The position numbers and the translations under genes were made by a program. 64,000 nt of DNA from a virus, in the IMG/VR virus record IMGVR_UViG_3300034107_000725, positions 64,001 to 128,000 of that record. One strand, given 5' to 3'. Below, piece after piece: positions 1 through 64,000 of this stretch. The notes under the pieces are model-generated. The model saw only the letters and a list, made by a program, of their open reading frames with translations, had not been told where the DNA came from and did no database searches. Positions within the stretch are counted from its first letter, which is position 1; the number at the start of each line of letters is the position of its first letter.

Positions 1-83
1 ATAGTGTTGATGAAGAGGAGGTGCAAATCCTCCCGGCTCTTTTCGGTTTCAATTCCGGATTTTGACTCAAACGAGAGGCTCGT

Positions 84-932
84 ATGACAGTAGAAGAACT
101 GAAGTGGAAGAAGTTCCCAGTATCGAACGACGGATTCGTCTGCTTGGTCGACGTCATGGGCGACGACGCTGCGGTTGCTCAGGCGGCACGAACAAGCTAC
201 GGTATCGGAACCAAAGCGGTATCGGACGATCGAAGCCTACTCCGGTACCTGATGAGACACTACCACACGACACCTTTCGAGATGGTAGAGCTTAAGTTCA
301 TGGTACGAGTGCCGATGGACACATGGCGTCAGTGGATTCGCCATCGCACGGCCAGCGTGAACGAATACAGCACACGATACTCAGAAGCGATTGACAGTCA
401 GCAGACGACGATGGCTGCGGACTGGCGTACTCAGAGTACAGATAACAAGCAGGGATCGAATGGTTATATACCTGCTCATCGGGGTCAGGTGCTGTCGATG
501 CAGGAATCCGAACTGCATGAGTTGTCCAGATCCATATATCAACAGCGGTTGAACTTTGGCGTAGCCCGTGAACAGGCTCGTAAGGATCTACCACTCTCGA
601 CGTACACGGAAGCCTACTGGAAACTTAACCTGCACAATCTTCTGCACTTTCTCTACCTGCGTATGGAAGAGCACGCTCAGAAAGAGATTCGTGACTACGC
701 TACGGTCATTGGCGAGAAGATCATCAGTCAGATTTTGCCAGACACGTGGGAAGCCTTTGAAGATTACCGCAGGAAAGCGGTGCACTTCTCTCGGCTAGAG
801 ATCATCGCGTTGAAAGAGATACTGGAAACCGTAGACATCCCGGACGGTCTTGTAGACATCTCGACTGAGCACATCAAGAACAAACGGGAACGCACTGAAG
901 CCATCACCAAGATCCGAAGTCTACTGAACTGA
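84..932 (+). CDS. thyX: Flavin-dependent thymidylate synthase ThyX
   Basis: H-x-T-P-F-E motif and the ThyX signature RQWIRHRTASVNEYSTRY (RHRx7SxR); C-terminal HAQKEIRDYA. Confidence 0.97.
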   Translation: MTVEELKWKKFPVSNDGFVCLVDVMGDDAAVAQAARTSYGIGTKAVSDDRSLLRYLMRHYHTTPFEMVELKFMVRVPMDTWRQWIRHRTASVNEYSTRYSEAIDSQQTTMAADWRTQSTDNKQGSNGYIPAHRGQVLSMQESELHELSRSIYQQRLNFGVAREQARKDLPLSTYTEAYWKLNLHNLLHFLYLRMEEHAQKEIRDYATVIGEKIISQILPDTWEAFEDYRRKAVHFSRLEIIALKEILETVDIPDGLVDISTEHIKNKRERTEAITKIRSLLN

Positions 933-941
933 GATCAATAC

Positions 942-1613
942 ATGGCACTGCAACGGCTGATTGTTGGCTGGTCTCGGGGTGGCTTAGGCTACATCACCCA
1001 GCTCTTGACCAGAGCAGGGCTGGAAGTTGGCAACACATTTGACCACACGACGAGCACAGACAACTTGAATGACCGGGTAGCCAGAGCAAAACCGTTCGAA
1101 GTATCACCGTTTGTTGTTCCGTTTTTGTCTAACCCAGCCTTTCATTCGGTTCCAGTAACCTTTGTGTTACGGGATCCGATGAGAGTCTTTAACAGCCTGT
1201 ACTTTCACGGACTGTTTCACTCTGAAAAGTTCTCAGAGGTTAGACATTCAGCGGAACTTCACTTGCCACACATTCGCAGCCTTCAGGGGCGTCCTGCTCA
1301 GACGATCATAGCTTACCTGGATACTTGGTTGCGGCTGGCCAGCCACCATCGTCCAGGCATACCTACACTCCGGGTGGAGTCAGGCCCCATGCTGTTGCTA
1401 AAGTCGTTAACTGGATATGTGCCAGAGTTACTACCATACTGCCCGCCAGACGTGAATGCGTCGTATTGCAGGCAGACAACCTTACCCGACCAGTTACCCA
1501 ACGTAGCTCGTGAACGCATGTCTGCGTTGCTGCTTGAGCTGGGCTATCGTGAGGATTACTGGAGACCCTGGGGCGGACACGCTCATTACGTTACACCAGA
1601 ATGGCACTGCTGA
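942..1613 (+). CDS. Sulfotransferase-like protein (divergent)
   Basis: N-terminal LIVGWSRGGLGYITQLL resembles the 5'-PSB loop (IxGxxRSGTT) and FVLRDPMRVFNS resembles the 3'-PB motif; the PSB loop is degenerate. Confidence 0.55.
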   Translation: MALQRLIVGWSRGGLGYITQLLTRAGLEVGNTFDHTTSTDNLNDRVARAKPFEVSPFVVPFLSNPAFHSVPVTFVLRDPMRVFNSLYFHGLFHSEKFSEVRHSAELHLPHIRSLQGRPAQTIIAYLDTWLRLASHHRPGIPTLRVESGPMLLLKSLTGYVPELLPYCPPDVNASYCRQTTLPDQLPNVARERMSALLLELGYREDYWRPWGGHAHYVTPEWHC

Positions 1614-2788
1614 TGGAACCGATCATCGTCAACCGTTTTAAGCCTTATCGCAAGATGCGGTGGTGTCGGTCCAACTATCTTTGGCTTGAAACCAATCCTT
1701 ATCTGGAAAAGTATCAAATCAAGGTACACCACGGCGAAGCAGGCCCACAGGAGGTTTTGGTTATACCTTGCCCACACTTGCCGGGCCGTGAGGCTATGGT
1801 TCATGCAGATTACGGACTATGGATACAGCAAGGGCATCTAGGCACGTTTGACTATGGGGATACGCCCATGGTTTGCGACAGCTCTCTGGACTATGCTCAC
1901 TTAGATCCGGCTATCCGATCGTTAATAGGACACCCACAGATACGGGCTTACTTACCGAACACGGATTTTCGGGATCGTACAGTACAGCAGCGAAAAAGCT
2001 GGGGCGGCGAATACTATGGAACGGTACACGTCCGACGAAGACTGTACAACATGGGACCTGATGTGCGGGAAGAGCGTGGACCGTTATCGGCGGAAATTGC
2101 AAACAAGATTCAACCGCTGAACCGTCCGCCTACTCCGCCGTTCTCGGATGAGATCTTTGAGTATATTGCCAGCAAGATCAAGCCGCTTAACCAGCGGCCT
2201 GTGGATCTTTTTTTTAGTGGTCGGACAAGATATCACAAAGACCGCTACGGTAATTATCCAACGGCACACCGCAAAGAATTGGAAGACATGTGGGAGACGT
2301 TGCCAGGTCAGGTCAAAGTCCTTCGTACTTACGATAACTACGACGGAACACTGAAGGACGGCAAACCAATTGAAAAGTACAGTTATCCGTATGAGTATGT
2401 GGACGCCTTGCTTCAAGCCAAAGTGGTAATCAGTCCGTGGGGTTGGTCCCCCTGGTGTATTAGAGACATAGAAGCCCTGGCTTGCGGCTGTATCGTAGTG
2501 AAGCCTGAGTGCAGCAACATGTTGGTTTTTCCAGATATCTACGATCCCAGGAAGCAATTCCTGGTCTGGTGTGACATCACGTTTGCCGGGCTCGCGGATC
2601 AGCTCAACTACATCTACACACACATTGCCGAGATGCAAGACAGGGTAAACCGAGGACGAGAGTTCGTAACCGATGCTCTGTATCCCAACGACAAGTTGTA
2701 TGCAAGCTGGACAAGGGACATACGACAAACACTGGAAAGAGCCTTGGAAAAGCCATCATATACTCAGGCAAAGCATATCGCCCTTTGA
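1613..2788 (+). CDS. Glycosyltransferase, GT-B-like (Glyco_trans_1_2 type C-terminus)
   Basis: DLFFSG...YVDALLQAKVVISPWG...RDIEALACGCIVVKP; TGATG overlap with the upstream stop favours the start at 1613 (ORF track gives 1601). Confidence 0.75.
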   Translation: MEPIIVNRFKPYRKMRWCRSNYLWLETNPYLEKYQIKVHHGEAGPQEVLVIPCPHLPGREAMVHADYGLWIQQGHLGTFDYGDTPMVCDSSLDYAHLDPAIRSLIGHPQIRAYLPNTDFRDRTVQQRKSWGGEYYGTVHVRRRLYNMGPDVREERGPLSAEIANKIQPLNRPPTPPFSDEIFEYIASKIKPLNQRPVDLFFSGRTRYHKDRYGNYPTAHRKELEDMWETLPGQVKVLRTYDNYDGTLKDGKPIEKYSYPYEYVDALLQAKVVISPWGWSPWCIRDIEALACGCIVVKPECSNMLVFPDIYDPRKQFLVWCDITFAGLADQLNYIYTHIAEMQDRVNRGREFVTDALYPNDKLYASWTRDIRQTLERALEKPSYTQAKHIAL

Positions 2789-3021
2789 CCCAAGTTTCTT
2801 TAAATACTAGACGTAAGTTACAATGTTTTATGGTCATACGGTCGCATAAGGATGGCGACTATTTAAGCTATGAACTGTTTTTCAACCGCAGTGGTTTCAT
2901 TACTCAGAATTTGACCGTCACACACACTACCCGTCATGGAGGATTAGTGTATGCAACCTCGGAAACCTTCCGACGTCTCGACAGAGCAAATGTTCGAAAC
3001 CGCGTTACGCCACAAAGGTAA
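2785..3021 (+). CDS. Small hypothetical protein
   Basis: Fills the gap between genes and overlaps the upstream stop, but has a TTG start and a 70-bp overlap with the next gene. Confidence 0.35.
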   Translation: MTQVSLNTRRKLQCFMVIRSHKDGDYLSYELFFNRSGFITQNLTVTHTTRHGGLVYATSETFRRLDRANVRNRVTPQR

Positions 3022-4285
3022 CTTGGTGACTGCAGCAGCAGAGCTCGGCTTAGCCAGTCGATCTGTTATTTGGACTCGACTGAACAGGGCAGGAATGCTT
3101 GCAAAGCTACGCGAGTCTACCGGACAAACGCACGTTGTCTCTAAAAAGGAAAACATCAAGATCAAGGAGCAGGCAGACTCCGCCGAGATTGAATACCTGG
3201 GCGACCAGATTCATACAGCGGAAGAACTGCTGGCAAAATCCGGAATTAACATGGACCTTTATGAGGTCGAACGTATCACAGTCAACAACTGGGAAGTAGC
3301 CGGAGCCAAGAAGCAGACAGATGGCATCTGGAAGACTGGATTACGTCAGATCAAGGTTTCACTTCGACGTAAGAGAGACGAGACTATTTCTCTGGAGCGA
3401 TTGCTACAGGACCTGAAATCAAACTCGCCTATTGCTAAAGCCTACGACTATCCAAAACCGTTAGCCCAGACTTATCGACGGGCTTTGGAAGTCTCCATCA
3501 TGGATCCGCACTTTGGTATGCAGTGCTACCAGGGAGAAAGCGATCATGATTGGAATCTGGAAATCTGTAGCAACATCTGTATGTGGGCTATCGATTCGCT
3601 GATTAAACGAGCAGAGGGTTATGGTCAGTTTGAGGAGATCGTCTTTCCTTTCGGTAACGACTTTCTTCACCATGACAACATGATGCACACGACGACCAAA
3701 GGCACGATACAACCGGAAGCCATGGCGTTCCAGTACGTGTATGAGCATGCGATACGCTTGGCAGTGACCATGGTAGATCGACTGGCTCAAATCGCTCCAG
3801 TGCGTGTAATTCAGGTTTCAGGAAATCACGATTACGTGGCTTCTTTTAGCCTTGGACACGTGTTGAAAGCGTACTATAGAAACAACGAGAATGTTTCGGT
3901 GGAGGTGAATCCTTCGCCGTACAAGTTCTACAAGTTCGGAGCAAACCTGATTGGCTTTGACCATGGTCACCATATCAAAGCTGGGAAACTGGCAGGGCTC
4001 ATGGCTCAACACTGTCGTGAGCACTGGGCGACCACCAGCTTTAGAGAATGGCATCTGGGCGACCAACACCGCAAGGGCACAGGCAGTCCCGTGGTTATGG
4101 AAGAGCAGGGAGTGAGCGTAGAATACCTACCAGCTCTGACACCGCCTAACGGCTGGCACAAGCTCAAGGGCTTTAACTGGCAACAACGCGGGGCGATGGG
4201 TTTTGTGTGGGATCACGACGAGGGACCGATTGCACGGTTACAGGTCAATCTTGACAGTTACACCGGCAAGCCTATGGGTACTTGA
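2951..4285 (+). CDS. Calcineurin-like metallophosphoesterase with N-terminal HTH
   Basis: Motifs DPHFG, GNDFLH, SGNHD, DHGH, HLGDQH; N-terminal LVTAAAELGLASRSVIWTRL resembles a Fis-type HTH. Confidence 0.85.
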   Translation: MQPRKPSDVSTEQMFETALRHKGNLVTAAAELGLASRSVIWTRLNRAGMLAKLRESTGQTHVVSKKENIKIKEQADSAEIEYLGDQIHTAEELLAKSGINMDLYEVERITVNNWEVAGAKKQTDGIWKTGLRQIKVSLRRKRDETISLERLLQDLKSNSPIAKAYDYPKPLAQTYRRALEVSIMDPHFGMQCYQGESDHDWNLEICSNICMWAIDSLIKRAEGYGQFEEIVFPFGNDFLHHDNMMHTTTKGTIQPEAMAFQYVYEHAIRLAVTMVDRLAQIAPVRVIQVSGNHDYVASFSLGHVLKAYYRNNENVSVEVNPSPYKFYKFGANLIGFDHGHHIKAGKLAGLMAQHCREHWATTSFREWHLGDQHRKGTGSPVVMEEQGVSVEYLPALTPPNGWHKLKGFNWQQRGAMGFVWDHDEGPIARLQVNLDSYTGKPMGT

Positions 4286-4319
4286 GGTGAGAGTACCATG
4301 ATTACCAAGGAGGGTAACT

Positions 4320-4652
4320 ATGGCTCGACGAGAGTTTGATCATGTGTTACGGATGATCCGCAAGGAATGTCCAATATCAGTACCGATTCGAGTGGTTAGT
4401 CGAAACCTGGAAACCGAGCGGTTGTGCGGGAGTTGCACAACCTATGTGTTCGAGGATAGTTCGATTGAGAAGTTTCTAATTGAGATCGATAACTCTCTGA
4501 CTCGTATTTCTGCGGTGGATACCTTGTTACACGAATGGGCTCATGCGATGGACCAAGATCGCAACGGAGTAACAACAGATTCCCACCGAGATAGTTGGGG
4601 ACTTTGCTATGCGGAGGCATGGCGGGCTTACACAACTAAGATACCGGAATGA
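4320..4652 (+). CDS. Small HExxH zinc metallopeptidase-like protein
   Basis: DTLLHEWAHA plus a downstream His (SHRDSWG), SprT/ImmA-like. Confidence 0.7.
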   Translation: MARREFDHVLRMIRKECPISVPIRVVSRNLETERLCGSCTTYVFEDSSIEKFLIEIDNSLTRISAVDTLLHEWAHAMDQDRNGVTTDSHRDSWGLCYAEAWRAYTTKIPE

Positions 4653-4674
4653 CCGGTGTAAAATTTAACAGGCC

Positions 4675-4711
4675 AAAAGAGTTATCCCGCCGGGTGACTC
4701 TTTTTTTTTTT
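4675..4711 (+). terminator. Rho-independent terminator (possibly bidirectional)
   Basis: AAAAGAGTTATCCC-GCC-GGGTGACTC followed by T11, just after the stop at 4652. Confidence 0.85.
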
Positions 4712-4722
4712 ATGAAAGAGGG

Positions 4723-4751
4723 TTGACGGTGTAACCCAAAGGGGTTACAAA
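4723..4751 (+). promoter_or_regulatory. Sigma70-like promoter with an internal inverted repeat
   Basis: TTGACG-17 bp-TACAAA; TGTAACCC(4730-4737)/GGGTTACA(4742-4749) inverted repeat covers the spacer and -10. Confidence 0.4.
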
Positions 4752-4793
4752 TTGATTTGTCTAATTCTGGATTTTAAAACCAAGGATCCACTC

Positions 4794-5612
4794 ATGCCTG
4801 CTCCACTGGTCTCTTGTATTCTGCCTTTCGCAAACGCACAGCGAATAACCCTGGTTCGTAAGGTAGTTAACAACTTTATACGGCAGCACTACACTCCTTA
4901 TGAGTTGATTATCGTCAACAGCTCTGGGACCAAGGTGCTGACCAACAACGACATGGACACCCCGGAAATGCGGGATGCCGGTTGTCGTATTACTGAAATA
5001 GTAGCCTCCTCGGGGCTGAACGCCTCGACTATGAAAAACATAGGGCTGAAGAACGCGATTGGTGACTGGGTGACCTGCATCGACGATGACGATTACTACC
5101 ACCCGACTCGGTTAATGTTTCAGATGGCTCATCGCCGTGAGCATAACCCTTGCATGCTGAAGTATCAGCTGCGGGTAGATCTCTCAGAGGCTTTAAGCAG
5201 TACGCTTGAAAGTGACCTGCAAGCGGTGCAACCTAAGCTCCACTTGTTAAAACGGGAAGACGGTATTCCATGTACCATGCTGTTCCCTAGGATTGAAATC
5301 TCTACAGGGCATAACTGGATATTCGACGAGCGACTCAATACCGGAGAGTACGGAGAGCTATTAACTCGAATGCATCGGCGAGGGCGGAACGGCGTTGTGT
5401 GCGACAACATGCACAGTCCGTTAATCACTGGTTTACATTGGCCGATGCTGTCCATTGCTGTGTATCACGGTGGGAATGAATTGACTCGAGAGCAGTTCTT
5501 TCCGCAGTCTGATCCACTGGTTGGGCAATTTGGCGTACCAACGGGACTCAATCCCACAGACATGGAACAGCTTAAGATCGTTCTGCAATCATATAATTTT
5601 CAAATTCTCTAA
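4794..5612 (+). CDS. Glycosyltransferase family 2 (GT-A)
   Basis: LVSCILP...YELIIVN...KNIGLKNAIGDWVTCIDDDDYYHPTRL; SD AAGGA upstream of ATG 4794. Confidence 0.85.
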   Translation: MPAPLVSCILPFANAQRITLVRKVVNNFIRQHYTPYELIIVNSSGTKVLTNNDMDTPEMRDAGCRITEIVASSGLNASTMKNIGLKNAIGDWVTCIDDDDYYHPTRLMFQMAHRREHNPCMLKYQLRVDLSEALSSTLESDLQAVQPKLHLLKREDGIPCTMLFPRIEISTGHNWIFDERLNTGEYGELLTRMHRRGRNGVVCDNMHSPLITGLHWPMLSIAVYHGGNELTREQFFPQSDPLVGQFGVPTGLNPTDMEQLKIVLQSYNFQIL

Positions 5613-5636
5613 TGTGTTTTAGCTAAGGACGTGACG

Positions 5637-6407
5637 ATGGCATGGTACAACCAGGAAAAACCTGACACGATGAATTTTGTCGTAGCAGGTAATTACCACT
5701 CAGGTTATGGTTTGCTCCAGGCGGCATTGTCCGCTCACCCTAGCGTTGTTTGTCACGGGGACGTACTGCACACGGAAGATAAGATTCGGCAAATCGAGCA
5801 TGAGAGCTATTTTGGCGATTCAGGTAGAGTGCCGGATTGGTACGTCCCAACACATTTGAGTGCAGAGCAGTATCTAAACAACAAGATCTTTGACAACACC
5901 TTGCACCAAGAGCGAGCAGTCGGCGTAAAGATCAACTACTGCAACTTCGTCCAGCACGATTTGTGGGACTATGTTGATCAGAAGTGTCGTCAGGGTGACT
6001 TCTATCTTGTACACGTCGTGAGAAATCCCATCGCTTGTTACGTAGCCTGGAAGCAAGCTCAAGGTAACAATGGATTGTTAGGTCCTGCGGTTCGCAGTCA
6101 TACAGTGTTTGTGGAGCCTCAAGAGCTAACCCAGTTTGTGCGGGAGCACGAAGCAGTGAAGCTCAAGATTGATCGGTTGTGTTCCTCGCGTGCAGTGATA
6201 CTTTATCACGAGATGCTTTTGGACTTTCGGGGCACGCTGGAGAAGTTGCTTCCTTGGATGGAGCTACCGTTTAGCTCTGCTTGTGTCATTAACCAGGCTC
6301 GGGTAAAACGACGAGACATTCGTAGTCGGGTTTCCAACTGGTCGCAGCTCAAGACTGCACTACCTCGGGACGTATTGGCATACCTCGAAGACCCTACGCT
6401 TTTTTGA
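5637..6407 (+). CDS. Stf0-like sulfotransferase (divergent)
   Basis: FVVAGNYHSGYGLLQAALSAHPSVVCHGDVL, VHVVRNPIACYVAW and ILYHEML follow the Stf0/sulfotransferase layout. Confidence 0.65.
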   Translation: MAWYNQEKPDTMNFVVAGNYHSGYGLLQAALSAHPSVVCHGDVLHTEDKIRQIEHESYFGDSGRVPDWYVPTHLSAEQYLNNKIFDNTLHQERAVGVKINYCNFVQHDLWDYVDQKCRQGDFYLVHVVRNPIACYVAWKQAQGNNGLLGPAVRSHTVFVEPQELTQFVREHEAVKLKIDRLCSSRAVILYHEMLLDFRGTLEKLLPWMELPFSSACVINQARVKRRDIRSRVSNWSQLKTALPRDVLAYLEDPTLF

Positions 6408-6421
6408 TCCTCAAGGACACT

Positions 6422-6643
6422 ATGACAAAGCCAAAGAAGGAAAATCCACCGTTGACGGATCGCGAGTGGCAAGTTGTACGACTGATTCAACAGAATAAGA
6501 AGTACAGAGAGATTGCAACAGAATTGGGATTGGGCTACGAGACTGTGAAGACTTATGCCACGCGTATTCGTCGCAAGCTCAATCTGACGTCTAAAGTGGC
6601 GGTTGCGTTGTGGGCACAAGAGAAAGGAAAGTCTGATGGATAA
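6422..6643 (+). CDS. Solo LuxR/GerE-type HTH regulator
   Basis: LTDREWQVVRLI...YREIATELGLGYETVKTYATRIRRKLN; no receiver or ligand domain. Confidence 0.9.
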   Translation: MTKPKKENPPLTDREWQVVRLIQQNKKYREIATELGLGYETVKTYATRIRRKLNLTSKVAVALWAQEKGKSDG

Positions 6644-7205
6644 ACTGAAGCAGTTGGCGACCATCGGCGGCAAGCAACAGTGGTCACAGTACCAAGAAGC
6701 GGTAAGAAAAGAGCTGTTAGCGGGACGACACGACAATTCGATTGCGATAGAATTCCCGGAAGAGCCTATCCGTTATCCTTGTCTGGTGGCATCCAAGGCA
6801 AACGAAATTGACATCACACAGCCGGGATCCTTTGCCCGCATAGTTGTGTCTTGTTGCTACGTTTATCCAGAAGATGCCAGGCATCTGCTAGAAGTTGCAA
6901 GCCGCTCAAATCCAAACTGGAATCCTATGGTCACAACGAAAGTTGAGACATTTCTTGATCTACCTCGTGAACTGGCTGGCGTCGTTGATTACGACGATGA
7001 CGACTACAGTCCAACCGAGCTGGGCACTCTCACATTAGCTCTATTGCTGGAGTTAAAAGACATTGGAGCCTTGAAGCTGGATAAGTTGACACAGCGGATG
7101 GCTAAGGTAGACGATTGGCTGGTCAAACAGACGGCGGAAGAGCTTGAGTACGCACAAACGATTGAGATTGTAGAAAAGATTTGGGGAGACTCGGATGTTA
7201 GCTAA
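6636..7205 (+). CDS. Hypothetical protein
   Basis: Long ORF translationally coupled to both neighbours. Confidence 0.7.
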   Translation: MDKLKQLATIGGKQQWSQYQEAVRKELLAGRHDNSIAIEFPEEPIRYPCLVASKANEIDITQPGSFARIVVSCCYVYPEDARHLLEVASRSNPNWNPMVTTKVETFLDLPRELAGVVDYDDDDYSPTELGTLTLALLLELKDIGALKLDKLTQRMAKVDDWLVKQTAEELEYAQTIEIVEKIWGDSDVS

Positions 7206-7824
7206 TCTGTTTGATCCGAAGTGGTGGTACATGGAGATTCCACGTACCGGATCGTCAACGCTAGATCGTGCTTTGTTTCAAGTGCTGCCAGGAGCAGTCA
7301 GCTTGTATCAAAAGCACTGGCCGATACTACCAACACCGTTTCTTGATCCTAACGCTCCGGATGTGACAGGGATTGTTTCGATTCGCAATCCCTACAGCCG
7401 GGCGGTTAGCTGTTGGCAGTTCTTTACAAAACCCGGGTCAATATCCTTCCGTGACTGGACGCGAGAGCGGCTAATTCAAGGTTTTGTAAACTTGCAGATT
7501 GAAGCTCGACCACAGAGCTTCTGGTTCAACCTTCACAAGTGGGAAGCGGTTATCCGACAGGACCACCTGGAAGACGATTTCTGGGCCGCGGTGCATTCGA
7601 TGTACCCGGACATACCTCGTAAAGACATCACAAGGTATAACGACATCAACGGCGACTGGAATAACCGGGCGGGTTTTAAAACATCCAGACCGAACCCGTG
7701 GCACACCTACTACTGCGAAGAATCTCTAAACAACGTAGCGGTTATCTACGACACAGATTTTGAATGTCTGGAGCAGTGGTACTCACGAGATTTTTCTGAG
7801 GCAATTTCTGGAAGTAAAAGCTAG
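7195..7824 (+). CDS. Sulfotransferase (Sulfotransfer_2-like)
   Basis: YMEIPRTGSSTL (intact PSB loop) and SIRNPYSRAVSCW (3'-PB motif). Confidence 0.8.
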   Translation: MLANLFDPKWWYMEIPRTGSSTLDRALFQVLPGAVSLYQKHWPILPTPFLDPNAPDVTGIVSIRNPYSRAVSCWQFFTKPGSISFRDWTRERLIQGFVNLQIEARPQSFWFNLHKWEAVIRQDHLEDDFWAAVHSMYPDIPRKDITRYNDINGDWNNRAGFKTSRPNPWHTYYCEESLNNVAVIYDTDFECLEQWYSRDFSEAISGSKS

Positions 7825-7894
7825 ACAATCCAAATTGCCCGTGATAAACTTTCCTTCGTTGGTCATTAGGGAATCTTGTGAAACTGCCAACATC

Positions 7895-7935
7895 GAACCC
7901 CGTTGGACTGCAATTCCTTCGGGGTTTCTTCTTGT
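7895..7935 (+). terminator. Hairpin with a U-rich tail, possible terminator of the 4794-7824 operon
   Basis: GAACCCCG(7895-7902)/CGGGGTTT(7920-7927) stem followed by CTTCTTGT. Confidence 0.4.
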
Positions 7936-7970
7936 CTACTCAAATTCCCTGTTCAATTTTTTAATAAGTA

Positions 7971-7999
7971 TTCGCTATCATAGGTAGCTGCGATATAAT
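7971..7999 (+). promoter_or_regulatory. Sigma70-like promoter
   Basis: TTCGCT-17 bp-TATAAT with an AT-rich UP-like region upstream; predicted start ~8006 coincides with the 5' end of a closing RNA stem. Confidence 0.6.
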
Positions 8000-8005
8000 C
8001 CCGAT

Positions 8006-8202
8006 TGGTGACTTTGCCGCAGGTGTCGGCAGGTTAGGGGACTCGACGCAGCCAGGATAGCAGCGACACGGGTTAGGACGACTGCCTAAGTGAAAAACCA
8101 GCAGTTGGAGGTATTTCAGTCGCACCTTTTAGACTGGAAACAGCGAAGAGTCTTGCAACCCTTCGCACTGGACTTGAGGTAGGGGATCTCAAGGGGTCAC
8201 CA
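8006..8202 (+). ncRNA. Unidentified ~195-nt multi-stem structured RNA (trans ncRNA or 5' leader)
   Basis: Closing stem 8006-8014/8194-8202; hairpins at 8015-8031, 8073-8089, 8114-8139, 8143-8166, 8173-8193; loops AGGTGT and GCACCT are complementary; no credible ORF. Confidence 0.55.
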
Positions 8203-8239
8203 TTTTCCATCACTACTTCTCTCAGGGACGTCGAGAAGC

Positions 8240-8731
8240 ATGTCACAAGACCACCGTAATCAGCTCGATAAAGTCAAAGAACGAATTCAAAACCTACAGA
8301 CTGGATCTGCCCGAGTTCTCGGGCAAGACTCTGGGATCTGGGGAAGACAAGAAGAAATCATTGAACTACTGTCGACCGTGGCAGAAAATCTAAGTGATGT
8401 GTCGGAGATCAGAGGCCAAGAGCATATTCAGATCATCCAGCAAGTAGCTACGATCGAATCTAACATCGACCACATCAAACGCGATGTAGGACTTCTTTGC
8501 AAGTTGGTGAGAGACGGCAACGGACAGCCTTCGATCATTCAACGATTGGCGAACCTGGAAACAGTTGTACACAATCAAACACGTGACATCGAGCAAATCG
8601 GTCAGCATGCCAATTCGATCATGGCAGCTCGTATGCTTACCAAGTCGCAAATCATCACAGGCTTAACTGGCATGGTGATTACCGCTCTGCTTTCGTCATT
8701 AGCCCTGTTCGCGACTTTGCTGAAACCGTAG
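8240..8731 (+). CDS. Coiled-coil protein with a C-terminal transmembrane helix
   Basis: Heptad-rich body; hydrophobic C-terminus IITGLTGMVITALLSSLALFATLL. Confidence 0.7.
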   Translation: MSQDHRNQLDKVKERIQNLQTGSARVLGQDSGIWGRQEEIIELLSTVAENLSDVSEIRGQEHIQIIQQVATIESNIDHIKRDVGLLCKLVRDGNGQPSIIQRLANLETVVHNQTRDIEQIGQHANSIMAARMLTKSQIITGLTGMVITALLSSLALFATLLKP

Positions 8732-8739
8732 GAGTTGCT

Positions 8740-9306
8740 ATGAGCCTGATCTCTGTCACTGATCTTCCAGACTATCGGCATCTTCTTTTATACGAAGTTG
8801 TCAAAGACACGGAGAAGCGAGCTGAAGTCAAGATGACAGGCTTGTTGCAGGCAACCGGAGGTTACCTGCTTGTTGGCGTTCCTACCGCTCTGGTTCGTGG
8901 TATCTTCGATGCCATGCATGAGCCGGGCATCTCTCTACCCAACGCAGTAGACGAAGAAGCCCTAAGGGCCGGTATCGTAGTGATGACCCCGGAAGAACTG
9001 AGTCAGATTGGTGGCCCGACCAAAGTCAGTGAGCGGGGTAAACACTTCACGTACCATCTCGGTAAGCTGGTCGAAGCTCCGGCTCGTGGTTGGCCTGGTG
9101 TGTCCACTTGTTGGCACTTACAAATAAAATCGCCCGAGCTAAACAAGCTCAGGCGAAGTTACGGGCTACCGTCTAAGTTGGAAGACGGCTCTGATTTTTC
9201 GATTGTGGTGGCCTGTCGTAAAATTGGCGTGTTGACCGCCAATTCTGTACGCAAAGTCACAGAGCAGCAGGCAGATCATCGTCTTCCTGATTGGACTCTA
9301 CCTTAA
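8740..9306 (+). CDS. 2H phosphoesterase-fold protein lacking both catalytic His
   Basis: YLLVGVP...RAGIVVM...WHLQIKSPELNKLRRSYGL...FSIVVA matches the 2H layout; the HxS/T motifs read GIV and SIV. Confidence 0.5.
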   Translation: MSLISVTDLPDYRHLLLYEVVKDTEKRAEVKMTGLLQATGGYLLVGVPTALVRGIFDAMHEPGISLPNAVDEEALRAGIVVMTPEELSQIGGPTKVSERGKHFTYHLGKLVEAPARGWPGVSTCWHLQIKSPELNKLRRSYGLPSKLEDGSDFSIVVACRKIGVLTANSVRKVTEQQADHRLPDWTLP

Positions 9307-9475
9307 GCAGCTGCTCAAGGGCTATCGCTTCCGCGACTTCCCTTCGATGCACAGGGATTTCAATCGGGGCTGTAATCCCCAATCGTACCTTGTCACCGCG
9401 GATGTCGACGATGGTCAAAACGATATCCGAACCGATGATGATTTCTTCGCCAACTCTTCGACAGAGAACGAGCAT
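9257..9475 (-). CDS. csrA: Carbon storage regulator CsrA/RsmA (RNA-binding translational regulator)
   Basis: MLVLCRRVGEEIIIGSDIVLTIVDIRGDKVRLGITAPIEIPVHRREV; SD GAAGGAG upstream on the - strand. Confidence 0.95.
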   Translation of the reverse strand: MLVLCRRVGEEIIIGSDIVLTIVDIRGDKVRLGITAPIEIPVHRREVAEAIALEQLLKVESNQEDDDLPAAL

Positions 9476-9556
9476 TCAAGACTCTCCTTCCGTGAAACTG
9501 AAAATGCTACCCAACGATTACACTAGCTTCTTTCTGGGGACAGGTCAATAACTCAC

Positions 9557-10063
9557 ATGAGCACACACGCACTGGAACAACGACTGATTCTCACTCCAAC
9601 CTCACAGAACGGGCATGCGGCACTGCATGATCTTTTTTTAAAATCTGCACAGTCTCGAATGGGTTGGTACATAGCAGGTTCTGAAATCGAGGGACAAGGT
9701 ATTTTTGCAGCTAAAGATTTTAAAACTGGGGATACCATCGGACTTGCGATGACACCTGACGGCGAAGATGAGTATGGTTCTAAAAAGTGGAATTTAACAG
9801 AGTTTGCCAGGTTCTGTAACCATCAGTGGAAATCTAACACAGAACTAAAGAAGCGGGACGGTCAATTTTATCTGGTGGCACTTAAGCCAATCGAAACTGA
9901 TGACGAGATCATCTCAAACTATGCCCAGGTTACTCGGGCTGTCGGCCCACACAGTCGCATGTTATGGGACGGTAAAGACATACCAACAAGTGACTTGCAG
10001 GATTATCTAGAAAAAGACGCAGAACTGTCTTCGAATTTGTTAGAATTCTATCCGCTTCCCTGA
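9557..10063 (+). CDS. SET-domain lysine methyltransferase
   Basis: SEIEGQGIFAAKDF (GxG motif), RFCNH, LKPIETDDEIISNY. Confidence 0.85.
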   Translation: MSTHALEQRLILTPTSQNGHAALHDLFLKSAQSRMGWYIAGSEIEGQGIFAAKDFKTGDTIGLAMTPDGEDEYGSKKWNLTEFARFCNHQWKSNTELKKRDGQFYLVALKPIETDDEIISNYAQVTRAVGPHSRMLWDGKDIPTSDLQDYLEKDAELSSNLLEFYPLP

Positions 10064-10087
10064 CAGTCCACCGTCTGAGGCTTAGTC

Positions 10088-10948
10088 ATGAACTTCGTGA
10101 GCACCGATCAGCTGTATAAAGATATGGCTGCATGGGAACGGCAATTGCCTGAATTTGATGCTGTTTGCGGTGTGCCTCGCAGTGGATTGATCCCTGCGGC
10201 CTACATCGCTACCAGGCGTAACATACGCATGGTACCGCTCAACGAATTGCTACAGAAGCCAGACGGGGCCATTGAACGCTCACCGTTACGAGACGTAAAT
10301 CCGGTAATGGTTTACAACAAGCCTTATGGCAATCGGCTACTCATCGTGGATGACTCATCGAGCAACGCCAGTGTCACGTTCACGGATTTGCGGCAGCGAC
10401 TGGCTCGGCAGACTTCGTTGCAAATTTCATACGGTTCGGTATACCGAGCTTCGGAAACCAGCAAGGTAGATTACTTCTATCGTGAAGTTCCGATGCCCAG
10501 GATGTTTGGCTGGAACTGGTATCGCCATTGTTACCTAGGCAACGCTATGTGTGACATGGATGGCGTGCTATGCGAAGACTGGAAGCGGCGATCAGAAGAA
10601 AACCATGATCCGGAGTTTGTCCGTCACGTGAATGAGGCAAAACCTTTGTACATTCCAGACGTACCGCTTAGAGCTGTGGTTACCAGTCGAATTGAGCGAT
10701 ACCGTAAGGAGACGATAGACTGGCTGGCTCGACATCGGGTTAAGTATGGCCGATTGATCATGCATCCGGCGGAAACACCAGAAGAGCGACGGGCTGCCAA
10801 GGATCATGCGATTCGTAAGGCTGAAGCCTACCGGTATGACAGCCAATCCTTTCTTTTCATTGAAAGCGATGTGAGACAAGCAGCTCAAATATTCGAGCTG
10901 ACACGAGCCCCCGTCTTATGTGTCGATACCATGACAATGTTTTCTTGA
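10088..10948 (+). CDS. Phosphoribosyltransferase-like domain fused to a HAD phosphatase
   Basis: VCGVPRSGLIPA and LLIVDDS (PRT); CDMDGVLC, VVTSR and FIESD (HAD motifs). Confidence 0.8.
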   Translation: MNFVSTDQLYKDMAAWERQLPEFDAVCGVPRSGLIPAAYIATRRNIRMVPLNELLQKPDGAIERSPLRDVNPVMVYNKPYGNRLLIVDDSSSNASVTFTDLRQRLARQTSLQISYGSVYRASETSKVDYFYREVPMPRMFGWNWYRHCYLGNAMCDMDGVLCEDWKRRSEENHDPEFVRHVNEAKPLYIPDVPLRAVVTSRIERYRKETIDWLARHRVKYGRLIMHPAETPEERRAAKDHAIRKAEAYRYDSQSFLFIESDVRQAAQIFELTRAPVLCVDTMTMFS

Positions 10949-10959
10949 AAGGAATATGC

Positions 10960-11472
10960 ATGAGTTTTTCTTACATCGAAGAAGATTTTCGCTACGCTAC
11001 GGGGCTTCAGGTCGACTGCTACTCTGAAGCAGAGCAGGAAGAGAAACCCCATATGGCGGGGTATGAGCTGATCCAGCTATTAGATCAGATGGACGGACAC
11101 TGGCTAAAAACACCCGCAGATAAGTGCGTGTTTTACATGCAGACTTTGCCGGGCACAGCTTACTGGCTGGTCAAGCACTGGGAACAAGCGGAACACAAGC
11201 CTCGATTTATATTGATCCTGGAGCGAGCGGTTAAAGGTAATCGAGTGTGGCAATACCTGTCGCAGCAGTCCAATGTTACGTTACATGAGCCAACACTGGA
11301 GGAACTTGATACCGTGACTTGCCAGGTCATAACCGTCCAGACAGAAATACAAAGTCGATTGGTATACAACAAACCTTCAATCATCTACGATCCCAGTCGG
11401 GCACTAAGTAAAGAGCCCGGTGGTGAGTATTTCATGAATTCAACAATATGGGTAACTCGCCATGGGAATTGA
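10960..11472 (+). CDS. Hypothetical protein
   Basis: SD AAAGGA before ATG 10960; coupled to the next gene. Confidence 0.65.
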   Translation: MSFSYIEEDFRYATGLQVDCYSEAEQEEKPHMAGYELIQLLDQMDGHWLKTPADKCVFYMQTLPGTAYWLVKHWEQAEHKPRFILILERAVKGNRVWQYLSQQSNVTLHEPTLEELDTVTCQVITVQTEIQSRLVYNKPSIIYDPSRALSKEPGGEYFMNSTIWVTRHGN

Positions 11473-11911
11473 AACAGCCGAAAACGTACCAGGCTGGATA
11501 CAGCAACTTGTACGAGACATAGGTGAGCAGCTGCATCCTTTGGGGTTTATGGGTCAACTTGGGTTTCGCTACCTGCCGCCAGCCGCTCAGGCAAACATAA
11601 CACACCGCTGGGTCATTGGAATTTATCCTGTGCCGTATGAGTTGTCAGGTGGCAAACGAGACGGCGTTGTTGTGGTCGCCGGGTTTTGTCTGGATCTTTT
11701 GAAAACAATGTCACAATTTTCTGACATCACAACTCTGGAATGGCGAGTGCCTCGAAGATATACTGACGGACTCTCCGGGCCGGAGTTCTGGTTAGAAGGA
11801 TGTTACCAGAACAAAGAATTGGTACAGCTGCATGTTTATGCGGATTGCCCGGCGGATGAACTACCTACCTTAGTACTGGATGTTGTCACTGGAACCTTAC
11901 GGGTCAAGTGA
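11462..11911 (+). CDS. Hypothetical protein resembling a Planctomycete-conserved family
   Basis: Pattern LGFRY...W...P.EL.GGKRDG...F.LDL...GPEFWLEG.Y, recalled from Planctomycete hypothetical proteins (not database-verified). Confidence 0.6.
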   Translation: MGIETAENVPGWIQQLVRDIGEQLHPLGFMGQLGFRYLPPAAQANITHRWVIGIYPVPYELSGGKRDGVVVVAGFCLDLLKTMSQFSDITTLEWRVPRRYTDGLSGPEFWLEGCYQNKELVQLHVYADCPADELPTLVLDVVTGTLRVK

Positions 11912-11952
11912 CATGTGTTGTCTGTAACTCTATATCAGCAGGAGTGGCATAT

Positions 11953-14226
11953 ATGCCTATCTCAGGGACGGATTTGGATAGTGGCTCAATTGAGAATCTA
12001 ACGGTTGCAAAGCGAGACGGCCAAGTCGTTGCGTTTGACCCCGTGAGGGTACAAACGGCAGTACAACGCTGTCTGGTGTTGGATTGTGCGTATGATGAGC
12101 AGGACGCCGACCATATCAGCACACTGATTCAGCAACAGGTTACAAACCTGGTAAAGCTAGAGCAGCAGCCAGTTGGCGTAGAGACGGTGCAGAACCTTGT
12201 GGAAAGCCAGCTCATGGCGGGTGGCTACTATCCAGTAGCAAAGCAGTACATTCTGTTTCGAGAAGCCAAGCGGCTACAGCGAGAAGAACAGCCAATTCCA
12301 GAAGCTGTTATCGAAGCATTCAAAGCAAACGATCAGTACTTCTCTAACGAGATTCAAAAGTTCCAAGCTCTCGATAAGTTTGCCCGGTTCGATCACGAAC
12401 TGGGAAGAAGAGAAACTTGGCCTGAGACAGTCAACCGTGTCTGTGAGTTCTTTAAAGTTCACTGCACGGGGCAGAACTTTACCATAACCGACCACGAGTG
12501 GGCTTATCTTAAGGACGGTTTACTGAACCTTGAAGCATCGCCGTCCATGCGTTGTGTTCAGATGGCAGGCCCAGCACTCAACCGATGTCACGTTGGCGTC
12601 TACAACTGCTCGTTCCAGTTCCTTCAGAGCACGACGGACCTGGCAGAAGAACTGTACGTTCTCATGCAGGGTACAGGCGTTGGGTTCTCAGTCGAAGCGG
12701 AATTCGCTGTTGAGAAGTTTCCAAGAGTGAAACGACAGAAGAAGACAGCCGAAGCGACAACATACGTCATACCTGATACCACTGAAGGTTGGTGTGATGC
12801 ATACAAGGCCGGTTTAGACGCCTGGTGGTCAGGGGAAGATCTACGGTTTGACTACTCCCAGATTCGTGAAGCAGGCACGCCGCTCAAGACCAAGGGCGGC
12901 AAGTCCTCGGGTCCTGGACCACTGAAGGATCTACTGGAGTTCGCACGGAAGAGAATTCTGGCCCGCCAAGGCCGATACCTGTCCAGTCTGGATCTGCACG
13001 ATATCAACTGCTTTGCTCACAGAATCGTCCGTATGGGCGGTGTGAGACGTGCCAGCGGTATCAGCCTGTCAGATCTTCACGACCACGAGATGCGGGATTG
13101 CAAGCAAGGTGAATTCTGGAATACGAACAGCCAGAGAAACCAGGCCAACAATTCCGCAGTTTATAACGAGAAGCCGGATCCGTTGGTCTGGATGGAAGAG
13201 TGGCTGACACTTGCCAAGTCCGGATCGGGCGAGCGGGGTATCTTCAACCGGGGTGGTCTCAAGAATCAGTTCCCCAAGCGACGCAAACACCAAGGGCATC
13301 TGTTTGGGACCAATCCATGCGGTGAGATCATTCTCAGACACAAACAGTTCTGTAACCTCTCAATCGCTGTCATCCGCCCGGAAGATACCTACGAAGACAT
13401 CGAACGCAAGACGATCATCGCTACGATCTGGGGCACACTTCAGTCCACCATGACCAAGTTCAACTACATTGGTGAAGACTGGAAAAAGAATAGCGAAGAA
13501 GAGCGGTTGCTTGGCGTAGATTTACTTGGCTTCTTAGACCATGCGTTATTTCAAGACAATGTCGTTGCTGCTGTAGTTCTGGACAGGCTACGAGCCAAGG
13601 TAATTGAAACGAACGTCCTTTGGGCTAAGCGGTTGGGTATCAATCCTTCTGCGGCTACAACCTGTGTGAAACCATCTGGAGACAGCAGCGTATTCTTTTT
13701 GACAGCTGCTGGATTCAAAGGGCACCACGGTGCTTACTATGTTCGCAGAGTCCGGGCCAACGACACTAACCCGGTCGCACAGATGTTGCAAGCAGAAGGC
13801 GTACCTTGTTTCAAGGACTACGACGGCAGCGGGCTGGTGTTGGAATTCCCGATGAAATCTCCGGCAGGTGGACAGCTGTTGGAAAATCAAACAGCTCTGA
13901 GTCAGTTAGAGCAGTGGAAGACCTTCAAAGTCCACTGGACTGAGCACAATCCAAGCGTGACGGTCTATATCCGACAAGAAGAGTGGCTTGCGGTGGGCAA
14001 GTGGGTGTATGATAACTGGGAGATCGTTGGCGGTTTGAGCTTCTTGCCTTACGACGGCGGTGTCTATCACTTGGCTCCGTATGAGGCGATTAGTCAGGAA
14101 GACTACGAGAAGCGAATGTCCACGTTCCCCAAAATCAACTGGGCAAAGTTGGTCCGCTACGAGAAATCGGATATGACTGACTTACACCAGCAAGTGGCCT
14201 GTGCGGGCGGGGCTTGCGAGATCTAA
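11953..14226 (+). CDS. nrdJ: Class II (adenosylcobalamin-dependent) ribonucleotide reductase with N-terminal ATP cone
   Basis: ATP cone VAKRDGQVVAFD; YNCSF, TNPCGE, FCNLS, TCVKPSG; C-terminal CAGGACEI; no beta-subunit or activase gene adjacent. Confidence 0.9.
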   Translation: MPISGTDLDSGSIENLTVAKRDGQVVAFDPVRVQTAVQRCLVLDCAYDEQDADHISTLIQQQVTNLVKLEQQPVGVETVQNLVESQLMAGGYYPVAKQYILFREAKRLQREEQPIPEAVIEAFKANDQYFSNEIQKFQALDKFARFDHELGRRETWPETVNRVCEFFKVHCTGQNFTITDHEWAYLKDGLLNLEASPSMRCVQMAGPALNRCHVGVYNCSFQFLQSTTDLAEELYVLMQGTGVGFSVEAEFAVEKFPRVKRQKKTAEATTYVIPDTTEGWCDAYKAGLDAWWSGEDLRFDYSQIREAGTPLKTKGGKSSGPGPLKDLLEFARKRILARQGRYLSSLDLHDINCFAHRIVRMGGVRRASGISLSDLHDHEMRDCKQGEFWNTNSQRNQANNSAVYNEKPDPLVWMEEWLTLAKSGSGERGIFNRGGLKNQFPKRRKHQGHLFGTNPCGEIILRHKQFCNLSIAVIRPEDTYEDIERKTIIATIWGTLQSTMTKFNYIGEDWKKNSEEERLLGVDLLGFLDHALFQDNVVAAVVLDRLRAKVIETNVLWAKRLGINPSAATTCVKPSGDSSVFFLTAAGFKGHHGAYYVRRVRANDTNPVAQMLQAEGVPCFKDYDGSGLVLEFPMKSPAGGQLLENQTALSQLEQWKTFKVHWTEHNPSVTVYIRQEEWLAVGKWVYDNWEIVGGLSFLPYDGGVYHLAPYEAISQEDYEKRMSTFPKINWAKLVRYEKSDMTDLHQQVACAGGACEI

Positions 14227-14243
14227 CACTTGCGGTACGCGAG

Positions 14244-14279
14244 ATGGCTCCGGGTTTAAAGCTCTGGAGCCATTTTGTT
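14244..14279 (+). terminator. Rho-independent terminator
   Basis: ATGGCTCCGGG-loop-CTCTGGAGCCAT followed by TTTGTT, after the nrdJ stop. Confidence 0.75.
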
Positions 14280-14303
14280 ACGTGCATCCAAATGGTGTAA
14301 GCT
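14275..14303 (+). promoter_or_regulatory. Possible sigma70-like promoter for the head/RNAP operon
   Basis: TTGTTA-17 bp-TAAGCT, 40 bp upstream of ATG 14343. Confidence 0.35.
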
Positions 14304-14342
14304 AGGTTAATACTCAGACCCGCCAGGAGACATACAAAGCCC

Positions 14343-15422
14343 ATGGATGAGCTGAATTTAAACCTAGAACAGCTTTTAGACGTAAGTCTGCACTGCGACT
14401 TTCCAGGAACGATTAATCTACTGGTTGAGAAGTGTGCAGCACCTGCCGTTGATCTTCGACAAGCCATTGCAAATCTTTATACCAAAACAGACTTAGGTAT
14501 TTATTGGAATCCCGCACAAGAAAAAGCAGCTATCTACGCGAGACCTGTGATCGATCCTGAAGAGTTTGACTGGGGATTGCAGGTACTGACAGAGAAACTG
14601 GGTTCAGACCACGTGCGGCGTGAACCACTCACAGGATATGACTTGCAGGACTGGTGGGTCAAGGTTGCCTACTCGCCAATACTTCGGCGACTGGGTGAGC
14701 TGGCTCAGTTCTTTCCCTCTAAAGATATTCCAGGTTTTGGCGGACGACCGATTGCCTCAACAGTGGCCAGCGGTTTGCTAGGTGCCGGATTGGGATACGG
14801 GGCAGGCTGGCTGGGAGAGAAAGTCATTCCTCATTGGGCCCAGTCAGAGGGAACGATTCGCAAATGGACGACGCTGTTGGGCGGGCTGGGCGGCACTGCA
14901 ATGGGTGCAACTCCCGGCTTACTCAATCTGCAAGATGGCCGCAGCTTCAACGATCCTACGCTGTGGTCAAGTCAGGCGGACGAACCTTGGCAGGGCAATA
15001 TGGTTGGCAGTCGTTACAAGGATGCAGTCGATCAATTTGTAACCAAACAGGCATTTGGATCTGTAGGCGGCCCGTCTTTTGATGAAGTACCACTCGTTCG
15101 CATGGACGAGCTTGGCCGCGTGCTGTGGGGTACAAACGCGTCACCACAGACAACCGCGATGACGATGGGGGCAATGTACGGGGCGAACCAGATGCCAGAT
15201 CCCACTGCAAGTCCAGGGCAGGTCACACCACACCAGGTGGGTATGTTCGGTCTGGCCATGGGAGCGGCGGGAGGCGGTATACGAGGTTACTTGACCGGGC
15301 GGGCCGTAGGCGTAGGCCTAGGCCTATTGACAGGCATGCCAACCGCGACTCAGAATACGTTAGGTCAAACCGGGTTAGCCTTGGGTGTTGTGAATGCCTT
15401 GGTTCCTCGGCTGTTTAACTAA
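14343..15422 (+). CDS. Putative internal head protein with Gly-rich hydrophobic segments
   Basis: GLLGAGLGYGAGWLG and glycine-zipper C-terminus; EKCA, VKVA, TKQA motifs. Confidence 0.6.
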   Translation: MDELNLNLEQLLDVSLHCDFPGTINLLVEKCAAPAVDLRQAIANLYTKTDLGIYWNPAQEKAAIYARPVIDPEEFDWGLQVLTEKLGSDHVRREPLTGYDLQDWWVKVAYSPILRRLGELAQFFPSKDIPGFGGRPIASTVASGLLGAGLGYGAGWLGEKVIPHWAQSEGTIRKWTTLLGGLGGTAMGATPGLLNLQDGRSFNDPTLWSSQADEPWQGNMVGSRYKDAVDQFVTKQAFGSVGGPSFDEVPLVRMDELGRVLWGTNASPQTTAMTMGAMYGANQMPDPTASPGQVTPHQVGMFGLAMGAAGGGIRGYLTGRAVGVGLGLLTGMPTATQNTLGQTGLALGVVNALVPRLFN

Positions 15423-15432
15423 GGAGATTGAT

Positions 15433-15843
15433 GTGTCAGCTTCACTTAATCTTTCGCAGGCTGTTGATGCTGTGGTGGCTTCTTACAAAGCCAGCGTAGC
15501 TGATGGGCGTTTGACGTTTCACGAAATACTGACATTGGTCTATAACGCTACAGCTACTTTCGTGAAACTGGTAGAATCGATAGATCAGCGACCTGGCGAT
15601 ACCAAAAAACAAGTCGTGCTCAATGCAATTGACTTGTTTTATGCTACCGTTGTAGCTCCTATCGACATTCAAGGTATACCTAACTTTCTGGAAGGTGCCA
15701 TGGATGCCGTAATCAAGGCATTTATCTTGGCACTGGCTAGTGCCTGGATCGACGCTATCGTCAACATCTTTAACAAAATTGGCTGGGGTGCCGAGACTAC
15801 GCCTTCAGGGGCTGCGGCTTTGCAAGCTCCACTGATTTTTTAA
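15433..15843 (+). CDS. Hypothetical protein (amphipathic/hydrophobic)
   Basis: SD AAGGAG 6 nt before GTG 15433. Confidence 0.65.
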   Translation: MSASLNLSQAVDAVVASYKASVADGRLTFHEILTLVYNATATFVKLVESIDQRPGDTKKQVVLNAIDLFYATVVAPIDIQGIPNFLEGAMDAVIKAFILALASAWIDAIVNIFNKIGWGAETTPSGAAALQAPLIF

Positions 15844-15856
15844 AATCCGGAATTAA
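15840..15856. promoter_or_regulatory. Recurrent near-palindromic site TTAAAATCCGGAATTAA
   Basis: Overlaps stop 15843 and abuts the SD of the next gene; other copies at 3235, 4762 (rev), 33414, 39729, 53059, 62764 (rev). Confidence 0.7.
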
Positions 15857-15867
15857 AGGAATACGAC

Positions 15868-16266
15868 ATGTCGCTGGTGATCGGTAATATGACTGGTGTG
15901 GTCTTCTTCGGACCCAGGGATCAACCTAAGGCGGTACGCTGGTGGGCTGAACGCGGACAACTACACTGGGAAGATTCCCGGACGAATGCATACGACACAG
16001 TGTCGGTTCGAGAATTCCTACTACGGCTACAGGGTATCAGTGATATGCTGTCCAATGGCCGTAAAAAAGAAAATCAAGGCTTCATGCACTCGGATGAAGT
16101 CGAGCGACATATGCGGTTTATCGAGGAAGCCTTAGAACTTGTACGGAAGGCCAAGGAACAAGGAATTCCGGAAGATCCCAAGGTACGAAGACACAAGGCG
16201 ATGGACCTCCCCGTCACAGTAGTGATGCCGTCTGCTTTGAACAGTGGTAAGGGTGTGACTTTCTAG
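15868..16266 (+). CDS. Hypothetical protein
   Basis: SD AAAGGA; in-operon ORF. Confidence 0.7.
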   Translation: MSLVIGNMTGVVFFGPRDQPKAVRWWAERGQLHWEDSRTNAYDTVSVREFLLRLQGISDMLSNGRKKENQGFMHSDEVERHMRFIEEALELVRKAKEQGIPEDPKVRRHKAMDLPVTVVMPSALNSGKGVTF

Positions 16267-16276
16267 GAGAGCAAGG

Positions 16277-16720
16277 ATGCAGACAAAAGAAGCGTTTAAA
16301 CTTGGATTTTTGGCTCGTTGTGTGGAAGAAGGCTTATCGCCAGAACAAACACACACGTTGGCCAAAATGGCAGCAGATCAGCTGGAAAAACGATCACTCA
16401 GTCCTAACCCACTAGGTTGGCTAACCGGACAGGTCACAGCTCCTGTCAAGAACATAACAGACGCCTATAAGGCGGTGCTTGACTCTGCTTCGTCTACTGT
16501 GCCCCTGGCGGCCTTAGCCATGGCGGTGCCTCCGGCTCTTGGCGGCTCTGCAGCTTGGCTCGCAAACCGAGCCACGGACACGGATGCCACAGATATTGAT
16601 CAGGTTAAGCAGAAAGAATTGTCGGATACATATCGTCGGATGGCGGCTCAAATGAACCGACAAAAGCAGCTGCGTAACTACAAGCAGGAACGCAAGCGAA
16701 CAGGTCGGGTCTACTTGTAA
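16277..16720 (+). CDS. Putative internal head protein with one hydrophobic segment
   Basis: TKEA, AKMAA; hydrophobic VPLAALAMAVPPALGGSAAWLA. Confidence 0.6.
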   Translation: MQTKEAFKLGFLARCVEEGLSPEQTHTLAKMAADQLEKRSLSPNPLGWLTGQVTAPVKNITDAYKAVLDSASSTVPLAALAMAVPPALGGSAAWLANRATDTDATDIDQVKQKELSDTYRRMAAQMNRQKQLRNYKQERKRTGRVYL

Positions 16721-16728
16721 GGACTCAT

Positions 16729-17094
16729 ATGTCAAATAGCTTGGTGAAATTCACCAGCCGCAAGGATGGCAACGGCAGGGGTAATCTATACTGGGAACGG
16801 GCAGACGTGGATGGTCTACCGTTTCGAGGACACTCGGCTCCAACTTATCGAAATGAGGAGTTTGAGGATCGGGTTGTAAGGGTAGCTGATCCAAAGAATG
16901 GTACGTTCTACACCGGTGATCCGGAGCAAAACGCAGCTTATCTCAAGGTCATGGATGGAATTGCTAACTCTTGGTATCACATGGTATTTGTCGAGCGATG
17001 GCGAGCTGAAGGCGACAAGTACCATCATGTTTATGTAGAATGGCTGGAATACTTCCTGGAAGACGGGAAGCCCGCACCGTACGAGCCGAACTAA
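16729..17094 (+). CDS. Hypothetical protein
   Basis: SD AAGGA; in-operon ORF. Confidence 0.7.
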   Translation: MSNSLVKFTSRKDGNGRGNLYWERADVDGLPFRGHSAPTYRNEEFEDRVVRVADPKNGTFYTGDPEQNAAYLKVMDGIANSWYHMVFVERWRAEGDKYHHVYVEWLEYFLEDGKPAPYEPN

Positions 17095-17112
17095 TTCAAC
17101 AAGGATGTGACT

Positions 17113-18000
17113 ATGGACGTTCGAACAGCAAAGGCGTTGCTTAAACAGATTCAACAGGTGAAGCAAGCAGAGACCGGAAATGTCACGGTGGCGGGTTTAC
17201 CTGCACCAGCATCACCAACTCCAACTTCGTTTTCTTTTCTGGCTCGTAATATGCCAAATTTGTTACCTGGCAGCCTGCCTAAAGATTTGGCTAAGCAACA
17301 AAATACTAAGCTACAGTCAGATACTCAAAAGGCCATCATTAGAACTATGATGTTGGCAGCTGGCGGAGGTGCTGCTGTGCGTGGACTTACAGGCTTAACT
17401 AATATGCTAGGCGAATCACCACAAATTGCCTCAACAGGTCGTACTGTAGAAATGCCTGTCGCATATGCCGAGGAGCCGAAACGTAAAAAAAGGATGAAAC
17501 AAGCAGAGGCATTCAAATCGAGTGTCGACACTTATAACCAGGGAGCTACAAACAAAATTGGGTTGAACTACTACATACCGGGCATGCTGATCGGCGGCGG
17601 GTTAGCGGCTTACGGCGGCTGGAAGGGTGTAGACCATCTGCTAGATGCTCAACGGCGTAAGCATACAAATGAGGACATGGAAGCAGCAAAACAGGAATAT
17701 GAAGACGCTCTGCTCGGGGCATATAAAAAAGCAACGGATACGGCACTAGATCAAACCTTTGAGCGTTATGAAAAACAAGCATATCTTGAGAATATACCGG
17801 GAGCTTTACAAGGTGCCGGACTGGCTTACACGGCAGCGTCACTTCCAATCGGTTACATGATCGTTAATGACATGATGAAAAAGAACAGCAAACAAGCCTT
17901 GTTACAAAAAGCTCTGCAAGAGCGAGCTCGTCGTCAAGCCATGACACAGCCACCAGAAATTTATGCGATTCCACACTCACCCAACGAGGAGAGCGAATAA
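17113..18000 (+). CDS. Putative internal head protein with Gly-rich hydrophobic helices
   Basis: VKQA, MKQA, YKKA, EKQA separate three Gly/Ala-rich hydrophobic segments. Confidence 0.6.
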   Translation: MDVRTAKALLKQIQQVKQAETGNVTVAGLPAPASPTPTSFSFLARNMPNLLPGSLPKDLAKQQNTKLQSDTQKAIIRTMMLAAGGGAAVRGLTGLTNMLGESPQIASTGRTVEMPVAYAEEPKRKKRMKQAEAFKSSVDTYNQGATNKIGLNYYIPGMLIGGGLAAYGGWKGVDHLLDAQRRKHTNEDMEAAKQEYEDALLGAYKKATDTALDQTFERYEKQAYLENIPGALQGAGLAYTAASLPIGYMIVNDMMKKNSKQALLQKALQERARRQAMTQPPEIYAIPHSPNEESE

Positions 18001-18003
18001 GCG

Positions 18004-21000
18004 ATGCAACCGCTCACGCCCAATCTGCTTGAGCCGGAATCCTCATCGCTGTTGACTCCGGCTGCATCTATCCAGCCGTTACCGCCTGCTCCCGATTATC
18101 GGGAGTTTGGTGATACGGTAAAAACGCGTTCACGTATTTATGACAACGTACTGAACGCGGCTAAGAACATACAGCCCGTGTCGAACGACCGCCACACACT
18201 TCGGTTGGCGGATGTGGATTACATGGATTCAGATCGGGTCAGCAAGCGGGATCAGAAGGCCGCTATTCTGAACGGCTTGACCCGCGGGCGAAGGCTACGT
18301 GGTACGTGGGAACTGGTGGACAACGCCAGTCAGCAGGTGCTTGATAGTAAGCGGTCTGTGCTTATGACCGTACCTCACCTCACCGAACGCGGTACGTTCA
18401 TTAACAATGGCACAGAGTACACATTAAAGAACCAACAACGCTTGCTCCCTGGCGTCTACACGCGGGAACGTGATAACGGTGAAATTGAATCACACGCAAA
18501 CGTCTTGCCGGGCAAGGGCGTGTCTCACCGTTATTTTCTAGACCCAGAAAAAGGGCAGTTCAAGATTCGCCTGGGACAAGGCACCGTCAGCCTGATGCCT
18601 TTGCTCAAGTCTATGGGTGCGACTTCAGAACAGATTAAAAATGCTTGGGGCAAAGATCTTTATGCCAGTAACTTCAACAGCGATGACGCTGGCGAACACA
18701 AGAAGCTCCGGGCCAAGTTTCTAAATGCTAAAGAGCTTCAAGGGGATGAGCAGGCACAGCGGGCAGCTCTTGTGCAAAAGTTTGCCAACATGGAGCTGGA
18801 CCCAGAAGTCACAAAGCGAACGCTGGGTAATCCACATGCAGGACTGACCCTGGACGCTGTGATGGATATTACCAAAAAGCTAATTCAGGTCAGTCGTCGG
18901 GAAGCCGAGCCGGATGATCGTGACGCGTTAACCTATCAGAGCTTCCTTGGCCCTGAAGATCTACTTGCAGAAAGAATTTCGCGAGATAAAGGTGGTTTAC
19001 GCCGTCAGCTTTTATGGCAAATGTCGGGGCAAGGCAACCTCCAAAAAATGCCATCTTCTGCCTTGCACAAGCAGCTTCAGGCTGCCATTATGGGTTCCGG
19101 GCTGGGTCAAGCGATCGAAGAAATTAATCCGGCAGAGCTGTACGACAAGTCAACAGCTGTGAGCCGCCTAGGCGAGGGCGGTATTCCTTCCACGGATGCT
19201 ATTCCTAAAGAATCGCGTAGCGTTCAGCCCAGTATGTTCGGATACGTGGACCCTGTGCGAACCCCAGAATCGGGCAAGGTAGGAGTGGACACCTACCTTG
19301 CTCGTGGGGCTCGCAAGGGTTCCGACGGCAAACTTTACGCTCAGTTTAACGACGTTAGAACCGGTGAAACCATTTACAAAACACCGCAAGCTGTTGCGGA
19401 TTTGACTTTGGGTTTTCCTGGAAGCATGCAGCAACTCGGGAAACGGGTAGCCGCTATGCGTAACGGAAAAATGGTCTACGTGCCAAAGCACGAGATAGAC
19501 TTAGAGTTACCAAGCATGGAAGAAGCGTTTAATCCGCTTTCCAACATGATACCTATGAAAAGCCAGGTCAAAGGTCAGCGACTGGTGATGGCGTCTCGAA
19601 TGACCACACAGGCGTTACCTATCGCAGGGGCCGAAGCTCCACTGGTTCAGTCGGCGATACCAGGCACAAACGGACAAAAGAGCTACGAAGAGCTTTATGC
19701 CGGTGCGATGGGTGCGTTACGTGCTCCGCAGGGCGGAACGGTGACCGGTGTAGACGATGACGGCATTCATGTGCGATACGAGGACGGTACTTCAGACACA
19801 CATGAGATGTATCAGAACTTCCCGTTTAACCGTAAAACTTTCATACATCAGACGCCAGTCGTAAGGCCTGGAGACCAGTTTGGTCCAGACCAGTTGCTGG
19901 CCCAGTCCAACTATACTGATAAGACAGGGGCAACGGCTTTAGGGCGTAACGCTCGTACTGCTTATGTCTCGTGGCAAGGCAAGAACTTTGAAGATGCCGT
20001 CGTAATTTCTGAAGGCTTTGCCCGGAAAATGGCTTCTGAGCACATGTATCAGAACAGTCTGGAAGTAGACGACAAGACTCAGCTGGGTAAGCATAATTAC
20101 ATTCAGAAGTTTCCTGGTAAGTTCGATAAGGCAACTTTGGCAAAAATGGATGATAGCGGCGTGATTAAGCCTGGAACGGTGGTACACTACGGCGATCCTC
20201 TCATTCTGGGAACTTCGCAGCGGGAAACCTCGTACAACAAAGTCCACAAAAAAGGACAGGCAGGACACACCGATGCAGCAATCATTTGGGATCATCACGA
20301 CGACGGGACCGTTACCGATGTGGTCATGGGCAAAACGGGACCGACTGTCGTTGTTAAAGCGACGTCAGCCATGCAAGTTGGCGACAAACTCTCTGGGCGG
20401 TACGGAGACAAAGGAGTCATTGCTGATGTCATCCCAGACCATCAAATGCCACATGATAGTGACAAACAACCCTTCGAAGTCCTGTTGAATCCACTTGGTG
20501 TCATCACCCGAACCAACCCGGCTCAGATGTCTGAGTTGTACCTGGGTAAACTAGCAGCCAAGCTGGGACGACCTATCAAGGTCCAAGACTTTGATTCAAG
20601 CAAAGACATGGGCGAATGGGTTTCACAAGAACTGGCCCGTGAAGGTTTGTCTGACTTGGAAGACATCAACGACCCGTCTAAAGATCAGAAGATCGGCGGT
20701 ATTGCTACGGGTCATCGGTTTTTTATGAAGCTGCACCACACGGCTGAGTCTAAGGGACAAAGCCGCGGTGGTGGAGCTTACACAGCGGATGATGCACCGG
20801 CTAAAGGTGGGTCAGAAGGCTCAAAGCGAATTGGGATGTTGGATACAAACGCCTTGTTGTCTCACGGAGCTACGGCAACGCTACAAGACGTGAGTGCAGT
20901 TCGTGGACAGAAGAATGACCAATACTGGATGCAGTTCATGTCCGGCTACAATCCAACAGCGTCCAAGGTACCGTTTGTGTATCAAAAGTTTGTCAATCAA

Positions 21001-22443
21001 CTCAAGTCTGCTGGTGTTAACGTCGTCAAGCAAGGCACACAGACAAACATCATGGCGTTGACGGATAAGGATGTGGATGAGCTGGCCGGTGATCGCGAAC
21101 TCCAAAACGCGGAAGGCGTAGACTGGAATAAGGGGCTCAAGGAAATTTCTGGCGGCTTGTTTGACAAGTCGAAGACCGGAGGTCACGGGGGCAATCGTTG
21201 GAGCTATATCAAGCTGCACGAGCCGTTGCCAAACCCGGTGATGGAAGAACCCATCCGGCGTATGCTAGGTTTGACACAGAAACAGTTTCAAGGCGTAATC
21301 TCAGGCACGGAACCGTTATCTAAGTACGGCACAGGTCCGCAGGCTTTACAAAAGGCCCTGTCCGGAATGAATGTTGATGCTGAGATTGAGAAAGCCCGTA
21401 ACGCTATTTCAGCGGGTCGGGCCTCAGACAGGGATGCGGCGGTGAGGAAGCTAGGATACCTGAAGAGTGCTAAAAAGCTGGGTCTCCATCCTGGCGATTA
21501 CATGCTTACAAAAGTGCCTGTTCTGCCTCCTATGTTTCGACCCGTCAGCATGATGTCAAACGATATGCCACTGATTAACGATGCTAACTACCTTTACAAA
21601 GAGTTATTTGAGGCAAATAACAACCTCAAAAGCATTCAGAGCGAATTAGGACATGAAGCATCCGGGCTGGAACGAATGGCGGCGTACAATGCCTTCAAAG
21701 CTGTCACGGGTTTAGGCGATCCAATTAGCCAGAAAAGTCGAGATAAGAACGTCAAAGGTGTGCTTCAGTCTGTGTTTGGTTCCAGCCCCAAGTTCAGTAC
21801 ACTACAACGCAAACTGATTTCCACCACTGTGGATAACGTCGGGCGGGCGGTGATCACCCCCAATCCGGATCTGGACATGGATTCGGTCGGCCTGCCCGAA
21901 GAGAAAGCCTTCAAGGCGTATGAGAAGTTCGTCACCCGGCGGCTGGTCCGTCAGGGTATGTCGATGAGAGTGGCTCGCGAACACATTGCAAACAAATCGA
22001 AGCTGGCACGCAATATTCTGCTTGAGGAGATGGATCATCGTCCGGTATACATCAGCCGGTCTCCTGTTCTTCACAAGTTTGGGATTTTGGCAATGAAGCC
22101 AAGACTAACCAAGGGTGATACACTTCAGGTTAGCCCTCTCATCGTTAAAGGCTTTAACGCTGACTTTGATGGCGATGCTATGAATTATCACGTACCGAGC
22201 ACAGAAAAGGCCCGACAAGAAGCTCTTGACCGACTTCTACCTAGCCGAAACTTGTTCAGTCTGTCAGACTTTAAATCCGTGATGCACGCTCCGGCAAACG
22301 AGTTTGTCGGCGGTTTGTACCACGCTACGAAATCCGTTAGCGATCGCCCTAAAAAGATCTTTCGATCGCTACAGGATGCTAAGCGGGCCTACGCACGGGG
22401 CGATATTTCTATCGACGATCGCGTGCAAATCCTAGAATCTTAA
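18004..22443 (+). CDS. rpoB: Multisubunit RNA polymerase beta subunit fused to the N-terminal half of beta'
   Basis: Beta motifs GTFINNGTE, DPVRTPESGKVG, NFEDAVVISE, GDKLSGRYGDKG, NPLGV, KRIGMLD; beta' motifs PVLPPMFRP, GRAVI, SRSPVLH and catalytic NADFDGD at 22156-22176. Confidence 0.95.
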   Translation: MQPLTPNLLEPESSSLLTPAASIQPLPPAPDYREFGDTVKTRSRIYDNVLNAAKNIQPVSNDRHTLRLADVDYMDSDRVSKRDQKAAILNGLTRGRRLRGTWELVDNASQQVLDSKRSVLMTVPHLTERGTFINNGTEYTLKNQQRLLPGVYTRERDNGEIESHANVLPGKGVSHRYFLDPEKGQFKIRLGQGTVSLMPLLKSMGATSEQIKNAWGKDLYASNFNSDDAGEHKKLRAKFLNAKELQGDEQAQRAALVQKFANMELDPEVTKRTLGNPHAGLTLDAVMDITKKLIQVSRREAEPDDRDALTYQSFLGPEDLLAERISRDKGGLRRQLLWQMSGQGNLQKMPSSALHKQLQAAIMGSGLGQAIEEINPAELYDKSTAVSRLGEGGIPSTDAIPKESRSVQPSMFGYVDPVRTPESGKVGVDTYLARGARKGSDGKLYAQFNDVRTGETIYKTPQAVADLTLGFPGSMQQLGKRVAAMRNGKMVYVPKHEIDLELPSMEEAFNPLSNMIPMKSQVKGQRLVMASRMTTQALPIAGAEAPLVQSAIPGTNGQKSYEELYAGAMGALRAPQGGTVTGVDDDGIHVRYEDGTSDTHEMYQNFPFNRKTFIHQTPVVRPGDQFGPDQLLAQSNYTDKTGATALGRNARTAYVSWQGKNFEDAVVISEGFARKMASEHMYQNSLEVDDKTQLGKHNYIQKFPGKFDKATLAKMDDSGVIKPGTVVHYGDPLILGTSQRETSYNKVHKKGQAGHTDAAIIWDHHDDGTVTDVVMGKTGPTVVVKATSAMQVGDKLSGRYGDKGVIADVIPDHQMPHDSDKQPFEVLLNPLGVITRTNPAQMSELYLGKLAAKLGRPIKVQDFDSSKDMGEWVSQELAREGLSDLEDINDPSKDQKIGGIATGHRFFMKLHHTAESKGQSRGGGAYTADDAPAKGGSEGSKRIGMLDTNALLSHGATATLQDVSAVRGQKNDQYWMQFMSGYNPTASKVPFVYQKFVNQLKSAGVNVVKQGTQTNIMALTDKDVDELAGDRELQNAEGVDWNKGLKEISGGLFDKSKTGGHGGNRWSYIKLHEPLPNPVMEEPIRRMLGLTQKQFQGVISGTEPLSKYGTGPQALQKALSGMNVDAEIEKARNAISAGRASDRDAAVRKLGYLKSAKKLGLHPGDYMLTKVPVLPPMFRPVSMMSNDMPLINDANYLYKELFEANNNLKSIQSELGHEASGLERMAAYNAFKAVTGLGDPISQKSRDKNVKGVLQSVFGSSPKFSTLQRKLISTTVDNVGRAVITPNPDLDMDSVGLPEEKAFKAYEKFVTRRLVRQGMSMRVAREHIANKSKLARNILLEEMDHRPVYISRSPVLHKFGILAMKPRLTKGDTLQVSPLIVKGFNADFDGDAMNYHVPSTEKARQEALDRLLPSRNLFSLSDFKSVMHAPANEFVGGLYHATKSVSDRPKKIFRSLQDAKRAYARGDISIDDRVQILES

Positions 22444-22473
22444 CCAGATCAGATTGACAAGGAGATCATAACG

Positions 22474-23187
22474 ATGGGACTGAACCTCGAGCTTCTTAAA
22501 CAAGCCCGATATAACGTACGGGAGCTGGAAAAATCAGCATTTGTAGCTGCCGGTGACCCGTCAATGGGTGGAGATCCTGCGGCTATGGCTGGTGGCGGTG
22601 CTCCTCCTATGGACCCAGCTATGGCTGGCGGTGCCCCTCCAATGGATCCGGCGATGGCTGGCGGTGCCCCTCCAATGGATCCGGCGATGGCGGGTGGTGC
22701 TCCTCCTATGGATCCGGCGATGGCTGGCGGCGGCGATCCAATGGCTGCAATCATGCCGATGATTCAGCAAGCGGTACAGCAAGCAATGGCAGCCAACGGT
22801 GGCGGCGGTAGTGGTCCACAAGCAGGCGGGCCCGGAATCAAACCCAAGATCGACGTCAACGTCGAAATCATGCAGATGAAGAAGATGTTGGCCAAGATGA
22901 TGGACGCCATGGGAATCCACATGCCCGTAGCCGACATGGTGGCCACACCAGAAGATCTCAATCAGATTGCACAAGGTGGAGCCGGTTTCGCCGCAGCTAC
23001 GCCTGATAACGGTGGCGGACTGGGAGCCATCAAGCCGATACAGGCTATGAAGGCCGCAGAAGACTGGGAAAGCGGTGTAGCCTTTACACCTCCTTCCGAG
23101 AATTCATTCCAGCAGTCACACAACGTCACAAGAAGTACGGCAAACATGGCAACAGCGTTATTGCTGCGTAACCGTATGACGGGTTGA
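22474..23187 (+). CDS. Low-complexity Met/Gly/Pro-rich putative core protein
   Basis: LEKSA followed by (PPMDPAMAGGA)n repeats. Confidence 0.65.
   Translation: MGLNLELLKQARYNVRELEKSAFVAAGDPSMGGDPAAMAGGGAPPMDPAMAGGAPPMDPAMAGGAPPMDPAMAGGAPPMDPAMAGGGDPMAAIMPMIQQAVQQAMAANGGGGSGPQAGGPGIKPKIDVNVEIMQMKKMLAKMMDAMGIHMPVADMVATPEDLNQIAQGGAGFAAATPDNGGGLGAIKPIQAMKAAEDWESGVAFTPPSENSFQQSHNVTRSTANMATALLLRNRMTG
22591..22732 (+). repeat. 33-bp tandem repeat (~4 copies) encoding PPMDPAMAGGA
   Basis: Imperfect units such as cctccaatggatccggcgatggctggcggtgcc. Confidence 0.9.
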
Positions 23188-23203
23188 GCAGAAGGACAGT
23201 TCG

Positions 23204-23428
23204 ATGTTCTTTGTCGAGATATTGGAAAGTATCGGGAAGCCTCCCTTGCGGGTGGAGGCTTCTCAGGTGGTTATTCGAATGGCTGACGGTACTCCCGTCA
23301 GTGTAGCTGCGGTCTTTGGCACTGCAAGCAGTGTTTTGGTTTCACACTGTGAAGACCCAAACTTTAACGCAAACTTGCGTAAGCTGGGCATCAATGAAAC
23401 CGTTATCTCTACTAGACTGAAGGTATGA
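23204..23428 (+). CDS. Small hypothetical protein
   Basis: SD GAAGGA; lies between the two RNAP genes. Confidence 0.65.
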   Translation: MFFVEILESIGKPPLRVEASQVVIRMADGTPVSVAAVFGTASSVLVSHCEDPNFNANLRKLGINETVISTRLKV

Positions 23429-23429
23429 C

Positions 23430-24140
23430 ATGTCCGACCCGACACGATCTGCTGATAAGGCTTATTACGCTTCCCGAACTCCGTTAGATATACGGGGCAC
23501 TCGCGAAGGGCGATCAAATCCGCCAAAATTCCCAAGCTATCAGCACAAAGGTTACGACTCCACCGCGTCGTCTGACAAATACTATGCGGTGCAACCGGCT
23601 AAAGTGGATGCTCCTGTAGCTCAGGCCGTGCGGCAGAAACCTGCACGGAACACAGTAGCACAGAAAACCGAGCTGATTATCACAGATACGGATAATCTGT
23701 TACGGCGGTTAAGCGATATACTAAGAGATAACGATGTTGAGGTCGTTGTTAAAGGCGATGCAGAATTGATCCGACAGGCACGAATGATTTTGGATTTATC
23801 TGTAGGCCGAAACGAGTTTACACGACAGCAGGCAGACTCTGTGTCATTCGCGGTGGTTGAAGCAAAGATCACAGTACCCGACGTAGCGGTTGTGGACGTA
23901 GCACCAGAACCAGTAGTAGAGGTAGCCGCAGAGCCAGAGCCAGTAGCAGAACCGGAACCAGAAGTAATTCCGGAGCCCGTGATACGGGATGAAATTGCTG
24001 AACTTCTGGCAGCACCAACACCGGTTGTCAAAAAAAGTAAGCCTAAGCAGGTCAGACAGGCCAAGAAGCCCGAGGCTAAAACTATCACGGAAGATGACAT
24101 CGCTGCCGCTCTTGGCCTAGGCGATGATAGCGACGACTAA
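23430..24140 (+). CDS. Hypothetical protein with Pro/Glu-rich linker
   Basis: In-operon ORF; VAAEPEPVAEPEPE low-complexity stretch. Confidence 0.7.
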   Translation: MSDPTRSADKAYYASRTPLDIRGTREGRSNPPKFPSYQHKGYDSTASSDKYYAVQPAKVDAPVAQAVRQKPARNTVAQKTELIITDTDNLLRRLSDILRDNDVEVVVKGDAELIRQARMILDLSVGRNEFTRQQADSVSFAVVEAKITVPDVAVVDVAPEPVVEVAAEPEPVAEPEPEVIPEPVIRDEIAELLAAPTPVVKKSKPKQVRQAKKPEAKTITEDDIAAALGLGDDSDD

Positions 24141-24152
24141 GAGGCTGTTTGC

Positions 24153-27100
24153 ATGCTGAATACGACTGTCGGCCAACTGTTGGTAAACGAATCACTGCCT
24201 GAAGACTTGCGGGACTATAACCGAGTCCTGGACAAGAAAGGTATGGGTGCGTTGTTACAGCAGGTGGCTCGACAGTATCCAGAAAAGTACCGTGAAGTGT
24301 CGTTTCAGCTGAGTCAGGTTGGGCAGAGGTCAGCTCAAGACCAGGGGGGTATGTCGTTCGGCATGCGTCACCTGAAACGAAGTAAGATCGCCAACGAAAC
24401 TCGGAAACGGATTCAGGGGCAGCTAGACAACATCTTGTCTGATGACTCGCTCACAGATCAGCAACGCAACGATCTGATTGTGAAAACAGTTGGACGTGAG
24501 AGCGAACCGCAGCAGAAGGCAGTGCTGGAAGAAGCCATTCAAGCCAAGAATCCGTTAGCAATGCAAGTGCTTTCAGGTAGCCGCGGTAAGCCTATGAATC
24601 TTGCCAGCTTGCTGGCAGCAGATATGCTGTACTCGGACCACAGGGATGAGGTTATTCCAATTCCGGTGCTTCGCAGTTACAGCGAAGGCTTGTCCCCGGA
24701 AGAATACTGGGCTGGAACTTATGGTGCTCGTCGCGGGATCATCGCAACTAAGTTTGCCACTCAGGAAGCGGGATTTCTGAGCAAACAGTTAAATCAAGCA
24801 GGTCACCGGCTGGTCGTAATGGGTGAAGAGGGTGACGAAGATCCGGAAGCACCTACTCGGGGTTTGGTCGTTGATACTGACGACATGGACAACGAGGGTT
24901 CGCTTTTGGCTCGGGACGTAGGACCGTACAAGCGAAACACCCCACTTACCCCCAAGATTCTCAAACAACTACAGCGACTTGGCAAAAACCGGATTTTAGT
25001 CAGGTCGCCGATGGTTGGTGGTTCTCCTGAGGGTGGTGTTTATGCTCGAGACGTTGGTATCCGTGAACACGGTACCTTGGCAGGGTTAGGCGAGCAGGTC
25101 GGACTTCAGGCAGCTCAGGCTTTGTCTGAACCGATTAGCCAAGGGCAGCTTTCGGCAAAGCACTCTGGCGGCGTTGCCGGGCAGGAAAAGGCGGTTGGTG
25201 GATTCCAATACATCAATCAGCTGATTCAAACGCCCAAGAAGATGCAGGGTGGAGCTGCTCACTCTACATTGGACGGTACGGTGCAGCGAGTAGAACCTGC
25301 TGCTGCCGGTGGGTTCAACGTAACGATTGACGGCAAGCCGCACTATGTAGGTGAGGGCTTTGGTGTCAAAGTTAAAAAAGGGGATAACGTCGAAGCCGGG
25401 GATGTGCTTAGCGACGGTATTCCCAATCCAGCGGTCATCACTCAGTACAAAGGTGTTGGTGAGGGTCGCCGTTACTTTGTCAACGAATTCCGCAAAGCTA
25501 TGTCAGCTAGCGGTATGCAGGGACACCGCCGCAACATTGAGTTGCTGGCACGCGGATTAATCAATCACGTTAAGCTCACGGAAGAGACTGACGATCATGC
25601 TCCGGACGATATCGTCCCGTATTCTACGTTGGAGCATACATACAAGCCACGGGAAGGCCATGAGCGTCTAACGCCCAAAAAAGCGTTGGGCCAGTATCTG
25701 GAACGTCCGGTGTTGCACTACACCATTGGCACTAAGATTCGCCCGTCGATGCTTAGAGACTTCGATGATTTCGGAGTCCAGGCAATCCCGGTGCATAAGA
25801 ATCCGCCACCGTTCGAGCCACATATGGTACGAGGTATGTACCAAATGCAGCACGATCCGGATTGGATGACCCAGATGTACGGTTCCGGACTCAAAAAGAG
25901 TCTGCTGGAATCCACAGCACGTGGAGCAACCAGCGAGGAACGGGGTACCAGCTTCATCCCCAGCTTGGCGTCAGGCACTGATTTTGGCGAAGTCCCAGAT
26001 CGTGCAGTGATTCAGCCTAAGCCTGCATATTCATTGCCTAAAGTATCCATTCCTGACTTGGAGCCTGAAAATTCAGGATCCACGTTCTTTGGAGGCCGAT
26101 ACAAAGTAGGCATGCAAAAAAGGGCGGTAGAAGCGACCCCACCCAAAGTCGAGGCTCCGGCCTCCACATCTATGTCGGCTCCTACCGCCCCTACTCCCTC
26201 CCCGTCGAATGCCGCAGAGTTGGGTAGCAATAATATTATGTCCCCGGCTACAACTGTCCAGCCCAAACTGGATACAGTGACTCAGCCGATTCAACCGCCA
26301 GCGGATATACCACAGGCAAGCCAGACTCCTAGAGCAAGCCAGACTCCTCCAGCCAGTCAACCGCCGCCAGCCAGTACACCAGCACAGGTTCGGGCAGATG
26401 TGATGCAGGCTTCAAGAACCGCAACTCCGCCTCCGATTCAAGAACCTTTGCCGCAGATTAAAAGACCGTCAACTAAGATGCCAGAGCTATCTACTGGAAC
26501 CGCATCCACTTCTCGGCTAACCAGTTCTCGGCTAGGCTCACAAACAGCAGGCATTCCATGGTGGCGGGCAACAGCAAAGCCGACAGACACGACATGGAAT
26601 AAAACAGAAAATACCGAATTCCATTCTCAGCCTAACTCTGTGTTAGGTGCGACACCGTCTGTGGCCAACCTGGCTGCGAGTCGTTCCTACGCACCAGAGC
26701 CTCCAGCTGCACCTGTAAAGGGTTATGCAGATTATGCTCAAGACGCCTGGGACGCGTTTAAAAACCCTGTAACAACGATTAGTAATCAACTCTACGGTAC
26801 GCCGGAACCTACTGCGGGTAACTCGTTTTCCGATGATGGAAATCTGTTGGCTCGCTCTGGGGTAAATATGGGTCTTAAACAAATGATGGGCCGCTCTGCC
26901 CCGGCTGCGATTACTGCAGCAGCTGAAGCTGCAGTTCCATTGTCTCGGGTGGGTCGATTGGCAGCCGGAGCTCGAGCTTTGTTGCCGGGGTTTTTACCTG
27001 GGGCCAGACTGGCAGCCGGAGGTGCCGCAAGTGCTGCGGGTGGTCTATCTTTGGCACCGGCAGCGATAGGCTTTGCTGCGGTTAACGCAGGCACTGAGCT

Positions 27101-27335
27101 GCTTGACGCAGGCGGTCTTTTGCCAGAATGGGCGGGTGGAGATGGTTGGGGTACTATGGGCTGGGATCAAACTGGCTTCGAAAACGACTTTAAAGATCGG
27201 AGTATACCGGGGGCTGCCTTACATACCGTTATGAACCCACTTAAAAGCATATGGGCTGGCGGTACACGACTAGGTGATGCAGGTTATAGGGGAACGAGCT
27301 GGCTGTACGACAAGTTTAGAGGCGGGGCAAAATAG
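24153..27335 (+). CDS. rpoC: RNA polymerase beta' C-terminal half fused to a ~400-aa non-polymerase extension
   Basis: NTTVGQLL, SGSRGK, bridge helix GARRGIIATKFATQEAGFLSKQL, trigger loop QAAQALSEPISQGQLSAKHSGG, HRRNIELLAR; the extension starts after MQKRA (~26126). Confidence 0.9.
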   Translation: MLNTTVGQLLVNESLPEDLRDYNRVLDKKGMGALLQQVARQYPEKYREVSFQLSQVGQRSAQDQGGMSFGMRHLKRSKIANETRKRIQGQLDNILSDDSLTDQQRNDLIVKTVGRESEPQQKAVLEEAIQAKNPLAMQVLSGSRGKPMNLASLLAADMLYSDHRDEVIPIPVLRSYSEGLSPEEYWAGTYGARRGIIATKFATQEAGFLSKQLNQAGHRLVVMGEEGDEDPEAPTRGLVVDTDDMDNEGSLLARDVGPYKRNTPLTPKILKQLQRLGKNRILVRSPMVGGSPEGGVYARDVGIREHGTLAGLGEQVGLQAAQALSEPISQGQLSAKHSGGVAGQEKAVGGFQYINQLIQTPKKMQGGAAHSTLDGTVQRVEPAAAGGFNVTIDGKPHYVGEGFGVKVKKGDNVEAGDVLSDGIPNPAVITQYKGVGEGRRYFVNEFRKAMSASGMQGHRRNIELLARGLINHVKLTEETDDHAPDDIVPYSTLEHTYKPREGHERLTPKKALGQYLERPVLHYTIGTKIRPSMLRDFDDFGVQAIPVHKNPPPFEPHMVRGMYQMQHDPDWMTQMYGSGLKKSLLESTARGATSEERGTSFIPSLASGTDFGEVPDRAVIQPKPAYSLPKVSIPDLEPENSGSTFFGGRYKVGMQKRAVEATPPKVEAPASTSMSAPTAPTPSPSNAAELGSNNIMSPATTVQPKLDTVTQPIQPPADIPQASQTPRASQTPPASQPPPASTPAQVRADVMQASRTATPPPIQEPLPQIKRPSTKMPELSTGTASTSRLTSSRLGSQTAGIPWWRATAKPTDTTWNKTENTEFHSQPNSVLGATPSVANLAASRSYAPEPPAAPVKGYADYAQDAWDAFKNPVTTISNQLYGTPEPTAGNSFSDDGNLLARSGVNMGLKQMMGRSAPAAITAAAEAAVPLSRVGRLAAGARALLPGFLPGARLAAGGAASAAGGLSLAPAAIGFAAVNAGTELLDAGGLLPEWAGGDGWGTMGWDQTGFENDFKDRSIPGAALHTVMNPLKSIWAGGTRLGDAGYRGTSWLYDKFRGGAK

Positions 27336-27416
27336 TGTTTGGGTTGCGATGTTAGCCCACGTCGGGCTAAACTGAGTTATCCATCTATCTCTTTTTGTAA
27401 AATCCAGGTGATCAGG

Positions 27417-27641
27417 ATGTTCAACGGAATAATGCTTGGCGGTATCAGCGAGAAGTATGCGGGTGCTTACCTCTTGCCTCCAGCCAAACGGAAGAAGAAA
27501 AAGCCACAACCCGATGAAGTTGATCCAGAAGTGCTGGATAAAGTGGCATCTGCCGTTGTGCGTAATCAACAGGCTATCATGCAACAACAACTGGCGGCAG
27601 GCGACCTGGGCGGCGGCTGGAATCCATACGACCAAGTCTAA
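27417..27641 (+). CDS. Small hypothetical (KxA-type) protein
   Basis: EKYA, DKVA; ATG 27417 preferred over 27339. Confidence 0.5.
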   Translation: MFNGIMLGGISEKYAGAYLLPPAKRKKKKPQPDEVDPEVLDKVASAVVRNQQAIMQQQLAAGDLGGGWNPYDQV

Positions 27642-27691
27642 GCCAACATCACTTCTCTGGAACTGACGAGCTGTTGCTCACGGAAGGGACC

Positions 27692-30199
27692 ATGCAAACA
27701 CAACTGAATAAGACAGCCGCCCTCGGCGGCAGCGGCGGCGAAACCGAATTTGAACAGGCTTTTTCTAGCCTGGCCTATGCCTATCTACGGGATAAAGCCC
27801 CACGGTTGCTAGATTTCATGGTCGGTTTTCAACTAGTCGACCGCAATGAAGATAACACCAAAGCGATGGGTATCTTCGGATTTCAAGTTGGCAAGCAGTG
27901 GCTATATGCCCCAGTGTTCTTCTTAAACGGCGATCTCAAAGGTCACGAGTTGCTCTACATGAAGAACAACGACTCCTTTGTGCCGCTGAAGGAAAACTGG
28001 ATTAACTACATTATGAGCCGCAAGCCCCACATCTTGGGCGAGCAATCTGCCTCAAAGTTGCGAGAGCTTGGTGGCGTTTATCCGGATATCCGGACGCTTT
28101 CAATCCCACCTTCAATTGGTGGTGGCAAGCGTGCCAGTGATAACAGCTGGCTTCAAGGCGTGATGCCGATGCTGGCTGCTTTCAAAACCAAAGCGGCTAG
28201 CTCACTCTATCGTGGAGCAGGGAACCGCAAGCTCAATCAAGCTGCTGTAGTTGCCGATCCGTTCGGTGCCGCTTTGGCAAAGCAGGCTTCAATTCTGGAT
28301 TTTAACAACGTCATGCCACAGAGTCTGGAACTGATCAAGATGGCTCACGCTATCTCTGAACGGTACCCGACAATCAAACTGGCGATGCAGAAGTTCTACG
28401 GTGTAGACTGCTTCTCACGCTGGAGCAAAGACCTGCGTAACAACCTGGAGAAGGAAGCCAGCAACATTCTGCCCGTGCAGATTGCGGCCAAACCTTATAT
28501 GCCGGGCAATTTGTTGATCCCAACAGAACGACCAGCCGGACCAATCGATCACGTCAAGCAGGGCAAACTCAATCTGGATGCTCCAGAATACGTGTTTGAA
28601 CGTGGTGGATTTATTGTCGATACGCTTGATGTCAGATTCCAGGTTGAACGGGAATCTGCCGGTATTACAGACAGTCGTGCCGACGACGAAGTATCGAAGG
28701 CTTACAACACTCAAGTTGACGTGCGGATGACCAATCCAACCGAAACCAACTTGTACCGTGTGCTGGAACGTCCAGGCAAGTTCAGCAAGATGCTGGTTGT
28801 GATGCACGGCAGCAGCAACCGTGGACGAGAACCATTTGCCACGTTGGTACGACTGGAAGACAACGGCGACGGTGGTGATAAGGCCTGGCTCAACAGCCAT
28901 GCCACCAACATCTTTGCCGATCAGACCGCGGAACGCGATGAGTGGCGGGAATGGTTTGAAAGCCTGCCAGGCTCGGAATCGTTGCAAGACGGCGGTGAAT
29001 ACATCGCAGTTTCCGAGGATGGCTCGGGTACTGTGCCGTTCCATGTGCAGTCTAACTACGGCGACGGACGTCACCGTGTGGACTTCCGCACTCACGTCAA
29101 CTTCGACGAAGCTCGGCCCAGCACGATGCCTCGTTTGCAGAAGATCACCGATCCGTTTACGGAGGAAGGTTATCACATGCCGAGCACGTACGGTGCCATG
29201 CTGTACACCGATAAAGAGGGCAAGAAAGGTACACGGCTGCGAGCAATTGCCGGTGAGCTTCGCGTGCCTGACTCTTTCAAGTTCCTTAAGCTATCGGAAC
29301 CGCAAAAGCCCAGATCTGGCGAATTGATGCCTTGCTCCAATTACAACAGCCGCAGCGACATGCCGCCGATTCAGCTTGGTAAGATCGACGACATCCAGCT
29401 CTTCTTCTACGAAAAGACGGCTGGGTTGCAGTTGTTAAACAACAGCACAGACGTCTACATTGACTCGGTGCTGGGTTCAGAGCGGGTCAGTCTTAAAGAA
29501 GCCGCGTGGCATCTGGTAAGCGTGCATGGTCTTCGCGAGAAGGCAGCTCGTGAGCTGCTGGAACAGTCAGAACGTAAGGGCAAAACCAGTTACCGGATCG
29601 AGTATGCTCCGGGTTACGGCAATCAAAAGCAGGCTGGACCAAACGACAGCGTGCTGGCTGGCGGCCCAGATGCCCCAATCTTTGACGACTTTGCTGAAGA
29701 GCGAAGTGTTGAAAACTACGGGCCTCGTACTTCTGCTCCAACTCAGTACGGCGGTGAAGCTGCTTACCGTTTGAACCACTTGAGTGCAGATCAAACTGAC
29801 CCAGGTGTATGGAACCCATGGCAGAACTACGAAGCAGAAGACTTCCAGAAGAATGTACAGAAAGCTCAACAGGCTGGAGCACAGGGACAGAAGGAAGTCT
29901 TTGATACTTCGATGATCTCCGGTATGCTCAAGTCCGTTCGGCAGGATTCGCTGGTTGAACGTCACCTGGCTCCGCTGGTTGAATCTTTAGACGCCTTAGG
30001 CCGCCTGTTGATGAACTTCTACTGGCACGGCGAAGAGTTTGAAGATCGCTATGGTAAAAGCGATATGCCTGAGCTGGAAGATAGCCTTCGAAATTCCTTC
30101 GAGGCCTTGGGTGATGTTACGCTCTTCCTGAAAGAGAAAACTGTCGAATCGCCGTTTGATAGCGGTGATGTCAATCTCGAAGAAACTTCAAGGAACTAA
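27692..30199 (+). CDS. Large putative head/core protein
   Basis: NKTAA, GKRAS, AKQAS, EKEAS, EKTAG, QKQAG divide the protein; position in the head cluster; no recognisable enzyme motif. Confidence 0.6.
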   Translation: MQTQLNKTAALGGSGGETEFEQAFSSLAYAYLRDKAPRLLDFMVGFQLVDRNEDNTKAMGIFGFQVGKQWLYAPVFFLNGDLKGHELLYMKNNDSFVPLKENWINYIMSRKPHILGEQSASKLRELGGVYPDIRTLSIPPSIGGGKRASDNSWLQGVMPMLAAFKTKAASSLYRGAGNRKLNQAAVVADPFGAALAKQASILDFNNVMPQSLELIKMAHAISERYPTIKLAMQKFYGVDCFSRWSKDLRNNLEKEASNILPVQIAAKPYMPGNLLIPTERPAGPIDHVKQGKLNLDAPEYVFERGGFIVDTLDVRFQVERESAGITDSRADDEVSKAYNTQVDVRMTNPTETNLYRVLERPGKFSKMLVVMHGSSNRGREPFATLVRLEDNGDGGDKAWLNSHATNIFADQTAERDEWREWFESLPGSESLQDGGEYIAVSEDGSGTVPFHVQSNYGDGRHRVDFRTHVNFDEARPSTMPRLQKITDPFTEEGYHMPSTYGAMLYTDKEGKKGTRLRAIAGELRVPDSFKFLKLSEPQKPRSGELMPCSNYNSRSDMPPIQLGKIDDIQLFFYEKTAGLQLLNNSTDVYIDSVLGSERVSLKEAAWHLVSVHGLREKAARELLEQSERKGKTSYRIEYAPGYGNQKQAGPNDSVLAGGPDAPIFDDFAEERSVENYGPRTSAPTQYGGEAAYRLNHLSADQTDPGVWNPWQNYEAEDFQKNVQKAQQAGAQGQKEVFDTSMISGMLKSVRQDSLVERHLAPLVESLDALGRLLMNFYWHGEEFEDRYGKSDMPELEDSLRNSFEALGDVTLFLKEKTVESPFDSGDVNLEETSRN

Positions 30200-30202
30200 G
30201 CA

Positions 30203-30856
30203 ATGGCTTCAGGTTATTCACGGGTTGTCCCGTTCTCTATCATCTGTGGCACTCCAGCTTGTATCGAGCTTCCAGCACCGCCTCGCGGCGTGCTGGAACG
30301 CTTAATCATTACACAAAAAGCTGGGGATCCAGAAGCCGCGATTATCAATGTTTATGATCGTAAAGGGGCTTGCATTGCCGCCAGCGATCTGAATGTGACT
30401 GAGTCCGGCCTAGTGGCTACCATAGGAAATGATACGGGGTTTACCGCCGTAGCGTTTTCAGCTGATCATCATTTGATTGTAGGCAATCAAATTGAGATCA
30501 AGGGCAGTGATGTGACAGACTACAACACCGACCATTTGATTGTGGAAGTGGCCGACACTGACATAGTGATTACGGATGTGGCCTACACTGCTAACGGTAC
30601 GGGAGGATTGTGGCAGACGCTACCATTCAATCCAACCAACAAGCCGATCACGCATTTGATGCTGACAGCTAACGTGACTAGCGGTGAAGATCTTGTGCTG
30701 TTCGATATTCATCGAGCTTACGAGAACAAAGACAATCAAAGCGAAACGATGCGATGCCGCCATTCGTCTCTCTGGTTGGAATTTCTAACCGTAGGTGCAG
30801 TGGAGCCCAGTGATTGGGAAGTTGCATACACCTGCCAGGCAGATACTGTAATTTAA
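30203..30856 (+). CDS. Putative structural protein (beta-rich)
   Basis: HHLIVGNQIEIKGSDVTDYN small beta-barrel-like segment typical of virion proteins. Confidence 0.55.
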   Translation: MASGYSRVVPFSIICGTPACIELPAPPRGVLERLIITQKAGDPEAAIINVYDRKGACIAASDLNVTESGLVATIGNDTGFTAVAFSADHHLIVGNQIEIKGSDVTDYNTDHLIVEVADTDIVITDVAYTANGTGGLWQTLPFNPTNKPITHLMLTANVTSGEDLVLFDIHRAYENKDNQSETMRCRHSSLWLEFLTVGAVEPSDWEVAYTCQADTVI

Positions 30857-30866
30857 GGGGAGCTGT

Positions 30867-31877
30867 TTGAAGGTCTACAGGGACATAAGACTCGCTGATC
30901 CATTTCTTCGTCCGTACTGGCGTCATGAACGCGTAGTACGGATGTTAGGTAGCGTGCCTCCAGCACGGTGTCGGCGATATGACGATATCTGGATTCAAGA
31001 GTACAAGAAGTTCTTATTTGCATGGCGACGCGGTGTAGAGCATCGCGAACGCCTGCTTTATGAGAACCCGGGCTTGTACTATGCTTACAACCTGTATGAC
31101 CGCATGCATATTGAGCCAGACATGGCTCTCATGATTGAAGCTCGCCTGTTAGCGGGAAGCACTCCGGAAATGATTGCAAACGAGTGCAAGACCATTCCGG
31201 AAACAATCGAGTGGTACGAACGTCTGTTTTTCAACGTATTGGACTTTCTACCTCATCACGATTGGATTCTTAAAAACGTACTCCTACCCGCGTCTGATCG
31301 TTTTGTCGACCCTTCGATTGACGCAGTCACGAGCCTGAGAAATCCCACGGAAATCGTGCGACCATACCTGGACATGACACTGAAATTTTTCGCTTACTTT
31401 GGCGGACCGCTCGTTTGCGATATCATGATAAGTGGATTTCGACGTAACAACCAGGTTCAAAATCCAGAAGATCTTACGGACTACTTCAACGATCATTTTG
31501 CCAGTCAGCTACAACGCCGCAGTGCTCAAGCTGCCGGACAGTTTGAAATCAACAAGTACAACATCATGGAGTTGTTCACAACTCACACGAGACTTATTGA
31601 AGTGCAAAGATCCGGCAAGAATCCCGAAAATCGACACAACGATTTTGAAATGAACATCAACGAAATGTTGACCGCAATTCCTTGGACTGCCGGTAAGGCC
31701 AGCAAGACTCTGTATGAAGGTTCTATGATTGGACTGTATGATGACAGTGCGATCGAACTGGATTCGGAAGAAACAATCTTAACTGGTGTAGGTATGGAAT
31801 TGGAATCAGCCAGAGAAGCCAAAGCCACTCGAGTTTACAGCCAGGGGGAGCCACAACGCGATGCAAAGTCTAAGTAA
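30867..31877 (+). CDS. Hypothetical protein with a central HTH-like segment
   Basis: IEARLLAGSTPEMIANECKTIPETIEWYERLFFNV. Confidence 0.6.
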   Translation: MKVYRDIRLADPFLRPYWRHERVVRMLGSVPPARCRRYDDIWIQEYKKFLFAWRRGVEHRERLLYENPGLYYAYNLYDRMHIEPDMALMIEARLLAGSTPEMIANECKTIPETIEWYERLFFNVLDFLPHHDWILKNVLLPASDRFVDPSIDAVTSLRNPTEIVRPYLDMTLKFFAYFGGPLVCDIMISGFRRNNQVQNPEDLTDYFNDHFASQLQRRSAQAAGQFEINKYNIMELFTTHTRLIEVQRSGKNPENRHNDFEMNINEMLTAIPWTAGKASKTLYEGSMIGLYDDSAIELDSEETILTGVGMELESAREAKATRVYSQGEPQRDAKSK

Positions 31878-33246
31878 ATCGGACGAGCAGAAACTACTGG
31901 ACGGAGTCAAACAGGCTGTAGCCTTGGTTGACGATAAGGGTCTGACACCAGATGCCGCTTTGCAAAAAGTAGCAGAAGACCTGCAATATTCCCCCGGTTT
32001 TCTTAAGGCCGCGTGTAACGCGTTCAACACTGGTCGACAGCTGGCTCAGTGGAATGAAAACGATTCTGTGTTGGACAAGCTGGCAAGTTTCCCGCTAGCC
32101 GACTACGACAACATCCACGATAAGATGTGGGGCAAAGCCCAAGAAAAAGTAGCTGCTGCTTCATTTACGCAGCCTAAGTTTCTAACTTACGACGAACAGT
32201 TTCGCCAGGAACTGTTGAATCGTGATCTGAGTGCCTTCACCAAGTCAGCTTCCGCTGAGCCTGAGTTAAGTCCGATGGCTGCCGACGAGCAGGCTGACAA
32301 TCGCACCAAGCGGGCTTACGCTAGTTACGATTACCTTAATCGACTAGCCGAAGAAGCTCGTAGAGAAAAGACTGCAGCTGCGTCTCAGCTCGAGAAGACA
32401 GTCGGGCAACTGGAAGATTACTTCCGCAAATTTGCACACGATCGCCTGTCACTGGCTCACGTGCAACACGCTGCTGCAACATACTACGGCACAGCAGGCA
32501 AAGCTCTGATGCACCACATCGCAGACCAGTTGCCCAACGAAAAACGTGCTTCGGATTACACTTCGTCCTGGAGTGGCTTTCAATTGGCAGTGGATCGCAC
32601 ACAAGAGCCTTACACTTTGATTGAGGCATCTATCAAGCGAGCTGCTGCGTATCAAATAGCCATAGATCAACTTAACGAAGCTCAAGAGAAGCTGGCTGAG
32701 GCAAAAAAGGCAGTTGCCCCTTTTTCTCAGCCCCGGTTCGAAAGCTCGAATGGGAGCCCAGTTACCCTGACTCCCTCCTTGCTTCCTGACGCCGGGGAAA
32801 AAGAAGCCAATACCGGGGTTAGTGCAGCGTTAGCTGGTGGGTTAGGTATGGGTACTGCCAGAGAGCTGGGTGAGTACGCCATACATGGTGCGGACAGCAG
32901 GATGCAAGGATTGCTGAACGAGCTAGACGATCCAAATCACCTTAACGAACTACGGAAGATCCGAGCTCAAACGGTACTTACTCAGTTGATGAGCGATCCG
33001 GAGAGCCCTATCAGTAGTTACGATCCGGAAGAAGTACTTTCTGCTTACAACGATATGATTAAGCTCTCGCCTAGGCTGGCTGATCAACCTTCGGCGGTTG
33101 GCCCACTGTTGAACAAGCGGTTATCGGGAAATATTGAACCGTTTGAACTCGGTGAGACTTTGAAACTGGAACAAGGGCTCAAGCAAACACAATCCACCCC
33201 GTCTTATATGGACTTGACGAAAAATGAAAACAGTATCGTTGGCTGA
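31861..33246 (+). CDS. Putative internal head protein (helical, multiple KxA)
   Basis: EKVAA, TKSAS, TKRA, EKTAA, EKRAS, IKRAA, EKEA. Confidence 0.6.
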   Translation: MQSLSKSDEQKLLDGVKQAVALVDDKGLTPDAALQKVAEDLQYSPGFLKAACNAFNTGRQLAQWNENDSVLDKLASFPLADYDNIHDKMWGKAQEKVAAASFTQPKFLTYDEQFRQELLNRDLSAFTKSASAEPELSPMAADEQADNRTKRAYASYDYLNRLAEEARREKTAAASQLEKTVGQLEDYFRKFAHDRLSLAHVQHAAATYYGTAGKALMHHIADQLPNEKRASDYTSSWSGFQLAVDRTQEPYTLIEASIKRAAAYQIAIDQLNEAQEKLAEAKKAVAPFSQPRFESSNGSPVTLTPSLLPDAGEKEANTGVSAALAGGLGMGTARELGEYAIHGADSRMQGLLNELDDPNHLNELRKIRAQTVLTQLMSDPESPISSYDPEEVLSAYNDMIKLSPRLADQPSAVGPLLNKRLSGNIEPFELGETLKLEQGLKQTQSTPSYMDLTKNENSIVG

Positions 33247-34396
33247 CATTTCGTACGAGCAAGGCCTACAACTATTGGCACTGCGAAAGCAGGCCATGGA
33301 CGCTGGGCAAGTTCGTCGCATGACTCCGGAAGCATTGGCAAACACTTTTCCGCTTCGCAGCATCGGTCAAGCCACGATCGAAAAGCTAGCTGAAGGTGGA
33401 TTTTTGGATAGTCTAAAATCCGGAATTAAGAATGTTGGTGATAAGTACCAAGGCATAGATCCATCAGTTCGCAAAGCCTTACTGTCTACTGTGGCTGGAA
33501 CTGGATTAGGAGCTGCAGCCGGAGTCGGTTCAGCATACCGTAGGGGCGATAAAAACTACGGACGGAACGCTCTGCGTGGTGGTATTGCCGGGGCTGCTGT
33601 TGGTGGTGGTCTTGGTCTTGCCTTAAATCCGCAGCTGGCAAATAAGATACAGGAAAAGACTAAACCGGTAGTGGACAATCTGGATGCTAAAACGCAGCCA
33701 GGAGATCCCGCAGCTGCTAATTTACAAAGCAAGGCCACAAGCATTAATCCAGAGCTTGCAGGTCTGGCGACCGGGCTTGGTTCTGGTGGAGCCGCTATCG
33801 AAGGAATTCGTCGCGTGCATAATTATAAATCATACGATCCACAGGCGATGGCCAATCATCTTTGGGAAAAAGCTCAGACGGGTGCGGTTGGAGCTACTGA
33901 CGCTAAAGGCAAGATGAAACCTTCTAAGTTTTCGATGGAAGGTTTATCCCGTATGCTGGGTTATTCTCAGGCAGAAACCGTGGGTCGGGGTGGAAAGCTG
34001 GGTAAGGCCGAACTGTTACGCGAGCTCATCCAGAAGGGGCATGTGAATTCAGAAAGGCTTGCAACTTTACTAGAAAAAGCCGACCACGGTGCTAACGTCT
34101 TTGGAAAGATGAAATCCGGACCTACGTTTTTTAATTCAAAAACACCGGACACTAAATCGATGCTATCGTCCGTCGTGGGTAAAGAAGGATTACAAGAAGC
34201 GATGGAGGCGGCTGAACGCACTGGGTTTAGATCTGCTAAAGGTTCACTACGTCCTAAAAAGGTCGGGATTGCGGGTCTTTTGGCTACGTTGGGCTTAGGT
34301 GGCGTGGGCTACGGCATAAAGAATTATCGAGCCGATGCCGCTGTACGAAACCAAGCACTTGAAGCGGTCAAAAATCAAATCACAGATAAACCCTAA
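33224..34396 (+). CDS. Putative internal head protein with glycine-zipper hydrophobic helices
   Basis: VAGTGLGAAAGVG, GGIAGAAVGGGLGLAL, IAGLLATLGLGGVGYG; N-terminal segment ends IEKLA. Confidence 0.6.
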   Translation: MKTVSLADISYEQGLQLLALRKQAMDAGQVRRMTPEALANTFPLRSIGQATIEKLAEGGFLDSLKSGIKNVGDKYQGIDPSVRKALLSTVAGTGLGAAAGVGSAYRRGDKNYGRNALRGGIAGAAVGGGLGLALNPQLANKIQEKTKPVVDNLDAKTQPGDPAAANLQSKATSINPELAGLATGLGSGGAAIEGIRRVHNYKSYDPQAMANHLWEKAQTGAVGATDAKGKMKPSKFSMEGLSRMLGYSQAETVGRGGKLGKAELLRELIQKGHVNSERLATLLEKADHGANVFGKMKSGPTFFNSKTPDTKSMLSSVVGKEGLQEAMEAAERTGFRSAKGSLRPKKVGIAGLLATLGLGGVGYGIKNYRADAAVRNQALEAVKNQITDKP

Positions 34397-34408
34397 GGTA
34401 CACCGCTC

Positions 34409-35893
34409 ATGGCTTTGATCAAATTTGTCTCGCCTTCGGGCTGGGATTTTGAGCAACGGATTGTCTCACCGATCAAGATGAGCAGTCGAGGTTTGATTGG
34501 TGAGGATCGCCGGGAATTCCTGAAGCGAGCCAGCCATGCGTTTTTGCCCCAACTGGACAACGTCAAGTTTGCCAAGGACGAAGTCCCGGTTCACTTGATT
34601 GCTCTTGGAGCCAGCGAAGCCTACGGTCCCAACCGTAACGGTGACGGCTTTAAGGAAGCGACCTGTCGAGAACACCACCACACGTTTACCAAGTTTGCCA
34701 AGTTCTTCCGTAACCATAAGAACAAAGCCGAGCGTGGTGATCCGTACTACGGCTACGTCAAGGCATCAGCTTACAACGAAGACATGCGTCGCGTTGAGTT
34801 GCTGTGTGCCCTAAATGCCGAAAAGTCAGCCGCAAATCGCAACGGTGGATTTGTTGCAGACACTGAGTTGGAAAAGATTGCACGTGGCGAAGACATGGCT
34901 GTCAGTATGGCCTGTCGTGTGCCACATGACGTCTGTTCCTTCTGCAAGCACGCTGCAAAAAATCGATCTGAATACTGCACTCGCGAGAAATGTGCTGCCG
35001 GTGGTTGTCAAAGTAATCTGACACGATTAGTGAAGGTCGGTAGTGATCTTCACCACCTGCACGTTGACAATCCTAATCCAACGTGGTTCGATATTAGCCG
35101 TGTCTTTCGTCCAGCTGACCGTATTGCTTACGGGGCTAAAGCGGACTATCTAACCAAAGCTGCTGCGGATTCTGGAATTTTTGAGTTGCAAGATTACATC
35201 AAAATGGCGGAGAATTCTACCGCACCGCTTGATGTGATTCTGTACCAATCCGGTCACCACGGTTTCTGGTCTGAGAAGTTCGCAGCTCAAGTAAAACTAG
35301 GATATGGACTAGCTGCACTTGAAAAATACGAAACAGCAAGAGATGCTAATACATATCGAGCCCACGCAACTGCCGATTTTCCAATCGAAAAGATGGCAGC
35401 GTTCGGCTCCTCCCAATGCGATACTCAGTTGGCTGCGATGGCCGATCGAAAAATCATCTTGAGTTTGAAGGATTACGCACGATTGGCAGGCCGAGAAGAA
35501 CATGTTAAAAGTGCTGCTGCTTTCTTACCGGGGATCTATTCTCATATGACCACCGATGAGTCGTTACCCCTCAGGGTCGAAAGCGGCATGTGCTCGTTTA
35601 TCGAAAAGACAGCCAACGAAAGCTCTCGTATGCTCGCGGCTACACTTCATGCAGAGTACTCTCTGCAGAAGGAAGCAGTTGAGGATCGGGGCTTTCTGAG
35701 TTGTATCCGGGGGCAGCCTGCTCCCGTGATTGTCCCGTATGAAAAGTCAGCCACTTGTGACGAACACGGTGAAAGGCTTGCCAAGGATTACGCTATGTAC
35801 AAATTGGCAGCCCTCTGGCGTGTCGCCGCAGTGGATACAGACTTTCCATTGACAGTGAGTTTGAGTCTCCGTCAAAATCGAGTTTTTCACTAG
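34409..35893 (+). CDS. Prohead (maturation) serine protease
   Basis: NGDGF, FRNH (His), YNEDMRRVEL, VSMACRVPHDVCSFC (Ser plus Zn-like Cys); lies upstream of scaffold and capsid genes. Confidence 0.8.
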   Translation: MALIKFVSPSGWDFEQRIVSPIKMSSRGLIGEDRREFLKRASHAFLPQLDNVKFAKDEVPVHLIALGASEAYGPNRNGDGFKEATCREHHHTFTKFAKFFRNHKNKAERGDPYYGYVKASAYNEDMRRVELLCALNAEKSAANRNGGFVADTELEKIARGEDMAVSMACRVPHDVCSFCKHAAKNRSEYCTREKCAAGGCQSNLTRLVKVGSDLHHLHVDNPNPTWFDISRVFRPADRIAYGAKADYLTKAAADSGIFELQDYIKMAENSTAPLDVILYQSGHHGFWSEKFAAQVKLGYGLAALEKYETARDANTYRAHATADFPIEKMAAFGSSQCDTQLAAMADRKIILSLKDYARLAGREEHVKSAAAFLPGIYSHMTTDESLPLRVESGMCSFIEKTANESSRMLAATLHAEYSLQKEAVEDRGFLSCIRGQPAPVIVPYEKSATCDEHGERLAKDYAMYKLAALWRVAAVDTDFPLTVSLSLRQNRVFH

Positions 35894-35934
35894 AGAACGA
35901 GCGGAACTCTAAGCCGTTTAGCAAGGAGTGCGAT

Positions 35935-37272
35935 ATGAGCAATTCTGCAGTACAGTCGATGCGATCCATCGACCGATTTTTGCAGGAAGTCGCCGCAACC
36001 GAAAAGCGAGCTGCTGAAGCCAACAGTGAGCGAGGCAGTATCGGCGGAGCGACGACCCACCCTGTGAAAGATGTGGACGATCAAACGGAAGACGCCCAAG
36101 AAGGTTCTCGTTCAGCGGAAAACACCGCTGATGTGAAAGCCGATCAAGGCCCAGCCGCTGTTGATAACACACCTGAAAATGTTGCGGACAAAAAGGCAGC
36201 GGCTAAGCGAGCTTCGGCCCGCAAGCAAGCTGTCGACGGCAAGTCTGAAGACGGTGCGATTAACCCGCCCGGCACAGCTGAAGACGACCAACTTCAAATC
36301 GGCACACGTAAATCAACCACAGGTCAAGATCCTGCCGTAGAAACCTCTTCAGCTAAGGCTGAGAAGGAAGACGCAGCGGGTGGCCGCCTGGGCAATACAG
36401 CTCACCCTGCTCGTACCAACAATGGTGAGCTGGATGGTTACAAGTATGCCGAAATGCCGCTGGATCAGCTCGCTAAAGTTGCTTCCGACATGGGCAACAA
36501 CTTGTTGGCTCAACTGGCTAACTTGCAGAAACAAGCTGCAGGACTGGTCGGCGGTCAAAAAAAGTTGGACATGAACGGCAACGGTAAGCTCGAAGGTTCA
36601 GACTTTGCCTCGATGCGAAATCACTCGCAAGAAGAAGGCGAAGAGGATGAAGACGAGAAGGAAGCCGCAGATCTGGCCGGTCAAGCCGGTTGGGAACTTG
36701 CAGGTCTTCTGAGCGGTAACTTCGATAAGAAGGCTGCCGATTCCCTGGTGCGTAGCACTTTGGAAGAAATCATTAAGACTGCTTCCGATGATGCCGACAA
36801 GGTTGCTTCCTTCCTTGTTAGCTACGAGGAAGAACTCGTAAAAAAAGCTGGAGGTGAAATGCCCGCTGGCATTGATCCCGCAGCCATGGGCATGGGCGGT
36901 GCTGGTCCTGATGAAATGGCCGGTATGGACCCTGCAGCTATGGGTGGTGATCCTGAAGCTATGGGCGGTGGTGACGCTGGTGGGGATCAGGTCGCTCAGT
37001 TGGCCGCCCTGCTGGAACAGCTTGGCATTTCACCTGAAGAACTTGAAGCAGCTATGGCTGCCGAAGGCGGTCCCGGTGAAGCTGGTGGTGCCCCTATGGG
37101 CGGCGAACCTATGGGTGAGCCTGCTCCAGAACAGGCAAGTGAAGCTCCTGGCATGGAAGTTGAGGCTTCTGCAAAGCGACATGTCGCTAAGCAAGCTACT
37201 GCCAAAAAGGGTGCTGCTAACAACTTGGTGCGGGATTACATTCAGGAAATCCTGGAACGGTCTCGTCATTAA
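35935..37272 (+). CDS. Prohead scaffold/core protein
   Basis: Acidic, low-complexity, many KxA sites, between the protease and MCP. Confidence 0.7.
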   Translation: MSNSAVQSMRSIDRFLQEVAATEKRAAEANSERGSIGGATTHPVKDVDDQTEDAQEGSRSAENTADVKADQGPAAVDNTPENVADKKAAAKRASARKQAVDGKSEDGAINPPGTAEDDQLQIGTRKSTTGQDPAVETSSAKAEKEDAAGGRLGNTAHPARTNNGELDGYKYAEMPLDQLAKVASDMGNNLLAQLANLQKQAAGLVGGQKKLDMNGNGKLEGSDFASMRNHSQEEGEEDEDEKEAADLAGQAGWELAGLLSGNFDKKAADSLVRSTLEEIIKTASDDADKVASFLVSYEEELVKKAGGEMPAGIDPAAMGMGGAGPDEMAGMDPAAMGGDPEAMGGGDAGGDQVAQLAALLEQLGISPEELEAAMAAEGGPGEAGGAPMGGEPMGEPAPEQASEAPGMEVEASAKRHVAKQATAKKGAANNLVRDYIQEILERSRH

Positions 37273-37278
37273 TTCTAG

Positions 37279-37295
37279 GCTAGCATTCTGCTAGC
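37279..37295 (+). other. Intergenic hairpin
   Basis: GCTAGCA-TTC-TGCTAGC, no U tract. Confidence 0.5.
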
Positions 37296-37326
37296 TCCAT
37301 CTGAGGCAACTCACGGAGGTTTCCGT

Positions 37327-37767
37327 ATGAATACGAAGCTCGCAGCCCAGACGATTGAATTCATCGCCGCTTCGTCGGCGTTGAATGACCGTCTGATGGG
37401 CGAAGTGCAAGCTCATCGTGCTCGGGAAAAGCAGGCGGCTGCGAAGCGGCAGGCAGTTCTCGATCTCATGGTGAGCACAGGAAGTGTTGCTCCACATCAA
37501 AAGCAGGCAGCTGCTGGGATGTTGGGTGATCATAGTCAGAGTCTGGACCTACTGGTCAACGCAATCAACAAGATGCAGTCATACAAGGCAGCATCCGAAA
37601 AGGCGGCGTCTGACTTAGGACAGGCTGTGTCGGATCGGGAGTCTGGCGTTAAGTCAGCTTCCACGGTTCGTGACAGTTTGAACGATCCCTATGTCGGACG
37701 ACTGACTTCTGAGAAGAAGGCGTCGGACGTGGCAATTCTGGCGGTTCTGAACGCTCCGCGTTCTTAA
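37327..37767 (+). CDS. Small head/core protein
   Basis: 7 of its 10 lysines are in K-x-A context; helical. Confidence 0.65.
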   Translation: MNTKLAAQTIEFIAASSALNDRLMGEVQAHRAREKQAAAKRQAVLDLMVSTGSVAPHQKQAAAGMLGDHSQSLDLLVNAINKMQSYKAASEKAASDLGQAVSDRESGVKSASTVRDSLNDPYVGRLTSEKKASDVAILAVLNAPRS

Positions 37768-37820
37768 CTTTCACACTCTAGGTCTATGTCAGGCCTTAAA
37801 TCGGTATCAGGAGGATTCCT

Positions 37821-38348
37821 ATGGCTGCTCCGCGGCAAATGACTGCCAACACTTTGAATGCGTTAAAAGGTTGGCCGCAGATGAATGCGGTCGATTACCA
37901 CGCGGCAATCGACTCGACGGTCACCACTCCTGTGCTTGCAGGCTCAGTGGTGCACGTAAACAGCTCAGGCAACTTTGTTCCGGGCGTTGGCAATCTAAAT
38001 GTCATGCCTATGTTCATCTTCAACAGCTCGGATGACCCAGATGTCTCCAATGATGGCGGCGACGCCTCAACGGATCCTGGCGTATTCATCCCTATTAGCC
38101 CAACTGGCCAGGCAATGGCTTTGGTGGCTATTGGGGCTTACGAGTTGGTAAGCACAGCTTACGTGGCTGGTTCTTACTTGCCTAACGCTCCGCTTACATC
38201 GGCTACCACCGGTGATAACAAAGGTAAGCTCGTAGCTGGCAACATGTACACCAACATGATCGTGGGATTTGTATCTCGCGGCGTTGTGGACAATGGTTAC
38301 GGTAAGAATGCTTTGGCATTCTGGCCCTTCCCTATTTTCCCTGATTGA
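37821..38348 (+). CDS. Capsid decoration/cement-like protein
   Basis: Beta-rich 175-aa ORF immediately upstream of MCP; strong SD AGGAGG. Confidence 0.6.
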   Translation: MAAPRQMTANTLNALKGWPQMNAVDYHAAIDSTVTTPVLAGSVVHVNSSGNFVPGVGNLNVMPMFIFNSSDDPDVSNDGGDASTDPGVFIPISPTGQAMALVAIGAYELVSTAYVAGSYLPNAPLTSATTGDNKGKLVAGNMYTNMIVGFVSRGVVDNGYGKNALAFWPFPIFPD

Positions 38349-38374
38349 TTTTCCAGACCCGTACCAGACTCGCA

Positions 38375-38400
38375 GTTGATAAGCCACAGGCTTAATCAAC
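38375..38400 (+). other. Hairpin upstream of the MCP ribosome-binding site
   Basis: GTTGATAAGCC-ACA-GGCTTAATCAAC. Confidence 0.6.
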
Positions 38401-38421
38401 TCAAACAAGGAGGTTTTCTTA

Positions 38422-39369
38422 ATGGCTAGCTCCACTATGATGACTCAGGAAGAAAGCAAACTCCTGAGCCAAACGATCTTCGAGAAGCTCGCTTCTCGGG
38501 ATTCGGGCCTGGAAAAGCAAGCAATTGACGCAGTCAATGATTTTACCCGCACCAAAATGCGGGAAGATGGCTTTTTCCGCCGAATTATGCCGCCAATCCC
38601 AATCTCCAACGACGATCTCGATCGTCAGGTAGATACGGACAAGCCGGTAAAGATCGTGGACAAAGAACCGAACAGCCCTGCCGCTGTTTCGATTCCTTTT
38701 GCCACACTGCCGACGAACCTGTACATCAAGGGTGACCGTTACAAGGTGACCTTCGATCGTATCGTGACACCTAAGTTCACGAAGGACGTCGATGAGCTTC
38801 GTACCTGGTACATGGATATCCGTCAGGTTCTGAGCGATAACGCCATCAAAGACATGCTGGCTGAAGAAGATGGCAAGTTCATCTCCGCAGTCAACACGGC
38901 TCTGGTTGGCCCTGGCCTGGTCGTCCCGACATCGGGCACGATTCAGTATCAGGAAATCTCAGGCGGTATCACCCGTGATACCCTGTGGGATAGCCTCAAA
39001 ATTATGCCAAACACGCCTTCGAACTTGGAAGTTCACTGCGTGCTGCTTAACAACATCACCATCAAAGAAGTTGCGAAGTTTACTCGTAACGAAATGGGTG
39101 GCGACCTCAGCGAAGAGATCATGCGTAACGGCTGGACTCTGAGCGAGTGCATGGGTGTTAAGTGGGTGATTACGATCAAGAAGGGTCTCGTGCCAACAAA
39201 CACGATGTACCATTTCGCTGATCCTAAATTCATTGGCAAATCGTATATGCTCGAGGATACTACAATGTATATCCGTCGGGAGGCATATTTTATCGAATTC
39301 TTCGCGTACGAGTCACTGGGCGGTACGCTCGGTCACACGTCTGGCCTTGCTCGCGTTGACTTTACCTGA
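38422..39369 (+). CDS. Major capsid protein (HK97-fold)
   Basis: 315 aa, strong SD AAGGAGG, after protease/scaffold/decoration genes; N-terminal leader ending LEKQA; followed by a hairpin at 39394-39415. Confidence 0.8.
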   Translation: MASSTMMTQEESKLLSQTIFEKLASRDSGLEKQAIDAVNDFTRTKMREDGFFRRIMPPIPISNDDLDRQVDTDKPVKIVDKEPNSPAAVSIPFATLPTNLYIKGDRYKVTFDRIVTPKFTKDVDELRTWYMDIRQVLSDNAIKDMLAEEDGKFISAVNTALVGPGLVVPTSGTIQYQEISGGITRDTLWDSLKIMPNTPSNLEVHCVLLNNITIKEVAKFTRNEMGGDLSEEIMRNGWTLSECMGVKWVITIKKGLVPTNTMYHFADPKFIGKSYMLEDTTMYIRREAYFIEFFAYESLGGTLGHTSGLARVDFT

Positions 39370-39441
39370 TAAAAATTTCATAGGTAAGACGTTGCTCCTG
39401 GTTTATGCCAGGAGCCTGTCTTCCTTTGAGGAGCCACACTC

Positions 39442-39714
39442 ATGGCAGTAGCTTTTCCAGGTGCATATGTCGATCAGAGTATCACGGAACGTGGACCGTA
39501 TGATCAAACGTCAGAAGCTGTGGATGTCGGGAATCCCCCGGATCTCGGCTATGACCGTAGCTACGCGGTAGGCAGAGCCACTACACGTACACTGGATCTT
39601 TCTGGTCAGCAGACAGACCCTAAACCCTTCCCACCCAACAGATGGGTTGTAGGTCGTGACCCTTACGCCGTCGGTGGCGGTGTATACAGTTACCTCCTGA
39701 ACTCTGGCGGTTAA
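39442..39714 (+). CDS. Hypothetical (probable virion) protein
   Basis: SD GAGGAG; follows MCP. Confidence 0.6.
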   Translation: MAVAFPGAYVDQSITERGPYDQTSEAVDVGNPPDLGYDRSYAVGRATTRTLDLSGQQTDPKPFPPNRWVVGRDPYAVGGGVYSYLLNSGG

Positions 39715-39728
39715 CACCGTCGTTGTGG

Positions 39729-39746
39729 TTTTAAATTCCGGAATTT
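39729..39746. promoter_or_regulatory. Recurrent site variant TTTTAAATTCCGGAATTT
   Basis: Perfect 14-bp palindrome core abutting SD GGAG. Confidence 0.6.
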
Positions 39747-39758
39747 GGAGTATTCACT

Positions 39759-40154
39759 ATGTCAAAGAACACGCAAGCTCTGCCCAACGCGGCTGACGCT
39801 TACAATCAGTTGTTCGATGGCGTGCATGCTCAGGTCTTCCTCGGCAAGTTGGCCAGCTACGGTATTCAGCCTACGACTGAAAAAGAAGCTGCTGACTTGT
39901 TTGCGTTGGCCGGGCAACTTCGGCACGTCGATAGCCCTGTGAAGCAAGCCGCTGAACAGAGCCGTTTTGGAGGAGCCGTCTCGGCTCTTGATTCTGTGCT
40001 TGGTCACTCACCCGCAGCCCAACAGCATCAAGCTGCTGCCTACGGTGAAGCGATTAAGCAGGCAGCTGCTGACCTGATGCAAGACTCCAGCGTGTACAAC
40101 GCTGTGCTCTCGCTGAAGGCTCACGAAGCTGCTATCTTGGCTGGCGGTAACTAA
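39759..40154 (+). CDS. Small KxA-type head protein
   Basis: GKLA, EKEAA, VKQAA, IKQAA (4 of 6 lysines). Confidence 0.6.
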   Translation: MSKNTQALPNAADAYNQLFDGVHAQVFLGKLASYGIQPTTEKEAADLFALAGQLRHVDSPVKQAAEQSRFGGAVSALDSVLGHSPAAQQHQAAAYGEAIKQAAADLMQDSSVYNAVLSLKAHEAAILAGGN

Positions 40155-40167
40155 GGGAGCCCGATTC

Positions 40168-40509
40168 ATGCAAGATACAAGCTGCCTCTATTCCACCATC
40201 AAGAACACCTCTGGCGGCATCAAGAACTTCGGTTTCTTGCCTCCTCACGGTCGCACTTTAGCGAACAACGAAGAGTTCACCATCTTTGGTGACGTTCGTC
40301 AGGCTCTGGGCGGCAACCGTGGTAACGAACGCAGTGTTCAACGTCGCGATACCGCTGCGTTCGAAGCTGCCGTAGCCGCAGGCAATCTGACCATCTTGGA
40401 AACACCTTCTTTGGTTATCAAGGATACGGTGACGAACAATTCCAAGACGCTGCAATCAGCTAACGGTGTGCTTTCCGTTGTTGACCCATGCTGGCTTAAC
40501 TCCATCTGA
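40168..40509 (+). CDS. Hypothetical (probable virion) protein
   Basis: In-operon ORF. Confidence 0.6.
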   Translation: MQDTSCLYSTIKNTSGGIKNFGFLPPHGRTLANNEEFTIFGDVRQALGGNRGNERSVQRRDTAAFEAAVAAGNLTILETPSLVIKDTVTNNSKTLQSANGVLSVVDPCWLNSI

Positions 40510-40608
40510 GTTTGAATCATTTAAATTCAGAAAAGCTGCCGGTACAATTCGAGGTCGGTTGGTTACAATGTGGCCAACCGACCTTGTCTATTGATAGAAA
40601 GTGCCAAT

Positions 40609-41853
40609 ATGCTGCTGAGCCTGTTCACTCCAACGCATAAGCCAACCTACTTACCAGAAGCCTACCATTCGCTAAAGCAGCAGAATCTTAAGGACTGGGA
40701 ATGGGTCATCCTTCCCAACGGCAACAACGTCGTAATCCCTGAAGAGATCCAGCGGGATAAGCGAGTTCGAATTGTCACAGGTGGGGAGCACCTACATAAC
40801 GTAGGGGCTTTAAAGCGAAAAGCCTGTGACGCTGCCAGCGGCGATGCGTTCATCGAATTTGATCATGACGACATGCTGGTACCGGGTGACTCGCTCGACA
40901 TCATCCGAGACAAGTTTATAAAAGGTGCCGGGTTTGTTTATTCCGACACCGCTGTCTTTAGATTCAAGCAGGAAATGGGATCAGACGGACAGCTAAAGGA
41001 CGTACACAGTCCTTACACGTATTCTCAGCAGCACGGCTGGGAAAGCTATCCAATCACAGCCAACGGGCTGGATTTGTTGGCGACCAAGTGTTTTGAAGTG
41101 TCGCCAAGGTCCCTGGCCGAAATTTACTACTGCCCGGACCACGTGAGAAGCTGGTCACGTAAGGCTTACTATGAAGCTGGCGGCCACAATCCAGAACTTT
41201 CGGTTTGTGACGATCATGAGCTCATGATCAAAACGTATTTGACCGGTGCTCCGTTTGTGCACACAGGTGGCTGTCAGTATCTGTACCGCATGTTTGATCA
41301 CAACACGGTCATTATGCGGAACAAGCAGATTCAGGATATCACCCGCACACTGAGGGAAACACATGTACAAGGGTTGATCAAATCCTGGCTTAAACGTAAG
41401 GACTTTGCCGAATTGGATCTGACTACGCTGAGACAGTCCGGCTGGGAGCCCGATCGACATTTGCTTCAAGGTTTTGGAAAAGACCAATATGGTCATATAA
41501 TAGCAGATACCGAACTGCAAAAGTTCACAGGTATTCAGGTCCGGGAATTCATGAATGAAGCCTACGAAGCTCTGGTTCCAGGCGGTTATCTTTCCATCAC
41601 AGTCCCTGAAGTCCATTCTGGTATGGGCTATGGTGATGTAGAGTGGCAGAGCCATTTTAGTGCGGTCAGCATGAATCCATACACTCGTGTGACATCTGCC
41701 CGCAATAATGGTAAAGTAAACTGTCGGTTCCAGCAGATTAACTGCTTGGAGGTATATCCTTCAGAATGGCACCGCGACAATGGGTTTAAGTTCCTGCGAT
41801 TTGAGCTGGCTGCTCTCAAGGGACAAAGACACCCAGGACTTCAACATATTTGA
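40609..41853 (+). CDS. GT2 glycosyltransferase fused to a SAM-methyltransferase-like domain
   Basis: SLFTPT...WEWVIL...FIEFDHDDML; C-terminal EAYEALVPGGYLSITVP. Confidence 0.8.
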   Translation: MLLSLFTPTHKPTYLPEAYHSLKQQNLKDWEWVILPNGNNVVIPEEIQRDKRVRIVTGGEHLHNVGALKRKACDAASGDAFIEFDHDDMLVPGDSLDIIRDKFIKGAGFVYSDTAVFRFKQEMGSDGQLKDVHSPYTYSQQHGWESYPITANGLDLLATKCFEVSPRSLAEIYYCPDHVRSWSRKAYYEAGGHNPELSVCDDHELMIKTYLTGAPFVHTGGCQYLYRMFDHNTVIMRNKQIQDITRTLRETHVQGLIKSWLKRKDFAELDLTTLRQSGWEPDRHLLQGFGKDQYGHIIADTELQKFTGIQVREFMNEAYEALVPGGYLSITVPEVHSGMGYGDVEWQSHFSAVSMNPYTRVTSARNNGKVNCRFQQINCLEVYPSEWHRDNGFKFLRFELAALKGQRHPGLQHI

Positions 41854-41905
41854 TGACTTCATGCTCGTCTCTCGACTGACAACAACGTACCAAGGATGGA
41901 ACTAA

Positions 41906-50997
<9,092 letters not shown>

Positions 50998-50998
<1 letters not shown>

Positions 50999-52071
50999 TG
51001 ATTGAAACACTCTTACGTCAACGTAGTCCTGCTGCAGGAAATCCCGGCAACCAGTATCTGGCTGTCGGGATGTCTGTAGCTCCATTTATCGCAATCTATA
51101 AGAGAAACGGAGATACATTTACTCGGCTTGCTACGCCTGCGTCTGTTCCCATATATGCCGTTACAGGCGTTGCTTGGAACGGATACGACCATTTAATAAC
51201 GGTACACGCAGCATATCCGTATGCGACAGTGTATAAGGTCAATCGATTTACTGACTCATTTACGAAGCTGCCAGACTTCGTCACCAATCAAGGTTACGCA
51301 GACACAGGAGCCGTTTCAATTACTACGATCTCTGGTACTACATATATGGCTTTTACTTTTTCTCTAGTGCCTTATCTTAAGTCTTTCATTATTTCCGGCG
51401 ATACTTTTGGTCAATGTTCCAATCCGGCTTTGCCGCTCTCGCCTGCTACAGGTAGCAGTGCAGGTAATGACATTAAGTACAATCTTAATTCTGGTTCAGG
51501 TAACTGGTTTGCTGTCGGTACTCAAGGCCGACTTTACATATATCGCACGGCTAATCCGCCGGTACAAGTAACACACAGTATGACGGCTGGCGGTGGTTTT
51601 CAGGGAAGAAACGCGGTGCTTCCAAGCGTAAATGACGACTTTATGATGTACAATGCGGCTAGTACTCTTTATTTGTATACAATAACAGGGGGACCTTCTA
51701 CGCCTACTTTTGGCACTAACACGCCTTCCAGTATTTCCCACGGTGGAACTTGCTTCTCCTTAACACAGGATAGCTACTGGTCATGTTTTATAGCGGCAGG
51801 TTGTGGCTCATCCCCTTTCCTTAAAATTTATGATTGTTATGGCCAGTTTATTAGTCAGTGGACTACATATACACTATCGGCCAATCCGCCTAGTCACGTT
51901 GTGGATTCTTGTTTTACTTACGAATCTGATCCCCTACTTGCCTGTGCCCACGCGGCTTCACCGTATATCTCGTTTTACAGACGAAGTGGAACTTCTTTCA
52001 ATAAACTCTCCGATCCCGCTGTTCTACCTAATGGGGCAGCTACCAGTATTGCGTTGAGTGCCACCTTCTAA
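50998..52071 (+). CDS. Beta-propeller-like fibre-associated protein
   Basis: Repeated LAV....PFIAIYKRNGDTFTRL / LACAHAASPYISFYRRSGTSFNKL blades. Confidence 0.65.
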
Positions 52072-52088
52072 CTCTTCAAGGATACTTC

Positions 52089-52619
52089 ATGCGTTACAGT
52101 CGAATCGTCGACGGACTACCCACACCACCCCAGCTGCTTCCAATGTCGTTTGCGGATGTCTCCAACTTCCACACGTTGCCTGACGACACGCTGGCAACGT
52201 ATGGCTGGTATCCCTACACTCACACATGGCCTCCCAGCTATGATAAAGCGACGGAACGGCTGGTACAGAACTTCAGCTTTGACGGGACTACCGTAAATAC
52301 AAGCTGGCAGACAGTTCCGCTCACCCCAGAAGAGTTGGCAGATATCGCCAAGCAGACGATTAAAAGTCTGGGACAAGCAGTCAAAGATCACCTGGATGCT
52401 ACGGTGCAGGCTAGGGATTACGATTCCATCATTAGTGCTTGCACCTACGCCACGTCTTCCGTGGATCACTATCGGGACGACGGGCTGGCCTGTGTAAACT
52501 GGCGAGATGCTGTGTGGTTAGAAGTATATATGATTATGGCTGAGGTTGAAGCCGGGACACGGCCAGTACCCTCAGTTGAATCCCTTATCGCTGAACTTCC
52601 GGAGCTTGTCTGGCCATGA
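52089..52619 (+). CDS. Tail-fibre assembly/chaperone-like protein (DUF4376-like)
   Basis: LDATVQARDYDSIISACTYA...DGLACVNWRDAVW...LIAELPELVWP. Confidence 0.7.
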   Translation: MRYSRIVDGLPTPPQLLPMSFADVSNFHTLPDDTLATYGWYPYTHTWPPSYDKATERLVQNFSFDGTTVNTSWQTVPLTPEELADIAKQTIKSLGQAVKDHLDATVQARDYDSIISACTYATSSVDHYRDDGLACVNWRDAVWLEVYMIMAEVEAGTRPVPSVESLIAELPELVWP

Positions 52620-52843
52620 CATTCGCCAAAGCTGCCCGCAACTTCATCATCCTGATCTCTATAGCTATCGGTTTATTGCTGGTCGATCTTTACTTTTGGT
52701 CGCAAGGTCAGCAAACTTGGTCGGAAGCCATTTGGGGTGTCAACCAACGTACCTTAGGGCTGGCAGTTGGTGTGGGGATAGTCCTCGGCCACTGCTTTAC
52801 AGTTCCACGATCTGGAGGATCTGATGCTAATCAATCAAGCTAG
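52616..52843 (+). CDS. Small two-TM membrane protein (holin-like?)
   Basis: Two hydrophobic helices in 75 aa. Confidence 0.5.
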   Translation: MTFAKAARNFIILISIAIGLLLVDLYFWSQGQQTWSEAIWGVNQRTLGLAVGVGIVLGHCFTVPRSGGSDANQSS

Positions 52844-53063
52844 TCCTTACACACTGAAGCAACTCGACTTCATCATTGCTCAACTGCAAGCAATTCGGGC
52901 AAGTCTGGTTCCAGCCGTCAACCCAGGTGCAGTCATGCCAGTAGGCGTGCCTGCAAACACCAGTGCTGGCTCAGTGATACTGCCGTCTATAGGTGTAACA
53001 AGTGTTGGGAAACTGTTACCTGCAGCTCCTACACTTCCGACTGCACCAAAACCTGTAGTTTAA
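52824..53063 (+). CDS. Small Pro-rich hypothetical protein
   Basis: SD GGAGG; coupled ORF. Confidence 0.5.
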   Translation: MLINQASPYTLKQLDFIIAQLQAIRASLVPAVNPGAVMPVGVPANTSAGSVILPSIGVTSVGKLLPAAPTLPTAPKPVV

Positions 53064-53075
53064 AATCCGGAATTA
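53059..53075. promoter_or_regulatory. Recurrent site TTTAAAATCCGGAATTA
   Basis: Contains the TAA stop at 53061-53063; upstream of the GT4 gene. Confidence 0.7.
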
Positions 53076-53112
53076 GCCACTCACCTCACGATTCTCTTGT
53101 AGAAGGCATCAC

Positions 53113-54756
53113 ATGTCATTCCGGTTCCACCTGCTTGGGCTGCCGCACACGGTTTCCAGCCCGGAGTATGTCGCTTGTGCTTACACTCAAAAGGTCGTTA
53201 AGTTTGCCAAGATGATGAAGGCCCGTGGCCACCATATCATCCACTACGGACACGAAGACTCTCAGGTAGACTGCCACGAGCACGTCACGGTCACGACCAA
53301 TCGGGATCTGGAAATTGCGTACGGCAACTACGACTGGCGAGCTGGCTTCTTCAAGTTTGATGTCAACGACCACGCCTACCAGACGTTCTACAGAAACGCC
53401 ATCGTTGAGGTCGGCAAGCGAAAGCAGAATCGCGACTTCATCCTGCCGTTCTGGGGTTCCGGTGTTCGACCTGTCTGTGATGCCCACCCAGACATGATCT
53501 GTGTTGAACCGGGCATCGGTTATGCCGGTGGACACTGGGCTCGTTGGAAAGTGTTCGAGAGCTATGCCATCTACCACGCTTACTGTGGAATGCACAACGT
53601 CAGCACCTGTCGTCAGGATTGGTACGACGTGGTTATCCCCAACTACTTCGATGTCGATGACTTTGAGTATTCAGACGAGAAGGACGATTACTTCTTGTAT
53701 CTGGGTCGGGTCTACGACGGCAAAGGCGTGAACATTGCGATCCAGGTCACCGAGAAGATCGGAGCCAAGTTGATCGTGGCAGGCCAGAAGGAAGAAGGCT
53801 ACGCTCTACCACCACACGTTGAGTACGTCGGCTATGCTGACCTACCAACACGTAAGCGACTCATGAGTCGGGCCAAGGGTAGCTTTGTGCCGAGCATGTA
53901 TGTCGAACCATTCGGCGGCGTTCAGGTTGAGAACCTACTCTCCGGTACGCCTACGATCACGACTGACTGGGGAGCTTTTGTGGAAAACAATCCACACGGA
54001 GTTACAGGTTATCGTTGTCGTTCGTTCGAAGACTTCGTCAACGCTGCCCTGAACGTCGACAAGATTAACCCGGCAGACTGTCGTAAGTTCGGCGAACAGT
54101 TCTCACTGGAAAACGTCGCACTCAGGTATGAGAAGTATTTCCAGGACGTCATGAACGTCTACACGGGTCAAGGCTGGTATCAGATTGGCATACCGTGCGA
54201 CTATCCTACGATGGAAACAGAGGAAGGCCCGTTCGCCAAGCGGCTGGCCGAGTATATCTCCAGCCTTTATTTCTACGGCAGGCAATTTCAAGGCACGGTC
54301 GCGGACATTGGCTGCGGTCCGGGCATCTACACACAGGCGATGCGGGAACTGGGGATTGAAGCCACCGGCTATGACACGGATGCTCGGATCAAGGGTAAAC
54401 CAAATCTAGAGCAGATCTCTCTCTTCGATTTAGATACTCCTGCTGACATAGTGCTTTGTCTGGAAGTGGCAGAACATATTCCAGAGGCTGAGGCGGACGG
54501 TGTGGTTGCCAGTATGGTTCGCAACCTGAAATCGGATTCAACAGCTGGGCTCATCATCTGGACAGCTGCTCAACCAGGACAAGGCGGACACGGGCATATC
54601 AACTGCCAACCGCCGGAATACTGGGACGCCAAGTTTGAAGCTCAGGGCATGACGAGGGAAACCTCATTTGAAGACGATCTGCGAACATTTGCTCGCGACG
54701 GATATCACATGGGTTGGTTCGTCAATAACCTGAGGGTTTATCGTCGTGCCGAATAA
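53113..54756 (+). CDS. GT4 glycosyltransferase fused to a SAM-dependent methyltransferase
   Basis: FLYLGRV...[30 protein letters not shown]; [24 protein letters not shown]. Confidence 0.85.
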
Positions 54757-56368
54757 GCTCCAGACTCACACCGTTGAACAACCGGATAGCGATATCACCG
54801 CGTTCATTCTGAGCTGCAACCGACTCGACCTGCTATCACGCACGGTCGAGTCGTTCTTACAGACTCGGGACATGCCAACCAAGATCGTAATCCTGGACGA
54901 CAGCGGTGTGGATGGTGTGTTTGAACTGCTGGTTCAGCGTTACGGACAGATCGCAGATATCGTTTGCTTCCCAGAGAACCGTGGTCTCTGGTGGGCCAAG
55001 GATTTCATGATCTCGTACTGCTTCACCAAGTACATCTTTTACATAGAAGATGACTGGCTGTTCTTGCAGCCCGGTTACCTGATTAGATCTAAAGCGATCC
55101 TTGAAAAGGATCGTACAATCGGTTCGATTGATCTTTCGTGGCGGACGTTTGAAGAAGAGGGCATGGACGCTTACGACCCTGAACTGGTCGACGATGCCTA
55201 CTTCCACAAAAAGCCTTGGCAGATTACCGAAGGACACTTGCACTGGTTCTGCTGGCAGGGCAGTCCGAATCTAAAACGTCGGGAAGACCTGATCCTGCTG
55301 GGCCGGGTTGAGAGCTATTACACCGAGTGGAATATCGATCGCAAGTTCTATGCCCTGGGTCTAAGAGGTGTTTATCTCAAGGACCGGTATGTAACACACC
55401 TGGGCGACTTCGCCAGCTTGATGGTGAACAAACGCCCGAACGAGCAGAACACTCCAGAAATCTTATATCCAGAAGAGCTGAAGGCTAACAGGTTATTCCC
55501 GGCTTTCGACTACTACGGATTAGATCAGGTGGCTTTAGACATTCGCGGAGATGTTCCAAGGCATCGACAAAATAAGCAGGTGCTGGTGACTTGTGTGCTC
55601 GACATCGGGCGAGAAGCCTACGATCGCCGAAGTTTCCTGGATCACTACATCGAAGGTTTGGAACAGCTGATTGAGCTAAACCGACCGCTGGTTATCTTTG
55701 TAGACGATCGGTACTACATAGATGTCTTAAAGCTCACGGGCGGTCGTCCGATAAAGGTCATCTCGGTTGCTCCGGAACTGATCAAGTGGCGACCCATCTA
55801 TCCACGACTAAAGGAAATCTGCGAGTCCAAGCAGTGGGCATCACAATCAGACTGGATGCAGGGAAGCATCATCCAATCCCCTGATTACATAGGATTGACG
55901 CTGCACAAGATGGAACTGTTGATGCACTGCGTCAATCACAGCGTATTCCGTTCTGACTCTTATTACTGGGTTGATGCCGGTATGTGTCGCAGCTACCACG
56001 TGAGCAATCTTCGTGGCTGTGATTTTGACAAGCTGCCAGCGACGCGATTCTTTATGACTACGTTTCCGTATCCCATGCCAGAGTCTGTTCCAGAGATGCA
56101 CGGCTATTCTCGTAACGGATTTCTGGAACTTTGCGGGCGTATTCCAAACACAGTTTGCAGGGCTACCATTTTCGGTGGCACCAAGCAGGCTATCTCTGAC
56201 GTGTATGTGCAGTACAATGAGTTCTTGAAGCAATCACTTGCAGCAGGGTATATCGGAACAGAAGAGGCAATTTTCTCTGGGTTGGCTATCACCCGCCAGG
56301 AACTGTTCAATCTGGTCCCTATGCATACCGGCGACATTCGGAACTATCTCAACACGTTACGCCACTGA
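54746..56368 (+). CDS. GT2-like domain fused to an HtrL/WlaTC-like glycosyltransferase domain
   Basis: [10 protein letters not shown]...ILDDS...FYIEDDW; [10 protein letters not shown]...YYWVDAG...FGGTK. Confidence 0.7.
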
Positions 56369-56395
56369 CACCTTCCCGCTTACGGAGTCATACGG

Positions 56396-57367
56396 ATGTT
56401 ACCGGACGGAACCTCACCGCTCACATTACCTACGGAAACGCTGACCGCAGAACAGCAGAACACCATCCGACCAAAACAGACGGTCATAGACGGTTGTCCT
56501 GTTCTTCCAAAGCTCCAATGTCATGAAGTTCAGATGGGCCAAGACGCTCGACTGATCTGGAACTTTAAGAATCCACAGGGTGAATTCGTGGATTTAACAG
56601 ATGCTTTAAGTTACTCCAGTGCTTCTGGAGCCACATTTGACGCAGTCGGAACACCTGGACAAGGTGTGACGCTTCGTATGCGTGAACTGAGCGGTGCAGA
56701 TTACCGTGACGAGATCTATTCAATCAACGTCACGGTGTTGGATGCAGCTAGCGGTTTGGTACGAGCCGACTCGTTACCCGATGCTATCGTTCGAGCTCCT
56801 GGTGTTTACATGGAAGAGTGGGGTGTGTTTACGTCAGAAGGTCGCATGTTGTTTAGCAACCAGTGCTGCACCTTCGTGCGTCGTGGTTTGTTTGGTGTAG
56901 ACACTGATCCAACCAAGCGAAATCTAGGCCCACCGACACTGGAAGAGATTCGCATGGCACTGAGAGACAACGCCCCGCAAGATAACATGTTGCTCGACGA
57001 AGTGGAGTTTGATGCAGCTGAGATCGCTCAGGCGGTTCTGCGGCCCATTCAGTATTGGAACGAAACCCCACCACCCATCCAACCTATGCTGACAACCAAG
57101 ACGTTTCCATTTCGGGAAATGTGGATGCTTGGGATTCAGTCTTACCTGTTCAGCATGGCCGCCAACCATTACAGACGAAACCAACTTGCTTACTCAGCTG
57201 GTGGCATGTCTGTGGATGATAAGAATAAAGAACAACAGTATCTGGCTGCCGGTAACATGCTACAGCAGCAGTTCCGCGAGATGCTGAGAGCCAAAAAGAT
57301 TGAGATCAACATCAGTCTGTTTTCGGGTAGCTTGGGCTCACCATACGGCAGCATGTTCTATTCCTGA
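56396..57367 (+). CDS. Head-tail connector/neck protein
   Basis: Ig/BppU-like N-terminal domain, then TLEEIRMALRD...LLDEVEF...AANHYRRNQLAYSAGG; position before the tail genes. Confidence 0.6.
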   Translation: MLPDGTSPLTLPTETLTAEQQNTIRPKQTVIDGCPVLPKLQCHEVQMGQDARLIWNFKNPQGEFVDLTDALSYSSASGATFDAVGTPGQGVTLRMRELSGADYRDEIYSINVTVLDAASGLVRADSLPDAIVRAPGVYMEEWGVFTSEGRMLFSNQCCTFVRRGLFGVDTDPTKRNLGPPTLEEIRMALRDNAPQDNMLLDEVEFDAAEIAQAVLRPIQYWNETPPPIQPMLTTKTFPFREMWMLGIQSYLFSMAANHYRRNQLAYSAGGMSVDDKNKEQQYLAAGNMLQQQFREMLRAKKIEINISLFSGSLGSPYGSMFYS

Positions 57368-57387
57368 GCACAAAAGGAGTCTGGGCC

Positions 57388-58305
57388 ATGCCGGAAGGAA
57401 TGGTAAATTTACCTACCAATATTATCAGCAACGAGAACTTTGCAGTCTCTTGCGAACCTAATCAGTGCGTACCTGACTGTGCCAACGTATTTGAAATGGT
57501 ACACGTCTCGTATCTGATTCGCGGCGGCACGCGTGTTATGTGGACGTTGACTGACTCGTTTAATGATCCAACTCCGTGGTTGTTTCAGCTGCAAGCCAGT
57601 CGAGTGGCAAACCAAAACGCGGACGACTGGGAAAACATCGGGCTGCCTGTAGAGAATTCCTGCTACGCGATTGATGCGACAAAGCAAAACTACGCAAAAG
57701 CCCCACAAGATGCTCACTATCGGATTAAACTGACTACCCCGCAGGCAACGTATTACTCCAATCCTACGGCGGCGGCTGGCATTTTAATGCCCAGAGACTG
57801 GCGACTGGCTCAAGAAATTATACGTAAAGAGCGGATACGTTTCAGATACAGCTCACAGGATGGTTATCTGCTGAAACGTCGAATTACAGGTGCAGACTGT
57901 CCGAGGTGTCTGGACTTACAGACGATGGAAGTTACCGATCCTTACTGCACACAATGTTGGGGCACAGGTAAAGAATGTGGTTACTACTATCCACTGGGCT
58001 GCATCTGGGCCGACTTGTCGCCCGTTACTCGCAAGAAGAACTTGGATGACCAAGGCATGCGAGGTACGGTTCAAGACGTCATAGTTGCCGGACGCATGTT
58101 GATGCTTCCGCTGCTTGACGAAATGGATGTCTGGGTAAGCCGAAAGACAGATGATCGTTACTATATTCAGGCCATCAAGGGTGTGGCGGAAATCCGGGGT
58201 GTCCCGCTTATTGCCACCGTAGAGATGCGGCCAGCACCCTACACGGATGTGATCTACAACATTCCTATTCCGCAACAAGACGCTTGGTTACAACAAACTT
58301 GCTGA
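57388..58305 (+). CDS. Neck/head-closure protein with a Zn-finger
   Basis: RRITGADCPRC...CTQCWGTGKECGY. Confidence 0.65.
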   Translation: MPEGMVNLPTNIISNENFAVSCEPNQCVPDCANVFEMVHVSYLIRGGTRVMWTLTDSFNDPTPWLFQLQASRVANQNADDWENIGLPVENSCYAIDATKQNYAKAPQDAHYRIKLTTPQATYYSNPTAAAGILMPRDWRLAQEIIRKERIRFRYSSQDGYLLKRRITGADCPRCLDLQTMEVTDPYCTQCWGTGKECGYYYPLGCIWADLSPVTRKKNLDDQGMRGTVQDVIVAGRMLMLPLLDEMDVWVSRKTDDRYYIQAIKGVAEIRGVPLIATVEMRPAPYTDVIYNIPIPQQDAWLQQTC

Positions 58306-58313
58306 GGTAATTG

Positions 58314-58601
58314 ATGCCATACATTCCACGATCCATAGCTCCAAGTGGTATGATTGATCCAGCGACTGTGCCTCGAGCTCCGCGATCTGCAGCTGCTAAG
58401 CCACCCGTGGCTTACGCTGGCGGGGGTAAAGACAATCCAACGACCAAGTCTGACAGTGGCCGCCAAAAGATGGTTAATCGAATCAACATGGTTGACTGGG
58501 ACGTGGAGCCTGTCAAAGTTTACAAACAACTGACTGACAAGGAGCTGGATATCGATGAGCACAGCCGAATGGTGTCCCCCGGCAGGAACTCCGCCCAGTA
58601 A
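58314..58601 (+). CDS. Small hypothetical protein
   Basis: SD GAGG; in-operon. Confidence 0.5.
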   Translation: MPYIPRSIAPSGMIDPATVPRAPRSAAAKPPVAYAGGGKDNPTTKSDSGRQKMVNRINMVDWDVEPVKVYKQLTDKELDIDEHSRMVSPGRNSAQ

Positions 58602-59289
58602 AGATGCTTGCAAACCTCAAAGCACAATCGATGTTGATTATCTGTGCGACAACGGTTGGCAACCGTTACTCATCACAGGGTTCCTCCGCGACTTGTTGAT
58701 TCGCCAGTGGGCGAATCCTCAGAACATCATAAGTCCTGAGATGAAACAATACGTATGGAGCGAGCAAGCGTCTTCCGGTATATTAATTGAAAGCGTGTAT
58801 CGTTATCGTGCAGACCTCGTCGAGAAGCGTCCAGCGATCATGATTAAACGTAACTCGTATCGGAACATGCAAACCGGGTTTGCCGGTCAGTCGATAGGAG
58901 CGGGCATTGCGGCATATCCAAACGAAAAGGGTGCGATCAGCCGCCACTCGACCCTGATGATAGGGTCGCACACTCTTTTCTGCATCCACGCAACGGGTGC
59001 TTCAGCAGAGATACTCGCGTCGGAAGTTGTCACTCACCTGATTGGCTGCTTATATCCGATTCGCATGCATCTCGGACTGAGACAATTCTCAGTAACAGAA
59101 GTCGGTGCGATCCAAGAGCTTGAAGAGTCTCGGGAGCACTATGTGGTTCCAGTCACTGTCGGATGGGGTTACGAACACGTCTGGGAGTTGAAGCTGGAAT
59201 CACTTCCACTGCAAGCTGTTTCACTTACAGGGCTGCTTGGTCCGGACGCAAATGATGTTGCTCTGGGCACAAGCTATCAAGGCCCGTGA
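58555..59289 (+). CDS. Tail completion/terminator-like protein
   Basis: Immediately upstream of the sheath; RPAIMIKRN...VVPVTVGW. Confidence 0.55.
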   Translation: MSTAEWCPPAGTPPSKDACKPQSTIDVDYLCDNGWQPLLITGFLRDLLIRQWANPQNIISPEMKQYVWSEQASSGILIESVYRYRADLVEKRPAIMIKRNSYRNMQTGFAGQSIGAGIAAYPNEKGAISRHSTLMIGSHTLFCIHATGASAEILASEVVTHLIGCLYPIRMHLGLRQFSVTEVGAIQELEESREHYVVPVTVGWGYEHVWELKLESLPLQAVSLTGLLGPDANDVALGTSYQGP

Positions 59290-59322
59290 TTTCCGAGTAT
59301 CTAGGCTATGGAGGCCTGACAC

Positions 59323-62157
59323 ATGGCGACGTATGTTTTACCTCAGGTTCTGGTTTTCCAGGACTTCACGATTCAACCCGCTGTTGCTGCCAATCCCCTG
59401 TCTGCTCACATTGCAGGCGGTCACGCTTACCTGGTTCGCGAGAGCGAAACCAACGAACGTGAATTTGGAAACATTGGCTTGTACGACAACGCTGTCGACA
59501 ACTCAACGCTTTGGCCAAATCGCCCCGCTGGCGGCATTGTAGACCCAACCTACACAAAGCTCTTCGTCGAAAACGCACTGCTAAGATATTTCGACGACGC
59601 ACTTAGCGGCGGCGACACCATTAGCGTTGTAGGCGATTATCCTAACCGGATTGAGGCTTACAATACCATCTTTGCCACAGGCAATGGGTACAACCGTTCC
59701 AGCACTCTTTACGACCGGGACGTGCAGATTGGCGACGTGATTCGCGTTCGCGGTGTGTGCTCGGTTGGCGGCGTTGAGCATGTCCTTTGGACCTACGTCC
59801 GTGGGTTGGTCGCTAACACAGTTGCCGCAGGTATTGCCGCAGCAACTGTCGACGCAGCTAACGAAGGTACTTACAATCCTACGGCTACGGCTGTTCAGAC
59901 TGACGGGGCTTTGAACTGTGTCCACGCAACCGCAACCGGTACAAACTATGACGGTTTGCCAAGCGGACACCTTGGAGAAATTTACACGATTCGTGTAACG
60001 GACAGTTCCATCAGTGGTGACTTTACAACGGCACGCTTGCGTGTGATCTCTGGCAGTGGTACTGACGATCAAATCACAGTCACACCTGCCGCAGCAGGGG
60101 CAGAAACGACAATTGGTACTCGCGGGTTGACTGTGACCTTCCTCAAATATGGGGGTGGTAACAGCTGTTCGCTTTCCGCGGCTAACGAAGACATCTCTGC
60201 CGACGACCTGATTGCCGGGCAGGAATTCCAAGTTGCGGTGTCCCAAGATTTTGATCCGACAACAGTGACGTCCAACACTGGTGGTACTTACACTGGAAGT
60301 AACGACACTACGTACATCATAAAGGTTACCAAAGGCGGCAAGTTCGCTGGCGGTGCTCCTGAGATCACAGTCACCACCACCAACGGTGTAGACCAGAGCG
60401 GTCCTCACATCGTTACAGGTACTGGTTCTGCAATCGCCATCGGTACCCAAGGCGTCACCATTACGTTTGGTACTTCTGCGGGTCTCGCCCTAGGCGATCG
60501 TTTCTACATTGGCGTGACAAGCGTTACGGCTGCCGAAATCAACACCATAGTGCTAGGTCACAACCTAGACCCAGATTTCATAGACGGTGATGAAGTCAGC
60601 GTCGAGCTTTACATCCGCAAACCTTTGCTGGAAGTAACAGCTAACCGTACTGGTATGGCTCCGTTAACCAACTGGGAACAGTCGGAAACCGAGATCACTG
60701 TCAAGTCCGGTATCGTTGCTTACGACGCCAGTTGGACCGACGAAGGCCAACCACTGCCGCTGGATGTTTACTCCTCCGCGACTCTGGACTACGGTAACCT
60801 GTATGTTCAGTATCGTGCCTGGTTGCCAACACTGGCCAGTCAAGTCAACAGCATCATCGACGTCGCAACCATTGACGATATCTCCGGTGCTCTCACACCT
60901 GACAACCCGCTGAAGTGGGGCGTGTTCAAGGCTCTCACCAACAGCAACGGCACTCCTGTGCTTTACACAGCTGTGCTCAATCCTGACGACGTCAACACCT
61001 GGGACGAAGTGCTTGAAGTCCTGCTGTCTCGCGACGACGCTTATGGTTTGGTACCACTGACCCGTAATCCAACGGTGATTGGGCTGTACCAGGCTCACGT
61101 GAACAGCTGCTCGTCTCCAACTGAAGGTCTGTGGCGTGTGGCCTGGGTTAACCTGAAGGGTATTCCGGAAATTCCGGTAGTGTCTGCAGGTTCTACCGTG
61201 GCTAACCACTTGATCGCAACAACCACGGACGGACAAGTAGCCTTGGCCGTGTTTGAAGACGACCCACAAACCACCGGTTCACAGTACACCATCTGTCGTG
61301 TACCTACGGCCAACGTCAACTTCCTGACAAACGATGTCATCCCTGGTGACATTGTGCGTGCTCTTTACACCGGCGATGGTTTTGGTAACTACACCTACAG
61401 CGAATTCGTTGTAGATGAAGTGCAGTCAGAAAACCAACTTCGGGTTAAGACTGGCCCAGATGCTCCACAAAGCATTCCGGCAAAGATTGAGATCTGGCGT
61501 AACCTGTCAGCAACTCAAGAAGCCATTGAAATTGGTCAGACTGCTGGTGCTTACTCTAACCGGCGTGTTCGTGCCACCTGGCCCGACCTGATCGAATCTG
61601 ACGGCCTTGTTCAAGAAGGTTACTTCCTGAACGCTGCCTTGGCTGGGCTATCCTCTGGTGTGCTGCCACAACAAGGTTTGACCCACCTGTCCATCTCGGG
61701 CTTCTCCAGTACACAGCGTACGAACGATAAGTTCAACCGCCCACAACTGAATCAAATGGCTCTGGATGGCGTCTGGATTGTAGAGCAAACCATCTCAGGT
61801 CAGATCTACACCCGACACGCTCTGACCACTGGCGTCTACAGTGACATCAACCAACGTGAAGAAATGCTGACCCGTAACGTGGACAGCATCAGCTACCGCT
61901 TCAAGGATTTCTTTGCCCCATACATTGGTGTTACCAACGTGACTCCAAGCATGGAAGCTCAAATTCGTCTAGGATTAGGTGCATTGATTTCCACTCTGCA
62001 AATTGAGCGTTACACTCAAAATTTGGGTGGTCAGCTTATCGGTGCTACAGTCGAGCGGTTCTCTGTTTCCGCAATATTTAAAGATCGTTACGTTGCCTTC
62101 ATTAACTTGCAGGTTCCGTACGCTCTAAACAACATCGAACTACACCTCGTAGTCTGA
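59323..62157 (+). CDS. Contractile tail sheath protein (944 aa)
   Basis: Sheath-like C-terminal domain AALAGLSSG...LNQMALDGVWIVEQ...TRNVDSISY...YIG; followed by a tube gene. Confidence 0.85.
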   Translation: MATYVLPQVLVFQDFTIQPAVAANPLSAHIAGGHAYLVRESETNEREFGNIGLYDNAVDNSTLWPNRPAGGIVDPTYTKLFVENALLRYFDDALSGGDTISVVGDYPNRIEAYNTIFATGNGYNRSSTLYDRDVQIGDVIRVRGVCSVGGVEHVLWTYVRGLVANTVAAGIAAATVDAANEGTYNPTATAVQTDGALNCVHATATGTNYDGLPSGHLGEIYTIRVTDSSISGDFTTARLRVISGSGTDDQITVTPAAAGAETTIGTRGLTVTFLKYGGGNSCSLSAANEDISADDLIAGQEFQVAVSQDFDPTTVTSNTGGTYTGSNDTTYIIKVTKGGKFAGGAPEITVTTTNGVDQSGPHIVTGTGSAIAIGTQGVTITFGTSAGLALGDRFYIGVTSVTAAEINTIVLGHNLDPDFIDGDEVSVELYIRKPLLEVTANRTGMAPLTNWEQSETEITVKSGIVAYDASWTDEGQPLPLDVYSSATLDYGNLYVQYRAWLPTLASQVNSIIDVATIDDISGALTPDNPLKWGVFKALTNSNGTPVLYTAVLNPDDVNTWDEVLEVLLSRDDAYGLVPLTRNPTVIGLYQAHVNSCSSPTEGLWRVAWVNLKGIPEIPVVSAGSTVANHLIATTTDGQVALAVFEDDPQTTGSQYTICRVPTANVNFLTNDVIPGDIVRALYTGDGFGNYTYSEFVVDEVQSENQLRVKTGPDAPQSIPAKIEIWRNLSATQEAIEIGQTAGAYSNRRVRATWPDLIESDGLVQEGYFLNAALAGLSSGVLPQQGLTHLSISGFSSTQRTNDKFNRPQLNQMALDGVWIVEQTISGQIYTRHALTTGVYSDINQREEMLTRNVDSISYRFKDFFAPYIGVTNVTPSMEAQIRLGLGALISTLQIERYTQNLGGQLIGATVERFSVSAIFKDRYVAFINLQVPYALNNIELHLVV

Positions 62158-62166
62158 TGATGCCAA

Positions 62167-62192
62167 TACCCGGGGCTAGCCAGCCCCGGGTA
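62167..62192 (+). other. Perfect 11-bp hairpin between the sheath and tube genes
   Basis: TACCCGGGGCT-AGCC-AGCCCCGGGTA, no U tract. Confidence 0.7.
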
Positions 62193-62257
62193 CCTTTCCT
62201 TCGCGACTAAACGTCACGGGTGGCATCGTGACTTTCCTGAATCAAGGAGTGATTCCA

Positions 62258-62734
62258 ATGGCAGGTGTATACGCAAAGCAAGACACACAGCACCTCGGTT
62301 CCTTTTCTTCAGACAGTGCAGTACTGACTGTAGACAAAGTCAAACTAGGTATTGTGCAAAATGCTCAAGTTCAATTTGCACAATCAATTGCCCGCGTTTA
62401 TGACGTCGGCAACGGCGGAGGCCAGGCTGCCAAAGGCAGTGTACCTGTCTGGTACGTCGGTGGTCGTACTCAAGGGCAGGCCACGCTTGCTCGTATTCTA
62501 GGACCGCAAGGCGATGCCCTAGCAGGCTTCTACCTAGCAATAGGTGATGTCTGTGCTCCACAAGACCTGACCTTTACGTTCAAAGCAGGTTGTTCTGGTG
62601 CGGGAACTTCTAAAGACACAGTTTACACCCTTAAAGCGGCTGTAGCGGTGAATATTGGGATCTCCGTCAGTGCTCAAGACATGATCGTGAACGAAAACGT
62701 ATCACTCATGTTTGCTAATCTTGACTTGACCTGA
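62258..62734 (+). CDS. Tail tube protein
   Basis: ~160 aa directly after the sheath; LGIVQNAQVQFAQSIARVYDVG; SD AAGGAG. Confidence 0.8.
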   Translation: MAGVYAKQDTQHLGSFSSDSAVLTVDKVKLGIVQNAQVQFAQSIARVYDVGNGGGQAAKGSVPVWYVGGRTQGQATLARILGPQGDALAGFYLAIGDVCAPQDLTFTFKAGCSGAGTSKDTVYTLKAAVAVNIGISVSAQDMIVNENVSLMFANLDLT

Positions 62735-62763
62735 TAAAGTTACTGCCACTAATAAATCCGGCT

Positions 62764-62780
62764 TTAATTCCGGATTTTAA
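62764..62780. promoter_or_regulatory. Recurrent site in reverse orientation (TTAATTCCGGATTTTAA)
   Basis: Exact reverse complement of TTAAAATCCGGAATTAA; a partial copy TAAATCCGG precedes it. Confidence 0.7.
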
Positions 62781-62782
62781 CG

Positions 62783-62817
62783 AGGCTGGCCCGTCCTATT
62801 CCGGGCCAGCCTTTTTT
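62783..62817 (+). terminator. Rho-independent terminator after the tail tube gene
   Basis: AGGCTGGCCCG-loop-CGGGCCAGCCT followed by a T tract. Confidence 0.85.
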
Positions 62818-62856
62818 CGAGCCTCGGCTCCAAACGCACCGTAAGGTGAGATATAT

Positions 62857-64000
62857 ATGATTCTGCCTCCTAATGCGGACAGCAAGCCTGCGGTTTATAA
62901 CGAACGCAGTACGGGTATCAGCTACGGCGATACCGGGTTAATTTCCGACATTCAGGCGATACAAGAATCGCAGCATCTTTGGATGCAACAACAAGACGGT
63001 CGTCAAGGTAGTGACACCAAGCAGACGGCAGTCAACCAATCTAATACTTTAGCCGACGACACACCGTTACGGGTCGGTCGTGTTTTGTTAGCTATGCCTT
63101 ACGTGCATTGTTATAAAGTTCAGCTTAGCGGTCGCCAAGGTACTTGTATTGCCACAGCCACAGCACGAGCATCCCATTCTCCGTTAGGTGTTCGTAGTGG
63201 TGATGTTATTCCACCCAACTCAAACGTGTTGTTGTGGAAACCACAAGCCTCGCAGATGGCCTACATTATTGCCGTACTGCCGATGGCCACGATGCACGAC
63301 AACTTCAACGCTTCTGACTTTATTCAACAGGGCGGTAACTCAGGTCCTAAGAAGATTGAAGCCTATCGAAATATTCCTAGAACCGCCACGATGGCCCATG
63401 GTTGGGTACCGCAGTCCTGTGGGCGACCTATGGACGGTACGATTGGCGAATACGTTCGCATGTCCGAGACCGGGATTGGTCTGCTGATTGATTCGTTCCA
63501 GACCTACCTTCGAGTTAATGAAGTCTGTGGTCTCTGGCTTAACTACTTTGACAACTATGCCAAGCTGGCCGGACTGTCTTTGAATATCATGTCGTACTGC
63601 GAGCACAACTTGCAGTACTACGACGAAGGCGAACTGTTCTCCGTGAAGGGGTACGCCACGTATCCCTGGGAATCCACTGGCATGTATGCGTCCGGTGAGA
63701 AGTTTTCAAAGACGAATTCTGCCGAATCTGTGCAGTTGGACAAGCAGTTTCCATTTGCGTTAGAAGATATCGAAGATCAAAGCCAGACACCGGTGTACCG
63801 TTTGACGGATTACACAGGCTACATGGGTCAAGGTTTCAACCGCACGTTGATGAAACCTGCCAAGGATTCTGGCAAGCGACTCATGACGCAGGCGGAAGCG
63901 GATAAGGATGTAGGGCTGTTTCAAGAGCTGTTGTCTTTAGACGGCGGTTACTCGATACGTTCAGCCAAGCAGGTAACGATTGCCAAGTATCCGTTGATCC
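62857..64000 (+). CDS. Large ORF truncated by the window end, possibly baseplate hub/spike (gp5/VgrG-like)
   Basis: Open from ATG 62857 to the window end with no stop when read codon by codon (absent from the ORF track); OB-fold-like LRVGRVLLAMPYVHCYKVQL; position after the tube gene. Confidence 0.55.
   Translation, partial: MILPPNADSKPAVYNERSTGISYGDTGLISDIQAIQESQHLWMQQQDGRQGSDTKQTAVNQSNTLADDTPLRVGRVLLAMPYVHCYKVQLSGRQGTCIATATARASHSPLGVRSGDVIPPNSNVLLWKPQASQMAYIIAVLPMATMHDNFNASDFIQQGGNSGPKKIEAYRNIPRTATMAHGWVPQSCGRPMDGTIGEYVRMSETGIGLLIDSFQTYLRVNEVCGLWLNYFDNYAKLAGLSLNIMSYCEHNLQYYDEGELFSVKGYATYPWESTGMYASGEKFSKTNSAESVQLDKQFPFALEDIEDQSQTPVYRLTDYTGYMGQGFNRTLMKPAKDSGKRLMTQAEADKDVGLFQELLSLDGGYSIRSAKQVTIAKYPLI

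Follow-up and report, generated by a model that had tools for sequence, protein, structure and literature searches.

The window analysed here is a stretch of 64,000 nt from IMG/VR record IMGVR_UViG_3300034107_000725 (record positions 64,001–128,000; the full record is 193,990 bp, ~194 kb). At ~72 kb of the record lies an RNA element of ~195 nt, followed on the same strand by two genes, with a csrA gene on the opposite strand (Table 1). The promoter, closing stem, hairpins, complementary loops, GGA count and csrA gene described in an earlier, sequence-only reading were each found at the positions it had given. Comparison of homologous sequences confirms that the undescribed RNA in the window is real and supports its assignment to a new family of structured 5′-leader RNAs. 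A protein-coding reading of the element was rejected: its variation takes the form of compensatory base pairing, and the sole ORFs there are short and unconserved.

Table 1. Features of the putative leader RNA and the adjoining genes, in window coordinates
Feature	Position	Strand	Description
Promoter	7971–7999	+	−35-like TTCGCT 7971–7976; 17-nt spacer; −10 TATAAT 7994–7999
Structured RNA domain	8007–8201	+	P1-closed; covariance-model match 8002–8204, 190.7 bits
Closing stem	8006–8014 TGGTGACTT with 8194–8202 GGGTCACCA	+	7 Watson-Crick and 2 G-U pairs
P2 hairpin	8015–8031	+	8015–8019/8027–8031; loop L2 8020–8026; 100% of cells paired
Pseudoknot strand 1	8021–8026	+	L2 AGGUGU, pairs with 8122–8127
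J2/3	8032–8040	+	Consensus GGUUAGGAG, here GGUUAGGGG; near-invariant in alignments
P3 three-part hairpin	8041–8073	+	8041–8045/8069–8073; 8047–8049/8063–8065; 8051–8052/8060–8061
J3/4	8074–8078	+	UAGGA; consensus R-GGA; GGC in a deep-sea clade
P4 hairpin	8079–8107	+	8079–8085/8101–8107; 88.6% paired
J4/5	8108–8113	+	Belongs to invariant GG-N-GGA, here UUGGAGGU
P5 hairpin	8114–8139	+	8114–8120/8133–8139; 91.5% paired
Pseudoknot strand 2	8122–8127	+	L5 GCACCU, pairs with 8021–8026
P6 hairpin, length variable	8143–8166	+	Loop consensus CUUAGCRG, here UCUUGCAA
P7 hairpin	8173–8193	+	8173–8178/8188–8193; 98.4% paired; loop G-N-AGGGGAU near-invariant
Linker hairpin CUUCUC/GAGAAG	8216–8238	+	Anti-SD with SD-like 3′ arm; ends 1 nt 5′ of ATG
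ORF, 163 aa	8240–8731	+	Coiled coil, C-terminal transmembrane helix (tail-anchored)
2H-phosphoesterase-like gene	8740–9306	+	Pfam 2H-SAK E 1.1e-4, below cut-off
csrA	9257–9475	−	Pfam CsrA E 1.2e-20

The first gene after the RNA (ORF 8240) has an invariant VRDGNGQ core and the consensus LCKLVRDGNGQPS. Searches for its family returned only coiled-coil noise and weak XhlA-like leads; in homologous loci, too, the ORF after the RNA usually encodes a tail-anchored coiled-coil protein. The 2H-phosphoesterase-like gene starts 8 nt past ORF 8240, a gap that makes co-transcription probable. Both catalytic histidine positions of its product are substituted in the window, and both are lost in most of 45 aligned homologues. 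A relative in locus L126 scores above the cut-off, and in a distant relative 2H-SAK is fused with a LigD 3′-phosphoesterase domain. Both kinds of domain process nucleic-acid ends. The csrA gene is convergent with the 2H-like gene, overlaps its 3′ end by 50 nt, and occupies the same position and orientation in 73 fetched loci; nearly all loci have a csrA ~1 kb downstream of the RNA.

An exact DNA pattern used against IMG/VR returned only one relative, already known, and the remaining homologues were reached through a protein anchor. Together, ~85 fetched loci from freshwater, marine and deep-sea metagenomes yielded 64 distinct sequences with GC contents of 45–73%. The RNA is detectable by nhmmer where the downstream protein is merely 35–45% identical. 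Every covariance-model match is on the plus strand, and the frequent U-G and G-U pairs likewise fit that strand only. The 64 distinct sequences formed the alignment for covariation analysis, with 500 shuffles and slid alignments as controls. Across the whole fold, 92.5% of cells are paired (70.0% in shuffles) and double changes occur in 54 of the 57 pairs. The covariation score is 0.751 compared with 0.316 in shuffles, none of the 500 shuffles reaches it, and the slid controls score 0.11–0.15; a MAFFT-only alignment gave the same support for the fold. The earlier reading had proposed a check for covariation among homologues, and covariation proved strong for P1–P7 and for the loop-loop pairing. 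Folding of the window sequence gave an MFE z-score of −2.1 (−2.5 for the minus strand), and the interior of its MFE fold differs from the consensus; this fold was set aside as evidence. A single sequence by itself is weak evidence, whereas the comparative evidence is strong.

The fold comprises seven helices, P1 and the six hairpins P2–P7, plus a loop-loop pseudoknot between L2 and L5. All six hairpins are backed by the 64 homologues, where at least five had been predicted inside the closing stem. A closing stem of 9 bp had also been described; these pairs form in the window, but the conserved P1 consists of 8007–8014/8194–8201, and the outermost pair, T8006–A8202, is an addition here and not general. 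P1 is 97.7% paired, with double changes in seven of its eight pairs, and a P1 extended outward of 8007/8201 was rejected on homologue comparison. Double changes are found in every pair of P3 (pairing of 83%, 67% and 96% in its three helices), in 5/5 pairs of P2, 6/7 of P4, 8/8 of P5, 7/7 of P6 (92.3% paired) and 5/6 of P7.

Conservation between the helices is concentrated in the junction strands GGUUAGGAG, RGGA, GG-N-GGA and GG, and in the loops G-GAAAA (apical in P4) and AGGGGAU (L7), all of which are near-invariant. In the window, the GGA of J2/3 lies at 8039–8041. The apical loop of P3, CAGGAUA, includes a GGA that recurs in 63 of the 64 sequences (the exception is L126), its place within the loop varying. 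The G positions of J4/5 show no variation in a 47-sequence alignment, with variants in the wider set. The AGGGGAU of L7 is invariant in that alignment; it survives in L007/L077, which have no csrA, and differs in L011, L057 and L009 only. At J3/4 and J6/7 the GG doublet is better conserved than GGA, a pattern that favours tertiary structure over CsrA binding at these two junctions.

The six-base complementarity first noticed between L2 and L5 (contained in the P5 hairpin) is borne out by the homologues: the pairing is formed in 98.2% of cells and all six pairs covary. The two loops occur in 28 distinct complementary combinations, the full six pairs are present in 57 of the 64 sequences, and these pairs rank among the top mutual-information pairs even though they were left out of the covariance model. 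The covariation fits intramolecular and intermolecular pairing alike and cannot tell one from the other. Two alternative pairings had been put forward as a means of switching. GTGTCG/CGACAC is 35% paired, which is the chance level, is not conserved and was rejected; CGACTG/CAGTCG is 73% paired against 65% in shuffles, weakly above chance. Switching through these pairings is not supported.

No Rfam 15 family reached its gathering score anywhere in the window, and at E values up to 10 the interval 7800–8400 gave just one chance lncRNA match (E 9.1). ARAGORN found no tRNA or tmRNA gene in the window. The GenBank phage collection contained no match to the DNA or to the 2H protein. In a search of host genomes, one Gemmataceae MAG contig matched, and none of 150 further genomes of that order did. 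Judged by these searches, the RNA is limited to an uncultured lineage of large aquatic phages of roughly 160–215 kb. The description of the element as a novel phage ncRNA therefore stands, given the missing Rfam, tRNA and tmRNA matches, the strong covariation, and its restriction to a clade of uncultured phages. A literature search did not encounter the RNA in the papers or databases found. A 2023 catalogue of structured-RNA candidates from IMG/VR (motifs of 29–151 nt) was searched in its main text, where the words CsrA, GGA, jumbo, kissing and membrane protein do not appear; the candidates that it leaves unnamed may include a fragment of this RNA. To our knowledge, RNAs of ~200 nt with a complex fold and a proven tertiary contact are rare in bacteria and phages, and every new class of them to date has belonged to the riboswitches, the ribozymes or the RNP scaffolds.

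Two mutually complementary and covarying loops in a phage RNA recall the phi29 pRNA. Molecules of pRNA bind one another through these loops at the packaging motor of a ~20-kb phage, and pRNA does not serve as an mRNA leader; intermolecular loop pairing also occurs in some large RNA-only assemblies. The present RNA differs in lying before a membrane-protein ORF, as a leader, in a ~194-kb genome, and in matching no Rfam pRNA model. Oligomerisation like that of phi29 pRNA, as had been suggested, is unsupported by this genomic context. More broadly, the RNA might be a stable ncRNA with some other job: a ribozyme, an oligomer held by intermolecular L2–L5 pairing, or a partner of one of the two neighbouring proteins, tail-anchored or 2H-like. 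In favour, the constant part of the module, also where csrA is missing, consists of the RNA with the tail-anchored ORF and the 2H-like gene; a distant relative has 2H-SAK fused with the LigD domain; and the covariation is compatible with intermolecular pairing. We nevertheless regard this as very improbable, as the Rfam pRNA and ribozyme families give no match, a position at 72 kb in a 194-kb genome is not phi29-like, most 2H-like homologues lack both catalytic histidines, and this analysis gave no sign of cleavage or assembly.

The TATAAT promoter noted before the RNA keeps a set spacing to P1 in 50 of the 64 sequences, compared with 0.6 in shuffles. In homologues it takes the form TCGAC/TTGAT-N15-20-TAnnnT and ends 5–7 nt upstream of the first P1 pair, so the RNA would begin the transcript. 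The site at 7971–7999 is absent from the list produced by a generic promoter scan of the window. TCGAC-N-TAnnnT was also considered as a general phage promoter and rejected, with 10 occurrences in the window against 14 expected and hence no enrichment. At the other end of the RNA, the next ORF starts within 0–50 nt in 52 of 56 loci (one locus has it at 142 nt); two of the four exceptions, in high-GC loci, are probably ORF-calling artefacts. The short spacing also holds where another gene comes first (L103, L105, L110, L115, L124 and L125). A tool scan of the window found no terminator between 8202 and 8240, and none was seen between RNA and ORF in other loci when the sequences were read by eye; a U-rich run is common after P1, and a separate species of ~200 nt, processed or terminated, is a lesser possibility. 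Among the roles proposed earlier, a leader of ORF 8240 fits best. It is favoured by the shared strand, the proximity of the ORF in nearly every locus, the lack of a terminator, and a conserved SD:anti-SD hairpin in the linker.

The loop of this linker hairpin, UCAGGGACGUC, carries a GGA at 8226–8228, and its stem covaries (CUCUUA/UAAGAG, UUCUCC/GGGAA, CUCUUC/GAAGAG). In most csrA-positive loci the motif CA-N-GGA-Y(G) lies downstream of the RNA, usually in the loop of the SD:anti-SD hairpin or overlapping an ATG, and in a deep-sea clade three copies of it follow one another. The motif is missing from the csrA-less L007/L077 and from L009. With its final G, CA-N-GGA-Y-G resembles the CsrA SELEX consensus, RUACARGGAUGU (PMC7652899). 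The RNA itself contains seven GGA, the eighth being that at 8226, exactly as first counted; seven against 5.0 expected in the element is not significant (P 0.21). Their positions are conserved, with GGA at J2/3, L3, J3/4, J4/5 and L7 in most of the 64 sequences. The J2/3 GGA is gone from L007/L077 and L009, and also from the csrA-positive L011, L057 and L076.

One complete relative of 204.8 kb, G001, has no CsrA. Its RNA has no GGA at J2/3, J3/4 or J4/5 and no linker motif; it retains every helix, the pseudoknot and L7. Other loci depart from this pattern: csrA is present in L011, yet three of six GGA sites remain; L126 keeps five of six though csrA is absent from its locus; and L124 and L125 have csrA and no linker motif. 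The correlation between csrA and GGA is imperfect, with two or three lineages behind it, and the synteny of csrA may merely reflect a conserved gene block. Over the whole window, the CsrA-consensus motif is modestly enriched (25 occurrences, 16 expected). Some other gene starts in the window also carry a site of this consensus, among them those at 16272, 17100 and 41891.

The GGA sites of the RNA could also serve in trans. A CsrA sponge analogous to CsrB or RsmZ, stable through leader processing or termination after P1, would offer CsrA five or six GGA sites from a rigid scaffold, titrate phage or host CsrA, and so time CsrA-controlled translation in infection. The RNA shares with CsrB, CsrC, RsmX, RsmY and RsmZ multiple GGA in loops or single-stranded linkers and a link to a csrA-family gene. 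Fixed GGA positions (J2/3, L3, J3/4, J4/5, L7), csrA 1 kb away in 73 loci, GGA decay in the csrA-less complete genome, and the other consensus sites at gene starts (those given above) would all suit a sponge; so would a compact P1-closed fold at the transcript 5′ end, able to withstand nucleases, and the U-rich run that often follows. Unlike those sRNAs, however, the phage RNA matches none of their Rfam models and has no terminator hairpin with a U-tract right after it, the ORF following 0–50 nt on; it has a closed junction, a covarying pseudoknot, and a fold that outlives the loss of csrA. Nor is the consensus motif more than modestly enriched in the window. We know of no Csr sRNA with a covarying pseudoknot or invariant non-GGA nucleotides, which also counts against a sponge. 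Of the earlier proposal of a CsrA-titrating sRNA, the link with CsrA is retained as an association only, on the GGA positions, the site at the RBS, csrA synteny and GGA decay without csrA. With a fixed tertiary fold and no terminator of its own, the RNA is a poorer match to a free-standing sponge like CsrB, and we consider a sponge role rather unlikely.

At the other extreme, the RNA may act as a riboswitch alone, in which the GGA motifs would be ligand core or tertiary structure, a ligand would decide the SD:anti-SD hairpin, and CsrA would be an unrelated neighbour. Purine, lysine and cobalamin riboswitch aptamers combine a P1-closed junction, a kissing-loop contact and conserved junction nucleotides in a 5′ UTR. 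The phage RNA has the same anatomy, including invariant junction nucleotides, variable P3 and P6 and a GAAAA loop, yet no homology to them by Rfam. A 5′ UTR location with an SD-sequestering hairpin, an RNA better conserved than its downstream gene, a fold kept without csrA, and an invariant unit of GG, not GGA, at two junctions all accord with a riboswitch. This reading is distinctly unlikely all the same. The tail-anchored coiled-coil and inactive 2H-like genes downstream offer no metabolic clue to a ligand, and the linker motif agrees with the CsrA consensus more fully than an SD would require and vanishes with csrA. Furthermore, the homologue sequences revealed no alternative pairing that joins aptamer to expression platform, nor any conserved pairing by which fold and SD hairpin would exclude each other; a switch mechanism is therefore hypothetical, which also weighs on the preferred explanation below.

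Taken together, the interpretation offered at first holds for a novel phage ncRNA, for its fit as a leader and for its association with CsrA, and is unsupported for switching via alternative pairings and, judged by context, for phi29-pRNA-like oligomerisation. The explanation that we prefer, at about an even chance, is a cis-acting, riboswitch-like leader combined with CsrA control of translation of the downstream operon. Transcription would start at the promoter upstream of P1, and the first ~195 nt would fold and be locked by the six-pair L2–L5 kissing interaction. The transcript would then run on past the RNA into the tail-anchored ORF and the 2H-like gene, with the leader regulating translation of this operon. 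CsrA, phage-encoded or from the host, would occupy the linker GGA and the SD; once bound, it would stabilise the SD:anti-SD hairpin and block initiation, much as in the glgC and psl leaders, which are repressed by CsrA/RsmA (PMC7652899). The phage leader resembles these two in having a GGA in a hairpin loop just 5′ of the SD and a second site at the SD, CsrA binding being predicted here, and resembles psl in an SD:anti-SD hairpin that may be stabilised by protein. Its site spacing falls inside the range of 10–63 nt over which CsrA bridges sites (PMC7652899). The GGA sites of the folded domain (L3, J2/3, J3/4, J4/5 and perhaps L7) might tether extra CsrA dimers by such bridging. The glgC and psl leaders differ in having no conserved ~195-nt tertiary domain upstream.

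Persistence of the fold without csrA and most GGA sites suggests a second, CsrA-independent role. Most likely this would be the binding of a ligand or factor, comparable to the Moco aptamer in the moaA leader. In E. coli, that leader joins a Moco riboswitch aptamer to two CsrA sites (PMC7652899). The phage RNA is like it in being a complex, aptamer-like 5′ leader with (here predicted) CsrA GGA sites and with SD accessibility as the output; it differs in having no match to the Moco motif and another fold, with seven helices and the L2–L5 kissing pseudoknot. A bolder version, which we think unlikely, is a phage-specific riboregulator with two inputs, in which a rigid, pseudoknotted aptamer of seven helices that senses a signal is combined with a multi-site docking platform for phage CsrA. 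With an Acb1-like 2H fold encoded nearby, a nucleotide of the host stress or immune response is one conceivable signal. If true, one RNA would integrate a small-molecule or state signal with the level of CsrA and so time translation of the membrane protein and its 2H-like partner. In a possible variant, the L2–L5 pairing would be intermolecular and the RNA would form a homo-oligomeric scaffold.

As far as we know, a seven-helix pseudoknotted fold far exceeds any known CsrA-bound leader in complexity, which counts against the preferred explanation. The tie to a phage CsrA offers a testable case in which one virus would encode a global regulator of translation together with a dedicated, structured RNA as its target or antagonist. 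With the alignment and the covariance model, the family can be annotated and submitted to Rfam.

The window covers bases 64,001-128,000 of a 193,990-bp IMG/VR virus record (estimated completeness 94%). The candidate RNA lies in its intergenic stretch 7825-8239, flanked by a sulfotransferase-like ORF (7195-7824) and a 163-aa ORF (8240-8731) for a tail-anchored protein. Features described by the sequence-only reading were found in place: the TATAAT at 7994-7999, a stem pairing 8006-8014 with 8194-8202, hairpins at 8015-8031 and 8114-8139 with loops AGGTGT (8021-8026) and GCACCT (8122-8127), and seven GGA triplets within the element with another at 8226. By itself, this one sequence is not convincing evidence for a structured RNA. 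Folded alone, the element has an MFE z-score of -2.1 (+ strand) or -2.5 (minus strand), and the 7 GGA triplets compare with 5.0 expected. The element occurs once in its own genome. The earlier reading could not assign it to a known RNA, and no match to the Rfam 15 families, tRNA or tmRNA was found.

DNA searches of GenBank phages gave zero matches, and the downstream protein was therefore taken as the search anchor. It has 54 relatives in a large protein collection, and the core VRDGNGQ (consensus LCKLVRDGNGQPS) does not vary among the aligned relatives. When IMG/VR and metagenome contigs were scanned with this protein alignment, 123 loci were obtained, of which ~70 contain the full-length element by nhmmer (query, window 8000-8240), on the + strand every time and even where protein identity is just 35-45%. 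A covariance model of 47 sequences then brought the total up to ~85 loci, comprising 64 distinct sequences (GC 45%-73%) from freshwater, marine (TARA included) and deep-water assemblies. The sole match among 185,579 species genomes was a 79-kb contig (L127, JBDNHI010000047.1) binned in a Gemmataceae (Planctomycetota) MAG. Because it bears the same RNA, ORF, 2H and csrA block, L127 is probably a phage contig; its binning is a hint toward the host, and no copy of the element was found in 150 further genomes of the same order. IMG/VR classes another relative, L009, as a provirus. The exact ORF 8240-8731 protein is recorded on 37 contigs, in 82 blocks of a public collection, and near-identical loci are found in JGI, ENA and Logan assemblies; the phage is therefore common in the sampled waters.

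Across these loci (L002-L127) the gene order is conserved over the equivalent of window 6404-10063: a LuxR-type HTH gene, a 200-aa protein gene, the RNA, the tail-anchored ORF, a 2H-like gene, csrA on the opposite strand and a SET-domain gene. The sulfotransferase-like gene is an insertion limited to close relatives of the window and is missing from locus L002. In the 2H-like protein (8740-9306), GIVV and SIVV replace the HxT/S motifs of 2H enzymes. Both histidines are absent in most of 45 homologues and retained in the high-GC relative L009 (AHIVV, FHVVV). In locus L126, the 2H domain exceeds the Pfam cut-off and is fused to a LigD 3'-phosphoesterase domain and a SET domain in an 837-aa frame (L126:2740-5253).

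Positions of the consensus RNA fold, the linker hairpin and flanking genes (window coordinates)
Feature	Position	Strand	Remark
LuxR-type HTH gene	6404-6643		
200-aa protein gene	6603-7205		
P1	8007-8014 / 8194-8201	+	consensus
P2	8015-8019 / 8027-8031	+	consensus
P3, three segments	8041-8073	+	consensus
P4	8079-8085 / 8101-8107	+	consensus
P5	8114-8120 / 8133-8139	+	consensus
P6	8143-8166	+	consensus
P7	8173-8178 / 8188-8193	+	consensus
Pseudoknot L2-L5	8021-8026 with 8122-8127	+	consensus
Linker SD:anti-SD hairpin	8216-8238	+	GGA at 8226
SET-domain gene	9557-10063		

The earlier reading had proposed covariation among homologues as a check, and the 64 distinct sequences share a fold that covaries. 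In their alignment, standard pairs fill 92.5% of cells (70.0% when shuffled), and both partners have changed in 54 of 57 pairs. The covariation score is 0.316 when shuffled; none of 500 shuffles reached the 0.751 of the real alignment. Moving the pairing partners by 1-3 columns lowered the score to 0.11-0.15, and a MAFFT-only alignment agreed. An artefact or chance structure is ruled out by this covariation. U-G and G-U pairs are frequent (33 U-G at one P1 pair) and are compatible with the + strand only. Near-invariant sequence is found in the joining strands (J2/3, GGUUAGGAG; J3/4, R-GGA; J4/5, GG-N-GGA; J6/7, GG) and in the loops of P4 (G-GAAAA), P6 (CUUAGCRG) and P7 (G-N-AGGGGAU). In a deep-water clade (L116, L114, L098, L097, L099, L102 and L106), P4 terminates in GGCGAAAAGGCC or GGUGAAAAGACC, which adds a short stem with a GAAAAG cap, and J3/4 is AGGC, not AGGA.

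The complementarity noted between the loops of P2 and P5 is a conserved pseudoknot: 98.2% of its cells are paired, and each of its six pairs covaries and ranks among the top mutual-information pairs. As it was absent from the covariance model, it provides an independent check on the fold. There are 28 distinct L2/L5 combinations (e.g., AGGUAC/GUACCU, AAACAC/GUGUUU, GGACGU/ACGUCC, GAGCGC/GCGCUC and UGUCAC/GUGACA), and 57 of the 64 sequences keep all six pairs. The two alternative pairings proposed for switching fared differently. GTGTCG/CGACAC is 35% paired, which is chance level, and CGACTG/CAGTCG is 73% paired, slightly above the 65% of shuffles; the homologues thus give no support for switching through either.

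In 50 of 64 sequences, against 0.6 in shuffles, a promoter (TCGAC or TTGAT, 15-20 nt, TAnnnT) ends 5-7 nt upstream of the first P1 pair. P1 has no outward extension. The RNA therefore begins at the transcription start or within a few bases of it. The next ORF follows after 0-50 nt in nearly all loci and is the tail-anchored protein gene in most; in L110/L115, L124/L125, L105 and L103 a different ORF stands ahead of the tail-anchored gene, which lies farther downstream. No terminator-like site was found between RNA and ORF, by scan in the window and by inspection of sequence at other loci. Judged from sequence, the context is that of a 5' leader. We consider it unlikely that the element is released from the leader as a trans-acting CsrA sponge; a U-rich run 3' of P1 is compatible with a discrete 3' end, as a possibility. 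Another role as a stable RNA (for instance as a ribozyme, as the partner of the 2H-like protein or as an oligomer assembled by L2-L5 pairing) is improbable. Past the upstream gene, at 7896-7935, AACCCCG (7896-7902) pairs by eye with CGGGGTT (7920-7926), followed by TCTTCTT; this terminator-like hairpin would insulate the promoter of the RNA, and its 17-nt loop kept it out of the scan output.

The linker that joins P1 to the start codon bears CA-N-GGA-Y(G) (e.g., CAAGGAUG, CAUGGAUG, CACGGAUG and CAGGGACG), usually in a hairpin loop whose arms are pyrimidine anti-SD and purine SD-like sequence. The arms covary (CUUCUC/GAGAAG, CUCUUA/UAAGAG, UUCUCC/GGGAA, CUCUUC/GAAGAG). In the deep-water clade, three CsrA-like sites follow one another in the leader (CAUGGAUG, UAGGAGG and CCAGGAUGG), and the last overlies the start codon. 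These features agree with known CsrA sites: SELEX gave the consensus RUACARGGAUGU, whose GGA sits in the loop of a hairpin; a single dimer is able to span a pair of sites separated by 10-63 nt; repression of glgC uses a site in a loop together with the SD; and RsmA stabilizes an SD:anti-SD hairpin in psl (PMC7652899). The phage csrA (9257-9475, minus strand) clearly belongs to the CsrA family (E 1.2e-20) and occupies the same position in 73 loci. A complete 204,794-bp relative with terminal repeats (L007, IMGVR_UViG_3300008448_000001) has no CsrA gene, and an unrelated 117-aa ORF (L007:3581-3934) takes its place. The L007 RNA retains every helix, the pseudoknot and the L7 loop. Most of its GGA motifs are gone (J2/3 is GAGG, J3/4 UGG and J4/5 GGUGGU), and it lacks both GAAAA in the P4 loop and the linker motif. 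A similar loss is seen in a second record without csrA (82% complete). The correlation is imperfect: locus L011 has csrA yet only three GGA sites, L126 has five with no csrA seen in the locus, and L124 and L125 have csrA without the linker motif. On this evidence, control of the ribosome-binding site by CsrA is likely, and binding of CsrA to the folded domain is plausible but unproven.

The best-supported reading, held with moderate confidence, is that the element acts in cis as the structured leader of an operon comprising the tail-anchored protein gene and the 2H-like gene. The output module and target of CsrA would be the SD:anti-SD hairpin with GGA in its loop, and the seven-helix domain would have an additional, CsrA-independent role, most simply the binding of some ligand or factor. 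Among precedents the moaA leader, where CsrA acts within the Moco aptamer, comes closest (PMC7652899). A pure riboswitch, with csrA merely an unrelated neighbor, could also keep its fold in the csrA-less L007; with the CsrA-like linker sites at hand, we regard this as rather improbable. Literature searches found no published description of the element. In the main text of a 2023 catalogue of IMG/VR structured-RNA candidates, motifs are at most 151 nt and CsrA, GGA, jumbo, kissing and membrane protein are all absent; a fragment of the element could be among the unnamed candidates outside that text. The element belongs to a known general kind, that of structured regulatory leaders or CsrA-linked RNAs, and within it represents a new RNA family whose architecture is unusual.

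The leader of csrA itself (9484-9494, minus strand) has CACGGAAGGAG directly upstream of the ATG (9475), a CsrA-type site over the Shine-Dalgarno sequence like that of autoregulated csrA genes. CA-N-GGA-Y-G is also found at or over the starts of other phage ORFs (16272, 17100, 41891 and others), including a 3030-aa ORF and the ORF that precedes the RNA polymerase genes. Across the window its enrichment is modest (25 vs 16 expected).

Follow-up and report, generated by a model that had tools for sequence, protein, structure and literature searches.

How a phage comes to encode an RNA polymerase (RNAP) in which β is joined to the first part of β′ while the rest of β′ stands apart, and what such an enzyme does, was asked for a locus in the IMG/VR virus record IMGVR_UViG_3300034107_000725. 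The window, i.e. the whole stretch of DNA analysed, comprises 64,000 nucleotides (positions 64,001 to 128,000 of that record), and coordinates refer to it unless stated otherwise. The polymerase features were located as follows.

18004..22443, + strand: chain 1, β fused to the N-terminal part of β′ (β::β′-N), 1479 aa (Pfam, BLASTP to Escherichia coli, junction alignment).
21025..21060, + strand: β/β′ junction, approximate (MAFFT with E. coli β and β′ and 12 phage relatives).
22156..22176, + strand: catalytic NADFDGD loop, residues 1385–1391 of chain 1, aligned to E. coli β′ 458–464.
24153..25988, + strand: core of the C-terminal part of β′ (β′-C), residues 1–612 of chain 2 (Pfam Rpb1_5; BLASTP and phmmer against bacterial β′).
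25989..27335, + strand: β′-C tail, residues 613–1060, of P/S/T/A-rich low complexity and then Gly/Ala-rich and hydrophobic.

The fused-then-split layout was confirmed. In chain 1, residues 1 to ~1012 are β and those from ~1013 onwards are β′ (E. coli ~18 to ~554). Pfam domains followed one another as Rpb2_3 (369–435) and Rpb2_6 (598–927, E 6e-46) in the β part, Rpb1_1 (1159–1214) and Rpb1_2 (1330–1408, E 5e-24) in the β′ part, and Rpb1_5 (E 5.5e-20) in chain 2. The BLASTP matches to E. coli were collinear: residues 123–1007 and 1090–1476 of chain 1 corresponded to β 127–1337 and β′ 160–550, and residues 96–340 and 405–503 of chain 2 to β′ 689–939 and 1196–1295. With such Pfam and BLASTP E-values, the match to this layout is not due to chance. 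Domain order and collinearity bear out the earlier note on this DNA, in which β and β′-N had been placed in one ORF and β′-C in another. All its coordinates hold: chain 1, said to end ~90 aa past NADFDGD, has 88 aa between the motif and the stop, and chain 2, said to start ~1.7 kb later, begins 1710 nt beyond the end of chain 1.

The junction has no linker, and the β C-terminal SAGVNVVKQG runs straight into the β′ N-terminal strand MALTDKD. Chain 2 (ORF 24153–27335, 1060 aa) is the remainder of β′ followed by a low-complexity tail of ~450 aa. Its start, MLNTTVGQ, aligns with E. coli LKDTTVGR. Its core, which is matched over its full length by gp216 of phage Arash, includes the bridge helix, C-terminal clamp parts and the trigger loop, whose His is conserved. 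The tail is fast-evolving and subclade-specific: parts of it are common to a single relative (locus L007) only, and β′-C tails of 170–840 aa occur in loci L042 and L044–L049 and are absent from the other relatives. An assembly or frameshift artefact, or a pseudogene, was ruled out by the conservation of the layout in dozens of independent contigs. A split intein at the cut was also ruled out, from the alignment, in which the chain ends are conserved β′ sequence and no extra intein-sized segments are present.

By Pfam and alignment the enzyme is a cellular-type two-barrel RNAP, with β barrel, β′ barrel, bridge helix and trigger loop all present. The catalytic elements of β are kept (NFED and GDK..GR.G.KG, E. 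coli E813/D814 and K1065/K1073), together with the equivalents of R1106 and H1237 (E. coli numbering) in chain 1, and so are those of β′ (NADFDGD, bridge helix GARKG, trigger-loop His). Neither of the two zinc sites of bacterial RNAP is retained. In the junction alignment the ribbon of the first (E. coli C70/72/85/88) is deleted, with TGGHGG in its place, and the cysteines of the second (E. coli C814/888/895/898) are substituted in chain 2. At the genome's 1.38%, 35 cysteines would be expected in the 2539 residues of chains 1 and 2, which contain none; the neighbouring ribonucleotide reductase has 18. The β flap-tip helix, which binds sigma region 4, is shortened in chain 1.

A search of the rest of the genome for α, sigma or a second RNAP set had been proposed in the earlier note, which recognized no α or ω gene in the window. 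The record is 193,990 bp long and yielded one Rpb2_6 match and one Rpb1_2 match, hence a single polymerase set. The absence of α and ω extends to the whole genome: PF01000 and PF01192 gave no match in the 193,990 bp, a result that concerns phage-encoded subunits only, and 14 of 14 control genomes matched. The α and ω genes that a bacterial core enzyme (α2ββ′ω) calls for were thus not found, and no match to a T7-type RNAP was found in the genome. A sigma-like gene was found outside the window.

Genome 139070–139804: sigma-70-like ORF (Sigma70_r3 above the Pfam cut-off, 29.7 bits; PHROG sigma factor, E 2e-9).

This ORF is a homologue of Arash gp10 and shows hints of a C-terminal helix-turn-helix; no Sigma70_r2 match was found for it. 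The short flap-tip helix and the absent Sigma70_r2 match count against its use by the polymerase, of which it is a candidate partner. A Sigma70_r4 match at 6452–6580 of the window was discarded, as the 79-aa protein there is no sigma factor but has a helix-turn-helix of GerE/LuxR type.

The same fusion and cut were found in ~30 IMG/VR contigs, in >120 metagenomic protein clusters, in Arash and in the Vibrio phages D69, D148 and D181, with a gap between the two genes of 0.6 to 5.9 kb across split loci. The architecture, presented in the earlier note as unusual, is therefore not novel in itself, being the norm in a large clade with published isolates. No published description of it was found in the literature, jumbo-phage reviews included, the coverage being incomplete and absence unproven; the Arash paper names the proteins just β and β′ and mentions neither fusion nor split (PMC10585845). 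At the nucleotide level (megablast), the phage collection gave no match to the locus.

The Arash polymerase is made of gp206 (1525 aa) and gp216 (606 aa), with the sigma factor gp10 (OQ632216; PMC10585845). As in Arash, β::β′-N ends here ~90 aa after NADFDGD and β′-C starts from the TTVG equivalent. Arash and the D69-type phages share with this phage the fusion, the cut point (give or take a few residues), the gene order polymerase, major capsid, tail, ~29% identity across the whole of chain 1 and membership of one split clade in the tree. They differ from it in keeping four cysteines at the second zinc site, where this phage has none, in lacking a long β′-C tail and in having gap genes unrelated to those found here. 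An SNF2 helicase gene comes after β′-C in Arash but lies elsewhere in this genome.

In ~50 more distant contigs, β, β′-N and β′-C lie in one stop-free frame (an ORF of ~2050 aa); 24 of these fused loci were checked as single ORFs, with lengths of 1992–2157 aa. These single-chain phages (for example L027, 2051 aa; L025, 2097 aa; L065–L120) are uncultured, and a search of the phage collection gave no cultured member. They have the same junction without zinc ribbon and are collinear with chain 1 plus residues 1–612 of chain 2 at 30–35% identity, but consist of one ORF and lack gap genes; the four cysteines of the second zinc site are present in most of them. In a 37-row tree, obtained by a quick search and with one long E. 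coli branch as the only outgroup, the 12 split forms grouped in a single clade (SH-aLRT 99) that falls within the fused ones and requires one state change. The split is the derived state, since cellular β′ is continuous at the cut point, and because the split clade is nested among fused forms, the simplest reading is that one fission of a fully fused ancestral gene gave rise to it. The layout would then be inherited. The wider lineage would encode β and β′ as one ~2050-aa chain, and a single cut in the surface loop equivalent to E. coli β′ 555–571 would have founded the sub-lineage of Arash, the Vibrio D69 group and the clade of this phage. Other genes would have gathered in the gap after the cut.

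Neither the fusion nor the cut is without parallel in cells. In Helicobacter and Wolbachia rpoB and rpoC are fused, so that β can be joined to β′, their termini being close in the enzyme. Cyanobacteria and plastids show that β′ can be interrupted past the catalytic barrel. The Helicobacter and Wolbachia fusions differ from the phage enzyme in keeping α, ω and the zinc sites and in having no second split. The TTVG motif separates the two cuts: the cyanobacterial one comes after it, the phage one just before. Cyanobacterial γ (626 aa, PDB 8gzg_D) reaches ~65 aa past the end of chain 1, and chain 2 starts ~12 residues before RpoC2 residue 1. The two cuts fall in the same region at different points, and the cyanobacterial one is slightly further downstream, as previously suggested.

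Among phage enzymes, the phiKZ/AR9 RNAPs are likewise phage-encoded and two-barrelled, lack α and ω and have β′ split shortly after the catalytic barrel, and their virion form is packaged and injected (PMC7598289). They are far more divergent, consist of four to five chains with β split too, and never have β and β′ fused. Two paralogous sets per genome and no sigma-family protein complete the phiKZ-like pattern (PMC7598289), whereas this phage has one set, with β in one piece and joined to β′, and a sigma-like gene. The mReC phages are tailed and have β and β′ alignable to cellular COG0085 and COG0086 (Weinheimer and Aylward 2020, PMC7481178). Their architecture sets them apart from this phage in the part of the published subunit table consulted, which gives separate β (~1000–1521 aa) and β′ (~900–1391 aa) subunits (PMC7481178). 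In that part, no phage row with a 1474–1485-aa protein was found, six metagenome ids from fused loci were absent, and ids from split loci matched other contigs, none of them seen with this architecture. The N4 virion RNAP is carried in the capsid and injected, as proposed below for this phage, and has 0 Cys in 3500 aa, but is a T7-like, single-subunit enzyme. The crAss-like virion RNAP is a capsid-carried and injected single chain with two barrels but without sequence similarity to cellular β/β′ (PMC7481178).

Whether the enzyme enters the virion was considered from its gene neighbourhood and from Arash. The following homologues were placed by tblastn.

27674..30199, + strand: 841 aa, weakly homologous to Arash gp218, which the Arash record classes as structural.
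34409..35893, + strand: homologue of Arash gp222, a structural protein (37–40% identity).
38422..39369, + strand: homologue of the Arash major capsid protein gp226 (29% identity, 298 aa, E 2e-32).

The order polymerase, capsid and tail genes is syntenic with Arash, and the gp218 homologue comes after β′-C in most split relatives. The description of the polymerase genes as embedded in a head operon stands in part: homologues of the major capsid protein and of Arash virion proteins follow them closely on the same strand, but ribonucleotide reductase precedes them, and 49 kb separate them from the portal gene. The portal adjoins the polymerase in D69, and in Arash and ~45 relatives it precedes the polymerase on the same strand by <8 kb. 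Its identity was supported by Foldseek, all 33 among the matches listed being portal or portal-neck (77 at E <= 0.001). ORF 27674, the upstream ORFs and the portal homologue had no Pfam or PHROG match, and promoter and terminator signals in a scan of 13000–32000 were indistinguishable from shuffled sequence.

Taken as a whole, the locus is best explained, with a probability of about 0.7, as the only RNAP of a ~194-kb tailed phage, an inherited two-chain, α-free enzyme that is most likely packaged and injected. It is a cellular-type enzyme with two barrels in two chains, with bridge helix and trigger loop on the second. The joining of β to β′ most likely replaces the assembly platform of the α dimer. 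The enzyme would be made late alongside the head proteins, packed in the capsid and then injected along with the DNA, would begin host-independent early transcription and would probably be paired with the phage's own sigma-70-like factor, as Arash and the genomic context suggest. Packaging is probable in view of the Arash virion mass spectrometry, the adjacency of portal and polymerase in ~45 relatives, the synteny that runs from the polymerase into capsid and tail genes and the cysteine-freeness shared with the N4 vRNAP. The packaging proposed in the earlier note is thus plausible, its backing from virion proteins coming from a relative, not from this phage.

It is unlikely, by comparison, that the polymerase is a non-virion enzyme made after infection for middle or late transcription, in which case its location near the head genes and the large amounts found in Arash particles would be incidental. 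By LC-MS of Arash virions gp206 gave 3516 spectra, the most of any protein, gp216 gave 1210 and the sigma gp10 gave 467 with 100% coverage (PMC10585845). The same preparation contained 116 of ~270 proteins, including RNR, kinases and ligases (PMC10585845). The presence of nucleotide-metabolism enzymes means that it was not clean, so that cytoplasmic proteins may have been carried along and the abundance could be carry-over of a highly expressed late protein. Such an enzyme would also fit the reductase gene that precedes the polymerase, the distant portal in this genome and the single set, which is required for late genes too. However, the spectra of gp206 exceed those of every structural protein, adjacency to the portal is conserved in ~45 loci, cysteine is strikingly absent as in the N4 vRNAP, and one enzyme could serve both packaged and late roles.

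The two-chain layout leaves the genes between the chains to be accounted for. These are co-oriented in this phage, with spacers of 1–30 nt.

22474..23187, + strand: gap ORF 22474, 237 aa, N- and C-terminal helices around four tandem GGAPPMDPAM-type repeats.
23204..23428, + strand: gap ORF 23204, 74 aa, a small domain of five strands and one helix (AF2 pLDDT 86).
23430..24140, + strand: gap ORF 23430, 236 aa, acidic, with a P/E/V-rich linker.

Three unrelated ORFs had been noted here. Three are indeed present, but ORFs 22474 and 23204 are conserved companions of the split: by BLAST clusters and HMM, almost all split members of the clade of 42–83% identity have both in the gap, in this order. 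The ORF 23204 HMM has matches in ~35 loci, and its homologues usually abut or overlap the β′-C start. The ORF 23430 family is found in 6 loci only, the closest relatives of the window. The ORF 22474 and 23204 families were not detected by HMM in the flanks of fused loci, nor were they detectable in Arash or D69, though both have the split; the ORF 23204 profile showed no similarity to the small ORFs that precede β′-C in D69 and Arash. ORFs 22474 and 23204 had no Pfam or PHROG match, and the TonB_N match of ORF 23430 was sub-threshold and low-complexity. The AF2 model of ORF 23204 gave no Foldseek match to PDB at E <= 0.001 and sub-threshold leads only in the ESM Atlas; a lead to a "phage connector" fold was discarded, the Atlas model being poor. 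Complex prediction for β′-C (residues 1–612) with ORF 23204 scored 0.00 (mark 0.32), which is evidence neither way.

A doubtful but possible role for ORFs 22474 and 23204, and perhaps 23430, is that of extra polymerase subunits or assembly or packaging adaptors acquired at fission, which might for example hold the β′ halves together or tether the enzyme inside the head. Their constant presence and order in the gap across that clade, the position of ORF 23204 homologues at the β′-C start codon, the short co-oriented spacers here and the lack of detection near fused loci would agree with this. The role is made less credible by Arash and D69, which are split without detectable members, by the mostly low-complexity repeats of ORF 22474, by the want of a recognizable fold relative for ORF 23204 and by adjacency being in itself weak evidence for binding. 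A fuller scenario is about as speculative: the minimal zinc-free, cysteine-free and α-free enzyme of what would be a vast and largely uncultured lineage might have begun as a ~2050-aa single chain built for packing into the head and threading into the host, ORFs 22474 and 23204 becoming lineage-specific subunits or packaging adaptors after the cut. It is very improbable that the fusion is a precursor from which the head protease separates β and β′-N at maturation to give a working enzyme of three chains, since, although prohead protease processes the phiKZ virion RNAP subunits and many head proteins, the linker-free junction of the contiguous, conserved β C-terminus and β′ N-terminal strand leaves little accessible sequence.

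Phage polymerases of the cellular type are known mainly as the fragmented phiKZ/AR9 enzymes, and the lineage described here represents the opposite, a single-chain solution with a later fission. It is a natural experiment in the assembly of β and β′ without α and ω. Easy alignment to bacterial RNAP allows the residues of the enzyme to be mapped directly. Small size, the absence of zinc and cysteine and the existence of culturable members (Arash on Salmonella, the D69 type on Vibrio) make it an attractive minimal model for studies of structure, assembly and injection. Surveys that look for separate β and β′ genes may have missed this lineage, and hundreds of public proteins are labelled merely "RNA polymerase beta subunit".

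The window covers bases 64001-128000 of a 193 990-bp virus record whose completeness was judged to be 94% (IMG/VR). The polymerase is encoded by two genes separated by 1710 nt, and this gap is occupied by three co-oriented ORFs with spacers of 1-30 nt:

18004-22443, + strand: chain 1 gene (beta plus beta-prime-N), 1479 aa; Pfam Rpb2_3 and Rpb2_6, then Rpb1_1 and Rpb1_2
22474-23187, + strand: i1, helical ends and GGAPPMDPAM-type tandem repeats
23204-23428, + strand: i2, 74 aa, a domain of five strands and a helix (AF2 pLDDT 86)
23430-24140, + strand: i3, confined to the nearest relatives
24153-27335, + strand: chain 2 gene (beta-prime-C), 1060 aa; Pfam Rpb1_5

E. coli beta 127-1337 was aligned with chain 1 residues 123-1007, and beta-prime 160-550 with residues 1090-1476. 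Beta-prime 689-939 and 1196-1295 corresponded to chain 2 residues 96-340 and 405-503, and the E. coli-specific beta-prime insertion was missing from chain 2. Given the ORFs, the Pfam domains, the E. coli collinearity and the three gap ORFs, every observed element of the beta::beta-prime-N fusion and separate beta-prime-C described in the earlier note was correct. The enzyme truly belongs to the cellular two-barrel family.

Fine anatomy was read from a multiple alignment of the two chains, E. coli and twelve phage relatives. The beta C-terminal motif passes without a linker directly into the first conserved beta-prime strand (around E. coli residue 18). The beta-prime zinc ribbon (C70-C88) is deleted, with TGGHGG in its place, the second zinc site has other residues in place of its four cysteines, and the beta flap-tip helix is about 7 residues shorter. 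The catalytic elements of chain 1 (NFED, GDK..GR.G.KG, the R1106 and H1237 equivalents, and NADFDGD at residues 1385-1391) are kept, and the bridge helix and the trigger loop with its histidine are intact. The last residue of chain 1 corresponds to E. coli beta-prime ~554, and the start of chain 2, MLNTTVGQ, is aligned with LKDTTVGR (~572); the break therefore takes out a surface loop. The cyanobacterial split lies close by but further downstream, as the earlier note had it, and beyond the TTVG motif: gamma (PDB 8gzg_D) reaches ~65 residues past the end of chain 1. The beta-prime-C tail (residues 613-1060) is P/S/T/A-rich and of low complexity, followed by a Gly/Ala-rich hydrophobic stretch. 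Such tails, of 170-840 aa and with differing end modules, were found only in the nearest subclade; beta-prime-C of all other relatives ends at ~612-640 aa.

The closest annotated phages were Salmonella phage Arash and Vibrio phages D69, D148 and D181, with ~29% identity across all of chain 1. In these phages beta is fused to beta-prime-N in the same way (gp206 of Arash, 1525 aa) and beta-prime-C is encoded apart (gp216, 606 aa); they also share with this phage the gene order polymerase, virion proteins, major capsid protein and tail. The complete fusion was found at 24 loci (33-83% identity) in a first scan of IMG/VR. A second, using a beta-only alignment, confirmed 267 relatives, 80 of which were examined. 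A protein search gave more than 120 clusters of ~1475-1500 aa with both Rpb2_6 and Rpb1_2 and at least 59% identity across the junction, labelled at most 'RNA polymerase beta subunit'. The cut point was constant in all split loci, with gaps of 0.6 kb (D69), 1.0-1.7 kb and up to 5.9 kb. The architecture is real, conserved and biologically interesting, and the earlier interpretation stands in that part; the novelty claimed for it largely falls away, since fusion and split are the norm in a large lineage that includes published isolates. In the literature searched, reviews included, neither the fusion nor the fission nor the Cys-free state was found described.

The polymerase genes of relatives carry in-frame, stop-free inserts of ~0.9-1.3 kb (L029:4371-22648; L017-L019, L021-L024, L028 and L030, all loci of uncultured relatives). 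Their positions recur (~250, 420, 535, 615, 795, 840, 915 and 1110 in chain 1; ~200 and 330 in chain 2), and in L029 chain 1 has six of them and chain 2 two. Metagenomic homologues contain intein and LAGLIDADG Pfam domains. The inserts are probably inteins; the window's polymerase genes have none of them. The fused gene of D181 and D148 (OZ196140/OZ196545) is interrupted, unlike that of D69, and several ORFs and a homing endonuclease are annotated beneath the polymerase match.

More distantly related (30-35% identity) are ~50 loci, on contigs of up to 190 kb, that have beta, beta-prime-N and beta-prime-C in a single frame without stops; for 24 of them a single ORF of 1992-2157 aa was verified. 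One, L027, is collinear with both chains to within a few residues at the cut. No isolate with this form was found in the phage collection. In L090 (7869-12245), an otherwise fused-type locus, one stop separates the beta and beta-prime-N matches; this may reflect a variant without the fusion or an error in sequencing.

The beta/beta-prime phylogeny proposed in the earlier note was computed with E. coli and phage forms. In a 37-row maximum-likelihood tree, made by quick searches, rooted on one long outgroup (E. coli) and leaving out sequences of mReC (tailed phages with beta and beta-prime alignable to the cellular subunits), the 12 split forms were one clade (SH-aLRT 99) nested among at least four fused groups. 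A single change was required, and a 14-row mixture-model tree agreed. As cellular beta-prime is continuous at the cut position, the split is derived wherever exactly the root lies, and one fission of an ancestral single-chain beta::beta-prime gene is the simplest history.

The gap ORFs had been called unrelated. In the 42-83% identity clade two of the three are conserved companions of the split: virtually all its split loci have i1 followed by i2 in the gap, where the i2 homologue usually abuts or overlaps the beta-prime-C start codon. Neither was detected in fused-locus flanks, Arash or D69, and the i2 model had no significant PDB fold match.

One Rpb2_6 and one Rpb1_2 match, i.e. a single polymerase set, were found in the genome. 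No alpha, omega or T7-type polymerase was matched anywhere in the record, which extends the earlier statement on alpha and omega genome-wide. One sigma-like ORF was present:

genome 139070-139804: 244 aa, matching the PHROG sigma-factor family and, above the Pfam cut-off, Sigma70_r3

It is homologous to Arash gp10, and no region-2 match was found in it. A 79-aa protein (window 6404-6643, +) scoring above the Pfam cut-off for Sigma70_r4 was rejected as a sigma factor, being a GerE/LuxR-type helix-turn-helix regulator. Outside the window, at G000:C1:51353-53428 (L122:354-2426), lies the gene of an SNF2-family helicase that ends in a DUF6321 domain. It is a homologue of Arash gp217, which directly follows beta-prime-C in that phage and was detected in its virions. 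In 8 split and 3 fused loci a homologue is encoded close to the polymerase, of which the helicase may be a RapA-like partner.

The enzyme is not of the phiKZ type as defined in PMC7598289: its beta is unbroken and fused, and the genome has a single set together with a sigma-like gene. The part of the mReC subunit table that was compared lists separate beta and beta-prime proteins, none of chain 1 size, and none of six metagenome ids tried from fused loci. The canonical bacterial core has alpha, omega and zinc sites, whereas this enzyme lacks all three. The analysis adds to the earlier note the fully fused, putatively ancestral form with a single derived fission, the conserved i1/i2 pair, the ancestral portal linkage and the finding that this clade has lost the last zinc site.

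The two chains contain no Cys in 2539 residues, versus 35 expected at the genome's 1.38% (P ~5e-16). N4 virion RNAP, which is injected, likewise has none in 3500 aa. The head/tail block (window 14343-62157) is Cys-poor (0.81% versus 1.63% elsewhere). Several large proteins lack Cys, e.g. those of window 35935-37272 and genome ORFs 48843-50477 and 131073-136076. Directly upstream of this block, to which the polymerase and head genes belong, lies a ribonucleotide reductase of class II (B12-type) with an ATP-cone at its N-terminus (window 11908-14226, +); it is Cys-rich, with 18 in 772 residues.

Of all proteins detected in Arash particles, gp206 had the most spectra (3516); there were 1210 for gp216, and sigma gp10 was covered at 100% (PMC10585845). 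The preparation contained 116 proteins (PMC10585845) and was therefore not clean. In ~45 relatives the polymerase is preceded, within 8 kb and on the same strand, by a conserved 580-700-aa gene; its AF2 model had 77 Foldseek matches at E <= 0.001, and among the matches listed all were portal or portal-neck structures. In this genome the portal-polymerase distance is 49 kb. Here the polymerase is followed downstream by genes homologous to those of Arash virion proteins and of the capsid protein. Arash particles, portal linkage, downstream genes and Cys-freeness together support the predicted virion packaging of the polymerase, which is likely.

The 297-aa ORF at window 17107-18000 (+) stops 4 nt short of the polymerase gene. 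With several hydrophobic stretches rich in Gly/Ala, and conserved in the nearest relatives only, it may encode a membrane-active or internal virion protein. The 3030-aa ORF at window 41906-50998 (+), with many PHROG collagen-like/tail-fibre repeat matches and a strong local GC skew (0.16-0.22), stands where Arash has its giant structural protein gp229.

Follow-up and report, generated by a model that had tools for sequence, protein, structure and literature searches.

The window that we analysed, a 64,000-nt stretch of the 194-kb genome of an uncultivated lake phage, carries a two-subunit RNA polymerase (RNAP) whose second subunit ends in a long appendage. The partner gene (18004-22443, + strand) encodes beta fused to the N-terminal half of beta' (1479 aa; PF00562, PF00623, PF04565 and PF04997). 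The second gene (24153-27335, + strand) runs uninterrupted in one frame for 1060 aa and joins the C-terminal half of beta' (beta'C) to a 407-aa tail. No other RNAP set is encoded in the genome. Both genes lie inside the head module, in synteny with Salmonella phage Arash: beta'C is followed by homologues of gp218 and gp222, both structural in Arash, and of the Arash major capsid protein gp226.

The beta'C core (24153-25991, aa 1-613) matches Pfam RNA_pol_Rpb1_5 (PF04998; Rpb1 domain 5, the bridge-helix to trigger-loop region) at aa 179-360, with an E value of 5.5e-20 and 72.4 bits against a cut-off of 28.5. It also matches positions 615-1104 of phrog_25354, and is 24.5% identical to Arash gp216 over aa 5-612. 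Homology to beta' ends at about aa 613; the stretch SFIPSLASGTDFG begins at aa 600, and tblastn and BLASTP matches to beta'C of Arash and of Vibrio phage D181 stop at query aa 612-613. In these two phages, beta'C (606 aa in Arash) stops 7-10 aa past the DFG motif and has no tail. A preliminary description of this DNA had noted an end of beta' homology, MQKRA (26112-26126) and a tail of some 400 aa, and all three hold.

Behind the beta' part, the tail comprises a short junction, a 187-aa linker and a helical module of ~215 aa that is rich in G, A and W. The conserved junction (26085-26126), at which the gene is split in relatives L020 and L021, reads FFGGRYKVG (26085-26111) and then MQ-KRA (aa 654-658), with its K-x-A at 26118-26126. 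The low-complexity linker (26127-26687, aa 659-845) is presumably disordered: P, T, S, Q and A make up 64% of it versus 30% of the core. Its length and sequence vary freely among relatives and are nearly identical in the closest strains. The C-terminal module, which we call PEWAGG (26688-27332, aa 846-1060), includes a hypervariable cassette at ~26690-27260. Within it, a G/A-rich stretch (27009-27083, aa 953-977, beginning LAAGGAAS) holds the protein's most hydrophobic 19-aa windows. It is followed by a conserved core motif, NAGTELLDAGGLLPEWAGGDGWGTMGWDQTGF (27084-27179, aa 978-1009), with a near-invariant E and invariant G, G and W (alignment A2). The Pro/Thr/Ser/Gln linker and the Gly/Ala-rich hydrophobic region behind it were thus correctly read from the outset. 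The likeness to neighbouring head proteins that was proposed along with them is one of composition only. ORFs 14343 and 33224 bear glycine-zipper-like segments; BLASTP and HMM searches of the 194-kb genome found no paralogue of the tail. The phage's own 194-kb genome likewise holds no paralogue of the coiled-coil extension of its relatives.

The beta'C-tail ORF is a genuine fusion. Logan contigs from two runs, which may include the sample from which the window was assembled, reach across 25800-27700, where they differ from the window at 0 positions and contain no indels; a third run covers this interval fully in three overlapping pieces, again with no differences. The fused gene was called on at least seven independent ENA/Logan contigs from close relatives, and the fused frame was recovered without indels on many independent contigs from at least 16 runs. 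Divergent relatives (L004, L006-L008, L022, P0011 and P0013) share the fusion as well. Misassembly, a concern of the preliminary description, is ruled out because separate lake-water contigs cross the junction without indels. An assembly or sequencing error joining two genes, or a decaying pseudogene extension, is extremely unlikely: the split form known in L020 and L021 would suit it, but the many independent contigs, the divergent phages that have the fusion in common, and purifying selection on the core motif across about 20-50% identity all stand against it. We also rejected an internal start at the ATG at 26112, where the Shine-Dalgarno sequence is not convincing, unlike that of L020, and slippage on the A6 run at 26115-26120, where the +1 frame hits a stop after five codons. 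This run is treated as a coincidence because it is short and missing from L004. Metatranscriptome contig X17 covers only 26109-26368 and so does not show that the gene is expressed.

Among relatives, the tail is found split, missing, swapped and highly diverged. In L020 and L021 it is a separate ORF of 254 aa, starting MKKHAD and joined by an ATGA overlap to a 656-aa beta'C that ends in FFGGKYKLGGSRT and its stop. The gene break falls exactly at the junction. The separate tail ORF raised as a possibility in the preliminary description does exist. The complete 204.8-kb genome behind L005 encodes a beta'C that is 77% identical and has the module nowhere; the module is also absent from the Arash and D181 genomes. 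Acylphosphatase-like, P-loop kinase and DUF5661 domains stand in its place in L009, and L010 has another, unrelated tail sequence. Over 15 kb, L011 and L014 are 93-99% identical to the window, except at 26690-27260, where nucleotide identity is 40-50%. Protein identity of this cassette to L011 and L014 is about 41%, with the core motif retained, and the contigs of one run break at the cassette edge. In some runs, such as X16, several alleles occur together. A diversity-generating retroelement was considered and rejected: the genome holds no reverse transcriptase (PF00078) and no template repeat or second copy of the region. Note that the beta'C tree is poorly resolved among the window phage, L004, L005, L020 and L022, and that the order in which losses and splits took place can therefore only be guessed at by parsimony.

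These comparisons establish where the module begins and ends, that it is separable, dispensable and hypervariable, and how its family is distributed. The gene has a variable C-terminal domain (the cassette and the tails of L009 and L010) on a conserved head-protein carrier, which is the pattern of polymorphic cargo. MuF/SPP1 gp7-type head proteins have polymorphic C-terminal toxin domains that are thought to be delivered with DNA. The window gene resembles them in pairing a conserved head-internal carrier with a swappable C-terminal module, and differs in that the carrier is an RNAP subunit and that no toxin fold or immunity gene is recognisable. An essential pilot or tether would hardly be lost, swapped and diversified in this way, which speaks instead for a cargo that is accessory and acts at the host interface.

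By its profile, PEWAGG is a small, previously undescribed protein family, with 15 cluster representatives among 1.84e9 proteins. In its members, a hydrophobic helix rich in G and A leads into NAxxExLDAxGLxPxWAGGxGxGxxGW...NP[LIV][KR]S. The module also occurs in a few bacterial proteins, of which P0015, P0018 and P0020 carry what looks by eye like a signal sequence at the N-terminus; the bacterial homologues therefore appear to be exported. A DNA pattern scan of genome contigs gave 45 loci, and the two that were true after HMM filtering lie on one Oligoflexales contig. The tail has no match in Pfam, NCBIfam, PHROG or PDB. A PDB sequence-profile search returned only non-significant rows (uS5, E 0.11; a tape-measure protein, E 0.19), and an ESM Atlas feature search was uninformative because scores were ≤0.88 with low recognition. 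AlphaFold2 models are all-helical and of low confidence (pLDDT 43.5 from 7 sequences and 58.6 from 16), with 0 Foldseek matches in the PDB. Pfam and NCBIfam reveal no recognisable enzymatic or toxin domain in the module. Nor is there a candidate immunity gene, as the 74-aa ORF downstream is also found in tail-less L005.

The Kyte-Doolittle maximum of the window copy is 1.53 (19-aa window, aa 953-977), below the usual transmembrane threshold of 1.6. The equivalent segment of the homologues ranges from 0.98 to 1.75 and is the hydrophobic maximum of the protein in most; type-B modules (L006-L008) are less hydrophobic. On the Wimley-White scale, the two most interface-seeking windows both lie in the module, one in the core motif and the other at aa 1034. 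Glycine-zipper and Trp-rich membrane-active segments are known from phage ejection and tape-measure proteins and from viral fusion peptides. PEWAGG is like them in having a weakly hydrophobic G/A-rich helix and then a W/G-rich interfacial sequence, a likeness that is compositional only. Together with the signal-like sequences of the bacterial homologues, the location of the hydrophobic maximum and of the strongest interfacial windows in the module hints at action at the envelope.

The junction itself may be a processing site. L004, L006, L007, L008, L011 and L014 all conserve the motif FFGG[RKS][YF][KT][VP]Gxx-K-x-[AG], and most of the sequences with a tail keep K-x-A or K-x-G at the junction or close to it (the window phage, L004, L006-L008, L011, L014, L020, P0011 and P0013). 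The KxA at issue in the preliminary description is thus widely kept, but the aligned position has no K-x-A in L009 and L022, and L005, Arash and D181 have no tail. Five window ORFs and three Arash head proteins are enriched in K-x-A (p 1e-3 to 8e-8), and capsid protein N-termini have GL(E/V)K(Q/E)A in common. Such enrichment in several head proteins, here and in Arash, makes a maturation protease specific for K-x-A plausible. beta'C is not enriched (5 of 50 Lys versus 5.3 expected). ORF 34409 is homologous to Arash gp222, and Pfam and PHROGs show no recognisable protease family in it. It is plausible that a head maturation protease splits the tail from beta'C at the K-x-A junction. The earlier idea of a polyprotein is supported in part: the tail is a separable unit bounded at K-x-A. 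It fares less well in two respects: no protease family was recognised in ORF 34409, and the junction flanks are atypical, with Q at −1 and V at +3 where enriched sites most commonly have E and A/S.

By analogy with Arash, the RNAP of the window phage, which is encoded in the head module and is the only set in the genome, is probably packaged in the virion. Arash gp206 and gp216, at 3516 and 1210 spectra, are among the most abundant proteins of the Arash virion preparation, which lists 116 proteins and may include contaminants (PMC10585845). Arash and D181 have the same RNAP architecture and head-module synteny as the window phage, and Arash head proteins are also enriched in K-x-A. phiKZ-like phages (phiKZ, SPN3US and Goslar) carry a multisubunit beta/beta'-type RNAP in the head and eject it (PMC10052503, PMC13742148). 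The window phage would resemble this group in trimming head proteins at a short motif with a maturation protease, although K-x-A is here a candidate motif only; it differs in having two subunits and a single set rather than five subunits and a second, non-virion RNAP. The phiKZ-type prohead protease motif is S/A/G-x-E. The N4 virion RNAP, gp50, is a single-subunit T7-like enzyme with essential, conserved terminal domains for encapsidation and injection. It is like the window polymerase in having non-catalytic terminal regions, which serve packaging and delivery in N4, but the sequences are unrelated.

We infer virion packaging, cleavage, envelope activity and a host-interface function from these lines of evidence, and tentatively favour the explanation that PEWAGG is an accessory, separable cargo or host-interface module carried by beta'C of a probably virion-borne RNAP, although we put its odds at somewhat below even. 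beta'C would be the carrier, with PEWAGG an autonomous accessory unit behind a flexible linker of ~190 aa. Covalent fusion, or translational coupling in some phages, would ensure about 1:1 co-production. The module would ride with the polymerase into the prohead, leave with it when the phage infects, and act at the envelope of the host or as infection first gets under way. There it would contact a variable host or competitor component, and this proposed contact would explain cassette replacement as its mode of evolution. Hypervariability could also be the trace of contact with a phage partner and not with a host component.

An appendage that works in the cytoplasm, unrelated to the virion, is unlikely. 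It might regulate or localise the RNAP by bringing it to a host factor, a compartment or a membrane during the infection cycle. The tail is attached to the sole phage RNAP, on which middle and late transcription must also depend, and the variable tails of L009 and L010 could be different regulators. Against this, the gene lies in the head module, the bacterial homologues appear exported, and an internal regulatory domain would not usually be so variable between genomes that are otherwise nearly identical.

We consider it distinctly doubtful that the uncleaved module sits in the inner membrane at the entry site, with the Pro-rich linker anchoring the ejected polymerase so that transcription helps to reel the genome in. 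The long flexible linker, the location of the protein's hydrophobic and Trp-rich interfacial extremes in the module, the apparent export of the bacterial homologues and the probable presence of RNAP in the virion are in keeping with such a tether. However, a complete close relative lacks the module, and a covalent tether is evidently not needed in L020 and L021, where module and beta'C are made as two polypeptides. The hydrophobicity of the window copy also falls short of the usual transmembrane threshold, leaving the membrane tether of the preliminary description weakly supported. In a bolder version, to which we give equally little credence, PEWAGG would represent a novel type of pilot that is ejected and inserts into membranes. 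Leaving the capsid before the polymerase or joined to it, the pilot would hold the enzyme at the inner membrane, where transcription would draw in the genome. It would be hypervariable as a target of superinfection exclusion or envelope-level defence, and its K-x-A would be cut by a prohead protease of previously unknown specificity. The ORF would then be a polyprotein with the pilot at its C-terminus, by which polymerase and pilot are loaded 1:1.

Still less probable is a capsid-targeting or scaffolding-type C-terminal propeptide that brings beta'C into the prohead, is cut at K-R-A and is then degraded or expelled in the manner of T4 or phiKZ propeptides. K-x-A is conserved at the junction and putative scaffold-like K-x-A-rich proteins are encoded nearby, but a signal for targeting would be expected to stay constant and to be required, whereas this tail is hypervariable and replaceable, and it is absent in L005, Arash and D181, although beta'C would have to be packaged in these phages too. 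None of the 13 tail Lys falls in K-x-A (2.1 expected), so the tail is not built for degradation. Moreover, the propeptides identified in SPN3US are N-terminal, except that of the protease itself (PMC10052503). The propeptides of the phiKZ group are N-terminal, in contrast to the long, hypervariable and dispensable C-terminal appendage of the window ORF.

Little is understood of how multisubunit virion RNAPs are targeted to the capsid and delivered through the tail. In this clade, one polymerase appendage occurs naturally in fused, split, swapped and deleted form, and these forms delimit a module and point to a candidate site of processing. PEWAGG defines a new protein family, common to these phages and a few apparently exported bacterial proteins. 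The cassette in near-identical lake phages marks a probable host-interface determinant other than a tail fibre.

The C-terminal half of beta' is encoded by ORF 24153-27335, an uninterrupted frame of 1060 aa in which similarity to the beta' of Salmonella phage Arash and Vibrio phage D181 stops at aa 612-613; Arash gp216 itself ends 7 aa past the common DFG motif. The beta' homology is followed by a short P-rich spacer, the junction FFGGRYKVG-MQ-KRA (aa 645-658; MQKRA at 26112-26126), a 187-aa linker with a P/T/S/Q/A content of 64%, and a C-terminal module of ~215 aa that holds a G/A-rich stretch (aa 953-977) and the motif NAGTELLDAGGLLPEWAGGDGWGTMGWDQTGF. The preliminary description had placed a fusion at this junction. 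It stands, as there is no stop or frameshift near 26.1 kb: the fused gene is also present on several independent contigs from close relatives, and contigs of separate runs span 25800-27700 without indels. An A6 run (CAAAAAAGGG, window 26115-26135) lies at the junction here and in the related locus L011, and is missing from L004. The +1 frame from this run meets a stop after 5 codons, so that a slip there would yield a tail-less beta'C.

The source IMG/VR record (194 kb, 94% complete, with the window at bases 64001-128000) carries one RNAP set, in which beta'C accompanies a fusion of beta with the beta' N-half (ORF 18004-22443). At least 16 lake-water metagenome runs contain the window stretch at ~100% of sampled words. 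The closest named phages are D181 and Arash (25-30% identity), and the downstream order is syntenic with Arash (27674 with gp218, 34409 with gp222, and 38422 with the major capsid protein gp226). Because virion preparations of Arash contain gp206 (beta+beta'N) and gp216 (beta'C) as two of their most abundant proteins (PMC10585845), the polymerase of this clade is likely virion-borne. A 3030-aa ORF (41906-50998) with unusually high GC skew (~0.22) and a repetitive G/A/T-rich stretch sits where Arash has gp229 (2548 aa), one of that phage's most abundant virion proteins. Two ORFs of the virion block (14343-15422 and 33224-34396) each have several glycine-zipper-like hydrophobic segments (e.g., GMFGLAMGAAGGGIRGYLTGRAVGVGLG); not homologous to the tail, they are candidates for ejection proteins with membrane activity.

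Comparison with seven IMG/VR loci and several ENA/Logan contigs revealed a natural series. A fused tail with the module occurs in the window, L011, L014, L004, L006-L008, L022, P0011, and P0013, most of which also have a ~215-aa coiled-coil extension; this is absent from the window, L011, and L014, and from the rest of the window's genome. In L020 (6034-8765) and L021 (1-1478), beta'C is 656 aa long and ends in FFGGKYKLGGSRT, and the tail is a separate 254-aa ORF (MKKHADFAAM...), whose start overlaps the beta'C stop by ATGA and has a Shine-Dalgarno GGGAG. The tail thus does exist as its own gene in homologous phages, with the break on the very residues flagged from the sequence alone and the separate protein starting with K-H-A. 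No module was found anywhere in the genomes of Arash and D181, or in the genome to which L005 belongs, which is complete at 204.8 kb and has terminal repeats. A 74-aa ORF directly 3' of beta'C (27417-27641; C-terminus ...GGGWNPYDQV) is kept in all close relatives and is independent of the tail, since tail-less L005 also has it. Tail-less and split forms fall within the tail-bearing ingroup of a beta'C tree that is poorly resolved, so tail loss, and the natural fission that L020/L021 appear to represent, are favored on parsimony only. In L009 (7801-10095), beta'C ends in a different tail that matches acylphosphatase-like, P-loop kinase (AAA_18/AAA_33), and DUF5661 domains, which suggests that accessory domains in general dock at the C-terminus of beta'C. 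The tail of L010 is another unrelated sequence.

The window matches L011 and L014 at 93-99% nucleotide identity across 15 kb, except at 26690-27260. Within this cassette, identity falls to 40-50% (nucleotide) and ~41% (protein), with the core motif retained. L011 and L014 are ~99% identical to each other overall, but only 63-65% over the cassette's first half, and contigs of metagenome run X16 end at its left edge. Given such divergence inside conserved flanks, and neither a reverse transcriptase nor a template repeat in the genome, the pattern indicates allele replacement via recombination between those flanks. A second, smaller divergent patch lies at 32811-33105, the C-terminus of ORF 31861-33246 (60% identity to L011, 97% to L014).

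A module profile search of 1.84 billion cluster representatives returned 15 proteins, including beta'C-linked forms and four from bacterial contexts (P0015, P0017, P0018, and P0020), three of these with signal-like N-termini as judged by eye. Two of the four, P0018 and P0020, are paralogous and lie together on a single contig of an Oligoflexales MAG. The module occurs in 2 of 95 Oligoflexales genomes, and in the Oligoflexales copies (L023:8001-9218, L070, L071, and L072) it is C-terminal, behind signal-like N-termini. In the module alignment (A2), a Glu is almost invariant and G, G-W, and P are invariant. The family has no match in Pfam, NCBIfam, PHROG, or PDB, and structure predictions for it are unreliable. 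Nearly every member is most hydrophobic in the stretch immediately preceding the motif, but that stretch is borderline as a membrane helix; the protein's most interface-seeking windows fall within the module.

K-x-A is strongly enriched in head-module ORFs 31861-33246 (14 of 29 Lys), 34409-35893 (17 of 32), and 35935-37272 (16 of 28), also in 27674-30199 and 14343-15422, and likewise in Arash gp220, gp223, and gp225 (L019). In this phage as in the distant relative Arash, the motif, often E-K-x-A-A/S, is 3- to 4-fold above expectation, with p values as low as 8e-8, and the capsid proteins of the two phages have GL(E/V)K(Q/E)A in common at their N-termini, making a clade-wide processing or recognition code plausible. 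Beta'C as a whole shows no such excess (K-x-A at 5 of 50 Lys versus 5.3 expected), and the tail has no K-x-A beyond the junction. The junction K-x-A is conserved in position in most tail-bearing relatives, but its flanks are atypical. That the protein may be cleaved there is a reasonable proposal, to which the natural split in L020/L021 lends weight.

These comparisons establish the module on the polymerase subunit as separable, dispensable, replaceable, and hypervariable. Of the initial proposal of a polyprotein or tether, what is supported is that the tail is a unit separable at the K-x-A junction, as the L020/L021 split illustrates; an essential role as pilot, tether, or packaging signal agrees less well with a module that is dispensable and hypervariable. 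The ejected polymerases of phiKZ-like phages are among the closest analogies to the tailed beta'C; others are offered by N4 vRNAP through its terminal domains and by MuF-type head proteins, whose C-terminal domains are polymorphic. None of them is a homologue. What fits best is an accessory cargo or host-interface function, for which beta'C would serve as the carrier.
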